Assembly: GCA_049296095.1 (NCBI GenBank)
Contig: JBAQRV010000001.1
Location: 450,001 to 482,000, forward strand
Length of the DNA: 32,000 nt
Source of the DNA: Candidatus Saccharimonadota bacterium
Lineage (GTDB): Bacteria; Patescibacteriota; Saccharimonadia; Saccharimonadales; Saccharimonadaceae
Direction of reading: 5' to 3'
Shown here piece after piece: positions 1-32,000 of this stretch. How positions within the stretch are numbered: the first letter of the stretch is position 1; every line of letters starts with the position of its first letter. Both the position numbers and the translations under genes were made by a program. The notes below the pieces were generated by a model. That model saw only the letters and a program-made list of their open reading frames with translations, ran no database searches and was not told the DNA's origin.

Positions 1-1457
1 GCGACATCGGCCTGGGTTTTCGGCAATAGATGCCCGACCGTCGCCATAATGTTCTGCGTTTCTATTGGCGATGACTGATAGGTTTCGTGTTTTGGACTGA
101 CTCGACGCACCAATCGCTGACCAATAATTGTGTTCACGGTACTCGCAATCAAAAATGGTTCGACGTTCATATCAAGGAGACGCGGCAACACCCCCGCAGC
201 AGAGTTTGTGTGAAGCGTACTAAAGACTAGGTGGCCCGTCAGGGCTGCCTGCACCGCCAAGGCGGCCGTTTCGGCATCACGAATCTCCCCCACCATCACG
301 ACGTCAGGATCCTGACGCAAGATGGATCGCAGACCGTTAGCAAAGGTCAAACCAACATCAGCATTAACCTGGATCTGGTTTACGCCCTCCATCTTGTACT
401 CGACAGGGTCTTCAAGCGTCACAATATTGACCGTATCGTTCTTAATTTCTTTAATCAAAGCATAAAGACTAGTCGACTTACCTGATCCAGTTGGCCCAGA
501 GGTCAGCACCATACCGTTCGGACGTTTCACTCCACGGCGAATCACCCGTAGCGCCCGTCCAGCATAGCCCATTTCTTCAATATCGAACGAATTTCCTGTT
601 TTGTCGAGCAATCGAATCACGATCTGCTCACCCCATACCACTGGGCTAATAGCAATACGAAGGTCTACCTCTTTTCCAGCAATCTTCACCGTGAACTGAC
701 CGTCTTGTGGCACGCGATGTTCGTCAATCTTTAGGTTGGCAAGAATCTTCACGCGACTAACAAGCGCTGGTTCAATGCTCTTTGGTAGCTGCATGACCTC
801 GCGTAACACACCATCAACACGACAACGAATCTTGAGGGCATTCTCGAGCGGTTCGACATGAATATCACTGGCACGAGACTTAATAGCATATTCCAGGATC
901 TTACTGAGCGCCTGCGAAATCGGTGAATCTTGAACGATCGTCTTTACATCACTGGCTTCGTCGGCCTTAGCCTCTTCTTGTGACACCTCGGCAGCCTTGT
1001 CGACACTCGAGAGGTCGGTACGATATTGGTCGAGGACGTGACGCACACCGGCTTCTGAGGCCATAAATACCTTCAATGGCCGTTGGATACGATTCGCCAA
1101 GTAGTCCACTGCCTGGACGTTATTGGCATCGATCATGGCAACGGCCAGACGATTTTGAACCTCTGCCAGAGGAACAGCCATGAAACGTTCGGCAATGTCT
1201 TCGGGCAGCAACGCCAAGATATTCTGATCAATAATTGTGTTCGTCAGATTGACATAAGGGACACCAGACACCTGGGCAATCGCATGGGTTAATAATTCAT
1301 CATCAACTATGTTCTGATCGGTCAACAGGCTGAACAGTGGCTTGTTAGTCTTAACAGCTGTATCTTCCGCCAATTTTAAGACGTCGCTTGCCACCAAACC
1401 TTCATCGACCAGTAGTTTGACTAATTTTCCCTGGATATCATCGGTCAAGAGTGCCAT
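1..1457 (-). CDS. pilB: Type IV pilus assembly ATPase PilB (GspE/PilB family); C-terminal part lies beyond the left window edge
   Basis: Not in the ORF track because there is no in-window stop. Hand translation of the minus strand from ATG 1457-1455 gives MALLTDDIQGKLVKLLVDEGLVASDVLKLAEDTAVKTNKPLFSLLTDQ (T2SS-E N-terminal type domain). Further in it gives RPNGMVLTSGPTGSGKSTSLYALIKEI (Walker A) and LRQDPDVVMVGEIRDAETAALAVQAALTGHLVFSTLHTN (Asp and His boxes). AAGGGG lies 9 nt upstream of the ATG. It is the last visible gene of the pilM-N-O string. Confidence 0.9.
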   Translation of the reverse strand, partial: MALLTDDIQGKLVKLLVDEGLVASDVLKLAEDTAVKTNKPLFSLLTDQNIVDDELLTHAIAQVSGVPYVNLTNTIIDQNILALLPEDIAERFMAVPLAEVQNRLAVAMIDANNVQAVDYLANRIQRPLKVFMASEAGVRHVLDQYRTDLSSVDKAAEVSQEEAKADEASDVKTIVQDSPISQALSKILEYAIKSRASDIHVEPLENALKIRCRVDGVLREVMQLPKSIEPALVSRVKILANLKIDEHRVPQDGQFTVKIAGKEVDLRIAISPVVWGEQIVIRLLDKTGNSFDIEEMGYAGRALRVIRRGVKRPNGMVLTSGPTGSGKSTSLYALIKEIKNDTVNIVTLEDPVEYKMEGVNQIQVNADVGLTFANGLRSILRQDPDVVMVGEIRDAETAALAVQAALTGHLVFSTLHTNSAAGVLPRLLDMNVEPFLIASTVNTIIGQRLVRRVSPKHETYQSSPIETQNIMATVGHLLPKTQADV

Positions 1458-1470
1458 TGCGAGAAGCCCC

Positions 1471-1695
1471 TTACTGACTGCCCGAGCCGACTTGTACTTC
1501 GACTGCTGGGTTAATCGCATTTTCATTAAAGATGGCTGGGTCAGGCTCGACAATGTCGGCATTAATCTTCTCAACGGTTTTCACCTTTACACTTTCACTC
1601 TCAGCCCCACCAAAAATTGCTTGGGTGGCAAAGAATGAAACAAGGATGCTCACCGAGGCGATAAGGACAATCATTGCTATATCGGTCTTTTTCAT
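1471..1695 (-). CDS. Small bitopic membrane protein of the pilus operon (unassigned function)
   Basis: ORF 1471..1698 begins GTG-ATG. The ATG at 1695 shares its A with the TGA of the upstream pilO-like gene (TGATG) and is preceded by AAGGTGG. One N-terminal TM helix (IAMIVLIASVSILVSFFATQAIF) is followed by an acidic ~45-aa tail. The stop is 13 nt before the pilB ATG. Confidence 0.6.
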   Translation of the reverse strand: MKKTDIAMIVLIASVSILVSFFATQAIFGGAESESVKVKTVEKINADIVEPDPAIFNENAINPAVEVQVGSGSQ

Positions 1696-2387
1696 CACTG
1701 CACCACCTTATCAGTTAACTCAATCGTTTTGGCCGGCTCATAAAAGGCCCGAGCCTGAACCGACATAAGTTGCTTGTTACCCTGACTCTCAATTCTGAGC
1801 GACAGAATATCAATCGCACGAATCGAACGCTCGAGATTAGTCAGTACTTGCTTCAAGGCCTCTGGACTGCCGTTGACTGAGAATTGGAAAGTAATCTGAT
1901 TGCCAGACACACCAGCTGAAGCATCCTGCTCGTTCGCATTGATGTCAGACAAGGATTCAACCCCAACGACAGGGTCAACTTGCAATGATTCAATCGTAAG
2001 CCCTGGGATACCTGCTAATAGTTTGTTCTGGAGTGATGCACCGAGTGCCAGCGAGTTCGCATCAGCCGGTAAAGCATCGAGGATTACCTGAATGGTCTGA
2101 TCGTCATCACTCGCGAGGACCGATTTAAGGGCAGTGTTCGTGTCGAGAACGCGAACCTGAGTCTCTAGCTCGGGAATAACCTCGTTGTTGCTCTTGAGAA
2201 TTGCGACAGTTTTTTCTTTTTCGGCTAATACTCGTTCGTTATAGATCAATTTTTGACCGAGGAAATAAGCGACGACCAAAGCACAGCCAACAATCACCGA
2301 ACCAGCCGCAATCCACAGGAACATAGTACGATTTGCCTTGGCAATTTGAGTACGCTTGCGAAGTGCTGCATTATTAGTTGGTTGCAT
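1695..2387 (-). CDS. pilO: PilO-like type IV pilus alignment-complex protein
   Basis: 230 aa with a short basic N-terminus, one TM helix (MFLWIAAGSVIVGCALVVAYFL), a coiled-coil-like stretch and a globular C-terminus, which is PilO architecture. It sits directly after pilN with a 1-nt TAATG overlap. GGAGGA lies 9 nt upstream. Confidence 0.6.
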   Translation of the reverse strand: MQPTNNAALRKRTQIAKANRTMFLWIAAGSVIVGCALVVAYFLGQKLIYNERVLAEKEKTVAILKSNNEVIPELETQVRVLDTNTALKSVLASDDDQTIQVILDALPADANSLALGASLQNKLLAGIPGLTIESLQVDPVVGVESLSDINANEQDASAGVSGNQITFQFSVNGSPEALKQVLTNLERSIRAIDILSLRIESQGNKQLMSVQARAFYEPAKTIELTDKVVQ

Positions 2388-3118
2388 TACTGCGTTCCTC
2401 CTGTCTGTTCGGTATCAACCGCTCGCGGTGCAAAGATACTTTTTGGAATCCCTAGGTATGAGTCGGTGACGTTACCCTCATTAATCAACTTGATCACAAT
2501 TGCTGGGACAGTTGGAGAAAAGAGCTCTTGAGCGTAATTAAATCGCAAGGTAAAACGCAATACCTTTGCGCCCGTCGTATCCTCGCCATAGCTAATATCA
2601 GAAGTACTGATGTTTGAAGCAAGTTTTACTTCCTTACTCTCATCATCCTCTGTATAGGTAATGACAGCACCATCGACAGTCTTCTTAAACACCTCGAGTA
2701 CGTCGTATGCACGGGTCTGACCTTCGAGCGATATTTGTGACAACTCAGCATCGATTAACAGATTTGATATCTGAACATCATTCGGTGCCGGCGGAATAAC
2801 TGCCGATAATACATCAAAGATGCGTGAATCAATTTTTTTCTGATCATTCAATTCAGAGATCATCGATAACTGGTTCTGAATCGTCAGCACCTTAGAAAGA
2901 TCCTCGACACTTGCCAGCTGTTCGCTCCCTTTTTTGATATTATCATCAGCCAAGGCACTGCGTACCGTTTGAACACCAAAGACATAAGCAGCCAAAAGCG
3001 CGACAACCGCCAGTGCAATAATACCTGTGAGGATCGAGAAAGAAATCACGACTGAACGAACCCGCTCAGCTTTGATCAGCTCTTGCTTGACGTCAGGGAT
3101 AAGGTTGATTTCAATCAT
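2387..3118 (-). CDS. pilN: PilN type IV pilus alignment-complex protein
   Basis: N-terminus MIEINLIPDVKQELIKAERVR matches the conserved PilN INLLP motif that binds PilM, followed by one TM helix. ATGA overlap with the pilM stop. AAGGAA Shine-Dalgarno upstream. Confidence 0.8.
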   Translation of the reverse strand: MIEINLIPDVKQELIKAERVRSVVISFSILTGIIALAVVALLAAYVFGVQTVRSALADDNIKKGSEQLASVEDLSKVLTIQNQLSMISELNDQKKIDSRIFDVLSAVIPPAPNDVQISNLLIDAELSQISLEGQTRAYDVLEVFKKTVDGAVITYTEDDESKEVKLASNISTSDISYGEDTTGAKVLRFTLRFNYAQELFSPTVPAIVIKLINEGNVTDSYLGIPKSIFAPRAVDTEQTGGTQ

Positions 3119-4161
3119 AGCTTGTTCCTTCGCTCGGCCAAACCAATCACAGTCGCAAACTCAGAAGCGATTGTCATCAATTGCTGCTGGTCAGTCTGCG
3201 AGACGCTCACCTTTTGCCATGGATTAGCAATTGAAGACGGAATACCGGTCTTTGCGGTCACGTAGTCACCGAACTGTGGGACGATTGCACTGTAGCCAGA
3301 CAACAGAATGCCTCCAACTGGCGTATTCGGGTAGCGCGTCTGGAAGAACTTGATCGACTTTGTCAGCTCGACCGCAAAGTTATCAAGCGTTGATTCAATC
3401 GCGCGGTAAACTTGACCTTCCAAACGATCTGGTGCGAGACCAAATTTCAAAATGAACTGTCGGGCCTGGTCTTCTTGAACGTTTAAGTTCTGGACCGCTG
3501 CTTTAATCAGTGAGCGAATACCGGTTGGAATCGTACGAACTAAGCGCGGCGTGTCGCCAAAGGTAATTGCCAGATCAGTCGACATTTCACCGACATCGAT
3601 AATCAAACGTGCATCAGGAATACCCGATGGAAGCAACGAGCGAATCATAGCCAGTGGATCAGGTTCAGACGCAATCACATTCAAGCCCAGACCTTCGATG
3701 AACTCCAGTCGCTCTTCGGCGTAGCTATTGGCTGTACTGGCAATCAAGACCTCCTGCATCTTTGGATCATGCAAAGAAGTGCCAAGTAGTGCCCAATCTA
3801 CCTTGGCTTCATTGACTGCCATCGGAATGTATTGATCAACCTGATACTTGATAGTGCTCTTTAGTTCGGTCTCTGGCATGATTGGCACCTCAATCACTGT
3901 CGTAAACGTCTTACTCGAAGGCAGCCCAATCACAACGTTTCTTGTTTTAATGCCACTCTGCCCTACTGCAGTCATGATCACCTCGCCGAGACGGCGAAGA
4001 CTTTCAGGCGAAGAACTGTTAGCAGTCTTCTCGTCTAGAGGGGCGTACCCAAAGTGTTCCAGGCTCCAACTGTCAGGACCCGTTGAAGAAAGCTGTACCA
4101 CTCGCACAGCATTCGTTCCTATATCTAGAGCAAAGAAGTCGCCCACGCCACGTAATGCCAT
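3115..4161 (-). CDS. pilM: PilM, actin-like ATPase of the type IV pilus alignment complex
   Basis: FFALDIGTNAVRVVQLSSTG at the N-terminus, DVGEMSTDLAI and an overall actin/FtsA-like pattern. The longest ORF (to 4290) would overlap the upstream gene by 76 nt and adds a non-conserved leader. Internal starts at 4173 (MIGNMALRG) or 4161 (MALRG) are more likely. 4161 was chosen because TATAAT (4172-4177) lies 10 nt upstream of it. The start is uncertain by about 12 nt. Confidence 0.85.
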   Translation of the reverse strand: MALRGVGDFFALDIGTNAVRVVQLSSTGPDSWSLEHFGYAPLDEKTANSSSPESLRRLGEVIMTAVGQSGIKTRNVVIGLPSSKTFTTVIEVPIMPETELKSTIKYQVDQYIPMAVNEAKVDWALLGTSLHDPKMQEVLIASTANSYAEERLEFIEGLGLNVIASEPDPLAMIRSLLPSGIPDARLIIDVGEMSTDLAITFGDTPRLVRTIPTGIRSLIKAAVQNLNVQEDQARQFILKFGLAPDRLEGQVYRAIESTLDNFAVELTKSIKFFQTRYPNTPVGGILLSGYSAIVPQFGDYVTAKTGIPSSIANPWQKVSVSQTDQQQLMTIASEFATVIGLAERRNKL

Positions 4162-4214
4162 ATTGCCTATCATTATACCGAAAGCATAAGCGTAAAAGCA
4201 AGGTGATTTACTAC

Positions 4215-6137
4215 TTAAAAACGAGGAGGAAGCTCGGTGGTCATAATCGTCTGTAAACGTCCTGCCGTCGCCGAGTAAGCTGTTGCCCACAAATAAGCGT
4301 CAGGGCGAAGGTTGAATACCTCGGCTGGCGCGCCGCTACTTGCCCCTGTACCCGAGCCAGCCGTGCGGTACAGATAAAGATGCCGTGCCATAACTGGGCC
4401 ATTAACGGTCAATCGATTACTACAGTTGCCCGCATTCAATTGCGTGACATTCGCAACATCAGTACAAGTGACGATATTTCCCGTCGTTCCTGAAGCAATC
4501 AGCCAAGCATCGACTTGGGTGACATCGCCTTCAATCCGTATCTGATCAGCAATAATCACCACCTGAGGAATATTATCAATAGTTGTCAGCGTCTCACCGG
4601 TGTAGACGATATTGTCACGAATGATCACCGTTGCAGTTGGTGCATTAATAATCACCCACTTACCCTTACCAATAGGGCCGCTACTCGTCAAGGACACTGT
4701 TCCGGTAGCCGAATACACATCACTCTGAGCCGCCGCGACATTCCATGTAGGATTTGCTCCTAGAGGAGTGCGAGCAATCAGTCGCGAGCTGATGTCTGGA
4801 AGCTGTTGCTGTGTTCTATAGCCACCTTTTGGTGTACTCGCATTACAGGTCGTATTAGTGCCCGTATTCGTGAAGCTCAAGAAGCTCACATCACAAAAAG
4901 CACTAGTTGCAGTCGAGCCGCCACTGTAGCCTGCTCCAGACGCCATGCCTGCGATCGAACCTGAAACAACCAGCCCATACTCACCCCAGCTTCCAAAAAT
5001 GCGACTTTCACTGCTAATTGTTTTTGTAGAAGTCGAGGTTTGGACATTCGACACTCCACCCTTGCCAACCCACAGGTCACCACCCAGGACCTGAACCTTT
5101 GGTTTTTTGGCGATGGTCACACAGAACGGCGTACTATGTCGCCAATTCCCATTGCTCTGCGTGGCGGGCTGCACCGAAAGCGCATAACATATCCTCGTGC
5201 CGACAGGGTAGTCACCCAGCGTCTGAGGCCCAACCGGCAACGGCGGACTCACCCCTCTCTGGAAAACTCCCGTGCCGTTAGCAATAGAGGTTGCGCCGTT
5301 GCCATAATGTGCTTGTGGCGTACTGCCATTCTCGCCAGCACCTGGAACAGGTAGCCCAGGGTTGACGCGGAAGGTATTCACCTGCCACTGAGCGTTGGTA
5401 CTAGCGGTTGCACCAGTGTTATTGACTGTTGGGGTTAGGTTGACCGTACTACCACCACCTTCGCTAATCGAAGAACTGTTACTGGTAATTGATGGGTTGA
5501 GGTTGAAATCAACCGATGGTGGACCTGAATAATCACCGACAGGATTCATACAACGGGTATCGACGATATAGACGATACTGCCATTTACCCTAAAGACAAC
5601 AGCCGTATACGTATTGTTGCAATTTGGCTCAAAATACTGATTTACGTCTTCTCGATTAAAACTTATCGCCGAGCCCAGACAACCGTTTGCATTGTATTGC
5701 CTTGCTTCAACACTCATTGTAGTAGTTCTGACGCGTCGATCGAACTCAGCCCAATCGGCCGCTGAAATACGTTCCCATTTCTTACCAGCATTATACTGCA
5801 CACCACGCCCTAGCATGGTATGAACAACGTAGCGAGCACCGATAGCATCAAGTCCGTAACAGTTATATGCATTGTAAGGTCGGCTCTCGGCTTCACGTAC
5901 TGCGTTAATAAAGTTGTTATGGCTCGCACCACCATGATAGCCATCGCTTTTAATGTTACATTCGTTGTAACCTAGGTACCGCGGACTTGCTCCTGAAAAA
6001 TAATCGGTACCACGGTGGAAAATCGCTGCGGCTTCCTGATCGTTCAATAGAGGCCCAACAATAGTCGCCAATAACAAAATAAGAATAATGGCAATACGGC
6101 GAGAGACCAGAATAAAACGTTGGTGCACCTTACCCAT
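4215..6137 (-). CDS. Large secreted Cys-rich, beta-rich protein of unknown family, encoded inside the pilus operon
   Basis: 654-aa ORF. The likely start is ATG 6137 (MGKVHQRF), overlapping the upstream stop as ATGGGTAA with GAGG about 9 nt upstream. Sec-type signal or anchor RRIAIILILLLATIVGPLL. 11 Cys. Gly/Thr/Ser/Asn-rich and poor in Lys/Glu. The C-terminal part has short alternating beta-like repeats (WVIINAPTATVIIRDNIVYTG, VVIIADQIRIEGDVTQVDAWLIASG) and ends ELPPRF. I recognise no family motif. Confidence 0.75.
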   Translation of the reverse strand: MGKVHQRFILVSRRIAIILILLLATIVGPLLNDQEAAAIFHRGTDYFSGASPRYLGYNECNIKSDGYHGGASHNNFINAVREAESRPYNAYNCYGLDAIGARYVVHTMLGRGVQYNAGKKWERISAADWAEFDRRVRTTTMSVEARQYNANGCLGSAISFNREDVNQYFEPNCNNTYTAVVFRVNGSIVYIVDTRCMNPVGDYSGPPSVDFNLNPSITSNSSSISEGGGSTVNLTPTVNNTGATASTNAQWQVNTFRVNPGLPVPGAGENGSTPQAHYGNGATSIANGTGVFQRGVSPPLPVGPQTLGDYPVGTRICYALSVQPATQSNGNWRHSTPFCVTIAKKPKVQVLGGDLWVGKGGVSNVQTSTSTKTISSESRIFGSWGEYGLVVSGSIAGMASGAGYSGGSTATSAFCDVSFLSFTNTGTNTTCNASTPKGGYRTQQQLPDISSRLIARTPLGANPTWNVAAAQSDVYSATGTVSLTSSGPIGKGKWVIINAPTATVIIRDNIVYTGETLTTIDNIPQVVIIADQIRIEGDVTQVDAWLIASGTTGNIVTCTDVANVTQLNAGNCSNRLTVNGPVMARHLYLYRTAGSGTGASSGAPAEVFNLRPDAYLWATAYSATAGRLQTIMTTELPPRF

Positions 6138-6699
6138 TCTGTAATGCCTCGATCTTACTCGTATAATATGCGCCATCACCCAGACCCTCGCGTGTCACGT
6201 CCGGATTTTCACTCAAGAATTGGGCGGTTTCTTGTGCATCCCTATCGCGGGCTAGCTCATAGTAACGAATCGCATTGGCAATATCACCCTTTGTCTCGTA
6301 AAGATAGGCGACAAAGGCGGCCGTGCTCGCAGTCGGTGCTGCCTGATCGGCTTGTAGTGCATATTCGAGTGCAGTGTCGGTTCCCGCATTTGGATCAGAC
6401 GAAGCTATCACTGCTTTGGTACTATAAAGTTCCGATTTTACTTCTCCACTTGTAGTATTCTCAATTTCTTTGTTGAGCAAACTATATGCCTCTTTGGTAT
6501 TACCTTCAGCGGCTAGTGTTTGAGCCTTTTGTGATGTTGCATTTATGACCGGTGCCTCTGTTTCCGGCTGAGTTTGACTCGCCTGTTCGACAGTGTCCTT
6601 CGGACGAAGCAAAACATAAGCCGTCACCGTACCAGCCGCGATTAATATAATGGCAATGATCACTATCAATATAGTCTTCTTCGATCGCAGTCCAGCCAC
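6130..6699 (-). CDS. N-terminally membrane-anchored TPR-like protein, first gene of the pilus operon
   Basis: GTG start at 6699. TM helix TILIVIIAIILIAAGTVTAYVLL. The C-terminal half has a TPR-like signature (AFVAYLYETKGDIANAIRYYELARDRD; EAYSLLNKEIE). A promoter-like TTGCCA-17-TATACT lies upstream. Confidence 0.65.
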   Translation of the reverse strand: MAGLRSKKTILIVIIAIILIAAGTVTAYVLLRPKDTVEQASQTQPETEAPVINATSQKAQTLAAEGNTKEAYSLLNKEIENTTSGEVKSELYSTKAVIASSDPNAGTDTALEYALQADQAAPTASTAAFVAYLYETKGDIANAIRYYELARDRDAQETAQFLSENPDVTREGLGDGAYYTSKIEALQNG

Positions 6700-6746
6700 C
6701 CTTACTTATCCCTTCTGCTATTTTCAATCATAAGCGTCATACAGCC

Positions 6747-6775
6747 AGTATATTCTAGGGATAGAGGTCTGGCAA
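6747..6775 (-). promoter_or_regulatory. Candidate sigma-70-type promoter of the pilus-associated operon
   Basis: Read on the minus strand: TTGCCA (6775-6770), a 17-nt spacer, then TATACT (6752-6747). It lies about 48 nt upstream of the GTG at 6699. Confidence 0.5.
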
Positions 6776-6781
6776 CTGATC

Positions 6782-6790
6782 TGATACAAT
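6782..6790 (+). promoter_or_regulatory. Candidate extended -10 promoter of ychF
   Basis: TGaTACAAT at 6782-6790, only 10 nt before the ychF ATG (6801). No good -35. Confidence 0.4.
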
Positions 6791-6800
6791 TACTAGAGGT

Positions 6801-7886
6801 ATGTCACTTTCTATTGGAATTATCGGCCTTCCAAACGTCGGGAAATCGACGCTTTTTAATGCACTCACCGATAATAATATCCTAGCCGCTAACTACCCCT
6901 TCGCGACGATTGAGCCGAATACTGGTATTATTGCCGTTCCTGATGAGCGCTTAGATGTATTACAAAAAATGTACGGCGCGCAGAAAGTTATTCCTGCCAC
7001 TGTCACCTTTGTTGATATCGCCGGGCTGGTCGCTGGTGCCAGTAAGGGCGAAGGCTTGGGCAATAAATTCCTCGCCAATATTCGCGAGTGTGATGCGATT
7101 GTCCATGTAGTGCGTGCCTTTGAGGATAGCGACGTTATTCACGTCTCTGATCAAATCAATCCCAAAAAAGATATTGAAACGATTAATACCGAATTAATCT
7201 TGGCTGACCTGCAAAGCATTGAACGCGCGCTGCCAAAGCTTGAAAAAGAACTAAAAAGCAACCCGGCCGCAGTTCGCGGTACGATCGAGGAATTAAAGAA
7301 ATTACAGACCGCCCTCGAGTCTGGCAAGCTCGCTTCAGAGGTCTACGATGTGAACACAGAAGTTATTCAAGAACTTCAACTCCTCAGTGCCAAGCCCGTT
7401 ATCTATGTCTTTAACGTTGATGAGATTACCCTCGGTGATGAGGACAAAAAGAAGTCTCTGGCCGAGCTTGTCTCCCCTGCCCAGAGCATCTTTATCTGCG
7501 CCAAGCTCGAAGAGGAATTACGAGGCCTTGCCGACGCTGATGCCCAGGAGTTATTGTCTGCCTATAACGTCGAAGAGTCTGGTCTATCCCAGCTGGCACG
7601 CGTCGCCTACAAGACGCTTGGCCTCCAAAGCTACCTCACTGCTGGTCCAAAGGAGATCCGCGCCTGGACGATTCGTGCAGGTTCGACTGCTCCCCAAGCC
7701 GCTGGGGTGATTCACACCGATTTTGAAAAAGGCTTTATCGCCGCCGCCATTGTTGATTTTGACGACTTAGTCGAGACTGGCAGCGAAGCGGGAGCAAAGG
7801 CCGCCGGCAAGCTACGCACCGAAGGCCGTGACTACGTGATGCGACCTGGAGATGTGGTTGAATTTCGCTTTAATGTCAGTAAATAA
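6801..7886 (+). CDS. ychF: Ribosome-binding ATPase YchF (Obg-like GTPase family)
   Basis: MSLSIGIIGLPNVGKSTLFNALT (G1 motif), ANYPFATIEPN, FVDIAGLV, and a C-terminal TGS-like end GDVVEFRFNV. Typical length at 361 aa. Confidence 0.95.
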   Translation: MSLSIGIIGLPNVGKSTLFNALTDNNILAANYPFATIEPNTGIIAVPDERLDVLQKMYGAQKVIPATVTFVDIAGLVAGASKGEGLGNKFLANIRECDAIVHVVRAFEDSDVIHVSDQINPKKDIETINTELILADLQSIERALPKLEKELKSNPAAVRGTIEELKKLQTALESGKLASEVYDVNTEVIQELQLLSAKPVIYVFNVDEITLGDEDKKKSLAELVSPAQSIFICAKLEEELRGLADADAQELLSAYNVEESGLSQLARVAYKTLGLQSYLTAGPKEIRAWTIRAGSTAPQAAGVIHTDFEKGFIAAAIVDFDDLVETGSEAGAKAAGKLRTEGRDYVMRPGDVVEFRFNVSK

Positions 7887-8584
7887 AACCGTTCTTGATT
7901 CCCCTTGGCACCGCTGACATCACTATCTCGCTTGTCTACCGTAAAGAAGTAGTCCTTCGTCCACTCCTCAAAATCTTTGAGGATCTGACGACGGACTGCA
8001 TCATTCTTGATAACGCCCTTGTGTGTCTGATCGCGGCCAGCTTCAAACTGTGGTTTCACCATGGCGACGATTTGAGTATCTTCGTCAGCCAGTTCTCGCG
8101 CGATATGCGGCAAAATCTCACGTAAGCTAACAAACGATACATCGATAACAACGATCTGCGGCTTTTCATTCATATGAAAGTCCCGGATGTCGGTTTTTTC
8201 GTGTAATTCAATCTGTGGGTGGTCATGAAGGCTCGGGTGGAGCTGGTCAGTTCCCACATCTATCGCATAGACTTTTTTGGCACCATTTTGCAGTGCGTAG
8301 TCCGTAAAACCGCCAGTACTACTGCCAACATCAAGGACGATTTTGTCGCGAAAATCGAGTTTCAGGATTTGCGCGACGCTGGCAAGTTTGAGGCCTGCAC
8401 GACTAACGTATTGATCGCGGACATTTAGTTTGATATCTGAGTTCGGGCGCACAAAATAACCAGGCTTTGTAATCACCTGGTTATCGACCGTTACTTTGCC
8501 TAGTTTGATCCAACTCTCAGCCTGAGATCTCGTTGGGGTGAGACCCAATCGAGTCAATTCAGCGTCGAGACGCTTCTTTTCCAC
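7832..8584 (-). CDS. tlyA: TlyA-family rRNA (cytidine-2'-O)-methyltransferase (S4 domain plus FtsJ-like methyltransferase)
   Basis: GTG start at 8584. RLDAELTRLGLTPTRSQAESWIKLGKVTVDNQ (S4-like), YVSRAGLKL and VLDVGSSTGGFTDYALQNGAKKVYAIDVG (SAM-binding motif). The 3' end overlaps ychF by 55 nt, convergently. Confidence 0.85.
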   Translation of the reverse strand: MEKKRLDAELTRLGLTPTRSQAESWIKLGKVTVDNQVITKPGYFVRPNSDIKLNVRDQYVSRAGLKLASVAQILKLDFRDKIVLDVGSSTGGFTDYALQNGAKKVYAIDVGTDQLHPSLHDHPQIELHEKTDIRDFHMNEKPQIVVIDVSFVSLREILPHIARELADEDTQIVAMVKPQFEAGRDQTHKGVIKNDAVRRQILKDFEEWTKDYFFTVDKRDSDVSGAKGNQERFYLLTLKRNSTTSPGRIT

Positions 8585-8586
8585 GA

Positions 8587-9156
8587 CTAGTCTTTCTTTC
8601 GTTCGCGGTACTCGCCAGTGCTCGTATCGACAGAGATAACGTCACCTGTTTTGATAAAGGCGGGAACTTTTACTACCATGCCTGTTTCAAGTGTTGCATC
8701 TTTCAGAACACTACTGGTAGTGTCGCCTTTCACAACGTCTTCTGAATACGTTACCTCGAGGTATACATTCTTTGGAAGTTCAACGTTAATCACGCGGTTA
8801 TCAAAAAATTGTAGACTCAGGTTGTCACCTTCTTTGAGGTAGCCCTTAGCTTCTTCGACAACGTCAGCGGGAAGCTGGAATTGCTCGAAACTGTTTGGAT
8901 CCATGAAATGGTAGCTTGCACCGTCGTTGTAGAGGTACTGGACCGCTTGGTTGGTGACTTCAGCTGTTTCAATCTTATCCTGACCCTTAAAGGTCTTTGG
9001 AATCACACTGCCATCGATGACGTTCTTGAGTTTGACGTTGACGATACTGCCACCGCGACCCATAACCTTTTGGTTGTAGTCGATAACCTTAAAAGGCTTG
9101 CCGTCAATCTGGACGACTGTGCCTTTTTTAAGATCAGTTGGTTGGTAAAACCCCAT
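8587..9156 (-). CDS. efp: Translation elongation factor P
   Basis: Collinear by eye with E. coli EF-P across its length: DLKKGTVVQIDGKPFKVIDY, YLYNDGASYHFMDPNSFEQ, VVKVPAFIKTGDVISVDTSTGEYRER. The tip-loop residue 34 is Arg (MGRGGS). AAGGA Shine-Dalgarno upstream. Confidence 0.95.
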   Translation of the reverse strand: MGFYQPTDLKKGTVVQIDGKPFKVIDYNQKVMGRGGSIVNVKLKNVIDGSVIPKTFKGQDKIETAEVTNQAVQYLYNDGASYHFMDPNSFEQFQLPADVVEEAKGYLKEGDNLSLQFFDNRVINVELPKNVYLEVTYSEDVVKGDTTSSVLKDATLETGMVVKVPAFIKTGDVISVDTSTGEYRERKKD

Positions 9157-9162
9157 ACTCTC

Positions 9163-9360
9163 TTATCCTTGTGAGACGAATGGTAGTAATGCAAGGTGAC
9201 GAGCACGCTTGATCGCAACAGCTAGTTGGCGCTGTTGTTTTGCACTCAGGCCAGTCTTGCCGATTGGTTCGATCTGTCCGTAAATATTGATGAATCGCTG
9301 CAGCGTTTTGACGTCTTTATAGTCAAAATAAGCGGGCGTATCTTTTTTCTGTCGTTTCAT
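9163..9360 (-). CDS. rpsR: 30S ribosomal protein S18
   Basis: [50 protein letters not shown]. The ORF starts at 9366 (MIMKRQ), but AGGAG is only 3 nt from that ATG and 9 nt from the ATG at 9360, so 9360 is preferred. Confidence 0.9.
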
Positions 9361-9372
9361 TATCATATTCTC

Positions 9373-9819
9373 CTAGAATGGAATTTCACTTAAATCAATT
9401 GGTTTGTCTTCGATGTCTTCAATGACAACATCATCAGATTTTTTGCTAGGGGCAGCAGCGCGAGGAGCGCTTGCTTGACCAGAGTTGCCAGCGCCGTCAC
9501 TCGGACCATCAAGGAAGGTCACATCAGTCGCGGTTACTTCAACGCGTGAGCGCTTTTTGCCAGTCTCTTTGTCGTCCCAGCTATCTTGGCGGAGACGGCC
9601 CTGAACCAGGACGCGGCGACCTTTTCCAAGGTACTGCATCACAAGTTCGCCGAGTTTTTCCCAAGCAGTGATTTCAAAGAAATCAGCAGCATCGTCTTGT
9701 CCACCACGATCAACCGCAATGCTAAAGTTTGCGATTACCTTACCAGTACTGGTAGTGCGCTGTTCTGGGTCGCGGGTGAGGCGCCCCATCAAAATGACTT
9801 GGTTAATACTCTTGGCCAT
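9373..9819 (-). CDS. ssb: Single-stranded DNA-binding protein
   Basis: MAKSINQVILMGRLTRDPEQR (OB fold), a Gly/Pro/Ala-rich linker and an acidic tip DLSEIPF. The start at 9819 follows the rpsF stop (9824) and a GGAGGAG Shine-Dalgarno. The longer ORF to 9885 would overlap rpsF. Confidence 0.95.
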   Translation of the reverse strand: MAKSINQVILMGRLTRDPEQRTTSTGKVIANFSIAVDRGGQDDAADFFEITAWEKLGELVMQYLGKGRRVLVQGRLRQDSWDDKETGKKRSRVEVTATDVTFLDGPSDGAGNSGQASAPRAAAPSKKSDDVVIEDIEDKPIDLSEIPF

Positions 9820-9823
9820 ATCC

Positions 9824-10177
9824 CTACTCCTCTTCTTTACTGTCCTCTGAAGGTTTGACTCGCTTTGCCTCTTCTTCAAGTGCACGGCGAGCTTTTTCGT
9901 CCACGGTTACCAGAAGGTAACGCAAGACTTCGTCAGTAATGTTAAATGTATTGCTAATCTTGAGCGGTGCTTCGCTTGGCAATTCTAGGTCCATGTAGAC
10001 GTAGACAGCGAAATCTTCGCGCTTGATTGGGTATGCAAGCTTTTTCTTGCCCCAGTTGTCTTCACGCACGATGGTACCACCGGCGTTTTTGATGATGTCA
10101 CGGACCTTTGTCAGTGGCGTCTCGAGATCTGCTTCCAGATCAGGGTGAATCAGAACGGTAAGTTCATATTCTTTCAC
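9824..10177 (-). CDS. rpsF: 30S ribosomal protein S6
   Basis: (M)KEYELTVLIHPDLE is a typical S6 N-terminus. GTG at 10177 is preceded by AAAGGAGA with a 5-nt spacer. The annotated ATG at 10231 adds a non-conserved 18 aa and has no Shine-Dalgarno. Confidence 0.9.
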   Translation of the reverse strand: MKEYELTVLIHPDLEADLETPLTKVRDIIKNAGGTIVREDNWGKKKLAYPIKREDFAVYVYMDLELPSEAPLKISNTFNITDEVLRYLLVTVDEKARRALEEEAKRVKPSEDSKEEE

Positions 10178-10193
10178 GTTTTCTCCTTTTGGA

Positions 10194-10210
10194 ATCCGAA
10201 GTGTTCGGAT
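10194..10210 (-). promoter_or_regulatory. Hairpin in the rpsF 5' UTR, immediately upstream of the Shine-Dalgarno (candidate S6:S18 autoregulatory element)
   Basis: Minus-strand RNA reads AUCCGAA-cac-UUCGGAU (7-bp stem, 3-nt loop), 6 nt before AAAGGAGA. Confidence 0.4.
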
Positions 10211-10252
10211 GCTTATACTTATTCCATACAAGCTTGAGTTAGTATCTCTGTT

Positions 10253-10281
10253 ATTATACCCTACCTCCTCTGTTAGCGCAA
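10253..10281 (-). promoter_or_regulatory. Candidate promoter of rpsF-ssb-rpsR(-efp-tlyA)
   Basis: Minus strand: TTGCGC (10281-10276), 17 nt, TATAAT (10258-10253). It lies about 75 nt upstream of the rpsF GTG. Confidence 0.6.
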
Positions 10282-10334
10282 GGCGCGCTCACCTGAAGCT
10301 CAGTATAAACAGGTCCTATTAATTTGAGATTAAC

Positions 10335-12593
10335 TTAACCGAGTTCTTCATCATCAGGATTGCCAGCAGTCCCACTACTAAACACGTCGTCAAAGCTACT
10401 CACAAGGACGTCACGAGGTCGTGCACCGTCGGCAGCGCCGATAATCCCCTGCTCTTCCATTTGTTCAATCAAGCGAGCTGCACGAGCGTAGCCAACGCGC
10501 AGACGACGCTGTAAGAGACTGGCGCTTGCTTTGCCGGCATCAATCACACAGCGGACGGCGTCGCGGTACATATCATCGTCACCGCCGCCGTCAAAGTCCA
10601 TCACGACTCCGCCTTTACCATTCAAGGTTACTGGTTGACTGACCACTTCATCGTTGTACTGTGGAGGCGACTGCATACGGAGGTGATCAGTGATTTTCAC
10701 GACTTCTTCATCGGTCACCCACGCACCCTGGATACGCTTTGGTTTGCTCATGCTTGGTGTCAGGAGTAGCATGTCACCTTGACCCAGGAGCTTTTCAGCA
10801 CCAACCTGGTCAAGAATGGTTCGTGAGTCAATTTGTGAAGCAACGGTAAAGGCAATACGCGCCGGCACGTTAGCCTTAATCAGACCGGTAATAACATCGA
10901 CAGATGGGCGCTGAGTCGCGAGCACCAGGTGCACACCAACAGCACGAGCCTTTTGGGCCAAACGGACAATCAAGGCTTCGACATCGCGAGCTGCTGCCAT
11001 CATCAGGTCGGCCAACTCATCAATCACAATCACGACATACGGCATAGCGCCTTCTTGGTGTTGCTGATCGTGACCCTCTTCGTCTTTAACGACGACCTTT
11101 TTACTGCCTGAGCGGATCATGGCGTTGTAGGTGGCGATGTCACGAACCTTGTGCTCGGCGAGGAGCTTGTAGCGACGCTCCATCTCGTTAACGGCCCATT
11201 TGAGGGCGCTAATCGTCTTTTCAGGCTCGGTGATGACAGGGGTCAAAAGGTGTGGAATATCTTCATACGGCGCCATTTCAACCTGTTTTGGGTCCACCAA
11301 GATCAGTTTCATTTCACTCGGGCTGTTGTGATACAAGAGGCTTGTTAACAGCGTATTAATCATGACCGACTTACCCGACCCAGTCTGACCAGCAATCAAA
11401 AGGTGGGGCATCTTGTTTAGTTCACCTAACGTGGCCTGGCCAGCGATATCCTTACCAATTGCAAACGCCAACGGTTCAGAACTGCCGCTCCACTGTGGAC
11501 TCGTCAAGATTGAGTGCAAGCGAACATCGGCCGCTTTACGGTTCGGTACTTCGATACCAACGGCTTTTTGGCCAGGAATTGGCGCTTCCATACGAAGTGA
11601 TTGCGCCGCAAGGTTGAGGGCGATATTTGTTTCAAGCGCAGTAATACGGCCCAACTTGACGCCACTTGGTGGTCGCAGGGTATATTGAGTGACCTTTGGC
11701 CCAATGTTGGCGCCCTCCATATCGACATCAATACCGAATTCACCAAGGGTATCCTTGATGATCTGGGCATTCTGCTGCACGTCACCAGCATCGGCTGGCG
11801 ACTGTTTCTTTTCAAGCAGATCGACGCTTGGCGCTTTCCAGTTAGGGTCACTGACCGTGACCAGTGCGGCCTGCGCCTCGGCAGCTTTGTCATGTGGTGT
11901 CGCATTCTTGAAGCTTGAGGTACGTGAAGTCTTGTCATTCCCATCCATCGTTGGGACACCGGCATTCAATTTAAAGTCAGCGATAGTAGATTTCGGCGCA
12001 TCTAGAGCAGCGGCGCTACGCATGACGTTCACATTTGCCTCCTGTTCGCTGGTATCGCGACGCGCCAGTTCCCAGATTTTCTTGATAATCGTAAATGGTG
12101 AGACACGGATGATGAATAAGGCCGTAATGATGATCAGCATAATGTAGATGAAGGCCGCGACCCCCCCATTCACAAGCATCAACAGGCCACTATTAGCGAG
12201 GTCACCGATAAAGCCGCCCGTCGTCTTACCATCGGCATTCTTTAGTAGACCAAACAAGCCCGCAAACCACACAAGTGAGACGCCAGTGGCGATCTTCATA
12301 GCCAGTGGAAGGCGGTTCTCTTCGGCGCGGAAGACCTCAACCGCGACATAGATAAATAAGAGAGGTACTACATAGACGGCGTAACCAATGCTGTTGAGAG
12401 CAGCCTGATACAACCAATCAAGAATCGGCCCACCGATGTGGAACCAACCGAGGACAAGTAAAAATGAGAACGCTATTAAAACAAGCGCACCAACCTGTGC
12501 CCAGAACCCTACTGGTAAGTGATGCTGTGCGGCAACCTGTTTTGATGCCTTCTTGTATGTTCGTCTTTTTCTTTTTGCCATAATCTTTATCAT
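10335..12593 (-). CDS. ftsK: DNA translocase FtsK/SpoIIIE
   Basis: N-terminal polytopic membrane domain, a linker, and a motor domain with LLIAGQTGSGKSVMINTLLTSLL (Walker A) and VVIVIDELADLMM (Walker B). C-terminal winged-helix gamma domain (ASASLLQRRLRVGYARAARLIEQMEEQGIIG). An alternative start is at 12581 (MAKRKRR). Confidence 0.95.
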   Translation of the reverse strand: MIKIMAKRKRRTYKKASKQVAAQHHLPVGFWAQVGALVLIAFSFLLVLGWFHIGGPILDWLYQAALNSIGYAVYVVPLLFIYVAVEVFRAEENRLPLAMKIATGVSLVWFAGLFGLLKNADGKTTGGFIGDLANSGLLMLVNGGVAAFIYIMLIIITALFIIRVSPFTIIKKIWELARRDTSEQEANVNVMRSAAALDAPKSTIADFKLNAGVPTMDGNDKTSRTSSFKNATPHDKAAEAQAALVTVSDPNWKAPSVDLLEKKQSPADAGDVQQNAQIIKDTLGEFGIDVDMEGANIGPKVTQYTLRPPSGVKLGRITALETNIALNLAAQSLRMEAPIPGQKAVGIEVPNRKAADVRLHSILTSPQWSGSSEPLAFAIGKDIAGQATLGELNKMPHLLIAGQTGSGKSVMINTLLTSLLYHNSPSEMKLILVDPKQVEMAPYEDIPHLLTPVITEPEKTISALKWAVNEMERRYKLLAEHKVRDIATYNAMIRSGSKKVVVKDEEGHDQQHQEGAMPYVVIVIDELADLMMAAARDVEALIVRLAQKARAVGVHLVLATQRPSVDVITGLIKANVPARIAFTVASQIDSRTILDQVGAEKLLGQGDMLLLTPSMSKPKRIQGAWVTDEEVVKITDHLRMQSPPQYNDEVVSQPVTLNGKGGVVMDFDGGGDDDMYRDAVRCVIDAGKASASLLQRRLRVGYARAARLIEQMEEQGIIGAADGARPRDVLVSSFDDVFSSGTAGNPDDEELG

Positions 12594-12625
12594 TATAATC
12601 TGTTTAGGCGGTATTTGATACCAAT

Positions 12626-12654
12626 ATTATAGCAAAATTTACTACATTTTGCAA
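12626..12654 (-). promoter_or_regulatory. Candidate promoter of ftsK
   Basis: Minus strand: TTGCAA (12654-12649), 17 nt, TATAAT (12631-12626). It lies between the RNase J terminator and the ftsK start. Confidence 0.6.
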
Positions 12655-12683
12655 GCCGCTTATGGTCAGAGGTACATAGATAT

Positions 12684-12706
12684 GAAAAAGTCCGCCGAAG
12701 CGGACT
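12684..12706 (-). terminator. Rho-independent terminator downstream of RNase J
   Basis: Minus-strand RNA: AGUCCGC-UUCG-GCGGACU (7-bp GC-rich stem, UUCG tetraloop) followed by UUUUC. It starts 20 nt after the RNase J stop (12726). Confidence 0.8.
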
Positions 12707-12725
12707 ATTCATTCAGCGGTTGAGA

Positions 12726-14918
12726 CTAATACCCGCGGTTCTCAGTCTCTGGAACCAACTTTGGTTCAACCGTCTCAATATCTGGGACGACTGGTGCTGG
12801 AAACTTTTTTGGAGCCGGGCGCTCAGGAGCTTCTGGGGCTGGTCCTTCAGCCTGGACACCTTGTTGTGGACGGTTATTAAACCGCTGTGGACGCTGGCCC
12901 TGGTGTTCACCGCGCTGGCCACCGTCTTGCTTGCCGCCACCGCCACCACCGATTTCATTGATCACAGGGATCACGATTGGAGTGCGGCGAGTCTGATCAT
13001 ACAGAACGTGAGTAATCTCATCCTTGATTTCCTTCTTCATCACATCGAGGTCGACGCGTCGGCCGTTGAATGAGCGAGCAATTTTTTGCTTCAAGTATTG
13101 ACGGATGATACCCATCAACTCTTCGCTATCACGCAGGTAAATGAAGCCGCGAGAGATGATATCAGGGCTGGTGAGCAATCGCCCACTTCCCTTTGACACC
13201 GTCAGAACGACCACAAACATACCTTCGCTGGCCATGTGGATGCGGTCTTTGAGGACAACTTCGGATACAATCGCACCTGAATCGTCGTACATAATACCGC
13301 CCACAGGAACGCGGCCGGCACGCTTGGCAGCACCGTCGTGTGTAAATTCAATCACATCACCAGCGTCACAGACAAAGATGTTATCGCGGCTAATGCCACA
13401 TTCTTTTTCAGCCAACTCAGCGTTGTGAACCAACATGTGGAATTCACCGTGGATCGGCATGTAGTACTTTGGGTTAATCGCATTGATCAGTTTGACGTGG
13501 TCATCGTAGTAGCCGTGACCTGAAAGGTGAATACGACCAACGCCGTAGAGGTGGGTCTTGCGGTCTTGCACGACATCACTTCCCTCTCGCATCAGACCAT
13601 CAATGGTCCGAACGATATACTTTTCGTTTCCTGGAATACTACTTGAACTAAAGACAATAACGTCTGTGTTTTTCACTTTCAAGAAACGGTGTGAACCGCT
13701 GGCCATTCGGTTAAGAACGGCGTTAAACTCACCCTGTGAACCGGTACAAAGGACGATCACTTTACTATCAGGTAGTTTGACGACATCTTCCATCTTCACA
13801 ATAGTGTCTTTTGGTACCTTGATGGTACCCGTGCGAAGCGCTACTTCGACGTTCTGGATCATGCTGTAGCCAGCAATCGCGACCTTACGGCCGTGTGCGG
13901 CAGCTTCTTCCATGATGATCTGGAGACGGTGCAGCTGAGACGAGAAGGTCGAGATGATGATGCGCTTTTCTGGATTCTTGTCCATAATCTGGCCCATACT
14001 CTCTTTGACATCGAACTCACCATGCTGGTGGGTTCCTTCGTCTTCACAGTTAGTGCTTTCGTTCATCATCAGAAGGAAGCCTTCTTTGGTAGCGATTTCA
14101 GTCAAACGTTCGAGGTCAAACTTTACACCATCAACTGGATTATCTTCAAAACGCCAGTCACCGGTATCAAGCAAGTTTCCTACTGGCGTACGGACAACCA
14201 CTGCCGAAGCGTCGGGAATCGAGTGACAGACACGAACCAATTCGACTTCAAAGCTGTCGCCGAGTTTCACAGTTTCGTGCTTTTCAGGATCGATTTCATT
14301 GTATTCAGGGGTAAAGCCGTCGGTTGACTCTTCCATGGTTCTTTGCACCATGGCAAGCGTAAATTTACTCGCGTAAACAGGTGCTTCAAGCTGCGCCAAT
14401 AGGTGGCGAGCTGCACCAATGTGGTCGAGGTGTCCATGGGTGAAGATAACACCACGAATCTTGTGTTTGTTCTCGAGCAGATACGAGATATCTGGCACGA
14501 TGTAGTTAATGCCTGGGTAATCGGCACCTGGGAACAGGAATCCCATGTCGATGACAATAATGTCATTATCATATTCGATCGCCATCATGTTCTTGCCGAT
14601 ACCCATTTCGCCCAGTCCACCAATAGGAATGACGCGAAGCTTTGGACCAGCCGTTTTTGGCTGCTTCTTTTGTTCAACCAGGCTAAACTGACGTCCGCCA
14701 AGACCGTTAAAGACAGACTTGTTTACAGGGACATTAATGATGTGCTGCGAAGCGCGGAGATTGACATCTTCGCTGGTGCGACGCTGTGCACGGAACACCT
14801 CACCACGACGCGTTTGCGTGTTGGCAAGTACCGTGTTATTTGGTTTTGGACGCGGATTGTTCCGCGGGTTTTTTGATTGGTCATCACCTTTAGGCGATGA
14901 GAGTCTTTGTTGACCCAT
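12726..14918 (-). CDS. rnj: Ribonuclease J (metallo-beta-lactamase / beta-CASP) with N- and C-terminal low-complexity extensions
   Basis: LRVIPIGGLGEMGIGKNMMAIEYDNDIIVIDMG, VIFTHGHLDHIGA (HxHxDH motif), beta-CASP region, YMPIHGEFHML. AAGGAG lies 13 nt upstream of ATG 14918. Confidence 0.9.
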   Translation of the reverse strand: MGQQRLSSPKGDDQSKNPRNNPRPKPNNTVLANTQTRRGEVFRAQRRTSEDVNLRASQHIINVPVNKSVFNGLGGRQFSLVEQKKQPKTAGPKLRVIPIGGLGEMGIGKNMMAIEYDNDIIVIDMGFLFPGADYPGINYIVPDISYLLENKHKIRGVIFTHGHLDHIGAARHLLAQLEAPVYASKFTLAMVQRTMEESTDGFTPEYNEIDPEKHETVKLGDSFEVELVRVCHSIPDASAVVVRTPVGNLLDTGDWRFEDNPVDGVKFDLERLTEIATKEGFLLMMNESTNCEDEGTHQHGEFDVKESMGQIMDKNPEKRIIISTFSSQLHRLQIIMEEAAAHGRKVAIAGYSMIQNVEVALRTGTIKVPKDTIVKMEDVVKLPDSKVIVLCTGSQGEFNAVLNRMASGSHRFLKVKNTDVIVFSSSSIPGNEKYIVRTIDGLMREGSDVVQDRKTHLYGVGRIHLSGHGYYDDHVKLINAINPKYYMPIHGEFHMLVHNAELAEKECGISRDNIFVCDAGDVIEFTHDGAAKRAGRVPVGGIMYDDSGAIVSEVVLKDRIHMASEGMFVVVLTVSKGSGRLLTSPDIISRGFIYLRDSEELMGIIRQYLKQKIARSFNGRRVDLDVMKKEIKDEITHVLYDQTRRTPIVIPVINEIGGGGGGKQDGGQRGEHQGQRPQRFNNRPQQGVQAEGPAPEAPERPAPKKFPAPVVPDIETVEPKLVPETENRGY

Positions 14919-15036
14919 ATAGTTATATTTTCTCCTTAATTTTTGAAAATAATGTTTATAACAAATTCGAGATGGAGAAGATTTATTCGAGAGTTACCGA
15001 GTACCCTCTCCGTTCAAGTGGTCTTAGTGTAGCAGA

Positions 15037-15639
15037 TCACCTCTTATTTGGCAAGGTATCGAGTTGCTCTATGACTTTTGGAACCTTTAGGAAGTCATCA
15101 ATCAAAGTCTGGCGTAAGCTGCCGTTATACAGCGCAGCCGCCGGGTGAAATAAAGGCATAATCACAATTTTATGATCACCAAACTGAATGCGCTTGGCTT
15201 CTCCATGAACTTCCCCTATTTTCATGCCAGGCAAGAAATATTCCATACTGTGACGGCCCAAGGTGATCACAACTTTCGGGTTAATAATCTGTAGTTGTTT
15301 GAGTAAATATGGCCAAAAAGCAGCTTTTTCCTCTGGTGATGGGTCACGGTTATTCGGTGGGCGGTACTTTACGATGTTCGTGATGTACACATCTTTTCGT
15401 TCCATCCCAGCCGCAGCTAACATTTCATTAAGAAATTTTCCAGCCGCACCGACGAACGGAAGACCTTGCAGGTCCTCATTCTTGCCTGGTGCTTCACCAA
15501 TAAAAACGATGTCAGCATCAAGATTGCCATCACCCATCACAAGATTCGTCGCTTGCTCGGCCAAATCTGGACAGATATTCTTACTACGAATATCTGCCGC
15601 GATTTGATCAAGTTGAGATTGCTTGTTTTGTATAGCCAT
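15037..15639 (-). CDS. udg: Uracil-DNA glycosylase, family 4 type
   Basis: VFIGEAPGKNEDLQGLPFVGAAGKFLNEML, YITNIVKYRPPNNRDP and PLFHPAAAL are collinear with Thermus family-4 UDG as I recall it ([50 protein letters not shown]). Confidence 0.85.
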   Translation of the reverse strand: MAIQNKQSQLDQIAADIRSKNICPDLAEQATNLVMGDGNLDADIVFIGEAPGKNEDLQGLPFVGAAGKFLNEMLAAAGMERKDVYITNIVKYRPPNNRDPSPEEKAAFWPYLLKQLQIINPKVVITLGRHSMEYFLPGMKIGEVHGEAKRIQFGDHKIVIMPLFHPAAALYNGSLRQTLIDDFLKVPKVIEQLDTLPNKR

Positions 15640-15645
15640 CTTGTA

Positions 15646-15936
15646 CTAAAAGAAAGAAATGAAGACAAACACACCAAGTGCGATTGCCAGGACAACTGCC
15701 AGAGCGACGAGGATAATCATTCGCTTTTTTGAGCTTCCAGTAGCAGCTGGAGTCGGCGCTGGTGATGATGGAGCAGTTATTGAAGGTGTGGGAGTACCGA
15801 GTGGAGCAACTGGTTGCGCATCAACAGCCGGCATATTTGGCTCAACCACAGGAGTACTCTCAGGTGGAGTCTGTGGAGGTGTCATAGGTGGCGTTGTTGG
15901 ATTCGATTCAGGGGTCTGGTTTGTGTCCGGGTTCAT
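15646..15936 (-). CDS. Pro/Thr-rich protein with a single C-terminal TM helix (tail-anchored topology)
   Basis: AAGGAG lies 7 nt upstream of the ATG. About 70 aa of P/T/A-rich sequence, then SSKKRMIILVALAVVLAIALGVFVFISFF at the very C-terminus. No recognisable family. Confidence 0.5.
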   Translation of the reverse strand: MNPDTNQTPESNPTTPPMTPPQTPPESTPVVEPNMPAVDAQPVAPLGTPTPSITAPSSPAPTPAATGSSKKRMIILVALAVVLAIALGVFVFISFF

Positions 15937-15952
15937 AAGTTTTCTCCTTACT

Positions 15953-15981
15953 ATTCTATATACGTACAGTATACAGGTCAG
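15953..15981 (-). promoter_or_regulatory. Possible promoter for the Pro-rich gene and udg
   Basis: Minus strand: CTGACC (15981-15976), 17 nt, TAGAAT (15958-15953). It lies just downstream of the pnp stop. Confidence 0.35.
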
Positions 15982-16007
15982 TGAGGAGCCTGGCCATACT
16001 GCTTGTG

Positions 16008-18113
16008 TTACTGAGCGTCTTTGAGGCTCAGGCTCAGACGACCACGATCATCGATACCGATCAGTTTCACTTTGACAATCTGGCCTTCTTTAAGAACATC
16101 TTCTACCTTCTCGACACGTTCGTTTGAAAGCTGAGAGATATGCACCATACCGTCAGTGCCAGGCATGATATTAACGAATGCGCCGAACTCTTTAATACTG
16201 ACGACCTTACCTTCGTAAATCTTGCCAACTTCTGGCTCTTCAGTCAGGGCACGGATCCATTCGAGCGCTTTTTCGATAGCGGCAGTATCAGTCGCGGCAA
16301 CGGTAATCAAACCGTCGTCCTTGATGTCAATTTCAGCACCAGTTTCAGCGGTAATCTTGTTAATCACTTCCCCGCCCTTGCCGATCACTGCGCCGATCTT
16401 CTCTGGGTTGATCTTGATCTTCTCAATGCGTGGTGCATATGGACTGAGTTTTTCGCGCGGCTGCGCAAGTGTCGTCAACATGTGCTCGAGAATGTGTGCA
16501 CGACCCTTTTTAGCGGTCAGAAGTGCTTCTCGTAGAATTTCAACTGGCAAACCGTGAACCTTCATGTCCATTTGGAGAGCCGTGATACCATCGGCGGTAC
16601 CAGCAGACTTGAAGTCCATGTCGCCAGCGAAGTCTTCGGCATCAGCGATGTCAGACAGAATGTGTGCAGTGTCGCCGTCCATAATGAGGCCCATAGCGAT
16701 ACCAGATACTGGTGCCTTGATTGGCACACCGGCATCCATCAGTGCCAAGATCGAGCTACAAGTTGCTGCCATCGAGGTTGAACCGTTCTGGCTCATGATC
16801 TCGGTGACACTACGAATGGCGTATGGGAAATCCTCTTCGGCTGGCAGGACTGGGATAACGGCACGCTCTGCGAGGTAGCCGTGACCAATTTCGCGGCGGC
16901 CTGGGCCACCGAGTCGCTGCACTTCACCGACAGTGTAGCCTGGCGCGTTGTAGTGGTGCATGTAACGACGCTCACCATCACTGACTTCCATCGTATCGAC
17001 GATCTGTGCGTAGCTGAGTGGTGCAAGCGTGATAATGTTCATGCCTTGAGTCATGCCGCGTGTGAATAGTGATGAACCGTGAGTACGAGGTAGGATACCG
17101 ACCTCACTTGACAGTGGACGGATTTCATCGAACTGGCGACCATCTGGACGCACCTTGTGTTCAACAATGCCATTTCGGACATCTTTATGAACGGCAACGG
17201 TAAAGGCTTCATCATACTTATCACGAGAATATTCATCACCGATTTTTTCACCCATTTCTTCGTGGAAAGCCCAACGAAGTTGGTTGATTAGTTCATTGCG
17301 TTCTGGGTATGGCTTGCGAACCGCTTCGCCGAGCTTGCCATGCACCCATGCGTCGACTGCCTTTTGAATGTCCTCATCTGGAAGAACAAGGGTGTACTCC
17401 TGTGCAACTGGTGCAACTTTCTCGGCCAATTCCTTTTGAAGCTTAATAGCTGGTTGGTAGTGTTCGAATGCCCAGGCAAGTGCATCGGCAACGACTTCTT
17501 CATCGACTTCATTAGCACCAGCCTCAACCATGGTAATGCCCGATTCAATACCGGCAACCACAAGGTCAAGATCGCTCGCTTCACGTTCTTCAGGGGTTAA
17601 GAAAGCCTTAAACTCACCATTAACACGGCCGATACGGAGGCCTGAAACAGGGCCATCGAAAGGTGTTCCGGTTAGCATAAGCGCAGAGCTGGCTGCGATC
17701 ATAGCGATCATATCAGGACGGAATGATGGGTCCATCGAAAGGACACTTGCGACTACTTGAACCTCTTGGCGATAGCCTTTTGGAAATAGCGGGCGGATTG
17801 GGCGGTCGATAATACGACCGATCAGGATTGCTTCGTCGCTTGGACGGCCTTCCCTCTTAATGAAACGACTGCCGCTGATCTTGCCAGCCGCATACATTTT
17901 TTCTTCATAGTCGATTGAGAGCGGGAAATAATCGAGAACAACTGGTCGGGTACCGACCTGGGCAGTCCCGAGAATAACGGTATCGCCGTAAGTAACCATG
18001 ACTGAGCCAGTGCTACGGAACCCGACGCGGTTTACTTCAAGTGTCAAAGGACGACCTTCGAACTCAGTGGTAACTTTAATAATATCCTTGCCGTAAGGGT
18101 TGATAGTTGCCAT
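16008..18113 (-). CDS. pnp: Polyribonucleotide nucleotidyltransferase (PNPase)
   Basis: 701 aa with two RNase PH-like domains, a KH domain (INPEKIGAVIGKGGEVINKI) and an S1 domain (GKIYEGKVVSIKEFGAFVNIMPGTDGMVHISQLS). AAGAGG Shine-Dalgarno upstream. Confidence 0.97.
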   Translation of the reverse strand: MATINPYGKDIIKVTTEFEGRPLTLEVNRVGFRSTGSVMVTYGDTVILGTAQVGTRPVVLDYFPLSIDYEEKMYAAGKISGSRFIKREGRPSDEAILIGRIIDRPIRPLFPKGYRQEVQVVASVLSMDPSFRPDMIAMIAASSALMLTGTPFDGPVSGLRIGRVNGEFKAFLTPEEREASDLDLVVAGIESGITMVEAGANEVDEEVVADALAWAFEHYQPAIKLQKELAEKVAPVAQEYTLVLPDEDIQKAVDAWVHGKLGEAVRKPYPERNELINQLRWAFHEEMGEKIGDEYSRDKYDEAFTVAVHKDVRNGIVEHKVRPDGRQFDEIRPLSSEVGILPRTHGSSLFTRGMTQGMNIITLAPLSYAQIVDTMEVSDGERRYMHHYNAPGYTVGEVQRLGGPGRREIGHGYLAERAVIPVLPAEEDFPYAIRSVTEIMSQNGSTSMAATCSSILALMDAGVPIKAPVSGIAMGLIMDGDTAHILSDIADAEDFAGDMDFKSAGTADGITALQMDMKVHGLPVEILREALLTAKKGRAHILEHMLTTLAQPREKLSPYAPRIEKIKINPEKIGAVIGKGGEVINKITAETGAEIDIKDDGLITVAATDTAAIEKALEWIRALTEEPEVGKIYEGKVVSIKEFGAFVNIMPGTDGMVHISQLSNERVEKVEDVLKEGQIVKVKLIGIDDRGRLSLSLKDAQ

Positions 18114-18150
18114 ATAGGACCTCTTTTCTAATCACTCGTATTAATCTTGA

Positions 18151-18216
18151 GCGAATAAGTAACGGGTACAGGGACTCTTTTTAGGAATGAGTCGCTCTAT
18201 CCAGCACTTACCTCGC
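18151..18216 (-). promoter_or_regulatory. Long imperfect hairpin in the pnp 5' leader
   Basis: Minus-strand RNA: GCGA(G)GUAAGUG (18216-18205) can pair with CGUUACUUAUUCGC (18164-18151). This gives 4 bp, one bulged G, then 7 more pairs including two G-U. An inner GACUC/GAGUC stem lies at 18193-18189 and 18177-18173. Confidence 0.35.
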
Positions 18217-18257
18217 GTGAGTGAATAACTCTATTATACCCTATTCACCCCTCAGAA

Positions 18258-18286
18258 TAAAAAAGAACTCCGCTTACTTGCGGAGT
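18258..18286 (-). terminator. Rho-independent terminator/attenuator between rpsO and pnp; the rpsO stop codon sits in its loop
   Basis: Minus-strand RNA: ACUCCGC-AAGUAA-GCGGAGU (7 bp, extendable to 9 with a G-U) followed by UCUUUUUUAUU. The UAA of rpsO (18276-18274) is in the loop. Confidence 0.8.
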
Positions 18287-18540
18287 CCGAGTGCTGCGAC
18301 TGTTGCCTTGTAGGCGTCGAAGTCTTTTGCCTCAAGGTATTTCAGAAGTCGTTTACGACGAGACACCATCTGAACCAGGCCGCGACGAGCCATGTGGTCG
18401 TGCTTGTTGGTCTTTAGGTGCTCGGTAATTTCCTTAATACGAGTCGTGAGGACTGACGCCTGTGCCTGTGGGCTACCAACGTCGTCTTTGTGAGTCTGTG
18501 TCAGGGCAAATGCCTGAGCTTTGTTTTCTGCTGTAATCAT
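18274..18540 (-). CDS. rpsO: 30S ribosomal protein S15
   Basis: GSPQAQASVLTTRIKEITEHLKTNKHDHMARRGLVQMVSRRKRLLKYL is a classic S15 sequence. 88 aa. Confidence 0.95.
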   Translation of the reverse strand: MITAENKAQAFALTQTHKDDVGSPQAQASVLTTRIKEITEHLKTNKHDHMARRGLVQMVSRRKRLLKYLEAKDFDAYKATVAALGLRK

Positions 18541-18549
18541 TGGATATGT

Positions 18550-18578
18550 ATTGTAGCAGAATCTCTCCCCTGTTGCAA
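18550..18578 (-). promoter_or_regulatory. Candidate rpsO promoter, with the -10 only 9 nt from the ATG
   Basis: Minus strand: TTGCAA (18578-18573), 17 nt, TACAAT (18555-18550), then acatatcca and ATG (18540). No Shine-Dalgarno. Confidence 0.6.
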
Positions 18579-18614
18579 GGGTTCAGGACAGCTATTTGTT
18601 TTGCAGCGTAAGCA

Positions 18615-18643
18615 TTGACTTTTCATCTGTTAAATGCTATTAT
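18615..18643 (+). promoter_or_regulatory. Candidate promoter of the VirB6-like gene, with the -10 only 9 nt from the ATG
   Basis: TTGACT (18615-18620), 17 nt, TATTAT (18638-18643), then tgcaacgat and ATG (18653). No Shine-Dalgarno. Confidence 0.6.
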
Positions 18644-18652
18644 TGCAACGAT

Positions 18653-21337
18653 ATGGAACTTGCGAGGTCCACTTCGCGCGGAGGGCTATCCGTACGAAGC
18701 GTTTTTACTTTTGCCCTGGCCGCGATCTTTGCGGCGATCTTATGGGTAACCTTTGCCAGCCCGGCAACCCACGCAGCTGATGCCAGCTGGAGTGGATCTG
18801 CTATTTTGTACGAAGGAAATAAGTACCTTGCGACAAACGATAAAGAAATCCTCAAAGATGTCGGGCTTGAGTCAGCCAGTAAGGTATATGTCTTTGTCGA
18901 TCCCGCACAAGCAGATGGGAACCCCAGTTCAAGCAATGGCACATCGCCGCCCACCGCTCGCAAGATACGCTTGATCTACTTTGACGCAAATACTGATTCT
19001 TCTACCGCCACAGAGGCCACGTACAAGGATCTTACTTACGTTGGTCAGGGAAATTATACGAACCCTTCGGCAATAAAGCCGATTACCTTCTCACAAACTG
19101 GCGCAGAGGGCACAACTTCCTGTGATGTCGATACAGGACTTGGCTGGATTATCTGTCCCGTCACCACTACCCTCGCAACCGCCATGGATGCGATATATGA
19201 CATTCTCACCGGATTTCTTGAAGTCCGCCCAGTGGAAACTGGCCAGGACAATGCATTGTACCGAGCCTGGAAAATTATGCAGGGATTTGCGAATATCGCG
19301 TTCGTCATTGTCTTCTTGATTATTATTTACTCGCAGCTGACAGGTGCAGGTATTAGCAGCTACGGTCTCAAAAAACTACTGCCACGTTTGATCATTGCCG
19401 CACTGCTTGTCAATTTGTCTTACTTTATCAGTTCGATTGCGATCGATATCTCGAACATTCTGGGGTATTCTTTGCAAGATATATTTATTTCGATGCGCAA
19501 TAGCCTGGTCGGCACCGAAGGAAACAGTTGGGACGAAGCTGGGATAACCAGCTGGGAGAGCCTCGCAGAATTTGGACTTTCTGGAGGCACTTTACTTGCA
19601 GCGGGTGGTACCGCCGCCTTTATCGCTGTGGCTGACTTTGGTCCTACGGTGATCTTCCTTATCCTACCCGCACTAGTAGTTGCCCTCATTGCAGTACTCG
19701 TCGCACTAGTCGTCCTGGCAGCACGTCAAGCAATTATCATCATTCTCGTCATTCTGTCGCCACTAGCATTTGTCGCTTATTTGCTCCCAAATACTGAGAA
19801 GTGGTTCGGTAAATGGCGCGATACTTTCTTCACCATGCTCTTCCTTTTCCCGGCTTTCTCAGTTGTCTTTGGTGGATCGCAACTTGCCGCAACAGCCATT
19901 ATCCAGACAGCCGACTCGATTAACCTCGTTATTTTAGGAATGCTGGTGCAGGTTGCGCCGCTGTTTATCACTCCCCTGCTAATTAAGCTTGGTGGCGGAT
20001 TATTGGGACGGATTGCCGGGCTGGTTAATGACCCTAATAAGGGTATTATTGATCGTACGCGGAAATTTGCAGAAGATCGAACGCAGAATGCGAGGGCACG
20101 CCGTATCGCAGATCCTAAGGGTTGGCAGTTAATGCGAAGAAATGCTAGATGGCGCTATGATCGCCAAAAAGACCGCGAACAATGGCGTGCGAAGCACACT
20201 GAACGTGCTGATGCCAACTGGGCAGGTCGTCCACGAGCTACCCGTATAGACAATTACGGTCGCGAATCAGGAGATATAAAGACCCTGGCCGAGACAAATT
20301 CCGAAACACGATACAATAATGCAAAACTTGTTCAAAATTCCCGACTTCAATTATTAGACGTTGATCTTCAAAATGCCAAAGGCACACTTGCAAATGCTCA
20401 TCACGATGTAGAATTACAATATAAGAATCTCAAATCGAGAGATACTGGTAATGGATTCAATATTATCCCAGCTCATCTTGCCTCTCGAGCGATGATTGCC
20501 CGCCACAATGCACAACATTCAAGCGCTATCACTCGTGCAATTCACGAAGCCGAAAACATGCAACAACAGGAATACGCGAAGGACTTACAACAATCTGAAG
20601 CACTCCGTCGTTTTGCTGGAGGTATTAACCCACACGGTGCCGACTCAGCACTGGCTGCAGCTATTAACACTGTCCGTGAAGCGTACGGTAAGTCCGTCAC
20701 TGAAGCCCGAGCGATTAATAAGCACTTCGAACTATCTTCAGGTGAACGACAGCGACACGGTCGTGGAGAAACTATTAGGAAGATCAAGGATGGTGCAGTG
20801 CGTATATTTACCCCCGAAAGTACATTCACCCGTGAAGCTGCGATCGAAGATCAAATAACTACCGGAACCGTTGAAGAGGTGGAAGAGTTCGTTCGGCTAT
20901 CAGGTACTCCAGAATTCGCTGACTTCCGATCGACTATCGCTGAAACACTTGCTAAGAATGGTGGAATGACTGCAAAAGCTCTCCATATGGGGGGCCAGTC
21001 AATCGACGATATCGCACAGGGTCGAGTTGTTGGCGAAGAGGGTCTCGACTGGATTACGGCACGAGCAATTGCTAAAGGTAAACTGTCTGAAAAGGATGTT
21101 GCAGGGCTTGATGCCAAGGCAGTTGAACGATTCCGAGCAATCGTCACTTCTAACCGTGGGCGCGCAAACCTCTCTGCCACCGAACGGGCAATTATGGACC
21201 AACGTATTGGTGAACTATCTAAGGTTGTCCGAGAGGCTATGACTGGTGATGAAAAGACTAATATTAAGCCGAGTGCTGTCGATGATCTGCTGGCAATTGC
21301 ACGCCTCACCGATGAGAACTTTGACCCTGACGCATAG
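18653..21337 (+). CDS. Large polytopic membrane protein, TrbL/VirB6-like (TcpH-like architecture): secreted N-domain, about 7 TM helices, and a ~430-aa charged cytoplasmic C-domain
   Basis: The start at 18653 (MELARSTSRGG) is preferred because the ORF-track start at 18596 lies upstream of the predicted -35. Signal peptide ending ATHA-AD. TM block with ILSPLAFVAYLLPNTEKWFGKWRDTFFTMLFLFPAF, which resembles the TrbL/VirB6 signature region by eye. The C-terminal Arg/Glu/Ala-rich region is probably helical. The coding call is solid. The family assignment is tentative. Confidence 0.55.
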   Translation: MELARSTSRGGLSVRSVFTFALAAIFAAILWVTFASPATHAADASWSGSAILYEGNKYLATNDKEILKDVGLESASKVYVFVDPAQADGNPSSSNGTSPPTARKIRLIYFDANTDSSTATEATYKDLTYVGQGNYTNPSAIKPITFSQTGAEGTTSCDVDTGLGWIICPVTTTLATAMDAIYDILTGFLEVRPVETGQDNALYRAWKIMQGFANIAFVIVFLIIIYSQLTGAGISSYGLKKLLPRLIIAALLVNLSYFISSIAIDISNILGYSLQDIFISMRNSLVGTEGNSWDEAGITSWESLAEFGLSGGTLLAAGGTAAFIAVADFGPTVIFLILPALVVALIAVLVALVVLAARQAIIIILVILSPLAFVAYLLPNTEKWFGKWRDTFFTMLFLFPAFSVVFGGSQLAATAIIQTADSINLVILGMLVQVAPLFITPLLIKLGGGLLGRIAGLVNDPNKGIIDRTRKFAEDRTQNARARRIADPKGWQLMRRNARWRYDRQKDREQWRAKHTERADANWAGRPRATRIDNYGRESGDIKTLAETNSETRYNNAKLVQNSRLQLLDVDLQNAKGTLANAHHDVELQYKNLKSRDTGNGFNIIPAHLASRAMIARHNAQHSSAITRAIHEAENMQQQEYAKDLQQSEALRRFAGGINPHGADSALAAAINTVREAYGKSVTEARAINKHFELSSGERQRHGRGETIRKIKDGAVRIFTPESTFTREAAIEDQITTGTVEEVEEFVRLSGTPEFADFRSTIAETLAKNGGMTAKALHMGGQSIDDIAQGRVVGEEGLDWITARAIAKGKLSEKDVAGLDAKAVERFRAIVTSNRGRANLSATERAIMDQRIGELSKVVREAMTGDEKTNIKPSAVDDLLAIARLTDENFDPDA

Positions 21338-21985
21338 TTATGACTGAAGGTTGATAGCGTCCCTCACCGACCACTCCGCCACCTTCGTCCGTCGCAACTC
21401 CACACAATACCCTCCCGTCCCTAAAACTTTCCCGATACCCTCGGCAAGCGTTCGGATATAAGTTCCACTACTGACATGGACGCGAATCTTAAGTTCTGGA
21501 TAACTATATTCAATGATATCGAGGCTAAAGACAGTTACCTGGCGTTCTGGCATTTCAACCACCTCACCTTTCCGAGCAAGCTTGTAGGCACGCTGGCCGT
21601 TGATCTTGATGGCGCTGTATATCGGTGGACGCTGGGTAATTTCGCCAACAAACTGGCCAAGAGCCTTCTGAACCTCCTCGAGCGATGGCTGGACAGCCGA
21701 AACATCGGTAATCTCTCCTTCTGGATCCCCTGTCGTACTGGTCTGCCCTAAACGGATTGTCGCCTCATACACTTTATCGAGTTTCGAATAATTTCCGGCA
21801 TTACGACACTCCTTACCCGTCACAATAATCATAAGGCCAGTCGCGAATGGATCAAGCGTCCCTGTATGTCCGACCTTTGCTTTCTTACCCAACTGCTCTG
21901 AAAGCTGGCGTCGAACTCGGGCCACAACACCAAAACTGGTGATCCCAGCGGGCTTATCGATCAATAGAACACTATCCTCTTGCAT
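21338..21985 (-). CDS. truB: tRNA pseudouridine(55) synthase TruB, short form without a PUA domain
   Basis: LLIDKPAGITSFGVVARVRR, GHTGTLDPFATGLMIIVTG (catalytic Asp motif), SGTYIRTLAEGIG. 215 aa. Its stop abuts the VirB6-like stop with 0 nt between them (TAG|TTA). Confidence 0.9.
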   Translation of the reverse strand: MQEDSVLLIDKPAGITSFGVVARVRRQLSEQLGKKAKVGHTGTLDPFATGLMIIVTGKECRNAGNYSKLDKVYEATIRLGQTSTTGDPEGEITDVSAVQPSLEEVQKALGQFVGEITQRPPIYSAIKINGQRAYKLARKGEVVEMPERQVTVFSLDIIEYSYPELKIRVHVSSGTYIRTLAEGIGKVLGTGGYCVELRRTKVAEWSVRDAINLQS

Positions 21986-21992
21986 GTCCCGT

Positions 21993-21998
21993 ATTATA
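21993..21998 (-). promoter_or_regulatory. -10-like TATAAT 7 nt upstream of the truB ATG
   Basis: Minus strand: TATAAT-acgggac-ATG(21985). No Shine-Dalgarno. The -35 is poor (TGGACA/CTGGAC at suboptimal 15-16 nt spacing, inside the end of the upstream gene). Confidence 0.4.
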
Positions 21999-22006
21999 CC
22001 CCGAAA

Positions 22007-23539
22007 TTAAGACTGTCCAGGAATCTTGAACTGCGTCGGGTCACTGGGACCTGCCGCTGGCGGACTAGTCGGTGGGGTTGGAGCAGGTGGCGCTACCGGA
22101 GGCTCTGGTGCAAGAATATCCCCAAGGCGCTCAGGTTGCTGAGCCGTCGCATCCGGCATATACGCAGCAGAAGCATCTCCAACAGGTGTTTGAGAAAAGT
22201 CAGGTAATGGCGGTGGCATCGGCAATCCGAGGTCGGCTGGTGCTGGCGGAGTTGGTGGGATCGGTGTTGGCGCTACTCCCCCGTCCATCGCATAGGCCGA
22301 ATGAACAGGCTCATCTGTTGCTGGAGGTGTCGTCGCGACACTATCTTGATCAGAGGTAGTACCAATCAGTCCAATGCCTGAATCAGCGTTTGAAGCACCA
22401 TTCATCGGTGTCTCATAGGCCGGACCCGAACTGAGGTAAGAATGAGTTAAGATCGTCTTATTTTTATCGTCCTCAGCTTCTCGTCGGGCATCTTCGGCTG
22501 CTTTTTCTGTTGTTGCATTCAGCGTGCCGCCCATTGATGGTTCTGAGGCAATATCAGACGGCTCTGGCGCGTAAGCGTCCTGAACTTTGATATCTTGAGT
22601 GTCGAGTGCTGTTGTTGCCGCCTCGACCGCCTCAGCTTGTTCGGCCGCCTTGACTCGCTTGTCGAGCTGTTCGAGAGTTTCGTTAGGATCATGACTGATA
22701 TTGAGACTTGTCTTTGATTCTGTCGGTGGCTCAGTCGCGACCAAGTCAGAGCTTGGCGTTGATTCACTAATATCGTGCGTTTCTTCGAGTTTTGAAGCGA
22801 TCAGTTGCTGGTCCGCCCCAGCAGCCATCAGCTGCGCAGCCGTCGTCATGACTCGTGAAGTAGTGTGCGTATTGCTAAAGCGGTCAGTTTCGGCAACAAT
22901 ACCGGTGAGAAGCGCTGTCGCAATTGAAGCATCGAGCAATGATTTCGTTTTATCAGACTTGAGCGCTTCAGCCAGCCCTGCCACCATTTCAGTGAGGCTG
23001 CTCGATTGAGCATCATGCCAATCAATACCACCAAGCGTACTCGTCTGTTCACCCGCAGTGACCGTAATGATAGTCGCGTCGTGTAGAATTTGTCCGTGAT
23101 TTTCGAGGGCCGCATCAAGGTGGTCTTGATTATCTACCCCAAGCGCTATCACTAATTCAACATTAAAATCACCCTGGCTAAACTGAAGATCATCACTGGT
23201 AATGGTTGTTTTGTAAGGCGTAATGAAGATCTTGACCACATCACCTTCTAGCTTGTAGCGAAGATGATCAGCCTTCTCTTTATCAAGCGCAATGATGAAG
23301 TCACGGAGACTATCGGTCGTATCATCAAAAGTCTTCTCAGGTTCAAGGAATGAAATGGCTGGCGGAATTGTTCCACTAAACACCGCAGTTGGGTGTTTTT
23401 CAAGCTTATCAAGAATCAATGTCATACCGAGAGCGGCCGACAACGCATCAACAGATGGGTCGTTAGAGACCGTTACGAGGATGTTTGTCGAGGCTTTTAT
23501 CTTTTCGACAATCTGTTGTTTGGCTTTGATGTCGTCCAT
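22007..23539 (-). CDS. DHH-family (NrnA-like) domain with degenerate catalytic motifs, fused to a ~260-aa Pro/Thr/Ala/Glu-rich low-complexity tail
   Basis: The N-terminal 250 aa follow the NrnA pattern: ILVTVSNDPSVDALSAALGMTLIL aligns with HxxPDGDAxGS, and TALLTGIVAETDRFSN aligns with GIxxDTGxF. The DHH triad position reads TAG (IITVTAGEQ). No GGGH (DHHA1) motif is seen. The tail contains PPTPPAPADLGLPMPPPLPD and PPVAPPAPTPPTSPPAAGP. Confidence 0.65.
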   Translation of the reverse strand: MDDIKAKQQIVEKIKASTNILVTVSNDPSVDALSAALGMTLILDKLEKHPTAVFSGTIPPAISFLEPEKTFDDTTDSLRDFIIALDKEKADHLRYKLEGDVVKIFITPYKTTITSDDLQFSQGDFNVELVIALGVDNQDHLDAALENHGQILHDATIITVTAGEQTSTLGGIDWHDAQSSSLTEMVAGLAEALKSDKTKSLLDASIATALLTGIVAETDRFSNTHTTSRVMTTAAQLMAAGADQQLIASKLEETHDISESTPSSDLVATEPPTESKTSLNISHDPNETLEQLDKRVKAAEQAEAVEAATTALDTQDIKVQDAYAPEPSDIASEPSMGGTLNATTEKAAEDARREAEDDKNKTILTHSYLSSGPAYETPMNGASNADSGIGLIGTTSDQDSVATTPPATDEPVHSAYAMDGGVAPTPIPPTPPAPADLGLPMPPPLPDFSQTPVGDASAAYMPDATAQQPERLGDILAPEPPVAPPAPTPPTSPPAAGPSDPTQFKIPGQS

Positions 23540-23577
23540 GGTGGTTTTTGTTTATTAGGCTCGCTAGCTTTTAGTTC

Positions 23578-23607
23578 ACTATACCATAAGGGTTTTCCCT
23601 CCGTCAA
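23578..23607 (-). promoter_or_regulatory. Candidate promoter of the DHH-like/truB unit
   Basis: Minus strand: TTGACG (23607-23602), 18 nt, TGgTATAGT (extended -10, 23586-23578). 38-nt leader without an obvious Shine-Dalgarno. Confidence 0.45.
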
Positions 23608-23628
23608 TAAAACCCTTTCCAACCCTTT
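23588..23628. repeat. 9-bp perfect inverted repeat plus a 10-bp-phased direct half-site in the divergent promoter region
   Basis: AAGGGTTTT (23588-23596), 12 nt, AAAACCCTT (23609-23617). AACCCTTT occurs at 23611-23618 and again at 23621-23628, exactly 10 bp later. Confidence 0.5.
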
Positions 23629-23654
23629 ACATTTTGTCGGTTTTCCTCTATAAT
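23626..23654 (+). promoter_or_regulatory. Candidate rpsT promoter
   Basis: TTTACA (23626-23631), 17 nt, TATAAT (23649-23654). 42-nt leader with AAAGGAAA 5 nt before ATG 23697. Confidence 0.6.
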
Positions 23655-23696
23655 CACCCCTTGACTAGGTACACTATTTAAGAGAAAAGGAAATTC

Positions 23697-24080
23697 ATGC
23701 CGATTATCAAATCCGCTATCAAGCGAGCAAAACAAACTATAGGACGCCGCGACCGCAACGTTGCTACTAAGCGTGATGTCAAAGAAGCCCTCAAAGCTTT
23801 CACTGCAAAGCCTTCAGCCACTACCCTTTCAAAGCTTCAGAGCGAGATCGACACCGCGGTAAAAAAGAATGTTCTCAACAAGAACACTGCTGCCCGTCGT
23901 AAAGCCGGCTATGCAAAGATTGCTAAAGAAGCAGGTGTGAAGCTTGGCGCTGCCAAGAAGGCCGCTCCAAAAGCTACTGCTGTGAAACCAGCTGCAAAGC
24001 CTTCTGCAGCTAAAAAGCCTGCAACAAAAGCAACAACCGCGAAAAAAGCTCCTGCAAAGAAGCCAGCAGCCAAGAAATAA
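23697..24080 (+). CDS. rpsT: 30S ribosomal protein S20 with a Lys/Ala/Pro-rich C-terminal extension
   Basis: MPIIKSAIKRAKQTIGRRDRNVATKRDVK is a typical S20 N-terminus. The last ~46 aa are KLGAAKKAAPKATAVKPAAKPSAAKKPATKATTAKKAPAKKPAAKK. Confidence 0.9.
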   Translation: MPIIKSAIKRAKQTIGRRDRNVATKRDVKEALKAFTAKPSATTLSKLQSEIDTAVKKNVLNKNTAARRKAGYAKIAKEAGVKLGAAKKAAPKATAVKPAAKPSAAKKPATKATTAKKAPAKKPAAKK

Positions 24081-24098
24081 GTTTCGACTTATATAAAT

Positions 24099-24127
24099 AA
24101 AATAGACCGCATCTCGCGGTCTATTTT
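24099..24127. terminator. Bidirectional rho-independent terminator shared by rpsT (+) and holA (-)
   Basis: AAAATAGACCGC-atctc-GCGGTCTATTTT is a perfect 12-bp stem with an A-tract on one side and a T-tract on the other. The holA stop codon (24126-24128) sits at the base of the stem. Confidence 0.8.
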
Positions 24128-25028
24128 ATTTATTCATAGAAAGTAGCGTCTTCTCGATCAACAACCACGGCTCCCCTCGCGATACCTTCATATCGCCATC
24201 AGTTTTTGCAAAAGCTTTCAGAATCTTCATTGTTCCTGACTTTCCCAATCTCTCGCCGTGACGTGCCAACTTAGATGCAACATAGGGATGAATCGCGAAA
24301 TCCTTCGAGGGATTGTCGCTAGCCGCCGCATTGGCCACCGCTGCCAGTTGGAATGCCTGGGATGTCAGGAGTGCAAATAACTTATATGGTTCTTCAGTCA
24401 GCTCGAGCGTACGAATCATTTCGTGCACTTCTTTTACTCGCCCATCAAGTGCCGTTTCAAACAATTGAAAGACATTCTCGGATGGACTGGCATCGATTGT
24501 TACTACCACCGCCTCGTGGGTTATCTCATCCAAAAGAGACAGCTTTTCCAATGCCTGTGCCAGTTGCCATTGATCAAGTCCGACTCGTTCCACAATCAGG
24601 TGTGCTAGTTTTTTATCCAAAGTAATTCCTAGTGATGCACCTCGCTTCTCTACCCAGTTTTCGGCCAGTGACCGATCTCGGTCAGTCCAGGCAGCAAATT
24701 CTTTCACTTCGGCAAACTTCTTTAATTCTTTATAAGCTGTTGTTCGTTTGTCAGGCTTCTCATCGACAAGAACAAGTTGGATATCATCTGATAGTCGCGG
24801 CAGCCATTCGGAAAGCTTTTCCCAGACAGCTGAATTTTGAGAGAGCCCCTTAATAATCACTAAGCGCTTGTCGGCAAACAGCGTACTTCCCATTAAAAGA
24901 TCGGGTAGATTTTTTAGTTCAAGCATCGAGCCATCGATTTTCTCAGCCCGACCATCAAAATCAGCAACTAATGAGCTGAGTGCCTCATTAATCTCAAAAC
25001 TATTGTCTCCTGTTAGCAATGTAATCAT
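24126..25028 (-). CDS. holA: DNA polymerase III delta subunit
   Basis: MITLLTGDNSFEINEALSSL, LFADKRLVIIKGL, and 300 aa with a helical C-terminal half, which is the typical HolA pattern. By-eye assignment. Confidence 0.8.
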   Translation of the reverse strand: MITLLTGDNSFEINEALSSLVADFDGRAEKIDGSMLELKNLPDLLMGSTLFADKRLVIIKGLSQNSAVWEKLSEWLPRLSDDIQLVLVDEKPDKRTTAYKELKKFAEVKEFAAWTDRDRSLAENWVEKRGASLGITLDKKLAHLIVERVGLDQWQLAQALEKLSLLDEITHEAVVVTIDASPSENVFQLFETALDGRVKEVHEMIRTLELTEEPYKLFALLTSQAFQLAAVANAAASDNPSKDFAIHPYVASKLARHGERLGKSGTMKILKAFAKTDGDMKVSRGEPWLLIEKTLLSMNK

Positions 25029-25043
25029 TACTCTCAGTATAGC

Positions 25044-25910
25044 TTAAAGTGTCTGACAGAAGGGGCAGATATGCGTTCCCCGCCCAGCGACCCGCAGCTT
25101 CTCGATCGTCGTCCCACAGCGCGGACACGGCAGACCCTCACGTCGAAAGGCACGCGCAAAATCCATATAACTTCCCTTTTTACCCTCAGCGTTAACGTAG
25201 GTGTGGTTAGACGAGCCACCCTTTTCAATTGCCAGATTCATGACAGTACGCAGCTCTTCATAGAGTGCCTTGAACTCCCCTGCGGTAATCGACGATACTA
25301 ATCGTTGTGGATGGATCTTTGCACCCCACAGGGCTTCATCGGCATAAATATTCCCCACACCGGCGATCACCGACTGGTCAAGCAACGCTGCTTTTATAGT
25401 GGTCCTAGCGCGGCGCGTAAAATGTTCGGCAAATTGCTCGGCTGTAAAATCAGCCTCTAACGGCTCTGGTCCGACCTTTTTCATAAAATCGATGTTTGGA
25501 ATTTCTATTGTGGGTAATAATTTTACCCAGCCAAACTTCCTTTGATCATTAAAGAATAATTTAGAACCGTCTTTAAACGTCAGCGTCACGCGCGTTGATT
25601 TGTCGGGTAACTCATTAATGAGGCTATCATTCGGATGACCCGCACCAAATCGACTATCACCCACAAATACAAGCTGCCCCGTCATCTTGAGATGAATCAA
25701 GAGCGAATATCCTGTTGAGAGATCAATGATCAGCACTTTCGCGCGGCGGCGAACCTCTTTGATGGACGCGCCTAATAGAAACTCGCCGACATCAGCGACA
25801 GCATTTGGGAATCCTTTCAGAGTGTCGTGTTCTTCGGCTACGACCACTCGGCCAATAATCAGCTCTGAGAGTCCGCGGCGAACGGTTTCAACTTCGGGTA
25901 ATTCAGGCAT
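25044..25910 (-). CDS. mutM: Formamidopyrimidine-DNA glycosylase (Fpg/MutM)
   Basis: MPELPEVETVRRGL (catalytic Pro2/Glu3), an H2TH region, and a C-terminal zinc finger CPRCGTTIEKLRVAGRGTHICPFCQ. Confidence 0.95.
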   Translation of the reverse strand: MPELPEVETVRRGLSELIIGRVVVAEEHDTLKGFPNAVADVGEFLLGASIKEVRRRAKVLIIDLSTGYSLLIHLKMTGQLVFVGDSRFGAGHPNDSLINELPDKSTRVTLTFKDGSKLFFNDQRKFGWVKLLPTIEIPNIDFMKKVGPEPLEADFTAEQFAEHFTRRARTTIKAALLDQSVIAGVGNIYADEALWGAKIHPQRLVSSITAGEFKALYEELRTVMNLAIEKGGSSNHTYVNAEGKKGSYMDFARAFRREGLPCPRCGTTIEKLRVAGRGTHICPFCQTL

Positions 25911-25916
25911 AATTTC

Positions 25917-26522
25917 CTACAATGAAACTTTTTTGATCAATTTGTCAGAACCGGGAATTTGATTCGTAAACAATTCGGTAAGTTGGGTCGCGCTCGCTTT
26001 GAGAGACCCGCTAGAACCCTGACAGGTCGAGGTCCATAGCGTTTTAACCGAGTTACCGTTTTCAAGGACGCTAAATTGATAGACCCGACCAGTCGCACAG
26101 ATGCCACGAATGTCATTCTTGTCACCGGCAAGCTCAGTCCCCTTCACGAGGTTCGCCTTGTCGAGCGCATAGACAAACTCTTCATAAGCGGCGACGCTAT
26201 TACCCAACGTCGTCCTATCAACCACTGTATCAAGATAGCCTGTAAAAGTACTTAACTGACGACTACTTGCTGAAATATCAATCTTGTACGAATGGAACTC
26301 TTCGTCAGCCACAATCGGGCCGCGAACCGTCATACTAACGCTATGGCTCGCACTCGTATTGAGCAAAGCCTCTTTACTCACGTCAGCGACAGCAGCTGGT
26401 GCGGTTGAAGTGCCAGAAAAGAAAACGACTCGAGCAAGCGAGACCAAGGCAGCGACAGCAATAATGATAATAACGATAACGAGAATGATTGGAAGGATTC
26501 GTGAAGTTCTGTAATTAACCAT
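25917..26522 (-). CDS. Hypothetical N-terminally anchored extracytoplasmic protein
   Basis: TM helix ILPIILVIVIIIIAVAALVSLARVVFF followed by a ~160-aa domain with 2 Cys. It is tightly packed between the HAD gene and fpg, with AAGG-type Shine-Dalgarno upstream. No recognisable family. Confidence 0.6.
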   Translation of the reverse strand: MVNYRTSRILPIILVIVIIIIAVAALVSLARVVFFSGTSTAPAAVADVSKEALLNTSASHSVSMTVRGPIVADEEFHSYKIDISASSRQLSTFTGYLDTVVDRTTLGNSVAAYEEFVYALDKANLVKGTELAGDKNDIRGICATGRVYQFSVLENGNSVKTLWTSTCQGSSGSLKASATQLTELFTNQIPGSDKLIKKVSL

Positions 26523-26531
26523 ACCTTAACC

Positions 26532-27122
26532 TTAGTCCGTTTGGGTTGCTCTGTCAATCTGTTGAAGCGCGCGTAAGTCTTTGATGAATTCCGCTGTTGT
26601 CGTAAACAGTATTGGCCGCATACCCACCTTCTCGGCACCTTCACAAAATTCCGGAACATCATCAGTAAAAATACATTCCTCAGGCTTTACGCCGAGTTTC
26701 TCGATAACTATTTCGTAAGCTTCCTTATTTGGTTTGGACACTCCCATGTCATATGACAAACAGATCACATCAAATAGTTGTAATTGTTCTGGAGTAAGAA
26801 GCTGGTCGAGACGATTACCACTGACATTCGATAGCATCCCGATTTTGTAATCATTTAATTCATCTTTTATAAAATCAAGCAGTTCCTCATTCGGAGGATT
26901 ATTCTCAACATGGCGTCGTGTATCCTCAAATGACATACCGACAAGTTCAGCCAAACCTTCGATGAAATCCTGGTGACTTATAAACCCATTGCCTGAGGCT
27001 TTTAGTAGGTCTCGCGCCTGTTGGAGTTTGGCAGGATCCGACGCTAAATACTTGTCGCGAAACGGATGCCAACCCTCCTGTGCGAGCACACCAAAACAAT
27101 CAAAGACGATTGCCTTAATCAC
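26532..27122 (-). CDS. HAD-superfamily hydrolase
   Basis: GTG start at 27122 overlaps the polA stop by 1 nt (TAGTG). Motif I is IVFDCFGVL (nucleophile Asp present; the second Asp position is Phe, as in the DxYGTL haloacid-dehalogenase-like subgroup). MLSNVS is motif II. Late FTDD is motif IV. Confidence 0.8.
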   Translation of the reverse strand: MIKAIVFDCFGVLAQEGWHPFRDKYLASDPAKLQQARDLLKASGNGFISHQDFIEGLAELVGMSFEDTRRHVENNPPNEELLDFIKDELNDYKIGMLSNVSGNRLDQLLTPEQLQLFDVICLSYDMGVSKPNKEAYEIVIEKLGVKPEECIFTDDVPEFCEGAEKVGMRPILFTTTAEFIKDLRALQQIDRATQTD

Positions 27123-29656
27123 TAAAGTTCACCCCAGTTTTTTCCGACACTGACATCAACTTTCAATTTAATGCCTAGCTCTGGAGCAATGTTTTCCATG
27201 GTCGTTTTAAGAATCTCGGAAACTTTTTCAGCATTTTCGATTGGACATTCTACTAAAATACTATCGTGGATCTGCAGTACCTGATCACCCAAGTCCCCTA
27301 GCTTTTCATCAACCTGGAGCATGGCGAGTTTCATAAGATCCGCCTCGGTTCCCTGAATCGGCATATTAGCCGCAGCCCGCTCAGCGCCAGCACGGACCAT
27401 ATAGTTTGAACTATTGAGGTCAGGAGTCGGACGACGGCGACCAAAATAGGTTTCGACGTAGCCTTCGGTGCGACCTTTGTTCAGTGTCTGATCAATAAAT
27501 TTACGGATTGGAGCACGGAGTTCAAAATACTGGTCAATAAAATCCTTGGCTTGCCCAAATGACATACCAGTATTGGCCGCCAGACCGTGTGGGCTCATGC
27601 CGTAGAGAACGCCAAAGTTAATCACCTTTGCAGCACGCCGTTGGCTTTTGGTGACTTCGTCCATCGGAACACCATACACCTCGCTTGCGGTCTTAGTGTG
27701 AATATCAACATCACCATTAAAATCATTGATCAGTTTGTCATCCCCTGCCAAGACCGCCGCCAAGCGCAACTCGAATTGCGAATAGTCGGCGCTGACCAGT
27801 ACCTTATCGCCATCTGCAATAAAGGCTTCCCGAATCTCACGTCCTAATTCGGTACGAATCGGAATATTTTGCAGATTTGGATTCGTACTACTTAGTCGTC
27901 CTGTCGCAGCGACGTCTTGGTTGAAAGTAGTATGTAGCCGATTATGCTCATCAACCAAAAGTGGCAATGAATCAGTATACGTATTTTTTAGCTTTGCCAG
28001 CTCACGGGTCTGCTCGATCAACTCAATGATTGGATGCTGGCCCTTGAGCTTATCGAGTTCGGACTGTCCGGTACTGTAGCCCGTCTTCCCCTTCTTGATA
28101 CCAGCTGTCGGGAGTTGTAACTTTGTGAATAACACTTCCGAAAGCTGCGCTGGGCTACCAATATTAAATTCGTGGCCCGCCATTGTATACATTTCTTGTT
28201 CGAGTCGAGCATGCTCGGCCCCTAATTCATCACTCATCTTCTTGAGCTTTTTAGGATCGATCAGGACACCGCGGCGTTCCATCTCAAATAGCGTATACGT
28301 GAGCGGGAAATCAAGCTCATAGGCGATCTTTGCCAACTTTGGTTCCTTATCGAAGTAATCTTTTTGTTGGTCATAGACTTCCCATAGGCCGCCTAGCAGT
28401 ACTGCTGGTTCGGGTATCTCATCCTGACCAATCAAGGCCGCGGCTGAACGATCCCGACGCAGTGGATCAATCAGAAAAGCGCCCTGGCGAATATCATGGA
28501 CATCAGTGAAATGGACCGAAACACCACGAGCCGACAATGCATGATACACCGCCTTGACGTCATAGCTCACTACCCTTGTCATCTCAATAGCTCGCCAGAT
28601 ACCTTTATCGATCTTTTCAATTAGAGCACTTGCGACCGTTTCTTGATCGGTCGACAGCCAAACAGTCTCACCAACCACCTCAAGTAGCACTGGTCCATCA
28701 ATCGTCAGCGTTTTTGGCCACTCAACTTTCTCGAGTTCGAGAAACTCTTTCATCTCTTCATCAATATCAACAACCTTGTCGCCAATCTTCATATGTTCGG
28801 GGAGTCGAGCGATGAGTGATCGAAACTCATATTTATGGAGTACTTCGAGGATCTTATCGACATCGGTATGAGCAATGTCTGTCTCTTTCCAATCAATCTT
28901 GATCGGTGCATCAGTAAAGATGCGTGCTAACTTCTGACTCATATAGGCATTATCCTTGCCTTCTATCAGATACTTCTGACGTGACGGTGTAATCTCATCA
29001 ATATGCTCATAGATACCGTCGAGCGTATCAAACTCATTGAGAAGCGCCTGGGCGGCCTTGTCGCCAATCATACGGACACCAGGAATATTATCGCTCTTAT
29101 CCCCTACCAGAGCTTTGTAATCAACAAATTGATCAACCCGAATACCATACTTATTTTTAAATGCCTCGGCATCATAGAGTGTCAGGTCGCTCCCGCCTGT
29201 CTTGGTGATGTAGACAGAGGTTTTTGGAGTAATCAGCTGCAGCAGGTCGTAGTCACCTGTCACAACGCACATCTCCACATCGGCCGCATTTGCTTCGAGC
29301 GCAAAGGTGCCAATAATGTCATCAGCTTCGTAATTCTCAAGTTCGTAAAGTGGCCAGTCGAAAGCCTGAAGTACTTCACGCAGGATAGGTAATTGCGCAT
29401 AGAAGTCTTCGGGCGGCTTTACCCTACCTGCCTTGTATTCAGGATAGATCTCTAAGCGCTTGGCGGTACTCGTCCCACGAATGTCCCAAGCAATCGCAAT
29501 ATAGTCAGGTTGGATTTTCTTGATAATTTCGATGGCAATCGACGCAAAGCCCATCACACCACCCGTCGGCGTCCCATCAGATGTCGCCAAACTCGGCATC
29601 GCATAATACCCACGGTAAAATACGGACATTCCATCGATTACAGCCAGCCGTTTCAT
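27122..29656 (-). CDS. polA: DNA polymerase I (5'-nuclease domain, apparently degenerate 3'-5' exonuclease domain, family A polymerase domain)
   Basis: N-terminus AVIDGMSVFYRGYYA, plus GDKSDNIPGV (5' nuclease). Polymerase motifs are LVSADYSQFELRLAA (motif A), RRAAKVINFGVLYGMS (motif B) and QIHDSILVE (motif C). A canonical DxE ExoI motif is not evident. Confidence 0.97.
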   Translation of the reverse strand: MKRLAVIDGMSVFYRGYYAMPSLATSDGTPTGGVMGFASIAIEIIKKIQPDYIAIAWDIRGTSTAKRLEIYPEYKAGRVKPPEDFYAQLPILREVLQAFDWPLYELENYEADDIIGTFALEANAADVEMCVVTGDYDLLQLITPKTSVYITKTGGSDLTLYDAEAFKNKYGIRVDQFVDYKALVGDKSDNIPGVRMIGDKAAQALLNEFDTLDGIYEHIDEITPSRQKYLIEGKDNAYMSQKLARIFTDAPIKIDWKETDIAHTDVDKILEVLHKYEFRSLIARLPEHMKIGDKVVDIDEEMKEFLELEKVEWPKTLTIDGPVLLEVVGETVWLSTDQETVASALIEKIDKGIWRAIEMTRVVSYDVKAVYHALSARGVSVHFTDVHDIRQGAFLIDPLRRDRSAAALIGQDEIPEPAVLLGGLWEVYDQQKDYFDKEPKLAKIAYELDFPLTYTLFEMERRGVLIDPKKLKKMSDELGAEHARLEQEMYTMAGHEFNIGSPAQLSEVLFTKLQLPTAGIKKGKTGYSTGQSELDKLKGQHPIIELIEQTRELAKLKNTYTDSLPLLVDEHNRLHTTFNQDVAATGRLSSTNPNLQNIPIRTELGREIREAFIADGDKVLVSADYSQFELRLAAVLAGDDKLINDFNGDVDIHTKTASEVYGVPMDEVTKSQRRAAKVINFGVLYGMSPHGLAANTGMSFGQAKDFIDQYFELRAPIRKFIDQTLNKGRTEGYVETYFGRRRPTPDLNSSNYMVRAGAERAAANMPIQGTEADLMKLAMLQVDEKLGDLGDQVLQIHDSILVECPIENAEKVSEILKTTMENIAPELGIKLKVDVSVGKNWGEL

Positions 29657-29677
29657 GCTACTAGTATAACAGCTACG

Positions 29678-30100
29678 CTAAGCGGCTACGTCCTCTTCGC
29701 CGACTTCCTCAATCTCAATACCGAGTTCTTTTAATAATGCTCTTAGTGGCATCGGTCCATAGCCTGCCCTAAACCCATAATGGACGTCTCTACGATTGAG
29801 CCTGTCAGCAAGGCACTCTGGCCTTACCTCACAGTTATCGCAAATTGCTTGCGCGTCACTGTATGAGTATCCTTTTTCTGCAAAAAACAGTTCTGGGTCT
29901 GTCTGAGCACAGAGACTAAGAGCCTGCCATGCTAATGTTTCACCCTGATTATTCAATACCTCTGTTGGATGAAAGGCTTCAAACTGACCGTTTGTGATTC
30001 TTAGAATCTCACGACTCACGTCTACATCGACCCCTTTGCGTTTTGTTGTCTCTATAATAAGATCATCTTTAACTTCAAGTTGGTCTTTTCGCAGTCTCAT
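29678..30100 (-). CDS. WhiB-like (Wbl) [4Fe-4S]-type transcription factor with an N-terminal extension
   Basis: WQALSLCAQTDPELFFAEKGYSYSDAQAICDNCEVRPECLADRL fits the Wbl pattern W-x3-A-x-C ... DPExFF ... C-x2-C-x5-C with all four Cys present. YGFRAGYG sits where the Wbl G[VI]WGG turn is. The start at 30100 (MRLRKDQ) is preferred because GGGAGGA lies 8 nt upstream, whereas the ORF-track ATG at 30109 overlaps that Shine-Dalgarno. Confidence 0.75.
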   Translation of the reverse strand: MRLRKDQLEVKDDLIIETTKRKGVDVDVSREILRITNGQFEAFHPTEVLNNQGETLAWQALSLCAQTDPELFFAEKGYSYSDAQAICDNCEVRPECLADRLNRRDVHYGFRAGYGPMPLRALLKELGIEIEEVGEEDVAA

Positions 30101-30126
30101 CAAGCACATCCTCCCGAATTTTCTTT

Positions 30127-30155
30127 ATCATAAATCAAACTTGTCGTCTCGGCAA
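30127..30155 (-). promoter_or_regulatory. Candidate promoter of the WhiB-like/polA unit
   Basis: Minus strand: TTGCCG (30155-30150), 17 nt, TATGAT (30132-30127). An imperfect palindrome CTTGtCG-tct-CGgCAAG (30141-30157) overlaps the -35. Confidence 0.5.
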
Positions 30156-30172
30156 GAAATATACAGTGTATT

Positions 30173-30181
30173 TGTTACAAT
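30173..30181 (+). promoter_or_regulatory. Extended -10 (TGtTACAAT) 6 nt upstream of the ATG of the 116-aa gene
   Basis: TGtTACAAT at 30173-30181, then ggtcgt and ATG (30188). No Shine-Dalgarno and no good -35. Confidence 0.45.
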
Positions 30182-30187
30182 GGTCGT

Positions 30188-30538
30188 ATGCCCCATCAAA
30201 ATAACCTCAAAATTCTCGTCTTTATAGGTGAAGGCTCTGAGCATATTATCGAATACCTGACAAAAAAAGGCTTTCCAAAAGTATCACTCGAGAACATGCC
30301 CTCCCAAATTGAACATCTTTCCGAGGCGGGACAACATCGAATTATAACAAATGAGGTTCCCGACCTTAGTTTGTACGAAATGCTCCAAAACCAGTTCCCA
30401 GGTGAGATACAGCTTGTCGCAGTTGCATCAGAAAATAAGATGCATGAAGATGAGTTTATAAAACACGCCGATTACTTTGTTGACAATGATCCAACAAAGA
30501 TTGATGAGCTTCTCCAAAAGCTCGATTTCACTCTCTAG
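30188..30538 (+). CDS. Hypothetical 116-aa protein; by eye a shortened nucleotide-kinase-like fold lacking a P-loop
   Basis: KILVFIGEGSEHIIEYLTKKGFPKVSL sits where the neighbouring kinase has EIVGVAGTNASGKDTLGALRQSLQNAKFVSL. GEGSEH replaces G-x4-GK[ST]. The C-terminal ADYFVDNDPTKIDELLQKL matches ADIKIVNDYDTVEAYEAFLKQ in the kinase. The alignment is weak and by eye only. Confidence 0.5.
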   Translation: MPHQNNLKILVFIGEGSEHIIEYLTKKGFPKVSLENMPSQIEHLSEAGQHRIITNEVPDLSLYEMLQNQFPGEIQLVAVASENKMHEDEFIKHADYFVDNDPTKIDELLQKLDFTL

Positions 30539-31122
30539 ACGAGTTCAAATTCTTGTTTCAAGAATGCTTCGTACGCTTCAACCGTATCGTAGTCATTGAC
30601 GATCTTTATATCAGCAATATCCCGAACACCGCCCATATTCAAACTAGCAGCATTTCCAGCGATCGGCTGCATTTCAGAATTCTCTTCAGCAACAAACTGC
30701 TCAAATGTTTTTTGATCTTCTGGTCGATCAGCATTTCTTTTTTGTATCCGTTCGTAACGGACATGTGGATCGGCATCAACCCAAATCACAATGCCACCCA
30801 GGGCTTGAATTGCTTCAGCTTCTTTGGGATGCCGGATACTCGTTAAAGTTAAGCCTCTATAATTCTTCTCGGTTTTTTCTTCGTTATACAGTTCAACAGA
30901 TTTATCAACCAGGACACCGGCACCACTTTCGGCGCGCCATCTATTACCAAGTGCACCGAGATTCTCGCGTTCGTGTGGCAATCCTTGACGATCCAATTCG
31001 TGACGCATAATATCACTCAGACTGACAAATTTAGCATTCTGAAGGGACTGACGCAAAGCGCCGAGCGTATCTTTACCCGATGCATTCGTTCCAGCGACTC
31101 CCACGATTTCTGGCAATTTCAT
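30535..31122 (-). CDS. P-loop nucleoside/nucleotide kinase-like protein (dephospho-CoA kinase / UPF0200-like)
   Basis: VGVAGTNASGKDT (Walker A), SIRHPKEAEAIQALGGIVIWVDADPHVRYERIQKRNADRPEDQKTFEQF (resembles the lid and R-x-x-R region of small archaeal-type kinases), 195 aa. It starts 9 nt after the rpoD stop. Confidence 0.65.
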   Translation of the reverse strand: MKLPEIVGVAGTNASGKDTLGALRQSLQNAKFVSLSDIMRHELDRQGLPHERENLGALGNRWRAESGAGVLVDKSVELYNEEKTEKNYRGLTLTSIRHPKEAEAIQALGGIVIWVDADPHVRYERIQKRNADRPEDQKTFEQFVAEENSEMQPIAGNAASLNMGGVRDIADIKIVNDYDTVEAYEAFLKQEFELV

Positions 31123-31131
31123 AAGGAAACC

Positions 31132-32000
31132 CTAATTAAGATATTCGTGAAGTTTCTTTGAATCCTTGTGCTTTCGAAGCTTCGCCAAGGCCTTGGCTTC
31201 GATCTGACGAATGCGCTCACGAGTGACGGCGAATTCCTGTCCGACTTCTTCCAAAGTGTGACTCTTGCCGTTCTCTAGGCCAAAGCGCATCTTGATGATC
31301 TTTTGCTCACGGTCAGATAACGTCGAGAGGATTGATTGAACTTGCTCTTTCAATAGTTGAGAGGCAGCCGACTCTTCCGGTGTCGCACTATCTTCATCTT
31401 CAATAAAGTCACGCAGCACTGAATCTTCGTCATCGCCATCACGGCCAACACCAGCGTCGAGTGACGTAATGTCCTGCTTGATTTTCATAACATATTCAAC
31501 TTTTTCAGGTTCCATCTCGAGTTCTTTACCGAGCTCTTCAATGGTCGGTTCACGGTTCAACTCTTGAGTCATACGACGCTGTGTACGGAGTAATTTGTTA
31601 ATCGTTTCCACCATGTGAACTGGAATACGAATGGTACGCGCCTGGTCAGCGATTGCACGAGTAATTGCCTGACGGATCCACCAGGTAGCATAGGTCGAGA
31701 ACTTGAATCCTTTTTCAGGATCAAACTTTTCAACTGCACGAAGCAAGCCAGTGTTACCTTCTTGAATAAGGTCAAGAAAATCGAGACCGCGACCACTGTA
31801 ACGCTTGGCAATCGAGACAACCAGACGCATGTTGGCCTCCGCCATTTTGTCTTTGGAACGCTTGTCGCCTTCGACGACCTTCTTAGCAAGGGCAAGTTCC
31901 TCTTCTGCGTTTAGCAAAGGAATTTTACCTATTTCGCGCAAATACAAACGGACGCTGTCGTCGCTGGCATCGTCGAAATACTGGTCCTGGCTGAGAAGAT
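31132..32000 (-). CDS. rpoD: Primary RNA polymerase sigma factor (RpoD/SigA); N-terminus lies beyond the right window edge
   Basis: The ORF-track start at 31947 is a TTG inside the conserved region 1.2. Hand translation upstream continues in frame with no stop to the edge: [29 protein letters not shown]. Region 2 has [30 protein letters not shown]. Region 4 has [27 protein letters not shown]. Confidence 0.95.

Follow-up and report, generated by a model that had tools for sequence, protein, structure and literature searches.

The two genes upstream of pilM in the window, that is, in the whole 32,000-nucleotide stretch of DNA analysed here, encode a TPR membrane protein of 189 residues (TPR189) and a large protein of 640 residues (Big640). 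Our best reading is that they form a self-contained, translationally coupled cassette with its own promoter, and comparison with close relatives indicates that the N-terminal head of Big640 and the TPR partner are exchanged together. We interpret the cassette, with a probability of roughly 45%, as an accessory of the pilus that stays outside the machine itself: a surface module that diversifies and serves recognition, with TPR189 as its cognate partner. Accessory status is proposed because the island in which the cassette lies is variable, because the ychF-pilM interval measures 11 nt in Southlakia epibionticum and because pilM has a separate promoter. Work on how Saccharibacteria and other ultrasmall epibionts choose and hold their hosts has so far dealt mostly with pilins from a few oral strains. 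As head and TPR partner are exchanged together, the pair is a good candidate for a role in the recognition of hosts by such epibionts.

ORF analysis of the window placed TPR189, Big640, pilM and the downstream pil genes on the minus strand (Table 1). The ATG of the Big640 gene overlaps the stop codon of the TPR189 gene as ATGGGTAA, as had been noted in an earlier sequence-only reading of this DNA, indicating that the two genes are probably coupled in translation. At least 45 related loci show the same order, TPR gene before large gene, with ORFs that either overlap or are separated by anything from a few bases up to a few tens, which bears out the earlier view of a coupled pair. In four loci (L007, L010, L011 and L081) both genes have been duplicated together, and tandem copies of the whole pair carry different heads. 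The motif TTGCCA-17-TATACT, named as promoter of the 189-residue protein in the sequence-only reading, is indeed present upstream of the gene; the pattern alone is at chance level, since 10 promoter-like sites were found in 7.2 kb and 9.5 were expected from shuffles, and it is plausible as a promoter because of its place in the divergent ychF/TPR intergenic region. Related loci have another promoter-like motif at this place, which differs from TTGCCA-17-TATACT.

Table 1. Features of the TPR189-Big640 cassette and of the adjoining pilus genes (positions in the window)
Feature	Position	Strand	Remarks
Sigma-70-like promoter candidate TTGCCA-17-TATACT	6747..6775	-	5' of TPR189 gene; pattern scan; divergent ychF/TPR intergenic region
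TPR189 gene	6130..6699	-	GTG start 6699, TAA stop 6132-6130; 189 aa
TPR189 domains			basic cytoplasmic N-terminus, one TM helix, low-complexity linker, extracytoplasmic part of about 3 TPR repeats; topology from positive-inside rule
Start/stop overlap of TPR189 and Big640 genes	6130..6137	-	ATGGGTAA
Big640 gene	4215..6137	-	ATG 6137-6135, TAA 4217-4215; 640 aa
Sec-type signal peptide (predicted), Big640 aa 1-38	6024..6137	-	KxxxR..RR, hydrophobic core, A-A-A cleavage site
Hypervariable N-terminal head, Big640 aa 39-205	5523..6023	-	alpha+beta; 5 non-conserved Cys
Ig-like beta-sandwich, Big640 aa 206-345	5103..5522	-	predicted, pLDDT >90; invariant Cys317/Cys339
Conserved all-beta, beta-solenoid-like C-terminal domain (body), Big640 aa 346-627	4257..5102	-	domain model pLDDT 87, pTM 0.84
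C-terminal tail E-L-P-P-R-F-COOH and stop codon	4215..4256	-	family hallmark; predicted disordered, invariant
Conserved pilM promoter in 53-nt spacer	4172..4201	-	-35 TTGCTT (4201-4196), 18-nt conserved spacer, -10 TATAAT (4177-4172)
pilM	3115..4161	-	PF11104 E 2e-38; TIGR01175 E 1e-44
pilN-like	2387..3118	-	overlaps pilM by 4 nt
pilO/GspM-like	1695..2387	-	overlaps pilN by 1 nt
p75, 75-aa membrane protein	1471..1698	-	overlaps pilO by 4 nt
pilB, 5' part, extends off window	1..1457	-	13 nt after p75; orthologue with MshEN and T2SSE domains

The end of the Big640 gene and pilM are 53 nt apart, and in this spacer a second promoter is found. Its TATAAT lies 10 nt before the pilM ATG in the window and 9-13 nt before it across related loci; among 79 distinct upstream regions of related loci, about 76 have the perfect hexamer and 67 have TTG[CA]NN 16-19 nt upstream of it. 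The pilus assembly operon of Saccharibacteria thus evidently starts at its own conserved, near-leaderless promoter, and the TPR189-Big640 pair therefore does not simply lead the operon, as had been supposed when pair and pil genes were taken to be read in a single transcript. Since an Rfam search of the whole window gave no match, the conserved spacer is not explained by a known RNA element. The pil genes had been described as linked by overlaps throughout; this is true of the three junctions from pilM to p75 and fails between p75 and pilB, which are separated by a gap. The order pilN-pilO-p75 is kept in related loci, pilins are found there beyond pilC, and a secretin gene was found neither in the window nor in the related loci.

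Big640 is best read as a Sec-secreted, disulfide-stabilised modular protein. Ala38, at the predicted signal-peptide cleavage site, is at least 90% conserved, and comparable signal peptides with AXA sites were seen in every homolog inspected, in agreement with the secretion proposed earlier. Column conservation in the family is 0.19-0.32 over residues 1-200, which comprise the head, and 0.5-0.8 over residues 300-640. The heads vary across homologs in length and type and include a ricin lectin, Flg_new and DUF11; one homolog is annotated by JGI as "adhesin HecA-like repeat protein". The region following the head, previously described as a Thr/Ser/Asn/Gly-rich middle, is no linker and is predicted to be a folded beta-sandwich, whose best Foldseek matches are Ig-, FnIII- and arrestin-like (E 5e-3 to 3e-2, probability 0.9-0.99). 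Of the 11 Cys counted in the sequence-only reading, five lie in the N-terminal region, described there as Cys-rich, but these are not conserved; the Cys conserved family-wide form three pairs further along the protein, 317/339, 415/431 and 558/572, in its middle and its C-terminal part. The body has many more invariant residues, among them D354, S383, E386, Y387, D543, W545, N579, R591, E606 and R611. The idea of a Ser-His-Asp triad in the body was given up, no His being conserved at 90% or above.

The protein ends in ...TTELPPRF. In the AF2 model residues 628-640 have a pLDDT below 50, and yet E635, L636, P637, P638 and R639 are conserved, an E-L-(P/A)-P-R-(F/Y/L) tail being retained in members down to 23-26% identity. 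Big640 has no LPxTG, and its C-terminal end has no TM segment, so that it lacks the marks of a sortase-anchored adhesin, in which LPXTG is followed by a hydrophobic segment and a basic tail. A class III (pseudo)pilin signal (G/(F,M)-T-L-x-E, Glu5) was not found by regular expression, nor was there an N_methyl Pfam match, whereas the true pilins of locus L077 match PF07963. The Cys count, the ELPPRF end and the lack of LPXTG and of a prepilin motif had all been reported from the sequence and were each reproduced.

With at least 5,125 clusters at 50% identity, Big640 appears to found a very large, unannotated family that is undescribed as far as these searches reach. Big640 matched nothing in Pfam and NCBIfam even at E<=1, and scans of both proteins against PHROGs and PADLOC gave no match for Big640. 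Neither the family profile (0 matches at E<=10) nor the head alone found a relative among PDB sequences. A word-indexed homolog search with the head gave zero matches, a weak negative because the parent protein was not returned either. In Foldseek searches, run with the full model against PDB and BFVD and with the isolated C-terminal domain against PDB, nothing reached E<=1e-3; for the C-terminal domain no PDB match was below E 0.7, only noise-level resemblances to beta-solenoids being returned. The earlier placement of Big640 outside any named family is thereby upheld, and a confident structural match to an unrelated enzyme family, which would have spoken against the pilus-associated role proposed there, did not appear. 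A full-text literature search retrieved neither ELPPRF nor descriptions of such a family. A phage origin of Big640 was dropped: a scan with the family alignment detected no relatives in viral contigs, and there was no PHROG match. Also rejected was a second family copy in the window, the 913-aa ORF at 18596-21337, which encodes a multi-pass membrane protein. What is new here is a large secreted family, a body without fold relative and an undescribed invariant C-terminal peptide.

TPR189 by itself gives only sub-threshold TPR matches, under the Pfam cut-offs. Its family profile matches consensus TPR proteins with E 1e-19 to 1e-27, and TPR_8 is matched by 25 of 45 family members, membership being that of HMM round 3, as past round 4 the search drifts via the TM helix into PilO and pilins. 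The earlier description as a membrane-anchored TPR-like protein is thus sound. The ectodomain consists of helical repeats and has almost no invariant residues across the family. By the positive-inside rule the N-terminus (MAGLRSKKTILIVIIAIILIAAGTVTAYV, without Cys or lipobox) is predicted to be inside and the TPR ectodomain outside.

The exchange is best seen in L086, the closest relative of the window locus. YchF (94% identity), PilM (96%), PilN (95%) and PilO (93%) are almost the same in the two, and the body of Big640 is 81-85% identical, whereas head and TPR189 are each only about 29% identical; the DNA homology stops at about codon 210 of the Big640 gene. In 45 pairs the similarity of the TPR ectodomain correlates with that of the head (Spearman 0.50) and not with that of the body (0.04), the partial correlation of head and TPR being 0.51 (permutation p<=0.0005). 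The co-variation could be a by-product of neighbouring DNA moving in one recombination tract. A pattern in which head and partner are replaced and the neighbouring genes are 93-96% identical usually marks a molecule that faces another organism. Another role considered for TPR189, that of binding the invariant tail by TPR-peptide docking, looks unlikely because its ectodomain has almost no conserved residues and its variation follows the head rather than the tail.

Of 78 Saccharibacteria loci, about 70 have a member of the Big640 family that ends 47-73 nt 5' of pilM, and distant members likewise end upstream of pilM, in line with the sequence-only reading. The linkage to pil genes expected there does not always hold: paralogs sit elsewhere in the genomes, off pil genes, and on a high-GC contig labelled Thermomicrobiales the pair has no pil genes in the surrounding 8-9 kb. 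Two pilin genes do lie 1.1 kb downstream of one paralog that is not next to pilM. The ychF-pilM interval is a variable island of 1.9-7.1 kb, which in L001 and L002 also holds a HopA1-family gene. Its upstream side freely accepts insertions, while the junction with pilM is uninterrupted in about 75 loci; among the loci examined, a gene inserted between the family member and the pilM promoter was not found. In the cultured S. epibionticum the island is empty and ychF adjoins pilM; the T4P genes of this organism, whose PilN/GspM-like orthologues have been annotated by structure, are essential, which argues against a need for the pair in pilus function. Across Saccharibacteria, Southlakia included, pilM follows a syntenic block FtsK-S6-SSB-S18-EFP-TlyA-YchF. 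Adjacency to pilM is weaker evidence of function than is apparent because it lies inside this generally conserved block, and it may be historical.

We propose that the conserved body and tail would dock Big640 onto some conserved component of the Saccharibacterial envelope, so that the protein would be displayed at the surface, and that the head would be the business end, recognising a host or substrate surface, with the Ig-like domain as a spacer between head and body. The architecture of the protein and the variability of its head suggest the latter role; a variable head, in one homolog a ricin lectin, on a conserved body fits the design of an adhesin, as had been surmised. TPR189 would be the cognate partner of the head, which it would hold, chaperone or mask. 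Head and TPR gene would be replaced as one piece, by recombination in the stretch bounded by the conserved body and ychF. The cassette being located directly 5' of the pilus operon, transcription may read through into pilM, and the cassette may cooperate with pili. Against a recognition role, the head of the window protein itself seems to match nothing that was searched, and the many invariant Asp, Glu, Ser and Arg residues of the body could also be those of an enzyme active site. With this interpretation the ychF-pilM island could serve as a genomic marker to track host specificity in metagenomes. The picture of the operon is corrected in any case, the pilus assembly genes having their own start.

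The earlier reading pointed to a pilus-borne tip adhesin analogous to PilY1/PilC, in which body and tail would sit on minor pilins or PilMNO, the head would be at the tip and the TPR protein would be an assembly factor of the PilF/PilW type. The family gene abuts pilM sample-wide in the phylum without insertions at the promoter junction, the design logic of PilY1 (Sec and not prepilin signal, variable N-terminus, conserved C-terminus) is common to Big640, and the paralog with the two nearby pilin genes would fit as well. An invariant tail would need an equally conserved receptor, for which the ectodomains of the pilus machine would qualify. We nevertheless consider this explanation unlikely. 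Big640 has no PilY1/PilC Pfam match and neither a beta-propeller nor a vWA fold, its models consisting of a sandwich and a solenoid-like body (pLDDT 87), and its gene is outside any minor-pilin operon. Further counter-evidence is the separate promoter of pilM, the missing genes in Southlakia with its essential T4P and the paralogs away from pil genes. In the TM7x pilus study other proteins, PilX1 and PilX2, were put forward as tip candidates. TPR189 carries a TM anchor in place of a lipobox, and the locus has no secretin that a pilotin could serve, which speaks against the relationship to PilF/PilW. Equally doubtful to us is a polymorphic effector with its immunity protein, the head being an envelope-acting toxin or lytic enzyme, the body a delivery or presentation scaffold and the outward-facing, membrane-anchored TPR189 the protein that shields the surface of the producer from the head. 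Variable domain and adjacent small gene are swapped together and co-vary independently of the conserved part, whole pairs with different heads are tandem-duplicated, the HopA1-family gene lies in the island of L001/L002, and some T6SS phospholipase effectors have periplasmic immunity proteins of the TPR/Sel1-like type. Yet the heads match no known toxin or hydrolase family, the polarity is opposite to that of classical systems, in which the toxin is C-terminal and the immunity gene follows it, no known trafficking domain was detected, the lectin head of one homolog points to binding rather than killing, and some members, such as L089, have no detectable TPR partner.

A general envelope protein, S-layer-like or wall-associated, with a variable exposed face and unrelated to pili would owe its place beside pilM to inherited gene order in a reduced genome. 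The synteny of the whole neighbourhood, the separate promoters of cassette and pilM, the paralogs elsewhere and the Thermomicrobiales-labelled contig are in its favour. We regard it as quite improbable, as insertions enter the island on its upstream side and leave the pilM junction intact, absence from the Southlakia site is unexpected for a housekeeping protein, and multi-copy, head-swapped cassettes are unusual in a structural layer. Little probability is also given to a bolder form of the recognition reading, according to which the host range of environmental Saccharibacteria depends on the cassette: in a family spread through the phylum, body and ELPPRF-COOH would plug into the T4P platform or the pilus, and head and matched TPR protein would set which host wall is seized.

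Among known systems, PilY1/PilC of Pseudomonas, Neisseria and Myxococcus resemble Big640 in being large non-pilins with Sec-type signal, variable N-terminal and conserved C-terminal parts and pilus genes as neighbours, some having lectin or adhesion modules in the variable part. Big640 differs in lacking the PF05567 beta-propeller, the vWA domain and the Ca-site, in its beta-solenoid-like body without detectable relatives, in its gene position 5' of pilM (empty in Southlakia) rather than in a minor-pilin operon, and in having a co-varying TPR membrane partner; a PilY1/PilC structure was not among the Foldseek PDB matches of the Big640 models. The pilotins PilF/PilW/Tgl of diderm type IV pili share with TPR189 a small size, TPR repeats and a gene position close to pilus assembly genes. 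They have a lipobox Cys and about 6 repeats and are conserved, whereas TPR189 has a TM anchor and about 3 repeats and is hypervariable, co-varying with the head of its neighbour.

The secreted, all-beta, repetitive bodies with flanking helix of beta-solenoid surface proteins (DUF3494 ice-binding-like or "choice-of-anchor A" proteins, autotransporter and TPS passengers) recall Big640, but the matches do not rise above noise (E 0.8-8, TM 0.2-0.3); in the comparison with the IBP-1 beta-helix and its alongside helix, Foldseek gave 4nu2, 5uyt and 6eio only at E 2-8 and TM 0.2-0.3. Big640 has no Pfam match, and it lacks an autotransporter barrel, a TPS domain and a sorting anchor.

With CdiA-CT/CdiI, Rhs and LXG toxin-immunity systems the cassette has in common a scaffold with swappable domain, a small cognate gene, breakpoints at the domain boundary and tandem cassettes. 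The exchange of variable domain and small gene on a conserved scaffold, by which toxin-immunity systems are recognised, was seen here, a pattern that adjacency alone could yield. The cassette differs from these systems in that the variable domain is N-terminal, the partner gene is upstream and no toxin fold or delivery domain is recognised. In phage receptor-binding proteins with tip chaperones (T4-type gp37/gp38), a hypervariable recognition part is likewise swapped with a helper gene and the attachment part is conserved; Big640, in contrast, is chromosomal, has a Sec signal and has neither a PHROG match nor a viral-contig relative. If the host-range reading were true, the cassette would be the bacterial counterpart of an exchangeable phage receptor-binding tip and its chaperone.

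Big640, a 640-aa Sec-secreted protein, and TPR189, a 189-aa membrane-anchored protein, are encoded as a pair (the cassette) on the minus strand together with pilM, pilN, pilO, the gene of a 75-aa membrane protein (p75) and pilB, and ychF lies on the plus strand. The Big640 start overlaps the TPR189 stop codon as ATGGGTAA; pilM and pilN overlap by 4 nt, pilN and the GspM-like pilO by 1 nt and pilO and p75 by 4 nt. The sequence-only reading had extended these overlaps through pilB, which in fact starts 13 nt past the end of p75; its promoter hexamers, coupled ORFs and pilM-pilN-pilO chain were right apart from details. An alternative in-frame pilM ATG at 4171-4173 (MIGNMALRG...) overlaps the -10 hexamer; ATG 4161 is probably the true start, since it agrees with the starts inferred in related loci.

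Features of the cassette region (window coordinates) and parts of Big640 (residues)
Feature	Position	Strand	Remark
ychF	6801-7886	plus	
TPR189 promoter candidate, TTGCCA-17-TATACT	6775-6747	minus	in the 100-nt ychF/TPR189 intergenic region
TPR189 ORF, 189 aa	GTG 6699 to TAA 6132-6130	minus	
Big640 ORF, 640 aa	ATG 6137 to TAA 4217-4215	minus	
Predicted pilM promoter, TTGCTT-18-TATAAT	4201-4172	minus	within the 53-nt spacer (4162-4214)
pilM	ATG 4161	minus	53-nt spacer between Big640 stop and pilM
Big640 signal peptide	N-terminal helix		AlphaFold2 model
Big640 head, alpha+beta	about aa 39-205		AlphaFold2 model
Big640 Ig domain, beta-sandwich	about aa 206-345		AlphaFold2 model
Big640 body, all-beta with closing helix	about aa 346-627		AlphaFold2 model
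Big640 tail, disordered	aa 628-640		AlphaFold2 model

The TPR189 promoter candidate is plausible by its location alone, since a pattern scan of 7.2 kb found 10 promoter-like sites where 9.5 were expected. Of 79 distinct upstream regions from related loci, 76 have a perfect TATAAT at 9-13 nt ahead of the pilM start codon, and 67 have a TTG[CA]NN hexamer 16-19 nt further upstream, which indicates that the pilus assembly operon has its own conserved promoter, contrary to the claim that the pair leads it. With the -10 so near the start codon, the pilM mRNA would be nearly leaderless. Between cassette and pilM operon no terminator was found in the window, so that read-through is possible. Conservation of the 53-nt spacer (cTTGCTTTTAnnGCTnnTGCTTnnGTATAAT) extends well outside the two hexamers, likewise at this position in the related loci L001-L089; TGCTTT occurs in it twice at a distance of 14 nt, and the part between -35 and -10 perhaps holds an operator. 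L004, L007, L010, L015, L016, L024, L047 and L051 carry TTGTATTCGCATAAGCGGTATATTATACT ahead of the TPR gene, at a distance of about 40-60 nt. Its spacer element GCATAAGC, read as reverse complement, equals GCTTATGC of the pilM promoter spacer, a hint that both promoters have a regulator in common. The window's TPR189 promoter lacks GCATAAGC.

In about 70 of 78 loci, drawn from a set of species-representative genomes and almost all from Saccharibacteria MAGs, the gene of a Big640-family member stops 47-73 nt short of pilM; the remainder comprise contig ends, a genome whose three copies lie elsewhere, and a high-GC contig. The proposed pilM neighbourhood held for most of these loci and for more distant members (35-38% identical), and failed for very distant members and the copies elsewhere. 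In at least 45 loci the large gene is preceded by a TPR-family ORF that overlaps or directly adjoins its start, and several loci carry the whole pair in duplicate, which makes the pair a real module of conserved position. One MAG (L068 4869-11401, L077 8172-13560) has three copies, none of them at pilM; in front of each lies the gene of a ~320-aa single-pass membrane protein that is not recognisably TPR, and two prepilin genes (N_methyl motif) lie 1.1 kb downstream of the L077 copy. A pair on a 57-70% GC contig labelled Thermomicrobiales (L065 7964-10539), where the nearest 8-9 kb are free of pil genes, has closest relatives (51-65% identity) that include proteins from ordinary Saccharibacteria pilM loci; it could be a horizontal transfer, or a binning or assembly artefact.

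The order FtsK-S6-SSB-S18-EFP-TlyA-YchF-pilM is syntenic throughout the related loci, and its FtsK to YchF part (window 7832-12593) is common to distant Saccharibacteria, including the cultured Southlakia epibionticum; between EF-P and TlyA, L081 and the Southlakia lineage have an additional serine hydrolase. In S. epibionticum, where the genes from pilM to the pilins are essential, only 11 nt separate ychF from pilM and the gap contains no gene (PMC10633639). The interval measures 1.9-7.1 kb in the related loci; the cassette therefore appears to sit in a variable island, and at least one lineage would have a working pilus without it, provided that Southlakia has no copy elsewhere in its genome. 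The island gathers accessory genes: just upstream of the TPR gene L001/L002 carry a 410-aa gene (5983-7215) matching HopA1 (PF17914), a family of type III effectors of plant pathogens, and elsewhere the site holds a methyltransferase, DUF2797 or ORFs without assignment.

Big640 has exactly the sequence of a hypothetical protein from a Candidatus Microsaccharimonas MAG. It matched no Pfam, NCBIfam, PHROG or PADLOC model and, also as a family profile, no PDB sequence, which upholds the claim that it fits no named family; a full-text literature search for the ELPPRF motif or such a Saccharibacteria family found nothing. Searched with the family profile, 1.84 billion cluster representatives gave 5,125 clusters at E<=1e-3 (2,553 at E<=1e-30), so that the family is very large and without annotation. 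A 913-aa ORF between PNPase and TruB (18596-21337, plus strand) without Pfam match, with a signal-like N-terminus, a block with several TM segments and an extended charged C-terminal region, does not belong to it.

AlphaFold2 with a 106-sequence alignment gave a model with pLDDT 87 and pTM 0.76. Foldseek against PDB and BFVD found nothing at E<=1e-3, the top matches being Ig/FnIII/arrestin-like sandwiches on the middle domain. The body modelled by itself (pLDDT 87, pTM 0.84) gave only noise-level beta-solenoids (E 0.8-8, TM 0.2-0.3), namely gamma-carbonic-anhydrase-type helices, ice-binding proteins and Ag43. The two ends of the protein differ sharply in conservation: averaged over alignment columns, the frequency of the commonest residue is 0.19-0.32 for aa 1-200 and 0.5-0.8 for aa 300-640. 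The 11 Cys and the absence of LPxTG and prepilin motifs were borne out, but the head's five Cys, which had been thought to mark the N-terminus, vary in the family; conserved are three pairs (317/339, 415/431, 558/572), two invariant and one in about 90% of members. Every homolog inspected has a Sec-type signal peptide with an AXA site. The most constant feature is the tail, despite its disorder in the model: E-L-(P/A)-P-R-(F/Y/L), ELPPRF in Big640, forms the very C-terminus in nearly all of 300 members collected, even at 23-26% identity. Heads vary in length and kind, one being a ricin-type lectin; other homologs have Flg_new or DUF11 repeats. A word-indexed search with the head alone (window 5523-6023) matched nothing and missed even the parent protein, which the full-length query recovered, so that such negatives with short, divergent queries call for caution.

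TPR189 has a basic N-terminus and a single hydrophobic helix; its C-terminal part is helical and by the positive-inside rule would lie outside the cell. Alone it stayed below Pfam thresholds; a profile from 45 positional homologs, 25 of which individually matched TPR_8, found consensus TPR proteins (E 1e-19 to 1e-27) as well as OGT and Hop, confirming its proposed TPR-like nature. The family is poorly conserved (mean identity 20%, one nearly invariant column).

Comparison with the closest relative, L086, gave 94% amino-acid identity for YchF, 96% for PilM, 95% for PilN, 93% for PilO, 88% for p75, 81% for the Ig domain and 85% for the body, and about 29% each for head and TPR189. Nucleotide homology breaks at codon ~210, the head/Ig boundary, and restarts in ychF. 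Over 45 non-redundant pairs, similarity of the TPR ectodomain correlated with that of the head (Spearman 0.50; partial correlation 0.51, reached by 0 of 2,000 label permutations) and not with that of the body (0.04). Together these data suggest that head and TPR gene move and diverge jointly on a conserved scaffold; since the DNA is contiguous, co-transfer alone could explain the pattern.

We favour, at a probability of about 45%, that the cassette is a diversifying, surface-exposed recognition module. Body and invariant tail would fix Big640 to a conserved partner in the envelope, the head would face outwards, and TPR189 would serve the head as its cognate holder, chaperone or mask; as receptor of the tail it is unlikely, because its family has no conserved groove residues. 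That Big640 is a pilus tip adhesin accords with its PilY1-like design logic and a junction with pilM that is never interrupted, but of the features testable here for the claimed PilY1/PilC and PilF/PilW-type roles only the TPR repeats were found, and we consider it unlikely.

An effector-immunity pair of head and TPR189 would fit the joint exchange, yet it shows no recognisable toxin fold and has the opposite polarity, which leaves this reading improbable too. Since the whole neighbourhood is syntenic, adjacency to pilM can be inherited gene order; that Big640 is a general envelope protein whose position is historical nevertheless seems to us quite unlikely. The recognition module would matter most if the head sets host range. 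The same joint exchange is seen in recognition tips with their chaperones and in toxin-immunity pairs, and secreted modular proteins that have an exchangeable recognition end and come with a helper gene are already familiar; new are the Big640 family with a body without fold relatives and an invariant C-terminal peptide, the TPR partner, and the fixed site in front of the Saccharibacterial pilus operon.

Follow-up and report, generated by a model that had tools for sequence, protein, structure and literature searches.

A conserved T4SS is present throughout the Saccharibacteria (PMC7427843). Few other machines have been shown to be indispensable for the epibiotic life of these bacteria, and work on the composition of this system continues. 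In Southlakia epibionticum ML1 the T4SS cluster SEML1_0006-0019 is essential (Wang et al. 2023, PMC10633639), and both SEML1_0013 (1088 aa; TrbL/VirB6 by structure) and SEML1_0011 (998 aa) are essential in Tn-seq (PMC10633639). The two genes have the VirB2-like pilins on one side and PrgI on the other, in a cluster beside dnaA with the layout pilins / VirB6-like / small ORF / VirB6-like / PrgI / VirB4, and structure-based annotation recognises in the products a TrbL/VirB6-like core followed by a C-terminal domain of helices ('ARM repeat'). Gene order varies between lineages (types B and C). Among Patescibacterial VirB6 homologs, 176 of 480 are not near virB4 (PMC12102498), and tables S7/S8 of PMC12592800 list, for several MAGs and without gene context, VirB6 matches distant from the array, while placing both copies of the true Saccharimonas aalborgensis in the cluster.

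Outside the phylum, R388 TrwI and Agrobacterium VirB6 (PF04610; 7O3V, 8RT9) are polytopic inner-membrane T4SS subunits, TrwI being a 342-aa component of a diderm MPF-T system. PrgH of pCF10 (266 aa), the MPF-FATA homolog of VirB6, belongs to a monoderm T4SS and is encoded directly upstream of PrgI and VirB4. The 'extended VirB6' proteins (reviewed in PMC12857230), which include TcpH of pCW3, combine a VirB6-like TM core with a C-proximal domain that is large and hydrophilic. The 832-aa TcpH is a plasmid-borne component of a monoderm T4SS and has a relaxase and a coupling protein as partners, whereas neither is recognisable in the Saccharibacterial system (PMC10633639).

In this work, we analyzed a 32-kb stretch of Saccharibacterial DNA (32,000 nucleotides; hereafter the window) with a VirB6/TrbL-like gene, here called X. 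By annotation and layout X resembles the ML1 pair, coming from the same phylum, probably from the same system, and encoding a large polytopic protein with the same kind of core and helical C-terminal domain. However, both ML1 genes are in the cluster beside dnaA, whereas X sits between rpsO and truB.

The locus between rpsO and truB

The features of the locus are as follows.
16008-18113, minus strand: pnp, neighbour
18274-18540, minus strand: rpsO (ribosomal protein S15), divergent neighbour
18541..18652, no strand: divergent intergenic region of 112 nt, the gap between rpsO and X
18578-18550, minus strand: promoter-like site for rpsO, ending 9 nt before the rpsO start codon
18615-18643, plus strand: promoter-like site for X, ending 9 nt before ATG 18653
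18653..21337, plus strand: X, VirB6/TrbL-like coding sequence (894 aa and stop), from gene calling and homologs
21338-21985, minus strand: truB (short, 215 aa), convergent neighbour whose stop abuts that of X
22007-23539, minus strand: DHH-like gene, neighbour

The original prediction described a gene at 18596-21337 that splits truB from rpsO in a minus-strand series of DHH-like gene, truB, rpsO and pnp. The gene order was confirmed and a plus-strand open reading frame of that extent is present, but its proposed start is unlikely. TTG 18596 is the earliest possible start of this frame; gene callers choose ATG 18653, orthologs align with X beginning at residue 1-2 of the ATG version, and the promoter match (TTGACT-17-TGcTATTAT) falls inside the longer frame. 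On these three grounds the longer version was rejected, and ATG 18653 is almost certainly the start codon. The predicted 112-nt divergent gap to rpsO and the absence of any nucleotide between the stops were both borne out by measurement, the X stop (TAG 21335-21337) directly abutting the truB stop (21338-21340). Judging from the promoter-like site, X would be expressed from a separate promoter, divergent from that of rpsO.

The linkage of truB and rpsO is widely conserved in bacteria. That X splits it, and lies on the strand opposite to its neighbours, is what could be expected if it were left over from a conjugative element or ICE, acquired horizontally, that had entered between truB and rpsO and of which only the VirB6 gene remained. 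The window, however, contains (i) no integrase or relaxase, (ii) no tRNA, (iii) no meaningful repeats flanking X, and (iv) no VirB4, PrgI, T4SS pilin or second VirB6 paralog, and the G+C content across X (0.47-0.50) is the same as that of the flanks. The earlier statement that no recognisable conjugative element is present thus stands, and an insertion by a mobile element was rejected on the lack of repeats and tRNA and the flank-like G+C. The FtsK encoded at 10335-12593 carries a gamma domain and is an ordinary chromosomal FtsK.

Architecture and kinship of the protein

The layout of X was derived from hydropathy and an AlphaFold model, and it comprises the following parts.
18653..18772, plus strand: residues 1-40, basic N-terminus with signal peptide or membrane anchor and an AxA-like site (THA|AD), from hydropathy
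18773..19267, plus strand: residues 41-205, beta-rich extracytoplasmic domain (~165 aa), from the AlphaFold model
19268..20032, plus strand: residues 206-460, polytopic TM core, VirB6/TrbL-homologous, from hydropathy, model, fold match and paralog homology
20033..21334, plus strand: residues 461-894, arginine-rich linker followed by an all-helical predicted cytoplasmic domain, from hydropathy and model

These data uphold the predicted succession of signal peptide, ectodomain, TM core and charged C-terminal domain, with values of ~165 aa for the ectodomain, 5-7 TM helices and 434 aa for the tail. The N-terminal hydrophobic segment spans residues 16-40 (modelled helix 15-34). The ectodomain ends in a conserved Cys157...Cys168 'GWIICP' segment, also found in the paralog of X (B6b), and C157, G164, W165 and C168 are invariant among X orthologs. 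The predicted TM helices lie within residues 205-458, in a core that contains RQA...SPLAFVAYLLPNTEKWFxKW; the loop 230-245 and the tail segment 461-560 are basic and the loop 266-308 is acidic. X is thus predicted to be polytopic, N-out and C-in, with at least five TM helices, as the TrbL/VirB6 superfamily requires, and this predicted topology agrees with the one published for VirB6. The C-terminal domain is 31% charged, with a net charge of +12 in its first 100 residues, and is modelled with a pLDDT of 85-93 from about residue 640, compared with 55-75 in the TM core. A search with this domain returned 198 representatives, nearly all of ~850-1000 aa and matching in their C-terminal halves, and a fold search gave weak helical-repeat matches alone; on these matches, the domain is restricted to the Saccharibacterial X family.

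The HMM search proposed with the original prediction gave a divided answer. Precomputed Pfam entries list PF19590 TrbL_3 on X ('weak') and on orthologs (E<=1e-5), whereas our local Pfam and NCBIfam scans returned no match for X, for its TM core or for 47 orthologs, even at E=10, so that the two sources disagree. Scanning the PDB sequences with X, by phmmer and by profile, returned nothing useful. X and B6b share 36-42% identity in the core (BLASTP 1e-70), and the two family profiles align over 325 columns with an hhalign probability of 100% (E 5e-107). In turn, the paralog in L063 passes the gathering score of PF04610 TrbL (27.5 vs 25.9 bits) over profile positions 3-210 of 215, and 6 of 22 paralogs match TrbL at E<=0.01. 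As controls, TrwI scored 171 bits and pCF10 PrgH only 29 bits, a marginal score at the same level as that of the Saccharibacterial paralog, and TcpH had no Pfam match.

At the level of structure, the top match of a Foldseek search of 350,542 PDB chains was R388 TrwI/VirB6 (8rt9_F; probability 0.97, E 0.14), and the TrwI/VirB6 matches as a whole (8rt9_F, 8rtd_L and 7o3v chains) had probabilities of 0.84-0.97 and E-values of 0.14-0.7, with target TM-scores of 0.42-0.45 and an rmsd of ~10 A, on a query core of pLDDT 55-75. Direct sequence similarity between TrwI and X is not significant: aligning the X family with the single TrwI sequence by hhalign gave P=7e-4 and a probability of 26% over 40 columns only, a weak match in which PLAF...LPNTEKWFxKW aligns with TrwI 179-218, and adding a combined TM-core profile of X and its paralog yielded nothing beyond a weak TrwI match of 40-45 columns. 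TrwI also differs from X in having neither the signal-peptide ectodomain nor the 434-aa cytoplasmic domain, and PrgH likewise has no extra domains. The same comparison with the single PrgH and TcpH sequences was not significant (probability 2% for TcpH), and a combined TM-core profile of X and its paralog reached 0.2% against TcpH. The 'TcpH architecture' of the original prediction is an analogy only: like TcpH, X looks like a VirB6 lengthened by a big cytoplasmic tail, but homology to TcpH was not detected.

The empty local scans, the non-significant Foldseek E-value and the KEGG label of the ML1 counterparts (K01992, ABC-2 permease) could all be accommodated if X were a polytopic transporter or permease of unrelated origin and its weak TrbL matches reflected hydrophobic composition. 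We consider this very improbable: the TrbL match of the paralog covers the whole Pfam profile above the curated cut-off, VirB6 is the top fold match and recurs on several chains, SEML1_0013 was independently annotated as TrbL/VirB6 by structure, and X lies between VirB2-like pilins and PrgI/VirB4 in 38 genomes. Although the local scans failed to match X directly, the precomputed entries and the paralog together favour its assignment to the TrbL/VirB6 superfamily, and the VirB6/TrbL likeness originally proposed agrees with the precomputed TrbL_3 entry, the paralog and the TrwI fold match.

Gene contexts among relatives

At least 3708 homologs of X were found, all of them Saccharibacterial (named Saccharibacteria or Saccharimonadales); a few lie on contigs assigned to other phyla, probably through mis-binning. 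In our survey of 80 species-representative genomes two contexts prevail. A full-length ortholog lies inside the T4SS cluster in 38 of the 80, adjoining 5-7 T4SS_pilin genes and/or PrgI and VirB4; these orthologs possess all three domains (35-48% identity over >90% of the length), adjoin the pilin array or PrgI in L005, L018, L019, L082, L090, L091 and others, and reproduce the ML1 layout in L005, L090 and L091. The arrangement rpsO / X / truB is found in 36 of the 80, at 37-59% identity to X, and its stop-to-stop junction is equally tight in relatives (0 nt in L003, a 4-nt overlap in L004). With so many homologs, and an arrangement shared down to 37% identity, X does not qualify as an orphan, nor as a recent insertion, contrary to two terms of the original prediction: orthologs in other lineages reside within the described, essential Saccharibacterial T4SS, and the rpsO/truB position, of host-like composition, appears to be old and vertically inherited. 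These observations also leave the ICE remnant largely refuted already and extremely improbable, with every homol­og Saccharibacterial, the arrangement and its tight junction common to so many species, and the orthologs elsewhere forming part of a chromosomal T4SS.

The split layout can be seen in GCA_964392265.1, where one 287-kb contig carries both rpsO/X/truB (L020) and, ~113 kb away, a T4SS cluster (L093) with pilins, B6b, PrgI, TraC-like protein, VirB4, hydrolases and recF-dnaN-dnaA, but without X. A second X-less cluster is L095. L093 was found with the VirB4 of L036, a member of the window's own clade, as query, and the relatives used to show a T4SS alongside the split layout have an X that is 51-53% identical to that of the window. 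As counter-evidence, the original prediction had named the same position in all relatives together with no T4SS genes anywhere in the genome; the position recurs in part of the relatives (36 of 80), and the second point is contradicted in GCA_964392265.1.

It could be argued that X has left the T4SS and now works independently of it, for instance in the uptake of nutrients or nucleic acids as a membrane pore or receptor, and is expressed with translation genes. A separate promoter divergent from that of rpsO, the absence of T4SS genes within 32 kb and the stability of the rpsO/truB position across many species would fit such a channel, and so would the much faster divergence of X (35-60% identity, vs 88-94% for VirB4 in the same lineages). 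Notwithstanding, relocated and cluster-resident copies agree in their three-domain architecture and in their invariant residues, and where a copy has been relocated the genome retains a T4SS cluster from which precisely X is missing. This pattern suits a component that the machine still requires rather than an extra, diverged copy. We therefore regard a stand-alone channel as improbable.

On the evidence of homology, predicted topology, gene context among relatives and the contig of one relative that shows the split layout, X is very probably one of two VirB6-like subunits of the Saccharibacterial chromosomal T4SS, anciently relocated to the rpsO/truB slot. This is essentially the 'piece of a dispersed T4SS used for host interaction' already suggested in the original prediction, to which the X-less cluster and the cluster-resident orthologs of relatives now give substance. 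Judging from these relatives, the window's own genome would also hold the remaining T4SS genes. The system would be of the Gram-positive, MPF-FATA-like type, in which X ('VirB6a'), B6b, PrgI/VirB3, a TraC-like protein and the VirB4 ATPase may form a membrane translocon, with X as a platform for the assembly of VirB2-like pilins, by analogy with R388 VirB6. Its ectodomain would face the cell surface, probably held by a disulfide, and its 434-aa helical tail would be cytoplasmic. In the putative ancestral layout X was divergent and adjoined the pilin array, within the T4SS cluster beside dnaA; an old chromosomal rearrangement would have brought it to the rpsO/truB slot, where it would then have been inherited in the lineage of the window.

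The Saccharibacterial T4SS itself is already described; the ancient relocation of one VirB6 paralog is the sole new detail, and X is otherwise an ordinary member of that system. In roughly half of the sampled species, one VirB6-like subunit would be encoded ~100 kb from the cluster, so that searches confined to the virB4 neighbourhood miss it, a gap that bears on inventories of the system, on essentiality screens and on structural models. Without a recognisable coupling protein or relaxase (PMC10633639), it is tempting to speculate that the two VirB6 paralogs might form a hetero-oligomeric platform whose tails act as a docking receptor for substrates in place of VirD4, and whose abundance serves as a growth-coupled switch in host interaction. 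We hold this to be unlikely; if true, X with its tail (461-894) would be under separate control, together with translation genes and with an apparently leaderless mRNA, in the rpsO/truB lineages.

In a neighbour-joining tree of ~250 residues, without support values, the cluster-resident orthologs group with the rpsO/truB copies, apart from the paralog, and the rpsO/truB copies fall in two groups. P0036, P0141 and P0125, inspected after a search with the VirB4 of L063, a cluster-type genome, all have X inside the cluster. In L036 VirB4 lies 5 kb past truB.

The gene between rpsO and truB

The gene for X, the VirB6/TrbL-like protein under study, appears in the six-frame list as a 913-codon plus-strand open reading frame (18596..21337) amid minus-strand genes.

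Pfam-assigned neighbours of X
16008-18113, minus strand, PNPase
18274-18540, minus strand, S15 (rpsO)
21338-21985, minus strand, TruB
22007-23539, minus strand, weakly DHH-like protein of 510 aa

Leftward beyond pnp lie genes for UDG, RNase J and FtsK; rightward beyond the DHH-like gene follow S20, holA and fpg. The original prediction started X at 18596, merely the first possible TTG of the frame. We favour the ATG at 18653 (894 aa), since it is used in public gene calls, orthologs align from residue 1-2 of this version, and the region's best promoter match (TTGACT, 17 nt, TGcTATTAT) stops 9 nt short of it, at 18643. With this start, the 112-nt divergent gap to rpsO and the abutting stop codons of X and truB (0 nt) are as first described. 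The promoter-like sites within the gap (18541-18652), one for X (18615-18643, plus) and one for rpsO (18578-18550, minus), each end 9 nt before the start codon, which leaves no room for a Shine-Dalgarno sequence and suggests leaderless mRNAs for both genes.

Several neighbouring genes deserve mention in their own right. TruB usually carries a C-terminal PUA domain; here it has just 215 aa, which accommodate the catalytic domain and roughly half of TruB_C_2 but leave no space for a PUA domain, and in relatives it is equally short (215-229 aa). The 510-aa protein matches Pfam DHH at E=1e-3, below the cut-off; its position is kept in essentially all loci with the layout of the window, and its counterpart in Southlakia epibionticum ML1, SEML1_0073, was called a DHH phosphoesterase by structure.

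Domain layout and family of X

Hydropathy, the aligned sequences of 47 orthologs and the AlphaFold model derived from them (mean pLDDT 69) concur on four parts of X and bear out the domain layout initially proposed. The basic N-terminus is followed by a hydrophobic segment (residues 16-40) and THA/AD, a predicted signal peptide or anchor. Residues 41-160 are modelled as a beta-rich domain (pLDDT about 60-80), which runs into a segment C157...G164-W165...C168 that is invariant among the 47 orthologs; the two cysteines fit a region that would be extracytoplasmic and disulfide-bonded. Long hydrophobic helices lie between residues 201 and 458, with a basic loop at 230-245 and an acidic one at 266-308, and X contains the near-invariant stretch A-x-R-Q-A...P-L-A-F-V-A-x-L-L-P-N-T-E-K-x-F-x-K-W. 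An arginine-rich linker (461-560, net +12) and a C-terminal domain that is helical by high-confidence prediction (pLDDT 85-93 from about residue 640) complete the protein. The positive-inside rule predicts a cytoplasmic tail and an extracytoplasmic N-terminal domain. Foldseek against the PDB gave no convincing structural relative of the C-terminal domain, its matches being generic helical repeats only. Furthermore, this domain was found in just 198 of 1.84 billion representatives searched, nearly all of them proteins of 850-1000 aa matched in their C-terminal half, which marks it as a family-specific invention.

The HMM searches proposed with the original prediction gave a divided answer. Local Pfam and NCBIfam scans returned no match for X, its TM core or any of the 47 orthologs, whereas precomputed Pfam tables list PF19590 (TrbL_3) on X (marked weak) and on orthologs at E<=1e-5. 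The local Pfam-A scan never reported this family for the same proteins, some of them listed at E<=1e-5, a mismatch due either to library version or to filter behaviour. No PDB sequence matched X. With hhalign, the X family was aligned with the single TrwI/VirB6 sequence of R388 over 40 columns only (P=7e-4, probability 26%), pairing PLAF...LPNTEKWFxKW of X with residues 179-218, and comparisons with single TcpH and PrgH sequences were not significant.

The paralog B6b, a second VirB6-like protein of Saccharibacterial T4SS encoded in related genomes, links X to the family. Between its TM core and the X family, hhalign gives a probability of 100% (E 5e-107, 325 columns; BLASTP 1e-70). One B6b exceeds the curated Pfam TrbL/VirB6 cut-off (27.5 vs 25.9 bits, profile positions 3-210 of 215), and 6/22 B6b proteins reach E<=0.01 with Pfam TrbL. 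On the same profile PrgH, an accepted Gram-positive VirB6 homolog, scores just 29 bits and TrwI 171 bits. When the X model was compared with 350,542 PDB chains by Foldseek, R388 TrwI/VirB6 ranked first (8rt9_F; probability 0.97, TM-score 0.42 on target, E-value 0.14), followed by further TrwI chains. A structure-based annotation by Wang et al. (PMC10633639) independently assigned SEML1_0013, the counterpart in ML1, to TrbL/VirB6. Taken together, the precomputed TrbL_3 matches, the homology to B6b, the TrbL score of the latter and the Foldseek ranking support the VirB6 assignment, and we conclude that X is a divergent VirB6/TrbL relative, with a VirB6-like core and two added flanking domains.

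An old position, with T4SS-linked orthologs elsewhere

The order rpsO / X / truB / DHH-like / rpsT / holA / fpg recurs in three relatives' loci, L003, L004 and L006 (X 61%, 44% and 41% identity), where the stop-to-stop junction of X and truB is kept (0 nt, 4-nt overlap and 5 nt, respectively). At another locus, L005, the ortholog (44% identity) lies divergently beside seven T4SS_pilin genes, with a second TrbL_3 gene and PrgI downstream. A survey of one genome per species (GTDB representatives), scanned with the X family alignment and with flanks annotated using marker proteins, confirmed 566 relatives.

Arrangement of X in the best 80 of 566 relatives
rpsO/truB slot as in the window: 36 of the best 80; 37-59% identity to X, Microsaccharimonas included
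T4SS-linked: 38 of the best 80; two gene orders
Other arrangement: 6 of the best 80; flanks without marker genes

These counts contradict the earlier view of X as an orphan inserted into truB-rpsO, and synteny in relatives indicates an old position. Recent insertion was rejected, as the slot is common to species whose X has diverged to 37% identity. The window holds no integrase or relaxase (Pfam), no tRNA and no flanking repeats of note, its G+C is uniform, and it is ordinary Saccharibacterial chromosome. Named X homologs all belong to Candidatus Saccharibacteria or Saccharimonadales, and a protein identical to X occurs on NCBI MAG GCA_049286885.1 and on a 710-kb contig.

The T4SS-linked orders are pilins / X / small ORFs / B6b / PrgI and, in Nanosynbacter and other oral lineages, pilins / B6b-like / X / PrgI. 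Two complete clusters (L091, L092) comprise, in this order, the pilin array, X, a small ORF, B6b, PrgI, TraC-like, VirB4, a ~1000-aa protein, a lysozyme/amidase, two small ORFs and recF-dnaN-dnaA. The same system is known from TM7x (PMC7427843) and from ML1, where SEML1_0006-0019, with a pilin array, is essential in Tn-seq and lacks any recognisable coupling protein or relaxase (PMC10633639). A neighbour-joining tree built from the TM core sets X apart from B6b; the rpsO/truB copies of X fall into two groups, separated by copies that reside in the cluster. On this tree, which has no support values, X may have moved once or twice. In ML1, only some 4 kb separate rpsO, mscL and argS from the pilin array, and in the relative's locus L036 argS and mscL are directly upstream of X. 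Evidently, the T4SS region and these housekeeping genes were reshuffled near the origin more than once.

Retention of the remaining T4SS genes in relatives

None of the T4SS genes was found in the window. L036, whose X (53% identical) branches with that of the window, keeps the convergent X/truB junction within a hybrid order (3779-17978): mscL, argS, two small ORFs, X, truB, a 253-aa ORF, lysozyme/CHAP, an 887-aa ORF and VirB4. A search with this VirB4 retrieved the hit P0260 on the 287,493-bp contig CAYMOS010000001.1, which also carries a full rpsO / X / truB locus (L020). About 113 kb from X, this contig holds a cluster of HSP20, five pilin genes, a 287-aa ORF, one TrbL_3 gene, PrgI, TraC-like, VirB4, cell-wall hydrolases and recF-dnaN-dnaA. 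Its TrbL_3 gene is of the B6b type, without the X-specific N- or C-terminal domain; the T4SS is thus complete save X, which sits at rpsO/truB. Another cluster built this way and lacking X (L095) has a VirB4 named Microsaccharimonas in one source. The suggestion of a dispersed T4SS was right. As to whether such genomes might have no T4SS anywhere, the window itself has none, but a relative with its layout has the cluster, and we strongly infer that the window's own genome also keeps the remaining genes.

Altogether, X is polytopic and of the VirB6 type; its ortholog in other lineages is one of the subunits that the essential Saccharibacterial T4SS cluster encodes, and genomes with a moved X retain the other T4SS genes. 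In R388 (7O3V, 8RT9), the VirB6 oligomer is reportedly the stalk base and proposed pilin assembly site. By analogy, X and B6b, together with PrgI/VirB3 and VirB4, would make up a platform in the membrane; the ectodomain of X may meet VirB2-like pilins, which fits the ancestral back-to-back placing of X and the pilin array, and its cytoplasmic helical domain may touch the ATPase or substrates. The system itself was already known, and across Patescibacteria Quinonero-Coronel et al. found 176/480 VirB6 homologs away from virB4 (PMC12102498); the new detail is a modest one: one of two VirB6 paralogs has changed place, long ago and in many species.

Some further observations were made. Saccharimonadales VirB4 is extremely conserved (120 best matches 87-100% identical across lineages in searches with the VirB4 of L063 and of L036), whereas X is just 35-60% identical across the same lineages, a very large rate gap between subunits of one machine. 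In two species, a TAG codon interrupts the reading frame of B6b (L005:10904-13939 and L018:13117-16155) directly past the TM core, in one and the same alignment column (...GGS-stop-HM and ...GGS-stop-NM, with an ATG one codon after). The 22 further paralogs inspected show no interruption. The pattern resembles a conserved fission of the gene or a site of read-through. Typical Saccharibacterial T4SS loci (L029, L086, P0163) belong to records titled Verrucomicrobiia bacterium, Chloroflexi bacterium and Streptomyces caniscabiei, and probably stem from mis-binned or contaminating epibiont contigs. In the window, two minus-strand ORFs without Pfam match have gene calls on the public contig: one of 201 aa (25917-26522), with same-position counterparts of 199-203 aa in L003, L004 and L006, and one of 96 aa (15646-15936), missing from these loci. 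Finally, a type IV pilus assembly block occupies the left end (1695-6699, minus), with unannotated ORFs of 243, 654 and 189 aa without Pfam match, and the following assigned genes:

1695-2387, minus strand, weak T2SSM_b/PilO-like match
3115-4290, minus strand, PilM

What the first reader, a model, noticed from the sequence alone, without database searches (positions are those of the whole stretch)
29678..30100. WhiB-like (Wbl) Fe-S regulator in a non-actinobacterial context, heading a polA repair/replication string and ~1 kb from rpoD
The sequence shows W-x3-A-x-C, DPELFF and C-x2-C-x5-C with all four Cys, plus a degenerate G[VI]WGG turn (YGFRAGYG). It also has an ~55-aa N-terminal extension and an acidic C-terminus.

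Established knowledge: Wbl proteins are considered essentially restricted to Actinobacteria and their phages, and act by binding region 4 of the primary sigma factor.

Context here:
- The rest of the window looks CPR/Saccharibacteria-like, a group whose known hosts are Actinobacteria. Horizontal acquisition from a host or its phage is a plausible inference.
- The gene has its own promoter (TTGCCG-17-TATGAT).
- It is followed on the same strand by polA, a HAD hydrolase, a membrane protein, fpg and holA.
- rpoD lies 1 kb away. The rpoD C-terminus reads [17 protein letters not shown] rather than the widespread KLRHPSRS, so any Wbl-sigma contact may differ from the actinobacterial one.
Basis: partly seen in the sequence, partly recalled or inferred. 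Interest (0 to 1): 0.75.

Follow-up and report, generated by a model that had tools for sequence, protein, structure and literature searches.

The report
Resident WhiB-like regulator in Saccharibacteria
The gene really does encode a WhiB-like iron-sulfur regulator in a Saccharibacterium; it is a fast-evolving copy of a WhiB-like gene that many Saccharibacteria keep just upstream of polA, although the literature says the family exists only in Actinobacteria and their phages.

Summary
Observation confirmed. Window 29678..30100 (-) encodes a 140-aa protein that matches Pfam Whib (46 bits, cut-off 23.6). It has all four Cys ligands, W58 and DPELFF. NCBI already labels it 'WhiB family' in a Candidatus Microsaccharimonas MAG.

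It is not a recent transfer from a host or phage.
- Its GC and GC3 match the genome.
- A sister species carries a syntenic orthologue.
- A Wbl gene sits in the same slot, 6-56 bp upstream of polA, in 28 distinct Saccharibacterial loci: 22 of 80 polA-anchored metagenome loci and 3 of 6 evaluable GTDB loci.
- No phage or actinobacterial protein shares its N-terminal extension.

This copy is atypical.
- It is 42% identical to its orthologue, whereas the neighbouring genes are 60-99% identical.
- The GIWGG Trp is replaced (GFRAG).
- The C-terminus is acidic instead of basic.
- It has new conserved terminal motifs.

Every Saccharibacterial primary sigma examined carries K-H where Mtb SigA has the H516-P517 pair that every Wbl:sigma complex characterised so far docks on.

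Best reading: a resident, divergent [4Fe-4S] Wbl heads the polA-fpg-holA operon and acts on RNA polymerase through a re-wired or different interface. Cluster binding, partner and targets are untested.

I found no paper describing Wbl proteins in Patescibacteria.

The parts
29678..30100 (-). Wbl coding sequence, 140 aa plus stop. An alternative upstream ATG at 30109 would give 143 aa.
   Evidence: ORF; Pfam Whib 46 bits; identical to NCBI protein P0001, 'WhiB family transcriptional regulator [Candidatus Microsaccharimonas sp.]'.
29936..30100 (-). N-terminal extension, residues 1-55, containing the conserved block LRITNGQFEA.
   Evidence: Shared only with the orthologue P0002 among 1.84 billion representatives. 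dN = 0.64. AF2 gives weak beta-hairpins at low confidence.
29726..29935 (-). Wbl core, residues 56-125. It holds W58 (AP1), C64, DPELF72F73 (AP2-3), C87, C90, C96, the degenerate turn G109-F-R111-A-G113 (AP4 Trp replaced by Arg), and helix 4.
   Evidence: Translation; alignments to WhiB, WhiB1 and WhiB4 structures; aromatic-patch definition from PMC13013590.
29681..29725 (-). Acidic C-terminal tail (LGIEIEEVGEEDVAA) where canonical Wbl proteins have a basic, Arg-rich tail.
   Evidence: Sequence. The LK.LGIE motif is shared with P0002.
30110..30115 (-). Shine-Dalgarno GGGAGG, 9 nt upstream of the ATG at 30100.
   Evidence: Sequence. A purine-rich SD sits at the equivalent place in L001.
30127..30155 (-). 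Sigma-70-like promoter TTGCCG-17-TATGAT, in the 87-bp divergent intergenic region shared with p116.
   Evidence: Consensus scan, 9 of 12. The TATGAT -10 is conserved in L001.
27122..29656 (-). polA. It starts 21 bp after the Wbl stop, and no terminator was found in between.
   Evidence: Pfam DNA_pol_A plus 5'-3' exonuclease domains; no terminator.
24126..27122 (-). Rest of the putative operon: HAD hydrolase (26532..27122), single-TM 201-aa protein (25917..26522), fpg (25044..25910), holA (24126..25028). Gaps between genes are at most 15 bp.
   Evidence: Pfam; hydropathy; ORF coordinates.
30188..30538 (+). p116, divergently transcribed from the Wbl gene. It is a short, P-loop-less relative of the 190-216-aa P-loop kinase-like protein that flanks the slot in other Saccharibacteria.
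   Evidence: No Pfam hit. tblastn matches to longer homologues that carry GLAGAGKTT or GLAGSGKSS.
31132..32000 (-). Primary sigma factor rpoD, truncated by the window end. Its region 4 ends [16 protein letters not shown].
   Evidence: Pfam Sigma70 r1.2, r2, r3, r4. The full-length protein is 341 aa in L002.
31168..31173 (-). Codons for K-H in sigma region 4. These are the positions equivalent to Mtb SigA H516-P517, the Wbl docking pair.
   Evidence: Translation; ungapped phmmer alignment of query 1-73 to Mtb SigA 455-527; role of H516-P517 from PMC13013590.

Best explanation
The gene is a long-resident, rapidly diverging member of a Saccharibacterial lineage of WhiB-like proteins. It is the first gene of the polA-HAD-p201-fpg-holA operon.

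Shown:
- It is a Wbl domain with all four cluster-ligating Cys and three of the four aromatic-patch residues (W58, F72, F73).
- It is under purifying selection but evolves several-fold faster than its neighbours.
- Wbl genes of several architectures occupy the same polA-upstream slot in many Saccharibacteria.

Inferred:
- The protein binds a [4Fe-4S] cluster that is sensitive to O2 or NO.
- As holo-protein it docks on RNA polymerase, most likely on region 4 of the cell's own primary sigma through the cluster-pocket face (W58, F72, F73).
- It thereby tunes transcription, plausibly including its own promoter and hence the downstream DNA-repair and replication genes. fpg and polA deal with oxidative base damage.

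The contact cannot be the canonical one. Sigma carries K-H instead of H516-P517, and this protein has lost both the turn Trp that packs on that pair and the basic DNA-contacting tail. It therefore probably works as a sigma-bound modulator without direct DNA contact, or through a partner recruited by its new N- and C-terminal motifs.
For: Family membership:
- Pfam Whib 46 bits against a 23.6 cut-off.
- Best PDB sequence hits are WhiB 57 bits, WhiB4 38, WhiB1 26, WhiB7 21.
- Four Cys, W58 and F72-F73 are present. That satisfies the aromatic-patch criterion met by 98.7% of 995 Wbl proteins.

Residency:
- The syntenic orthologue P0002 lies in dnaG-rpoD-kinase-p116-Wbl-polA-HAD-p201-fpg.
- Wbl lies directly upstream of polA in L007, L011, L012, L015 and L016 and in 22 of 80 polA-anchored metagenome loci.
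- GC and GC3 equal the host genome.
- Several of these contigs are 73-700 kb long.

Still functional:
- The ORF is intact in both species although dS is saturated.
- pN (0.35) is below pS (0.73), and dN of the core (0.29) is below dN of the termini (about 0.63).
- The blocks LRITNGQFEA, LAWQALSLCAQTDPE and LGIE are conserved.
- The -10 hexamer is conserved, and a Shine-Dalgarno sits at the equivalent position.

Operon: 21-bp gap to polA, no terminator, and gaps of at most 15 bp further downstream.

Altered interface:
- All 13 distinct full-length Saccharibacterial primary sigmas end KLRKHKD[SA]KKL.
- K-H aligns to H516-P517.
- The AP4 Trp is replaced in 9 of the 28 Saccharibacterial Wbl proteins.
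Against: - No experiment or co-fold supports sigma binding. H516A abolishes binding of every Mtb Wbl tested, and the equivalent residue here is Lys.
- The AF2 model of the protein is low-confidence (pLDDT 59) and found no structural match.
- The high dN, the lost turn Trp and the lost basic tail are also what relaxed constraint would produce.
- Autoregulation and a link to oxidative-damage repair rest only on gene order.
- Whether the genome encodes Fe-S assembly genes or WhiA could not be checked from the window.
Confidence: 0.55

Rival explanations
1. Recent horizontal acquisition from an actinobacterial host or an actinophage. The gene would be a newly arrived foreign Wbl.
For: - The Wbl family is otherwise reported only from Actinobacteria and actinophages.
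- Known Saccharibacterial hosts are Actinobacteria (established knowledge).
- 694 actinophage records give domain-level tblastn hits.
- Canonical Saccharibacterial Wbl domains are about 80% identical to Micrococcales WhiB proteins. That fits a transfer at some point in the past.
Against: - GC 0.45 and GC3 0.38 match the flanking polA (0.47 and 0.49). All 28 Saccharibacterial Wbl genes have GC3 of 0.27-0.59.
- A syntenic orthologue exists in a sister species whose dS is saturated.
- The same slot is occupied across Saccharibacteria with PolA as low as 63% identical.
- No phage or actinobacterial protein shares the N-terminal extension: only 2 of 1.84 billion representatives have it, and no viral contig carries ITNGQFE.
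- Best phage identity in annotated genomes is at most 46%, over the domain only.
Confidence: 0.05
2. A decaying relic. The Wbl gene lost its function in this lineage and is drifting. It survives only because it sits at the head of an essential operon.
For: - dN is 0.47, against 0.07-0.30 for the protein-coding neighbours and 0.008 for rpoD.
- The GIWGG Trp, the FPEKGGST loop and the SERERR basic helix are lost.
- The slot is empty in 18 related loci, so the gene is dispensable in some lineages.
- The AF2 model is low-confidence.
Against: - The ORF is intact and about the same length in two species with saturated synonymous divergence.
- pN is less than half of pS, and the core is more constrained than the termini.
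- All four Cys and AP1-3 are retained.
- New 10-aa and 15-aa blocks are perfectly conserved.
- The -10 hexamer is retained, and a Shine-Dalgarno sits at the equivalent position.
Confidence: 0.15
3. A host-directed mimic. The Saccharibacterial Wbl is delivered to, or acts on, the actinobacterial host and binds the host's SigA (which has H516-P517), as actinophage Wbl proteins do, rather than the cell's own sigma.
For: - The cell's own sigma lacks the H-P docking pair in every locus.
- The slot shows turnover of Wbl architectures among close relatives: four types among loci with PolA at least 82% identical. This copy also evolves fast. Both are typical of interaction genes.
- Phage Wbl proteins bind host sigmaA4.
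- Canonical Saccharibacterial forms keep about 80% identity to actinobacterial WhiB despite ameliorated codon usage.
Against: - There is no signal peptide or recognisable secretion signal in the sequence (read directly).
- The gene is embedded in a housekeeping operon.
- This particular copy has lost the AP4 Trp that contacts H516-P517, so it is the poorest candidate for binding an actinobacterial sigma.
- The host of this organism is unknown.
Confidence: 0.07
4. An Fe-S or thiol protein that does not act on sigma, such as a redox buffer, a disulfide reductase-type activity or a partner of another protein. The new terminal motifs would mediate the real interaction.
For: - The canonical sigma docking residues are missing on both sides.
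- New conserved N- and C-terminal motifs are present.
- Sigma-70 paralogues rather than Wbl genes occupy the same slot in 8 loci. Alternative partners are therefore conceivable in the wider family.
Against: - All seven Mtb Wbl proteins bind sigmaA4, as do the Streptomyces WhiB and the phage Wbl proteins characterised.
- AP1-3, which form the docking pocket, are retained here.
Confidence: 0.15

Closest known systems
Class II Wbl: Streptomyces WhiB / Mycobacterium WhiB2 / Corynebacterium WhcD (PDB 8dy7_H)
   Same: - It is the best solved-structure sequence match (57 bits, E = 1.7e-14).
- Both have a C1-C2 spacing of 22 and the LCAQTDPE-FF block.
- Both have four Cys.
- Both are small proteins.
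   Different: - The FPEKGGST loop, the ERFGIWGG turn (the Trp is Arg here) and the SERERRRLKK basic helix are replaced.
- It has a 55-aa N-terminal extension and an acidic tail.
- It sits in a phylum whose sigma has K-H instead of H-P.
- Whether the WhiA partner is present was not determined.
Canonical Saccharibacterial Wbl proteins in the same polA-upstream slot. They are annotated in databases but I found no paper on them. Example: 'transcription factor WhiB' of Candidatus Saccharibacteria bacterium GW2011_GWC2_48_9, P0272.
   Same: - Same genomic slot between the p116-type kinase gene and polA, on the same strand, 6-56 bp from polA.
- Same phylum.
- Same K-H sigma.
- GC matches the genome.
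   Different: - Most keep G[VI]WGG and a basic tail.
- Their lengths range from 84 aa to 472 aa, with unrelated N-terminal extensions.
- The canonical forms appear conserved: the domains of L020 and L021 are about 88% identical by eye. The window copy is 42% identical to its orthologue.
Actinophage Wbl proteins (Mycobacterium and Gordonia phages)
   Same: - They share the Wbl domain, with 34-46% identity over 49-72% of the query.
- They are small accessory Wbl proteins found outside core actinobacterial chromosomes.
   Different: - They match over the domain only; none has the ITNGQFE extension.
- Phage Wbl proteins act on a host sigmaA4 that carries H516-P517.
- This gene is chromosomal, syntenic and compositionally native.
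Actinobacterial Wbl variants with G[VI]R[AG]G turns, for example Micromonospora haikouensis WP_357749399 (P0008)
   Same: - They are the best non-family hits: 66-69 bits and about 50% identity over the domain.
- They share the CLADAL / CLADRL helix, the Y-G-[VF]-R-[GA]-G turn and RALLK.
   Different: - They have no N-terminal extension and no acidic tail.
- They come from high-GC actinobacteria.
- Their scores are only a few bits above those of Saccharibacterial Wbl proteins such as P0015 (62 bits), so no donor can be inferred.

Membership tests
Wbl (WhiB-like) family, Pfam PF02467 | Match to the family HMM above the curated gathering score | tested here: met
   46 bits against a 23.6 cut-off, E = 7.8e-12, profile positions 1-56 of 65. 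NCBIfam gave no hit.
Wbl (WhiB-like) family, Pfam PF02467 | Four invariant Cys, C-x(n)-C-x2-C-x5-C, that ligate the [4Fe-4S] cluster | tested here: met
   C64, C87, C90 and C96 are present, and they are conserved in the orthologue P0002.
Wbl (WhiB-like) family, Pfam PF02467 | Aromatic patch: at least two aromatic residues among AP1-4, including at least one of AP2-3 (criterion of PMC13013590) | tested here: met
   AP1 is W58 and AP2-3 are F72-F73, from the alignment to WhiB1 W3, F17 and F18. AP4 is Arg111, with Phe110 at the -1 position.
Wbl (WhiB-like) family, Pfam PF02467 | Gly-rich G[V/I]WGG beta-turn. This motif is conserved but is not part of the family definition. | tested here: not met
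   The turn reads GFRAG here and GFAGG in the orthologue. Non-Trp turns also occur in 9 of 28 Saccharibacterial Wbl proteins and in a named actinobacterial Wbl, P0008 (GVRGG).
Wbl (WhiB-like) family, Pfam PF02467 | Positively charged C-terminal helix or tail implicated in DNA binding | tested here: not met
   The tail after helix 4 is LGIEIEEVGEEDVAA, with a net negative charge. Canonical members end in RERRKLKK-type sequences.
Wbl (WhiB-like) family, Pfam PF02467 | Binds an O2/NO-sensitive [4Fe-4S] cluster | not testable with these tools
   This needs anaerobic purification and UV-vis or EPR spectroscopy. Only the ligands are visible in the sequence.
Wbl (WhiB-like) family, Pfam PF02467 | Docks on region 4 of the primary sigma factor, centred on the H516-P517 pair (Mtb numbering) | tested here: not met
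   The partner residues are K-H in the window's sigma and in all 13 distinct full-length Saccharibacterial primary sigmas examined.
Wbl (WhiB-like) family, Pfam PF02467 | Taxonomic restriction to Actinobacteria and actinobacteriophages, as stated in reviews | tested here: not met
   The gene lies in Candidatus Microsaccharimonas contigs of up to 710 kb with Saccharibacterial synteny.
Class II Wbl (WhiB / WhiB2 / WhcD) | Conserved class II sequence: LCAQTDPE-FFPEKGGST...ERFGIWGG-SERERR | tested here: inconclusive
   The first half is kept (LCAQTDPELFF, C1-C2 spacing of 22). The second half is replaced. The neighbour-joining tree puts it on a long branch without resolution.
Class II Wbl (WhiB / WhiB2 / WhcD) | Works together with WhiA | not tested
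   No WhiA is encoded in the 32-kb window (Pfam).

The most novel reading that the evidence does not exclude
Saccharibacteria maintain an old, compositionally native Wbl cassette at the head of the polA operon, and it turns over rapidly. At least four architectures occur among close relatives, and in other lineages the slot holds sigma paralogues or is empty. The cassette works against a primary sigma that lacks the H-P docking pair.

Two readings follow:
- A second, re-wired Wbl:sigma interface has evolved outside Actinobacteria.
- Or these proteins are aimed at the sigma factor of the actinobacterial host.
Probability: 0.3. Interest if true: 0.8.

Novelty: new variant of a known kind. Interest (0 to 1): 0.62.

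Why it matters
Reviews and a 2026 structural survey state that Wbl proteins occur only in Actinobacteria and their phages, and that all of them dock on the H516-P517 pair of sigmaA region 4.

This work shows three things:
- A non-actinobacterial phylum, whose known members live on Actinobacteria, carries resident Wbl genes at one conserved locus.
- Those genes have ameliorated codon usage.
- They face a sigma factor in which that docking pair is K-H.

That gives a natural experiment on which parts of the Wbl:sigma interface are essential. It may also identify a candidate regulator of replication and repair genes in organisms with very few transcription factors. The rapid turnover of this slot could bear on how episymbionts interact with their hosts.

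The individual gene in the window is only one, rather degenerate, member of this set. NCBI already labels it WhiB family automatically. The value therefore lies in the pattern, not in the annotation.

Tried and rejected
1. AF2 of the window protein with a 40-sequence alignment gave pLDDT 59. The helices agree with a Wbl fold, but Foldseek against the PDB found nothing with E below 3. The model is unusable for fold-level claims.

3. dN/dS against the orthologue was not usable because synonymous sites are saturated (pS about 0.7). Only dN and the relation pN < pS are used.

4. A neighbour-joining tree of 180 Wbl domains put the Saccharibacterial sequences in several places, with the window gene on a long branch. 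My GARP/FYMINK composition labels for the unnamed proteins proved unreliable: P0149, labelled 'hi', resembles the Saccharibacterial L061 sequence. No donor clade or monophyly can be claimed.

5. A viral-contig scan looked for a phage carrying the same architecture. It returned only domain-level hits.

6. NCBIfam gave no match.

7. An apparent similarity between the N-terminal extension and those of the L027/L029/L032 group was not supported by alignment.

8. AF2 of the long-extension Saccharibacterial Wbl family gave a confident all-alpha N-domain, but Foldseek found no PDB match.

9. Five literature searches combined WhiB or WhiB-like with Saccharibacteria, Patescibacteria, candidate phyla radiation or TM7, and a sixth combined WhiA with Saccharibacteria. 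None found a report of Wbl proteins in this phylum. Subscription-only papers were not searched.
Full report
**1. The observation**

The finding's coordinates (29678-30100) correspond to a minus-strand ORF.
- The ORF listing reports it from the first ATG (29678..30109, 143 aa).
- The Shine-Dalgarno GGGAGG (30115..30110) directly abuts that ATG and lies 9 nt upstream of the second ATG at 30100. The 140-aa product is therefore the likely one.
- That product is identical to a protein NCBI calls 'MAG: WhiB family transcriptional regulator [Candidatus Microsaccharimonas sp.]' (P0001). It is encoded on GCA_049286885.1, in contigs of up to 710 kb.

The family assignment is solid.
- Pfam Whib (PF02467) matches at E = 7.8e-12 and 46 bits, against a gathering score of 23.6.
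- The best solved-structure sequence match is Streptomyces WhiB (8dy7_H, 57 bits). WhiB4 (38), WhiB1 (26) and WhiB7 (21) follow.

- In 140-aa numbering the residues are W58, C64, DPELF72F73, C87-x2-C90-x5-C96, and the turn G109-F-R111-A-G113.
- There is an N-terminal extension of about 55 aa and the tail EIEEVGEEDVAA.

The context is also as described.
- The promoter-like TTGCCG-17-TATGAT is found by the scan, and no terminator lies between the gene and polA.
- The downstream genes are polA, a HAD hydrolase, a single-TM 201-aa protein, fpg and holA.
- rpoD ends [16 protein letters not shown].

**2. It is not a singleton**

An exhaustive phmmer search of 1.84 billion representative proteins gave 3750 Wbl-domain hits. 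Only one other cluster (P0002, 145 aa) also matches across the N-terminal extension.

P0002 lies on a contig with the same gene order: dnaG-rpoD-kinase-(p116)-Wbl-polA-HAD-p201-fpg.

Identity between the two genomes differs sharply by gene:

| Protein | Identity |
|---|---|
| RpoD | 99% |
| PolA | 89% |
| kinase | 88% |
| Fpg | 85% |
| p201 | 77% |
| p116 | 74% |
| HAD | 60% |
| Wbl | 42% |

Nei-Gojobori estimates show saturated synonymous sites (pS about 0.7). The non-synonymous distances are:

| Gene or region | dN |
|---|---|
| Wbl, whole gene | 0.47 |
| Wbl N-terminal extension | 0.64 |
| Wbl core | 0.29 |
| Wbl tail | 0.62 |
| polA | 0.066 |
| kinase | 0.085 |
| fpg | 0.11 |
| rpoD | 0.008 |

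pN remains below half of pS. The four Cys, the block LAWQALSLCAQTDPE, the block LRITNGQFEA and the motif LK.LGIE are all conserved. The gene is therefore constrained but fast-evolving. It is not a pseudogene.

**3. A Wbl slot across Saccharibacteria**

I anchored a GTDB scan on the neighbouring AAA_18 kinase. It returned eight loci, all labelled Saccharibacteria or Microsaccharimonas. I anchored a metagenome scan on the PolA N-terminus.

A Wbl HMM that I built from the hits found Wbl ORFs as follows:
- In L007, L011 and L012, which is 3 of the 6 evaluable GTDB loci.
- In 22 of the 80 metagenome loci. They are always on the polA strand, and 21 of the 22 end 6-56 bp before the polA start.
- Two further top hits of the exhaustive search, P0015 and P0023, proved to be in the same position.

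That makes 28 distinct Saccharibacterial Wbl genes in this slot.

Their host contigs look Saccharibacterial.
- RpoD is 81-100% identical to the window's.
- PolA identity goes down to 63%.
- Several contigs are 73-700 kb long.

All 28 genes have GC and GC3 like their own genome (GC3 of 0.27-0.59). GC3 in high-G+C actinobacteria is typically far higher (established knowledge). None of them is therefore a recent import.

One of them is annotated at NCBI as 'transcription factor WhiB [Candidatus Saccharibacteria bacterium GW2011_GWC2_48_9]'.

The phage collection and IMG/VR gave only domain-level matches. None had the N-terminal motif.

**4. The slot is variable**

Among relatives with PolA at least 82% identical to the window's, the slot holds four different Wbl architectures:
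- The window/L001 type, 140-145 aa.
- An approximately 95-aa protein with WhiB1-like C1-C2 spacing (L019).
- Proteins of about 280 aa with a long N-terminal domain and a canonical WhiB2-like domain (L020 and L021, which are P0169 and P0173).
- A 472-aa protein with five HTH-like repeats and a canonical C-terminal Wbl domain (L007, L022).

Elsewhere the slot differs again:
- It is empty (41-96 bp) in 18 loci.
- It holds a sigma-70 paralogue directly upstream of polA in 8 loci.
- It holds an unrelated protein of 210-230 aa in a clade whose PolA is about 58% identical.

The rpoD...polA synteny exists with or without a Wbl. Proximity to rpoD is therefore not evidence of a functional link.

**5. 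What is unusual about this copy and its partner**

The 2026 survey of Wbl:sigma complexes defines four aromatic-patch residues, AP1-4, corresponding to WhiB1 W3, F17, F18 and W60. It shows that every Wbl examined docks on the H516-P517 pair of sigmaA region 4, and that H516A abolishes binding (PMC13013590).

On the Wbl side:
- AP1-3 are present (W58, F72, F73).
- AP4 is Arg here and Ala in the orthologue.
- Across the 28 Saccharibacterial Wbl proteins, AP4 is Trp in 19 and R, A, F, L or Y in 9.

On the sigma side:
- The window's region 4 aligns without gaps to Mtb SigA 455-527. That puts Lys at position 516 and His at 517.
- All 13 distinct full-length primary sigmas recovered end KLRKHKD[SA]KKL, whether or not a Wbl is present.
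- The sigma paralogues in the slot do not have H-P either.

The window protein also lacks the Arg-rich C-terminal helix that is linked to DNA binding in WhiB1 (PMC6282962). It ends in an acidic tail instead.

**6. Mechanism**

Shown: family membership, the cluster ligands, retention of the pocket residues, operon-like spacing, a -10 hexamer conserved in the sister species with a Shine-Dalgarno at the equivalent position, purifying selection, and residency.

Inferred:
- The protein is a [4Fe-4S] protein.
- As holo-form it associates with RNA polymerase, most likely with its own sigma region 4 through the W58/F72/F73 pocket face.
- It modulates transcription, possibly including its own promoter and thereby polA, fpg and holA.

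The canonical H-P/Trp contact is absent on both sides and the basic tail is gone. I therefore expect either a re-wired interface, with the neighbouring His63 as an obvious candidate, or a new partner recruited by the conserved terminal motifs.

I put 0.55 on this overall picture. Membership of the Wbl family itself is close to certain.

The rivals are:
- Recent HGT (0.05), contradicted by composition and synteny.
- A decaying relic (0.15).
- A host-directed mimic of host WhiB (0.07).
- An Fe-S protein that does not act on sigma (0.15).

**7. Comparison and novelty**

The protein works most like a class II Wbl stripped of its DNA-contacting tail. It is a member of PF02467 by HMM, Cys ligands and aromatic patch. 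It fails the G[V/I]WGG, basic-tail, sigma H-P and taxonomic expectations.

Reviews from 2018 and 2026 state that Wbl proteins are exclusive to Actinobacteria and actinophages. Five searches combining WhiB or WhiB-like with Saccharibacteria, Patescibacteria, CPR or TM7, plus one combining WhiA with Saccharibacteria, found no description of Wbl proteins in this phylum. Automatic database annotations do exist.

I rate it a new variant of a known kind. The interest lies in three things: the conserved, fast-turning-over slot; the K-H sigma; and the contradiction of a stated family boundary. It does not lie in the single gene's annotation.

**8. Limits**

- There is no experimental evidence for cluster binding, partner or targets, and no co-fold.
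- The AF2 model of the protein is poor.
- The domain tree is unresolved. Single versus repeated acquisition, and the donor, remain open.
- The prevalence figures come from the loci most similar to the window's PolA and kinase. They are not an unbiased survey.

Noticed in passing
Slot between the p116-type gene and polA: window 29657-30187; compare L007 7013-8820, L009 7016-7113, L016 3111-6765, L063 and L072 just upstream of position 5001: The short interval upstream of polA is a variable slot across Saccharibacteria. It holds Wbl genes of at least four architectures, a sigma-70 paralogue directly upstream of polA (8 loci), unrelated proteins of 210-420 aa, or nothing (18 loci). A regulator heads the polA operon in many lineages, but not in all.
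   Followed up: partly
L007 7389-8807 (+); also L022 1796-3196: A 472-aa protein in a Candidatus Microsaccharimonas MAG. It has five tandem repeats of about 47 aa that look like helix-turn-helix units (for example STVTGLARLMGHDAKWIHRRL), followed by a canonical C-terminal Wbl domain with GIWGG and a basic tail. Pfam sees only the Whib domain.
   Followed up: partly
P0015 family (alignment A6; includes the Wbl proteins of L020 and L021), residues about 30-145 of P0015: Saccharibacterial Wbl proteins of 246-342 aa share an N-terminal all-alpha domain. AF2 predicts it at pLDDT 90-97, but it has no Pfam hit and no Foldseek PDB match with E below 3.
   Followed up: partly
window 30188-30538 (+): The 116-aa protein divergent from the Wbl gene appears to be a truncated relative of a 190-216-aa P-loop kinase-like protein found at the same place in other Saccharibacteria. 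It lacks the P-loop: GEGSEHI replaces GLAGAGKTT or GLAGSGKSS. It has no Pfam hit.
   Followed up: no
window 29681-29686 (C-terminal Ala-Ala of the Wbl); P0003-P0156: 47 of the 156 best Wbl hits to this protein end in -AA, as does the window protein (-VAA). Only 8 of 115 hits to the canonical P0015 do so. The non-Wbl slot proteins in L083 and L096 also end in -IAA. From memory of Streptomyces ClgR and PopR, a C-terminal Ala-Ala can act as a Clp degron. The orthologue P0002 does not end this way.
   Followed up: no
L016 194-4340 (also L017, L018); L014 7277-9211; L010 7990-9297: Some Saccharibacteria carry two or three sigma-70-family paralogues clustered between rpoD and polA, next to the Wbl or in its place. 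None has the H-P pair at the region 4 C-terminus.
   Followed up: no
window 18596-21337 (+): A 913-aa ORF has no Pfam match at E of 0.01 or better. The precomputed annotation of the cut-off 894-residue product at this position in L002 lists only a weak TrbL_3 hit.
   Followed up: no
window 1695-6699 (-): A type IV pilus assembly cluster. It contains PilM (3115-4290), a weak T2SSM_b-like protein (1695-2387) and three proteins without Pfam hits, one of them 654 aa long.
   Followed up: no
window 15037-15639 (-), 25044-25910 (-), 27122-29656 (-): Three base-excision-repair genes lie within this 32 kb of a very small genome: a UDG-superfamily glycosylase, fpg and polA. The latter two are in the Wbl-headed operon.
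   Followed up: no
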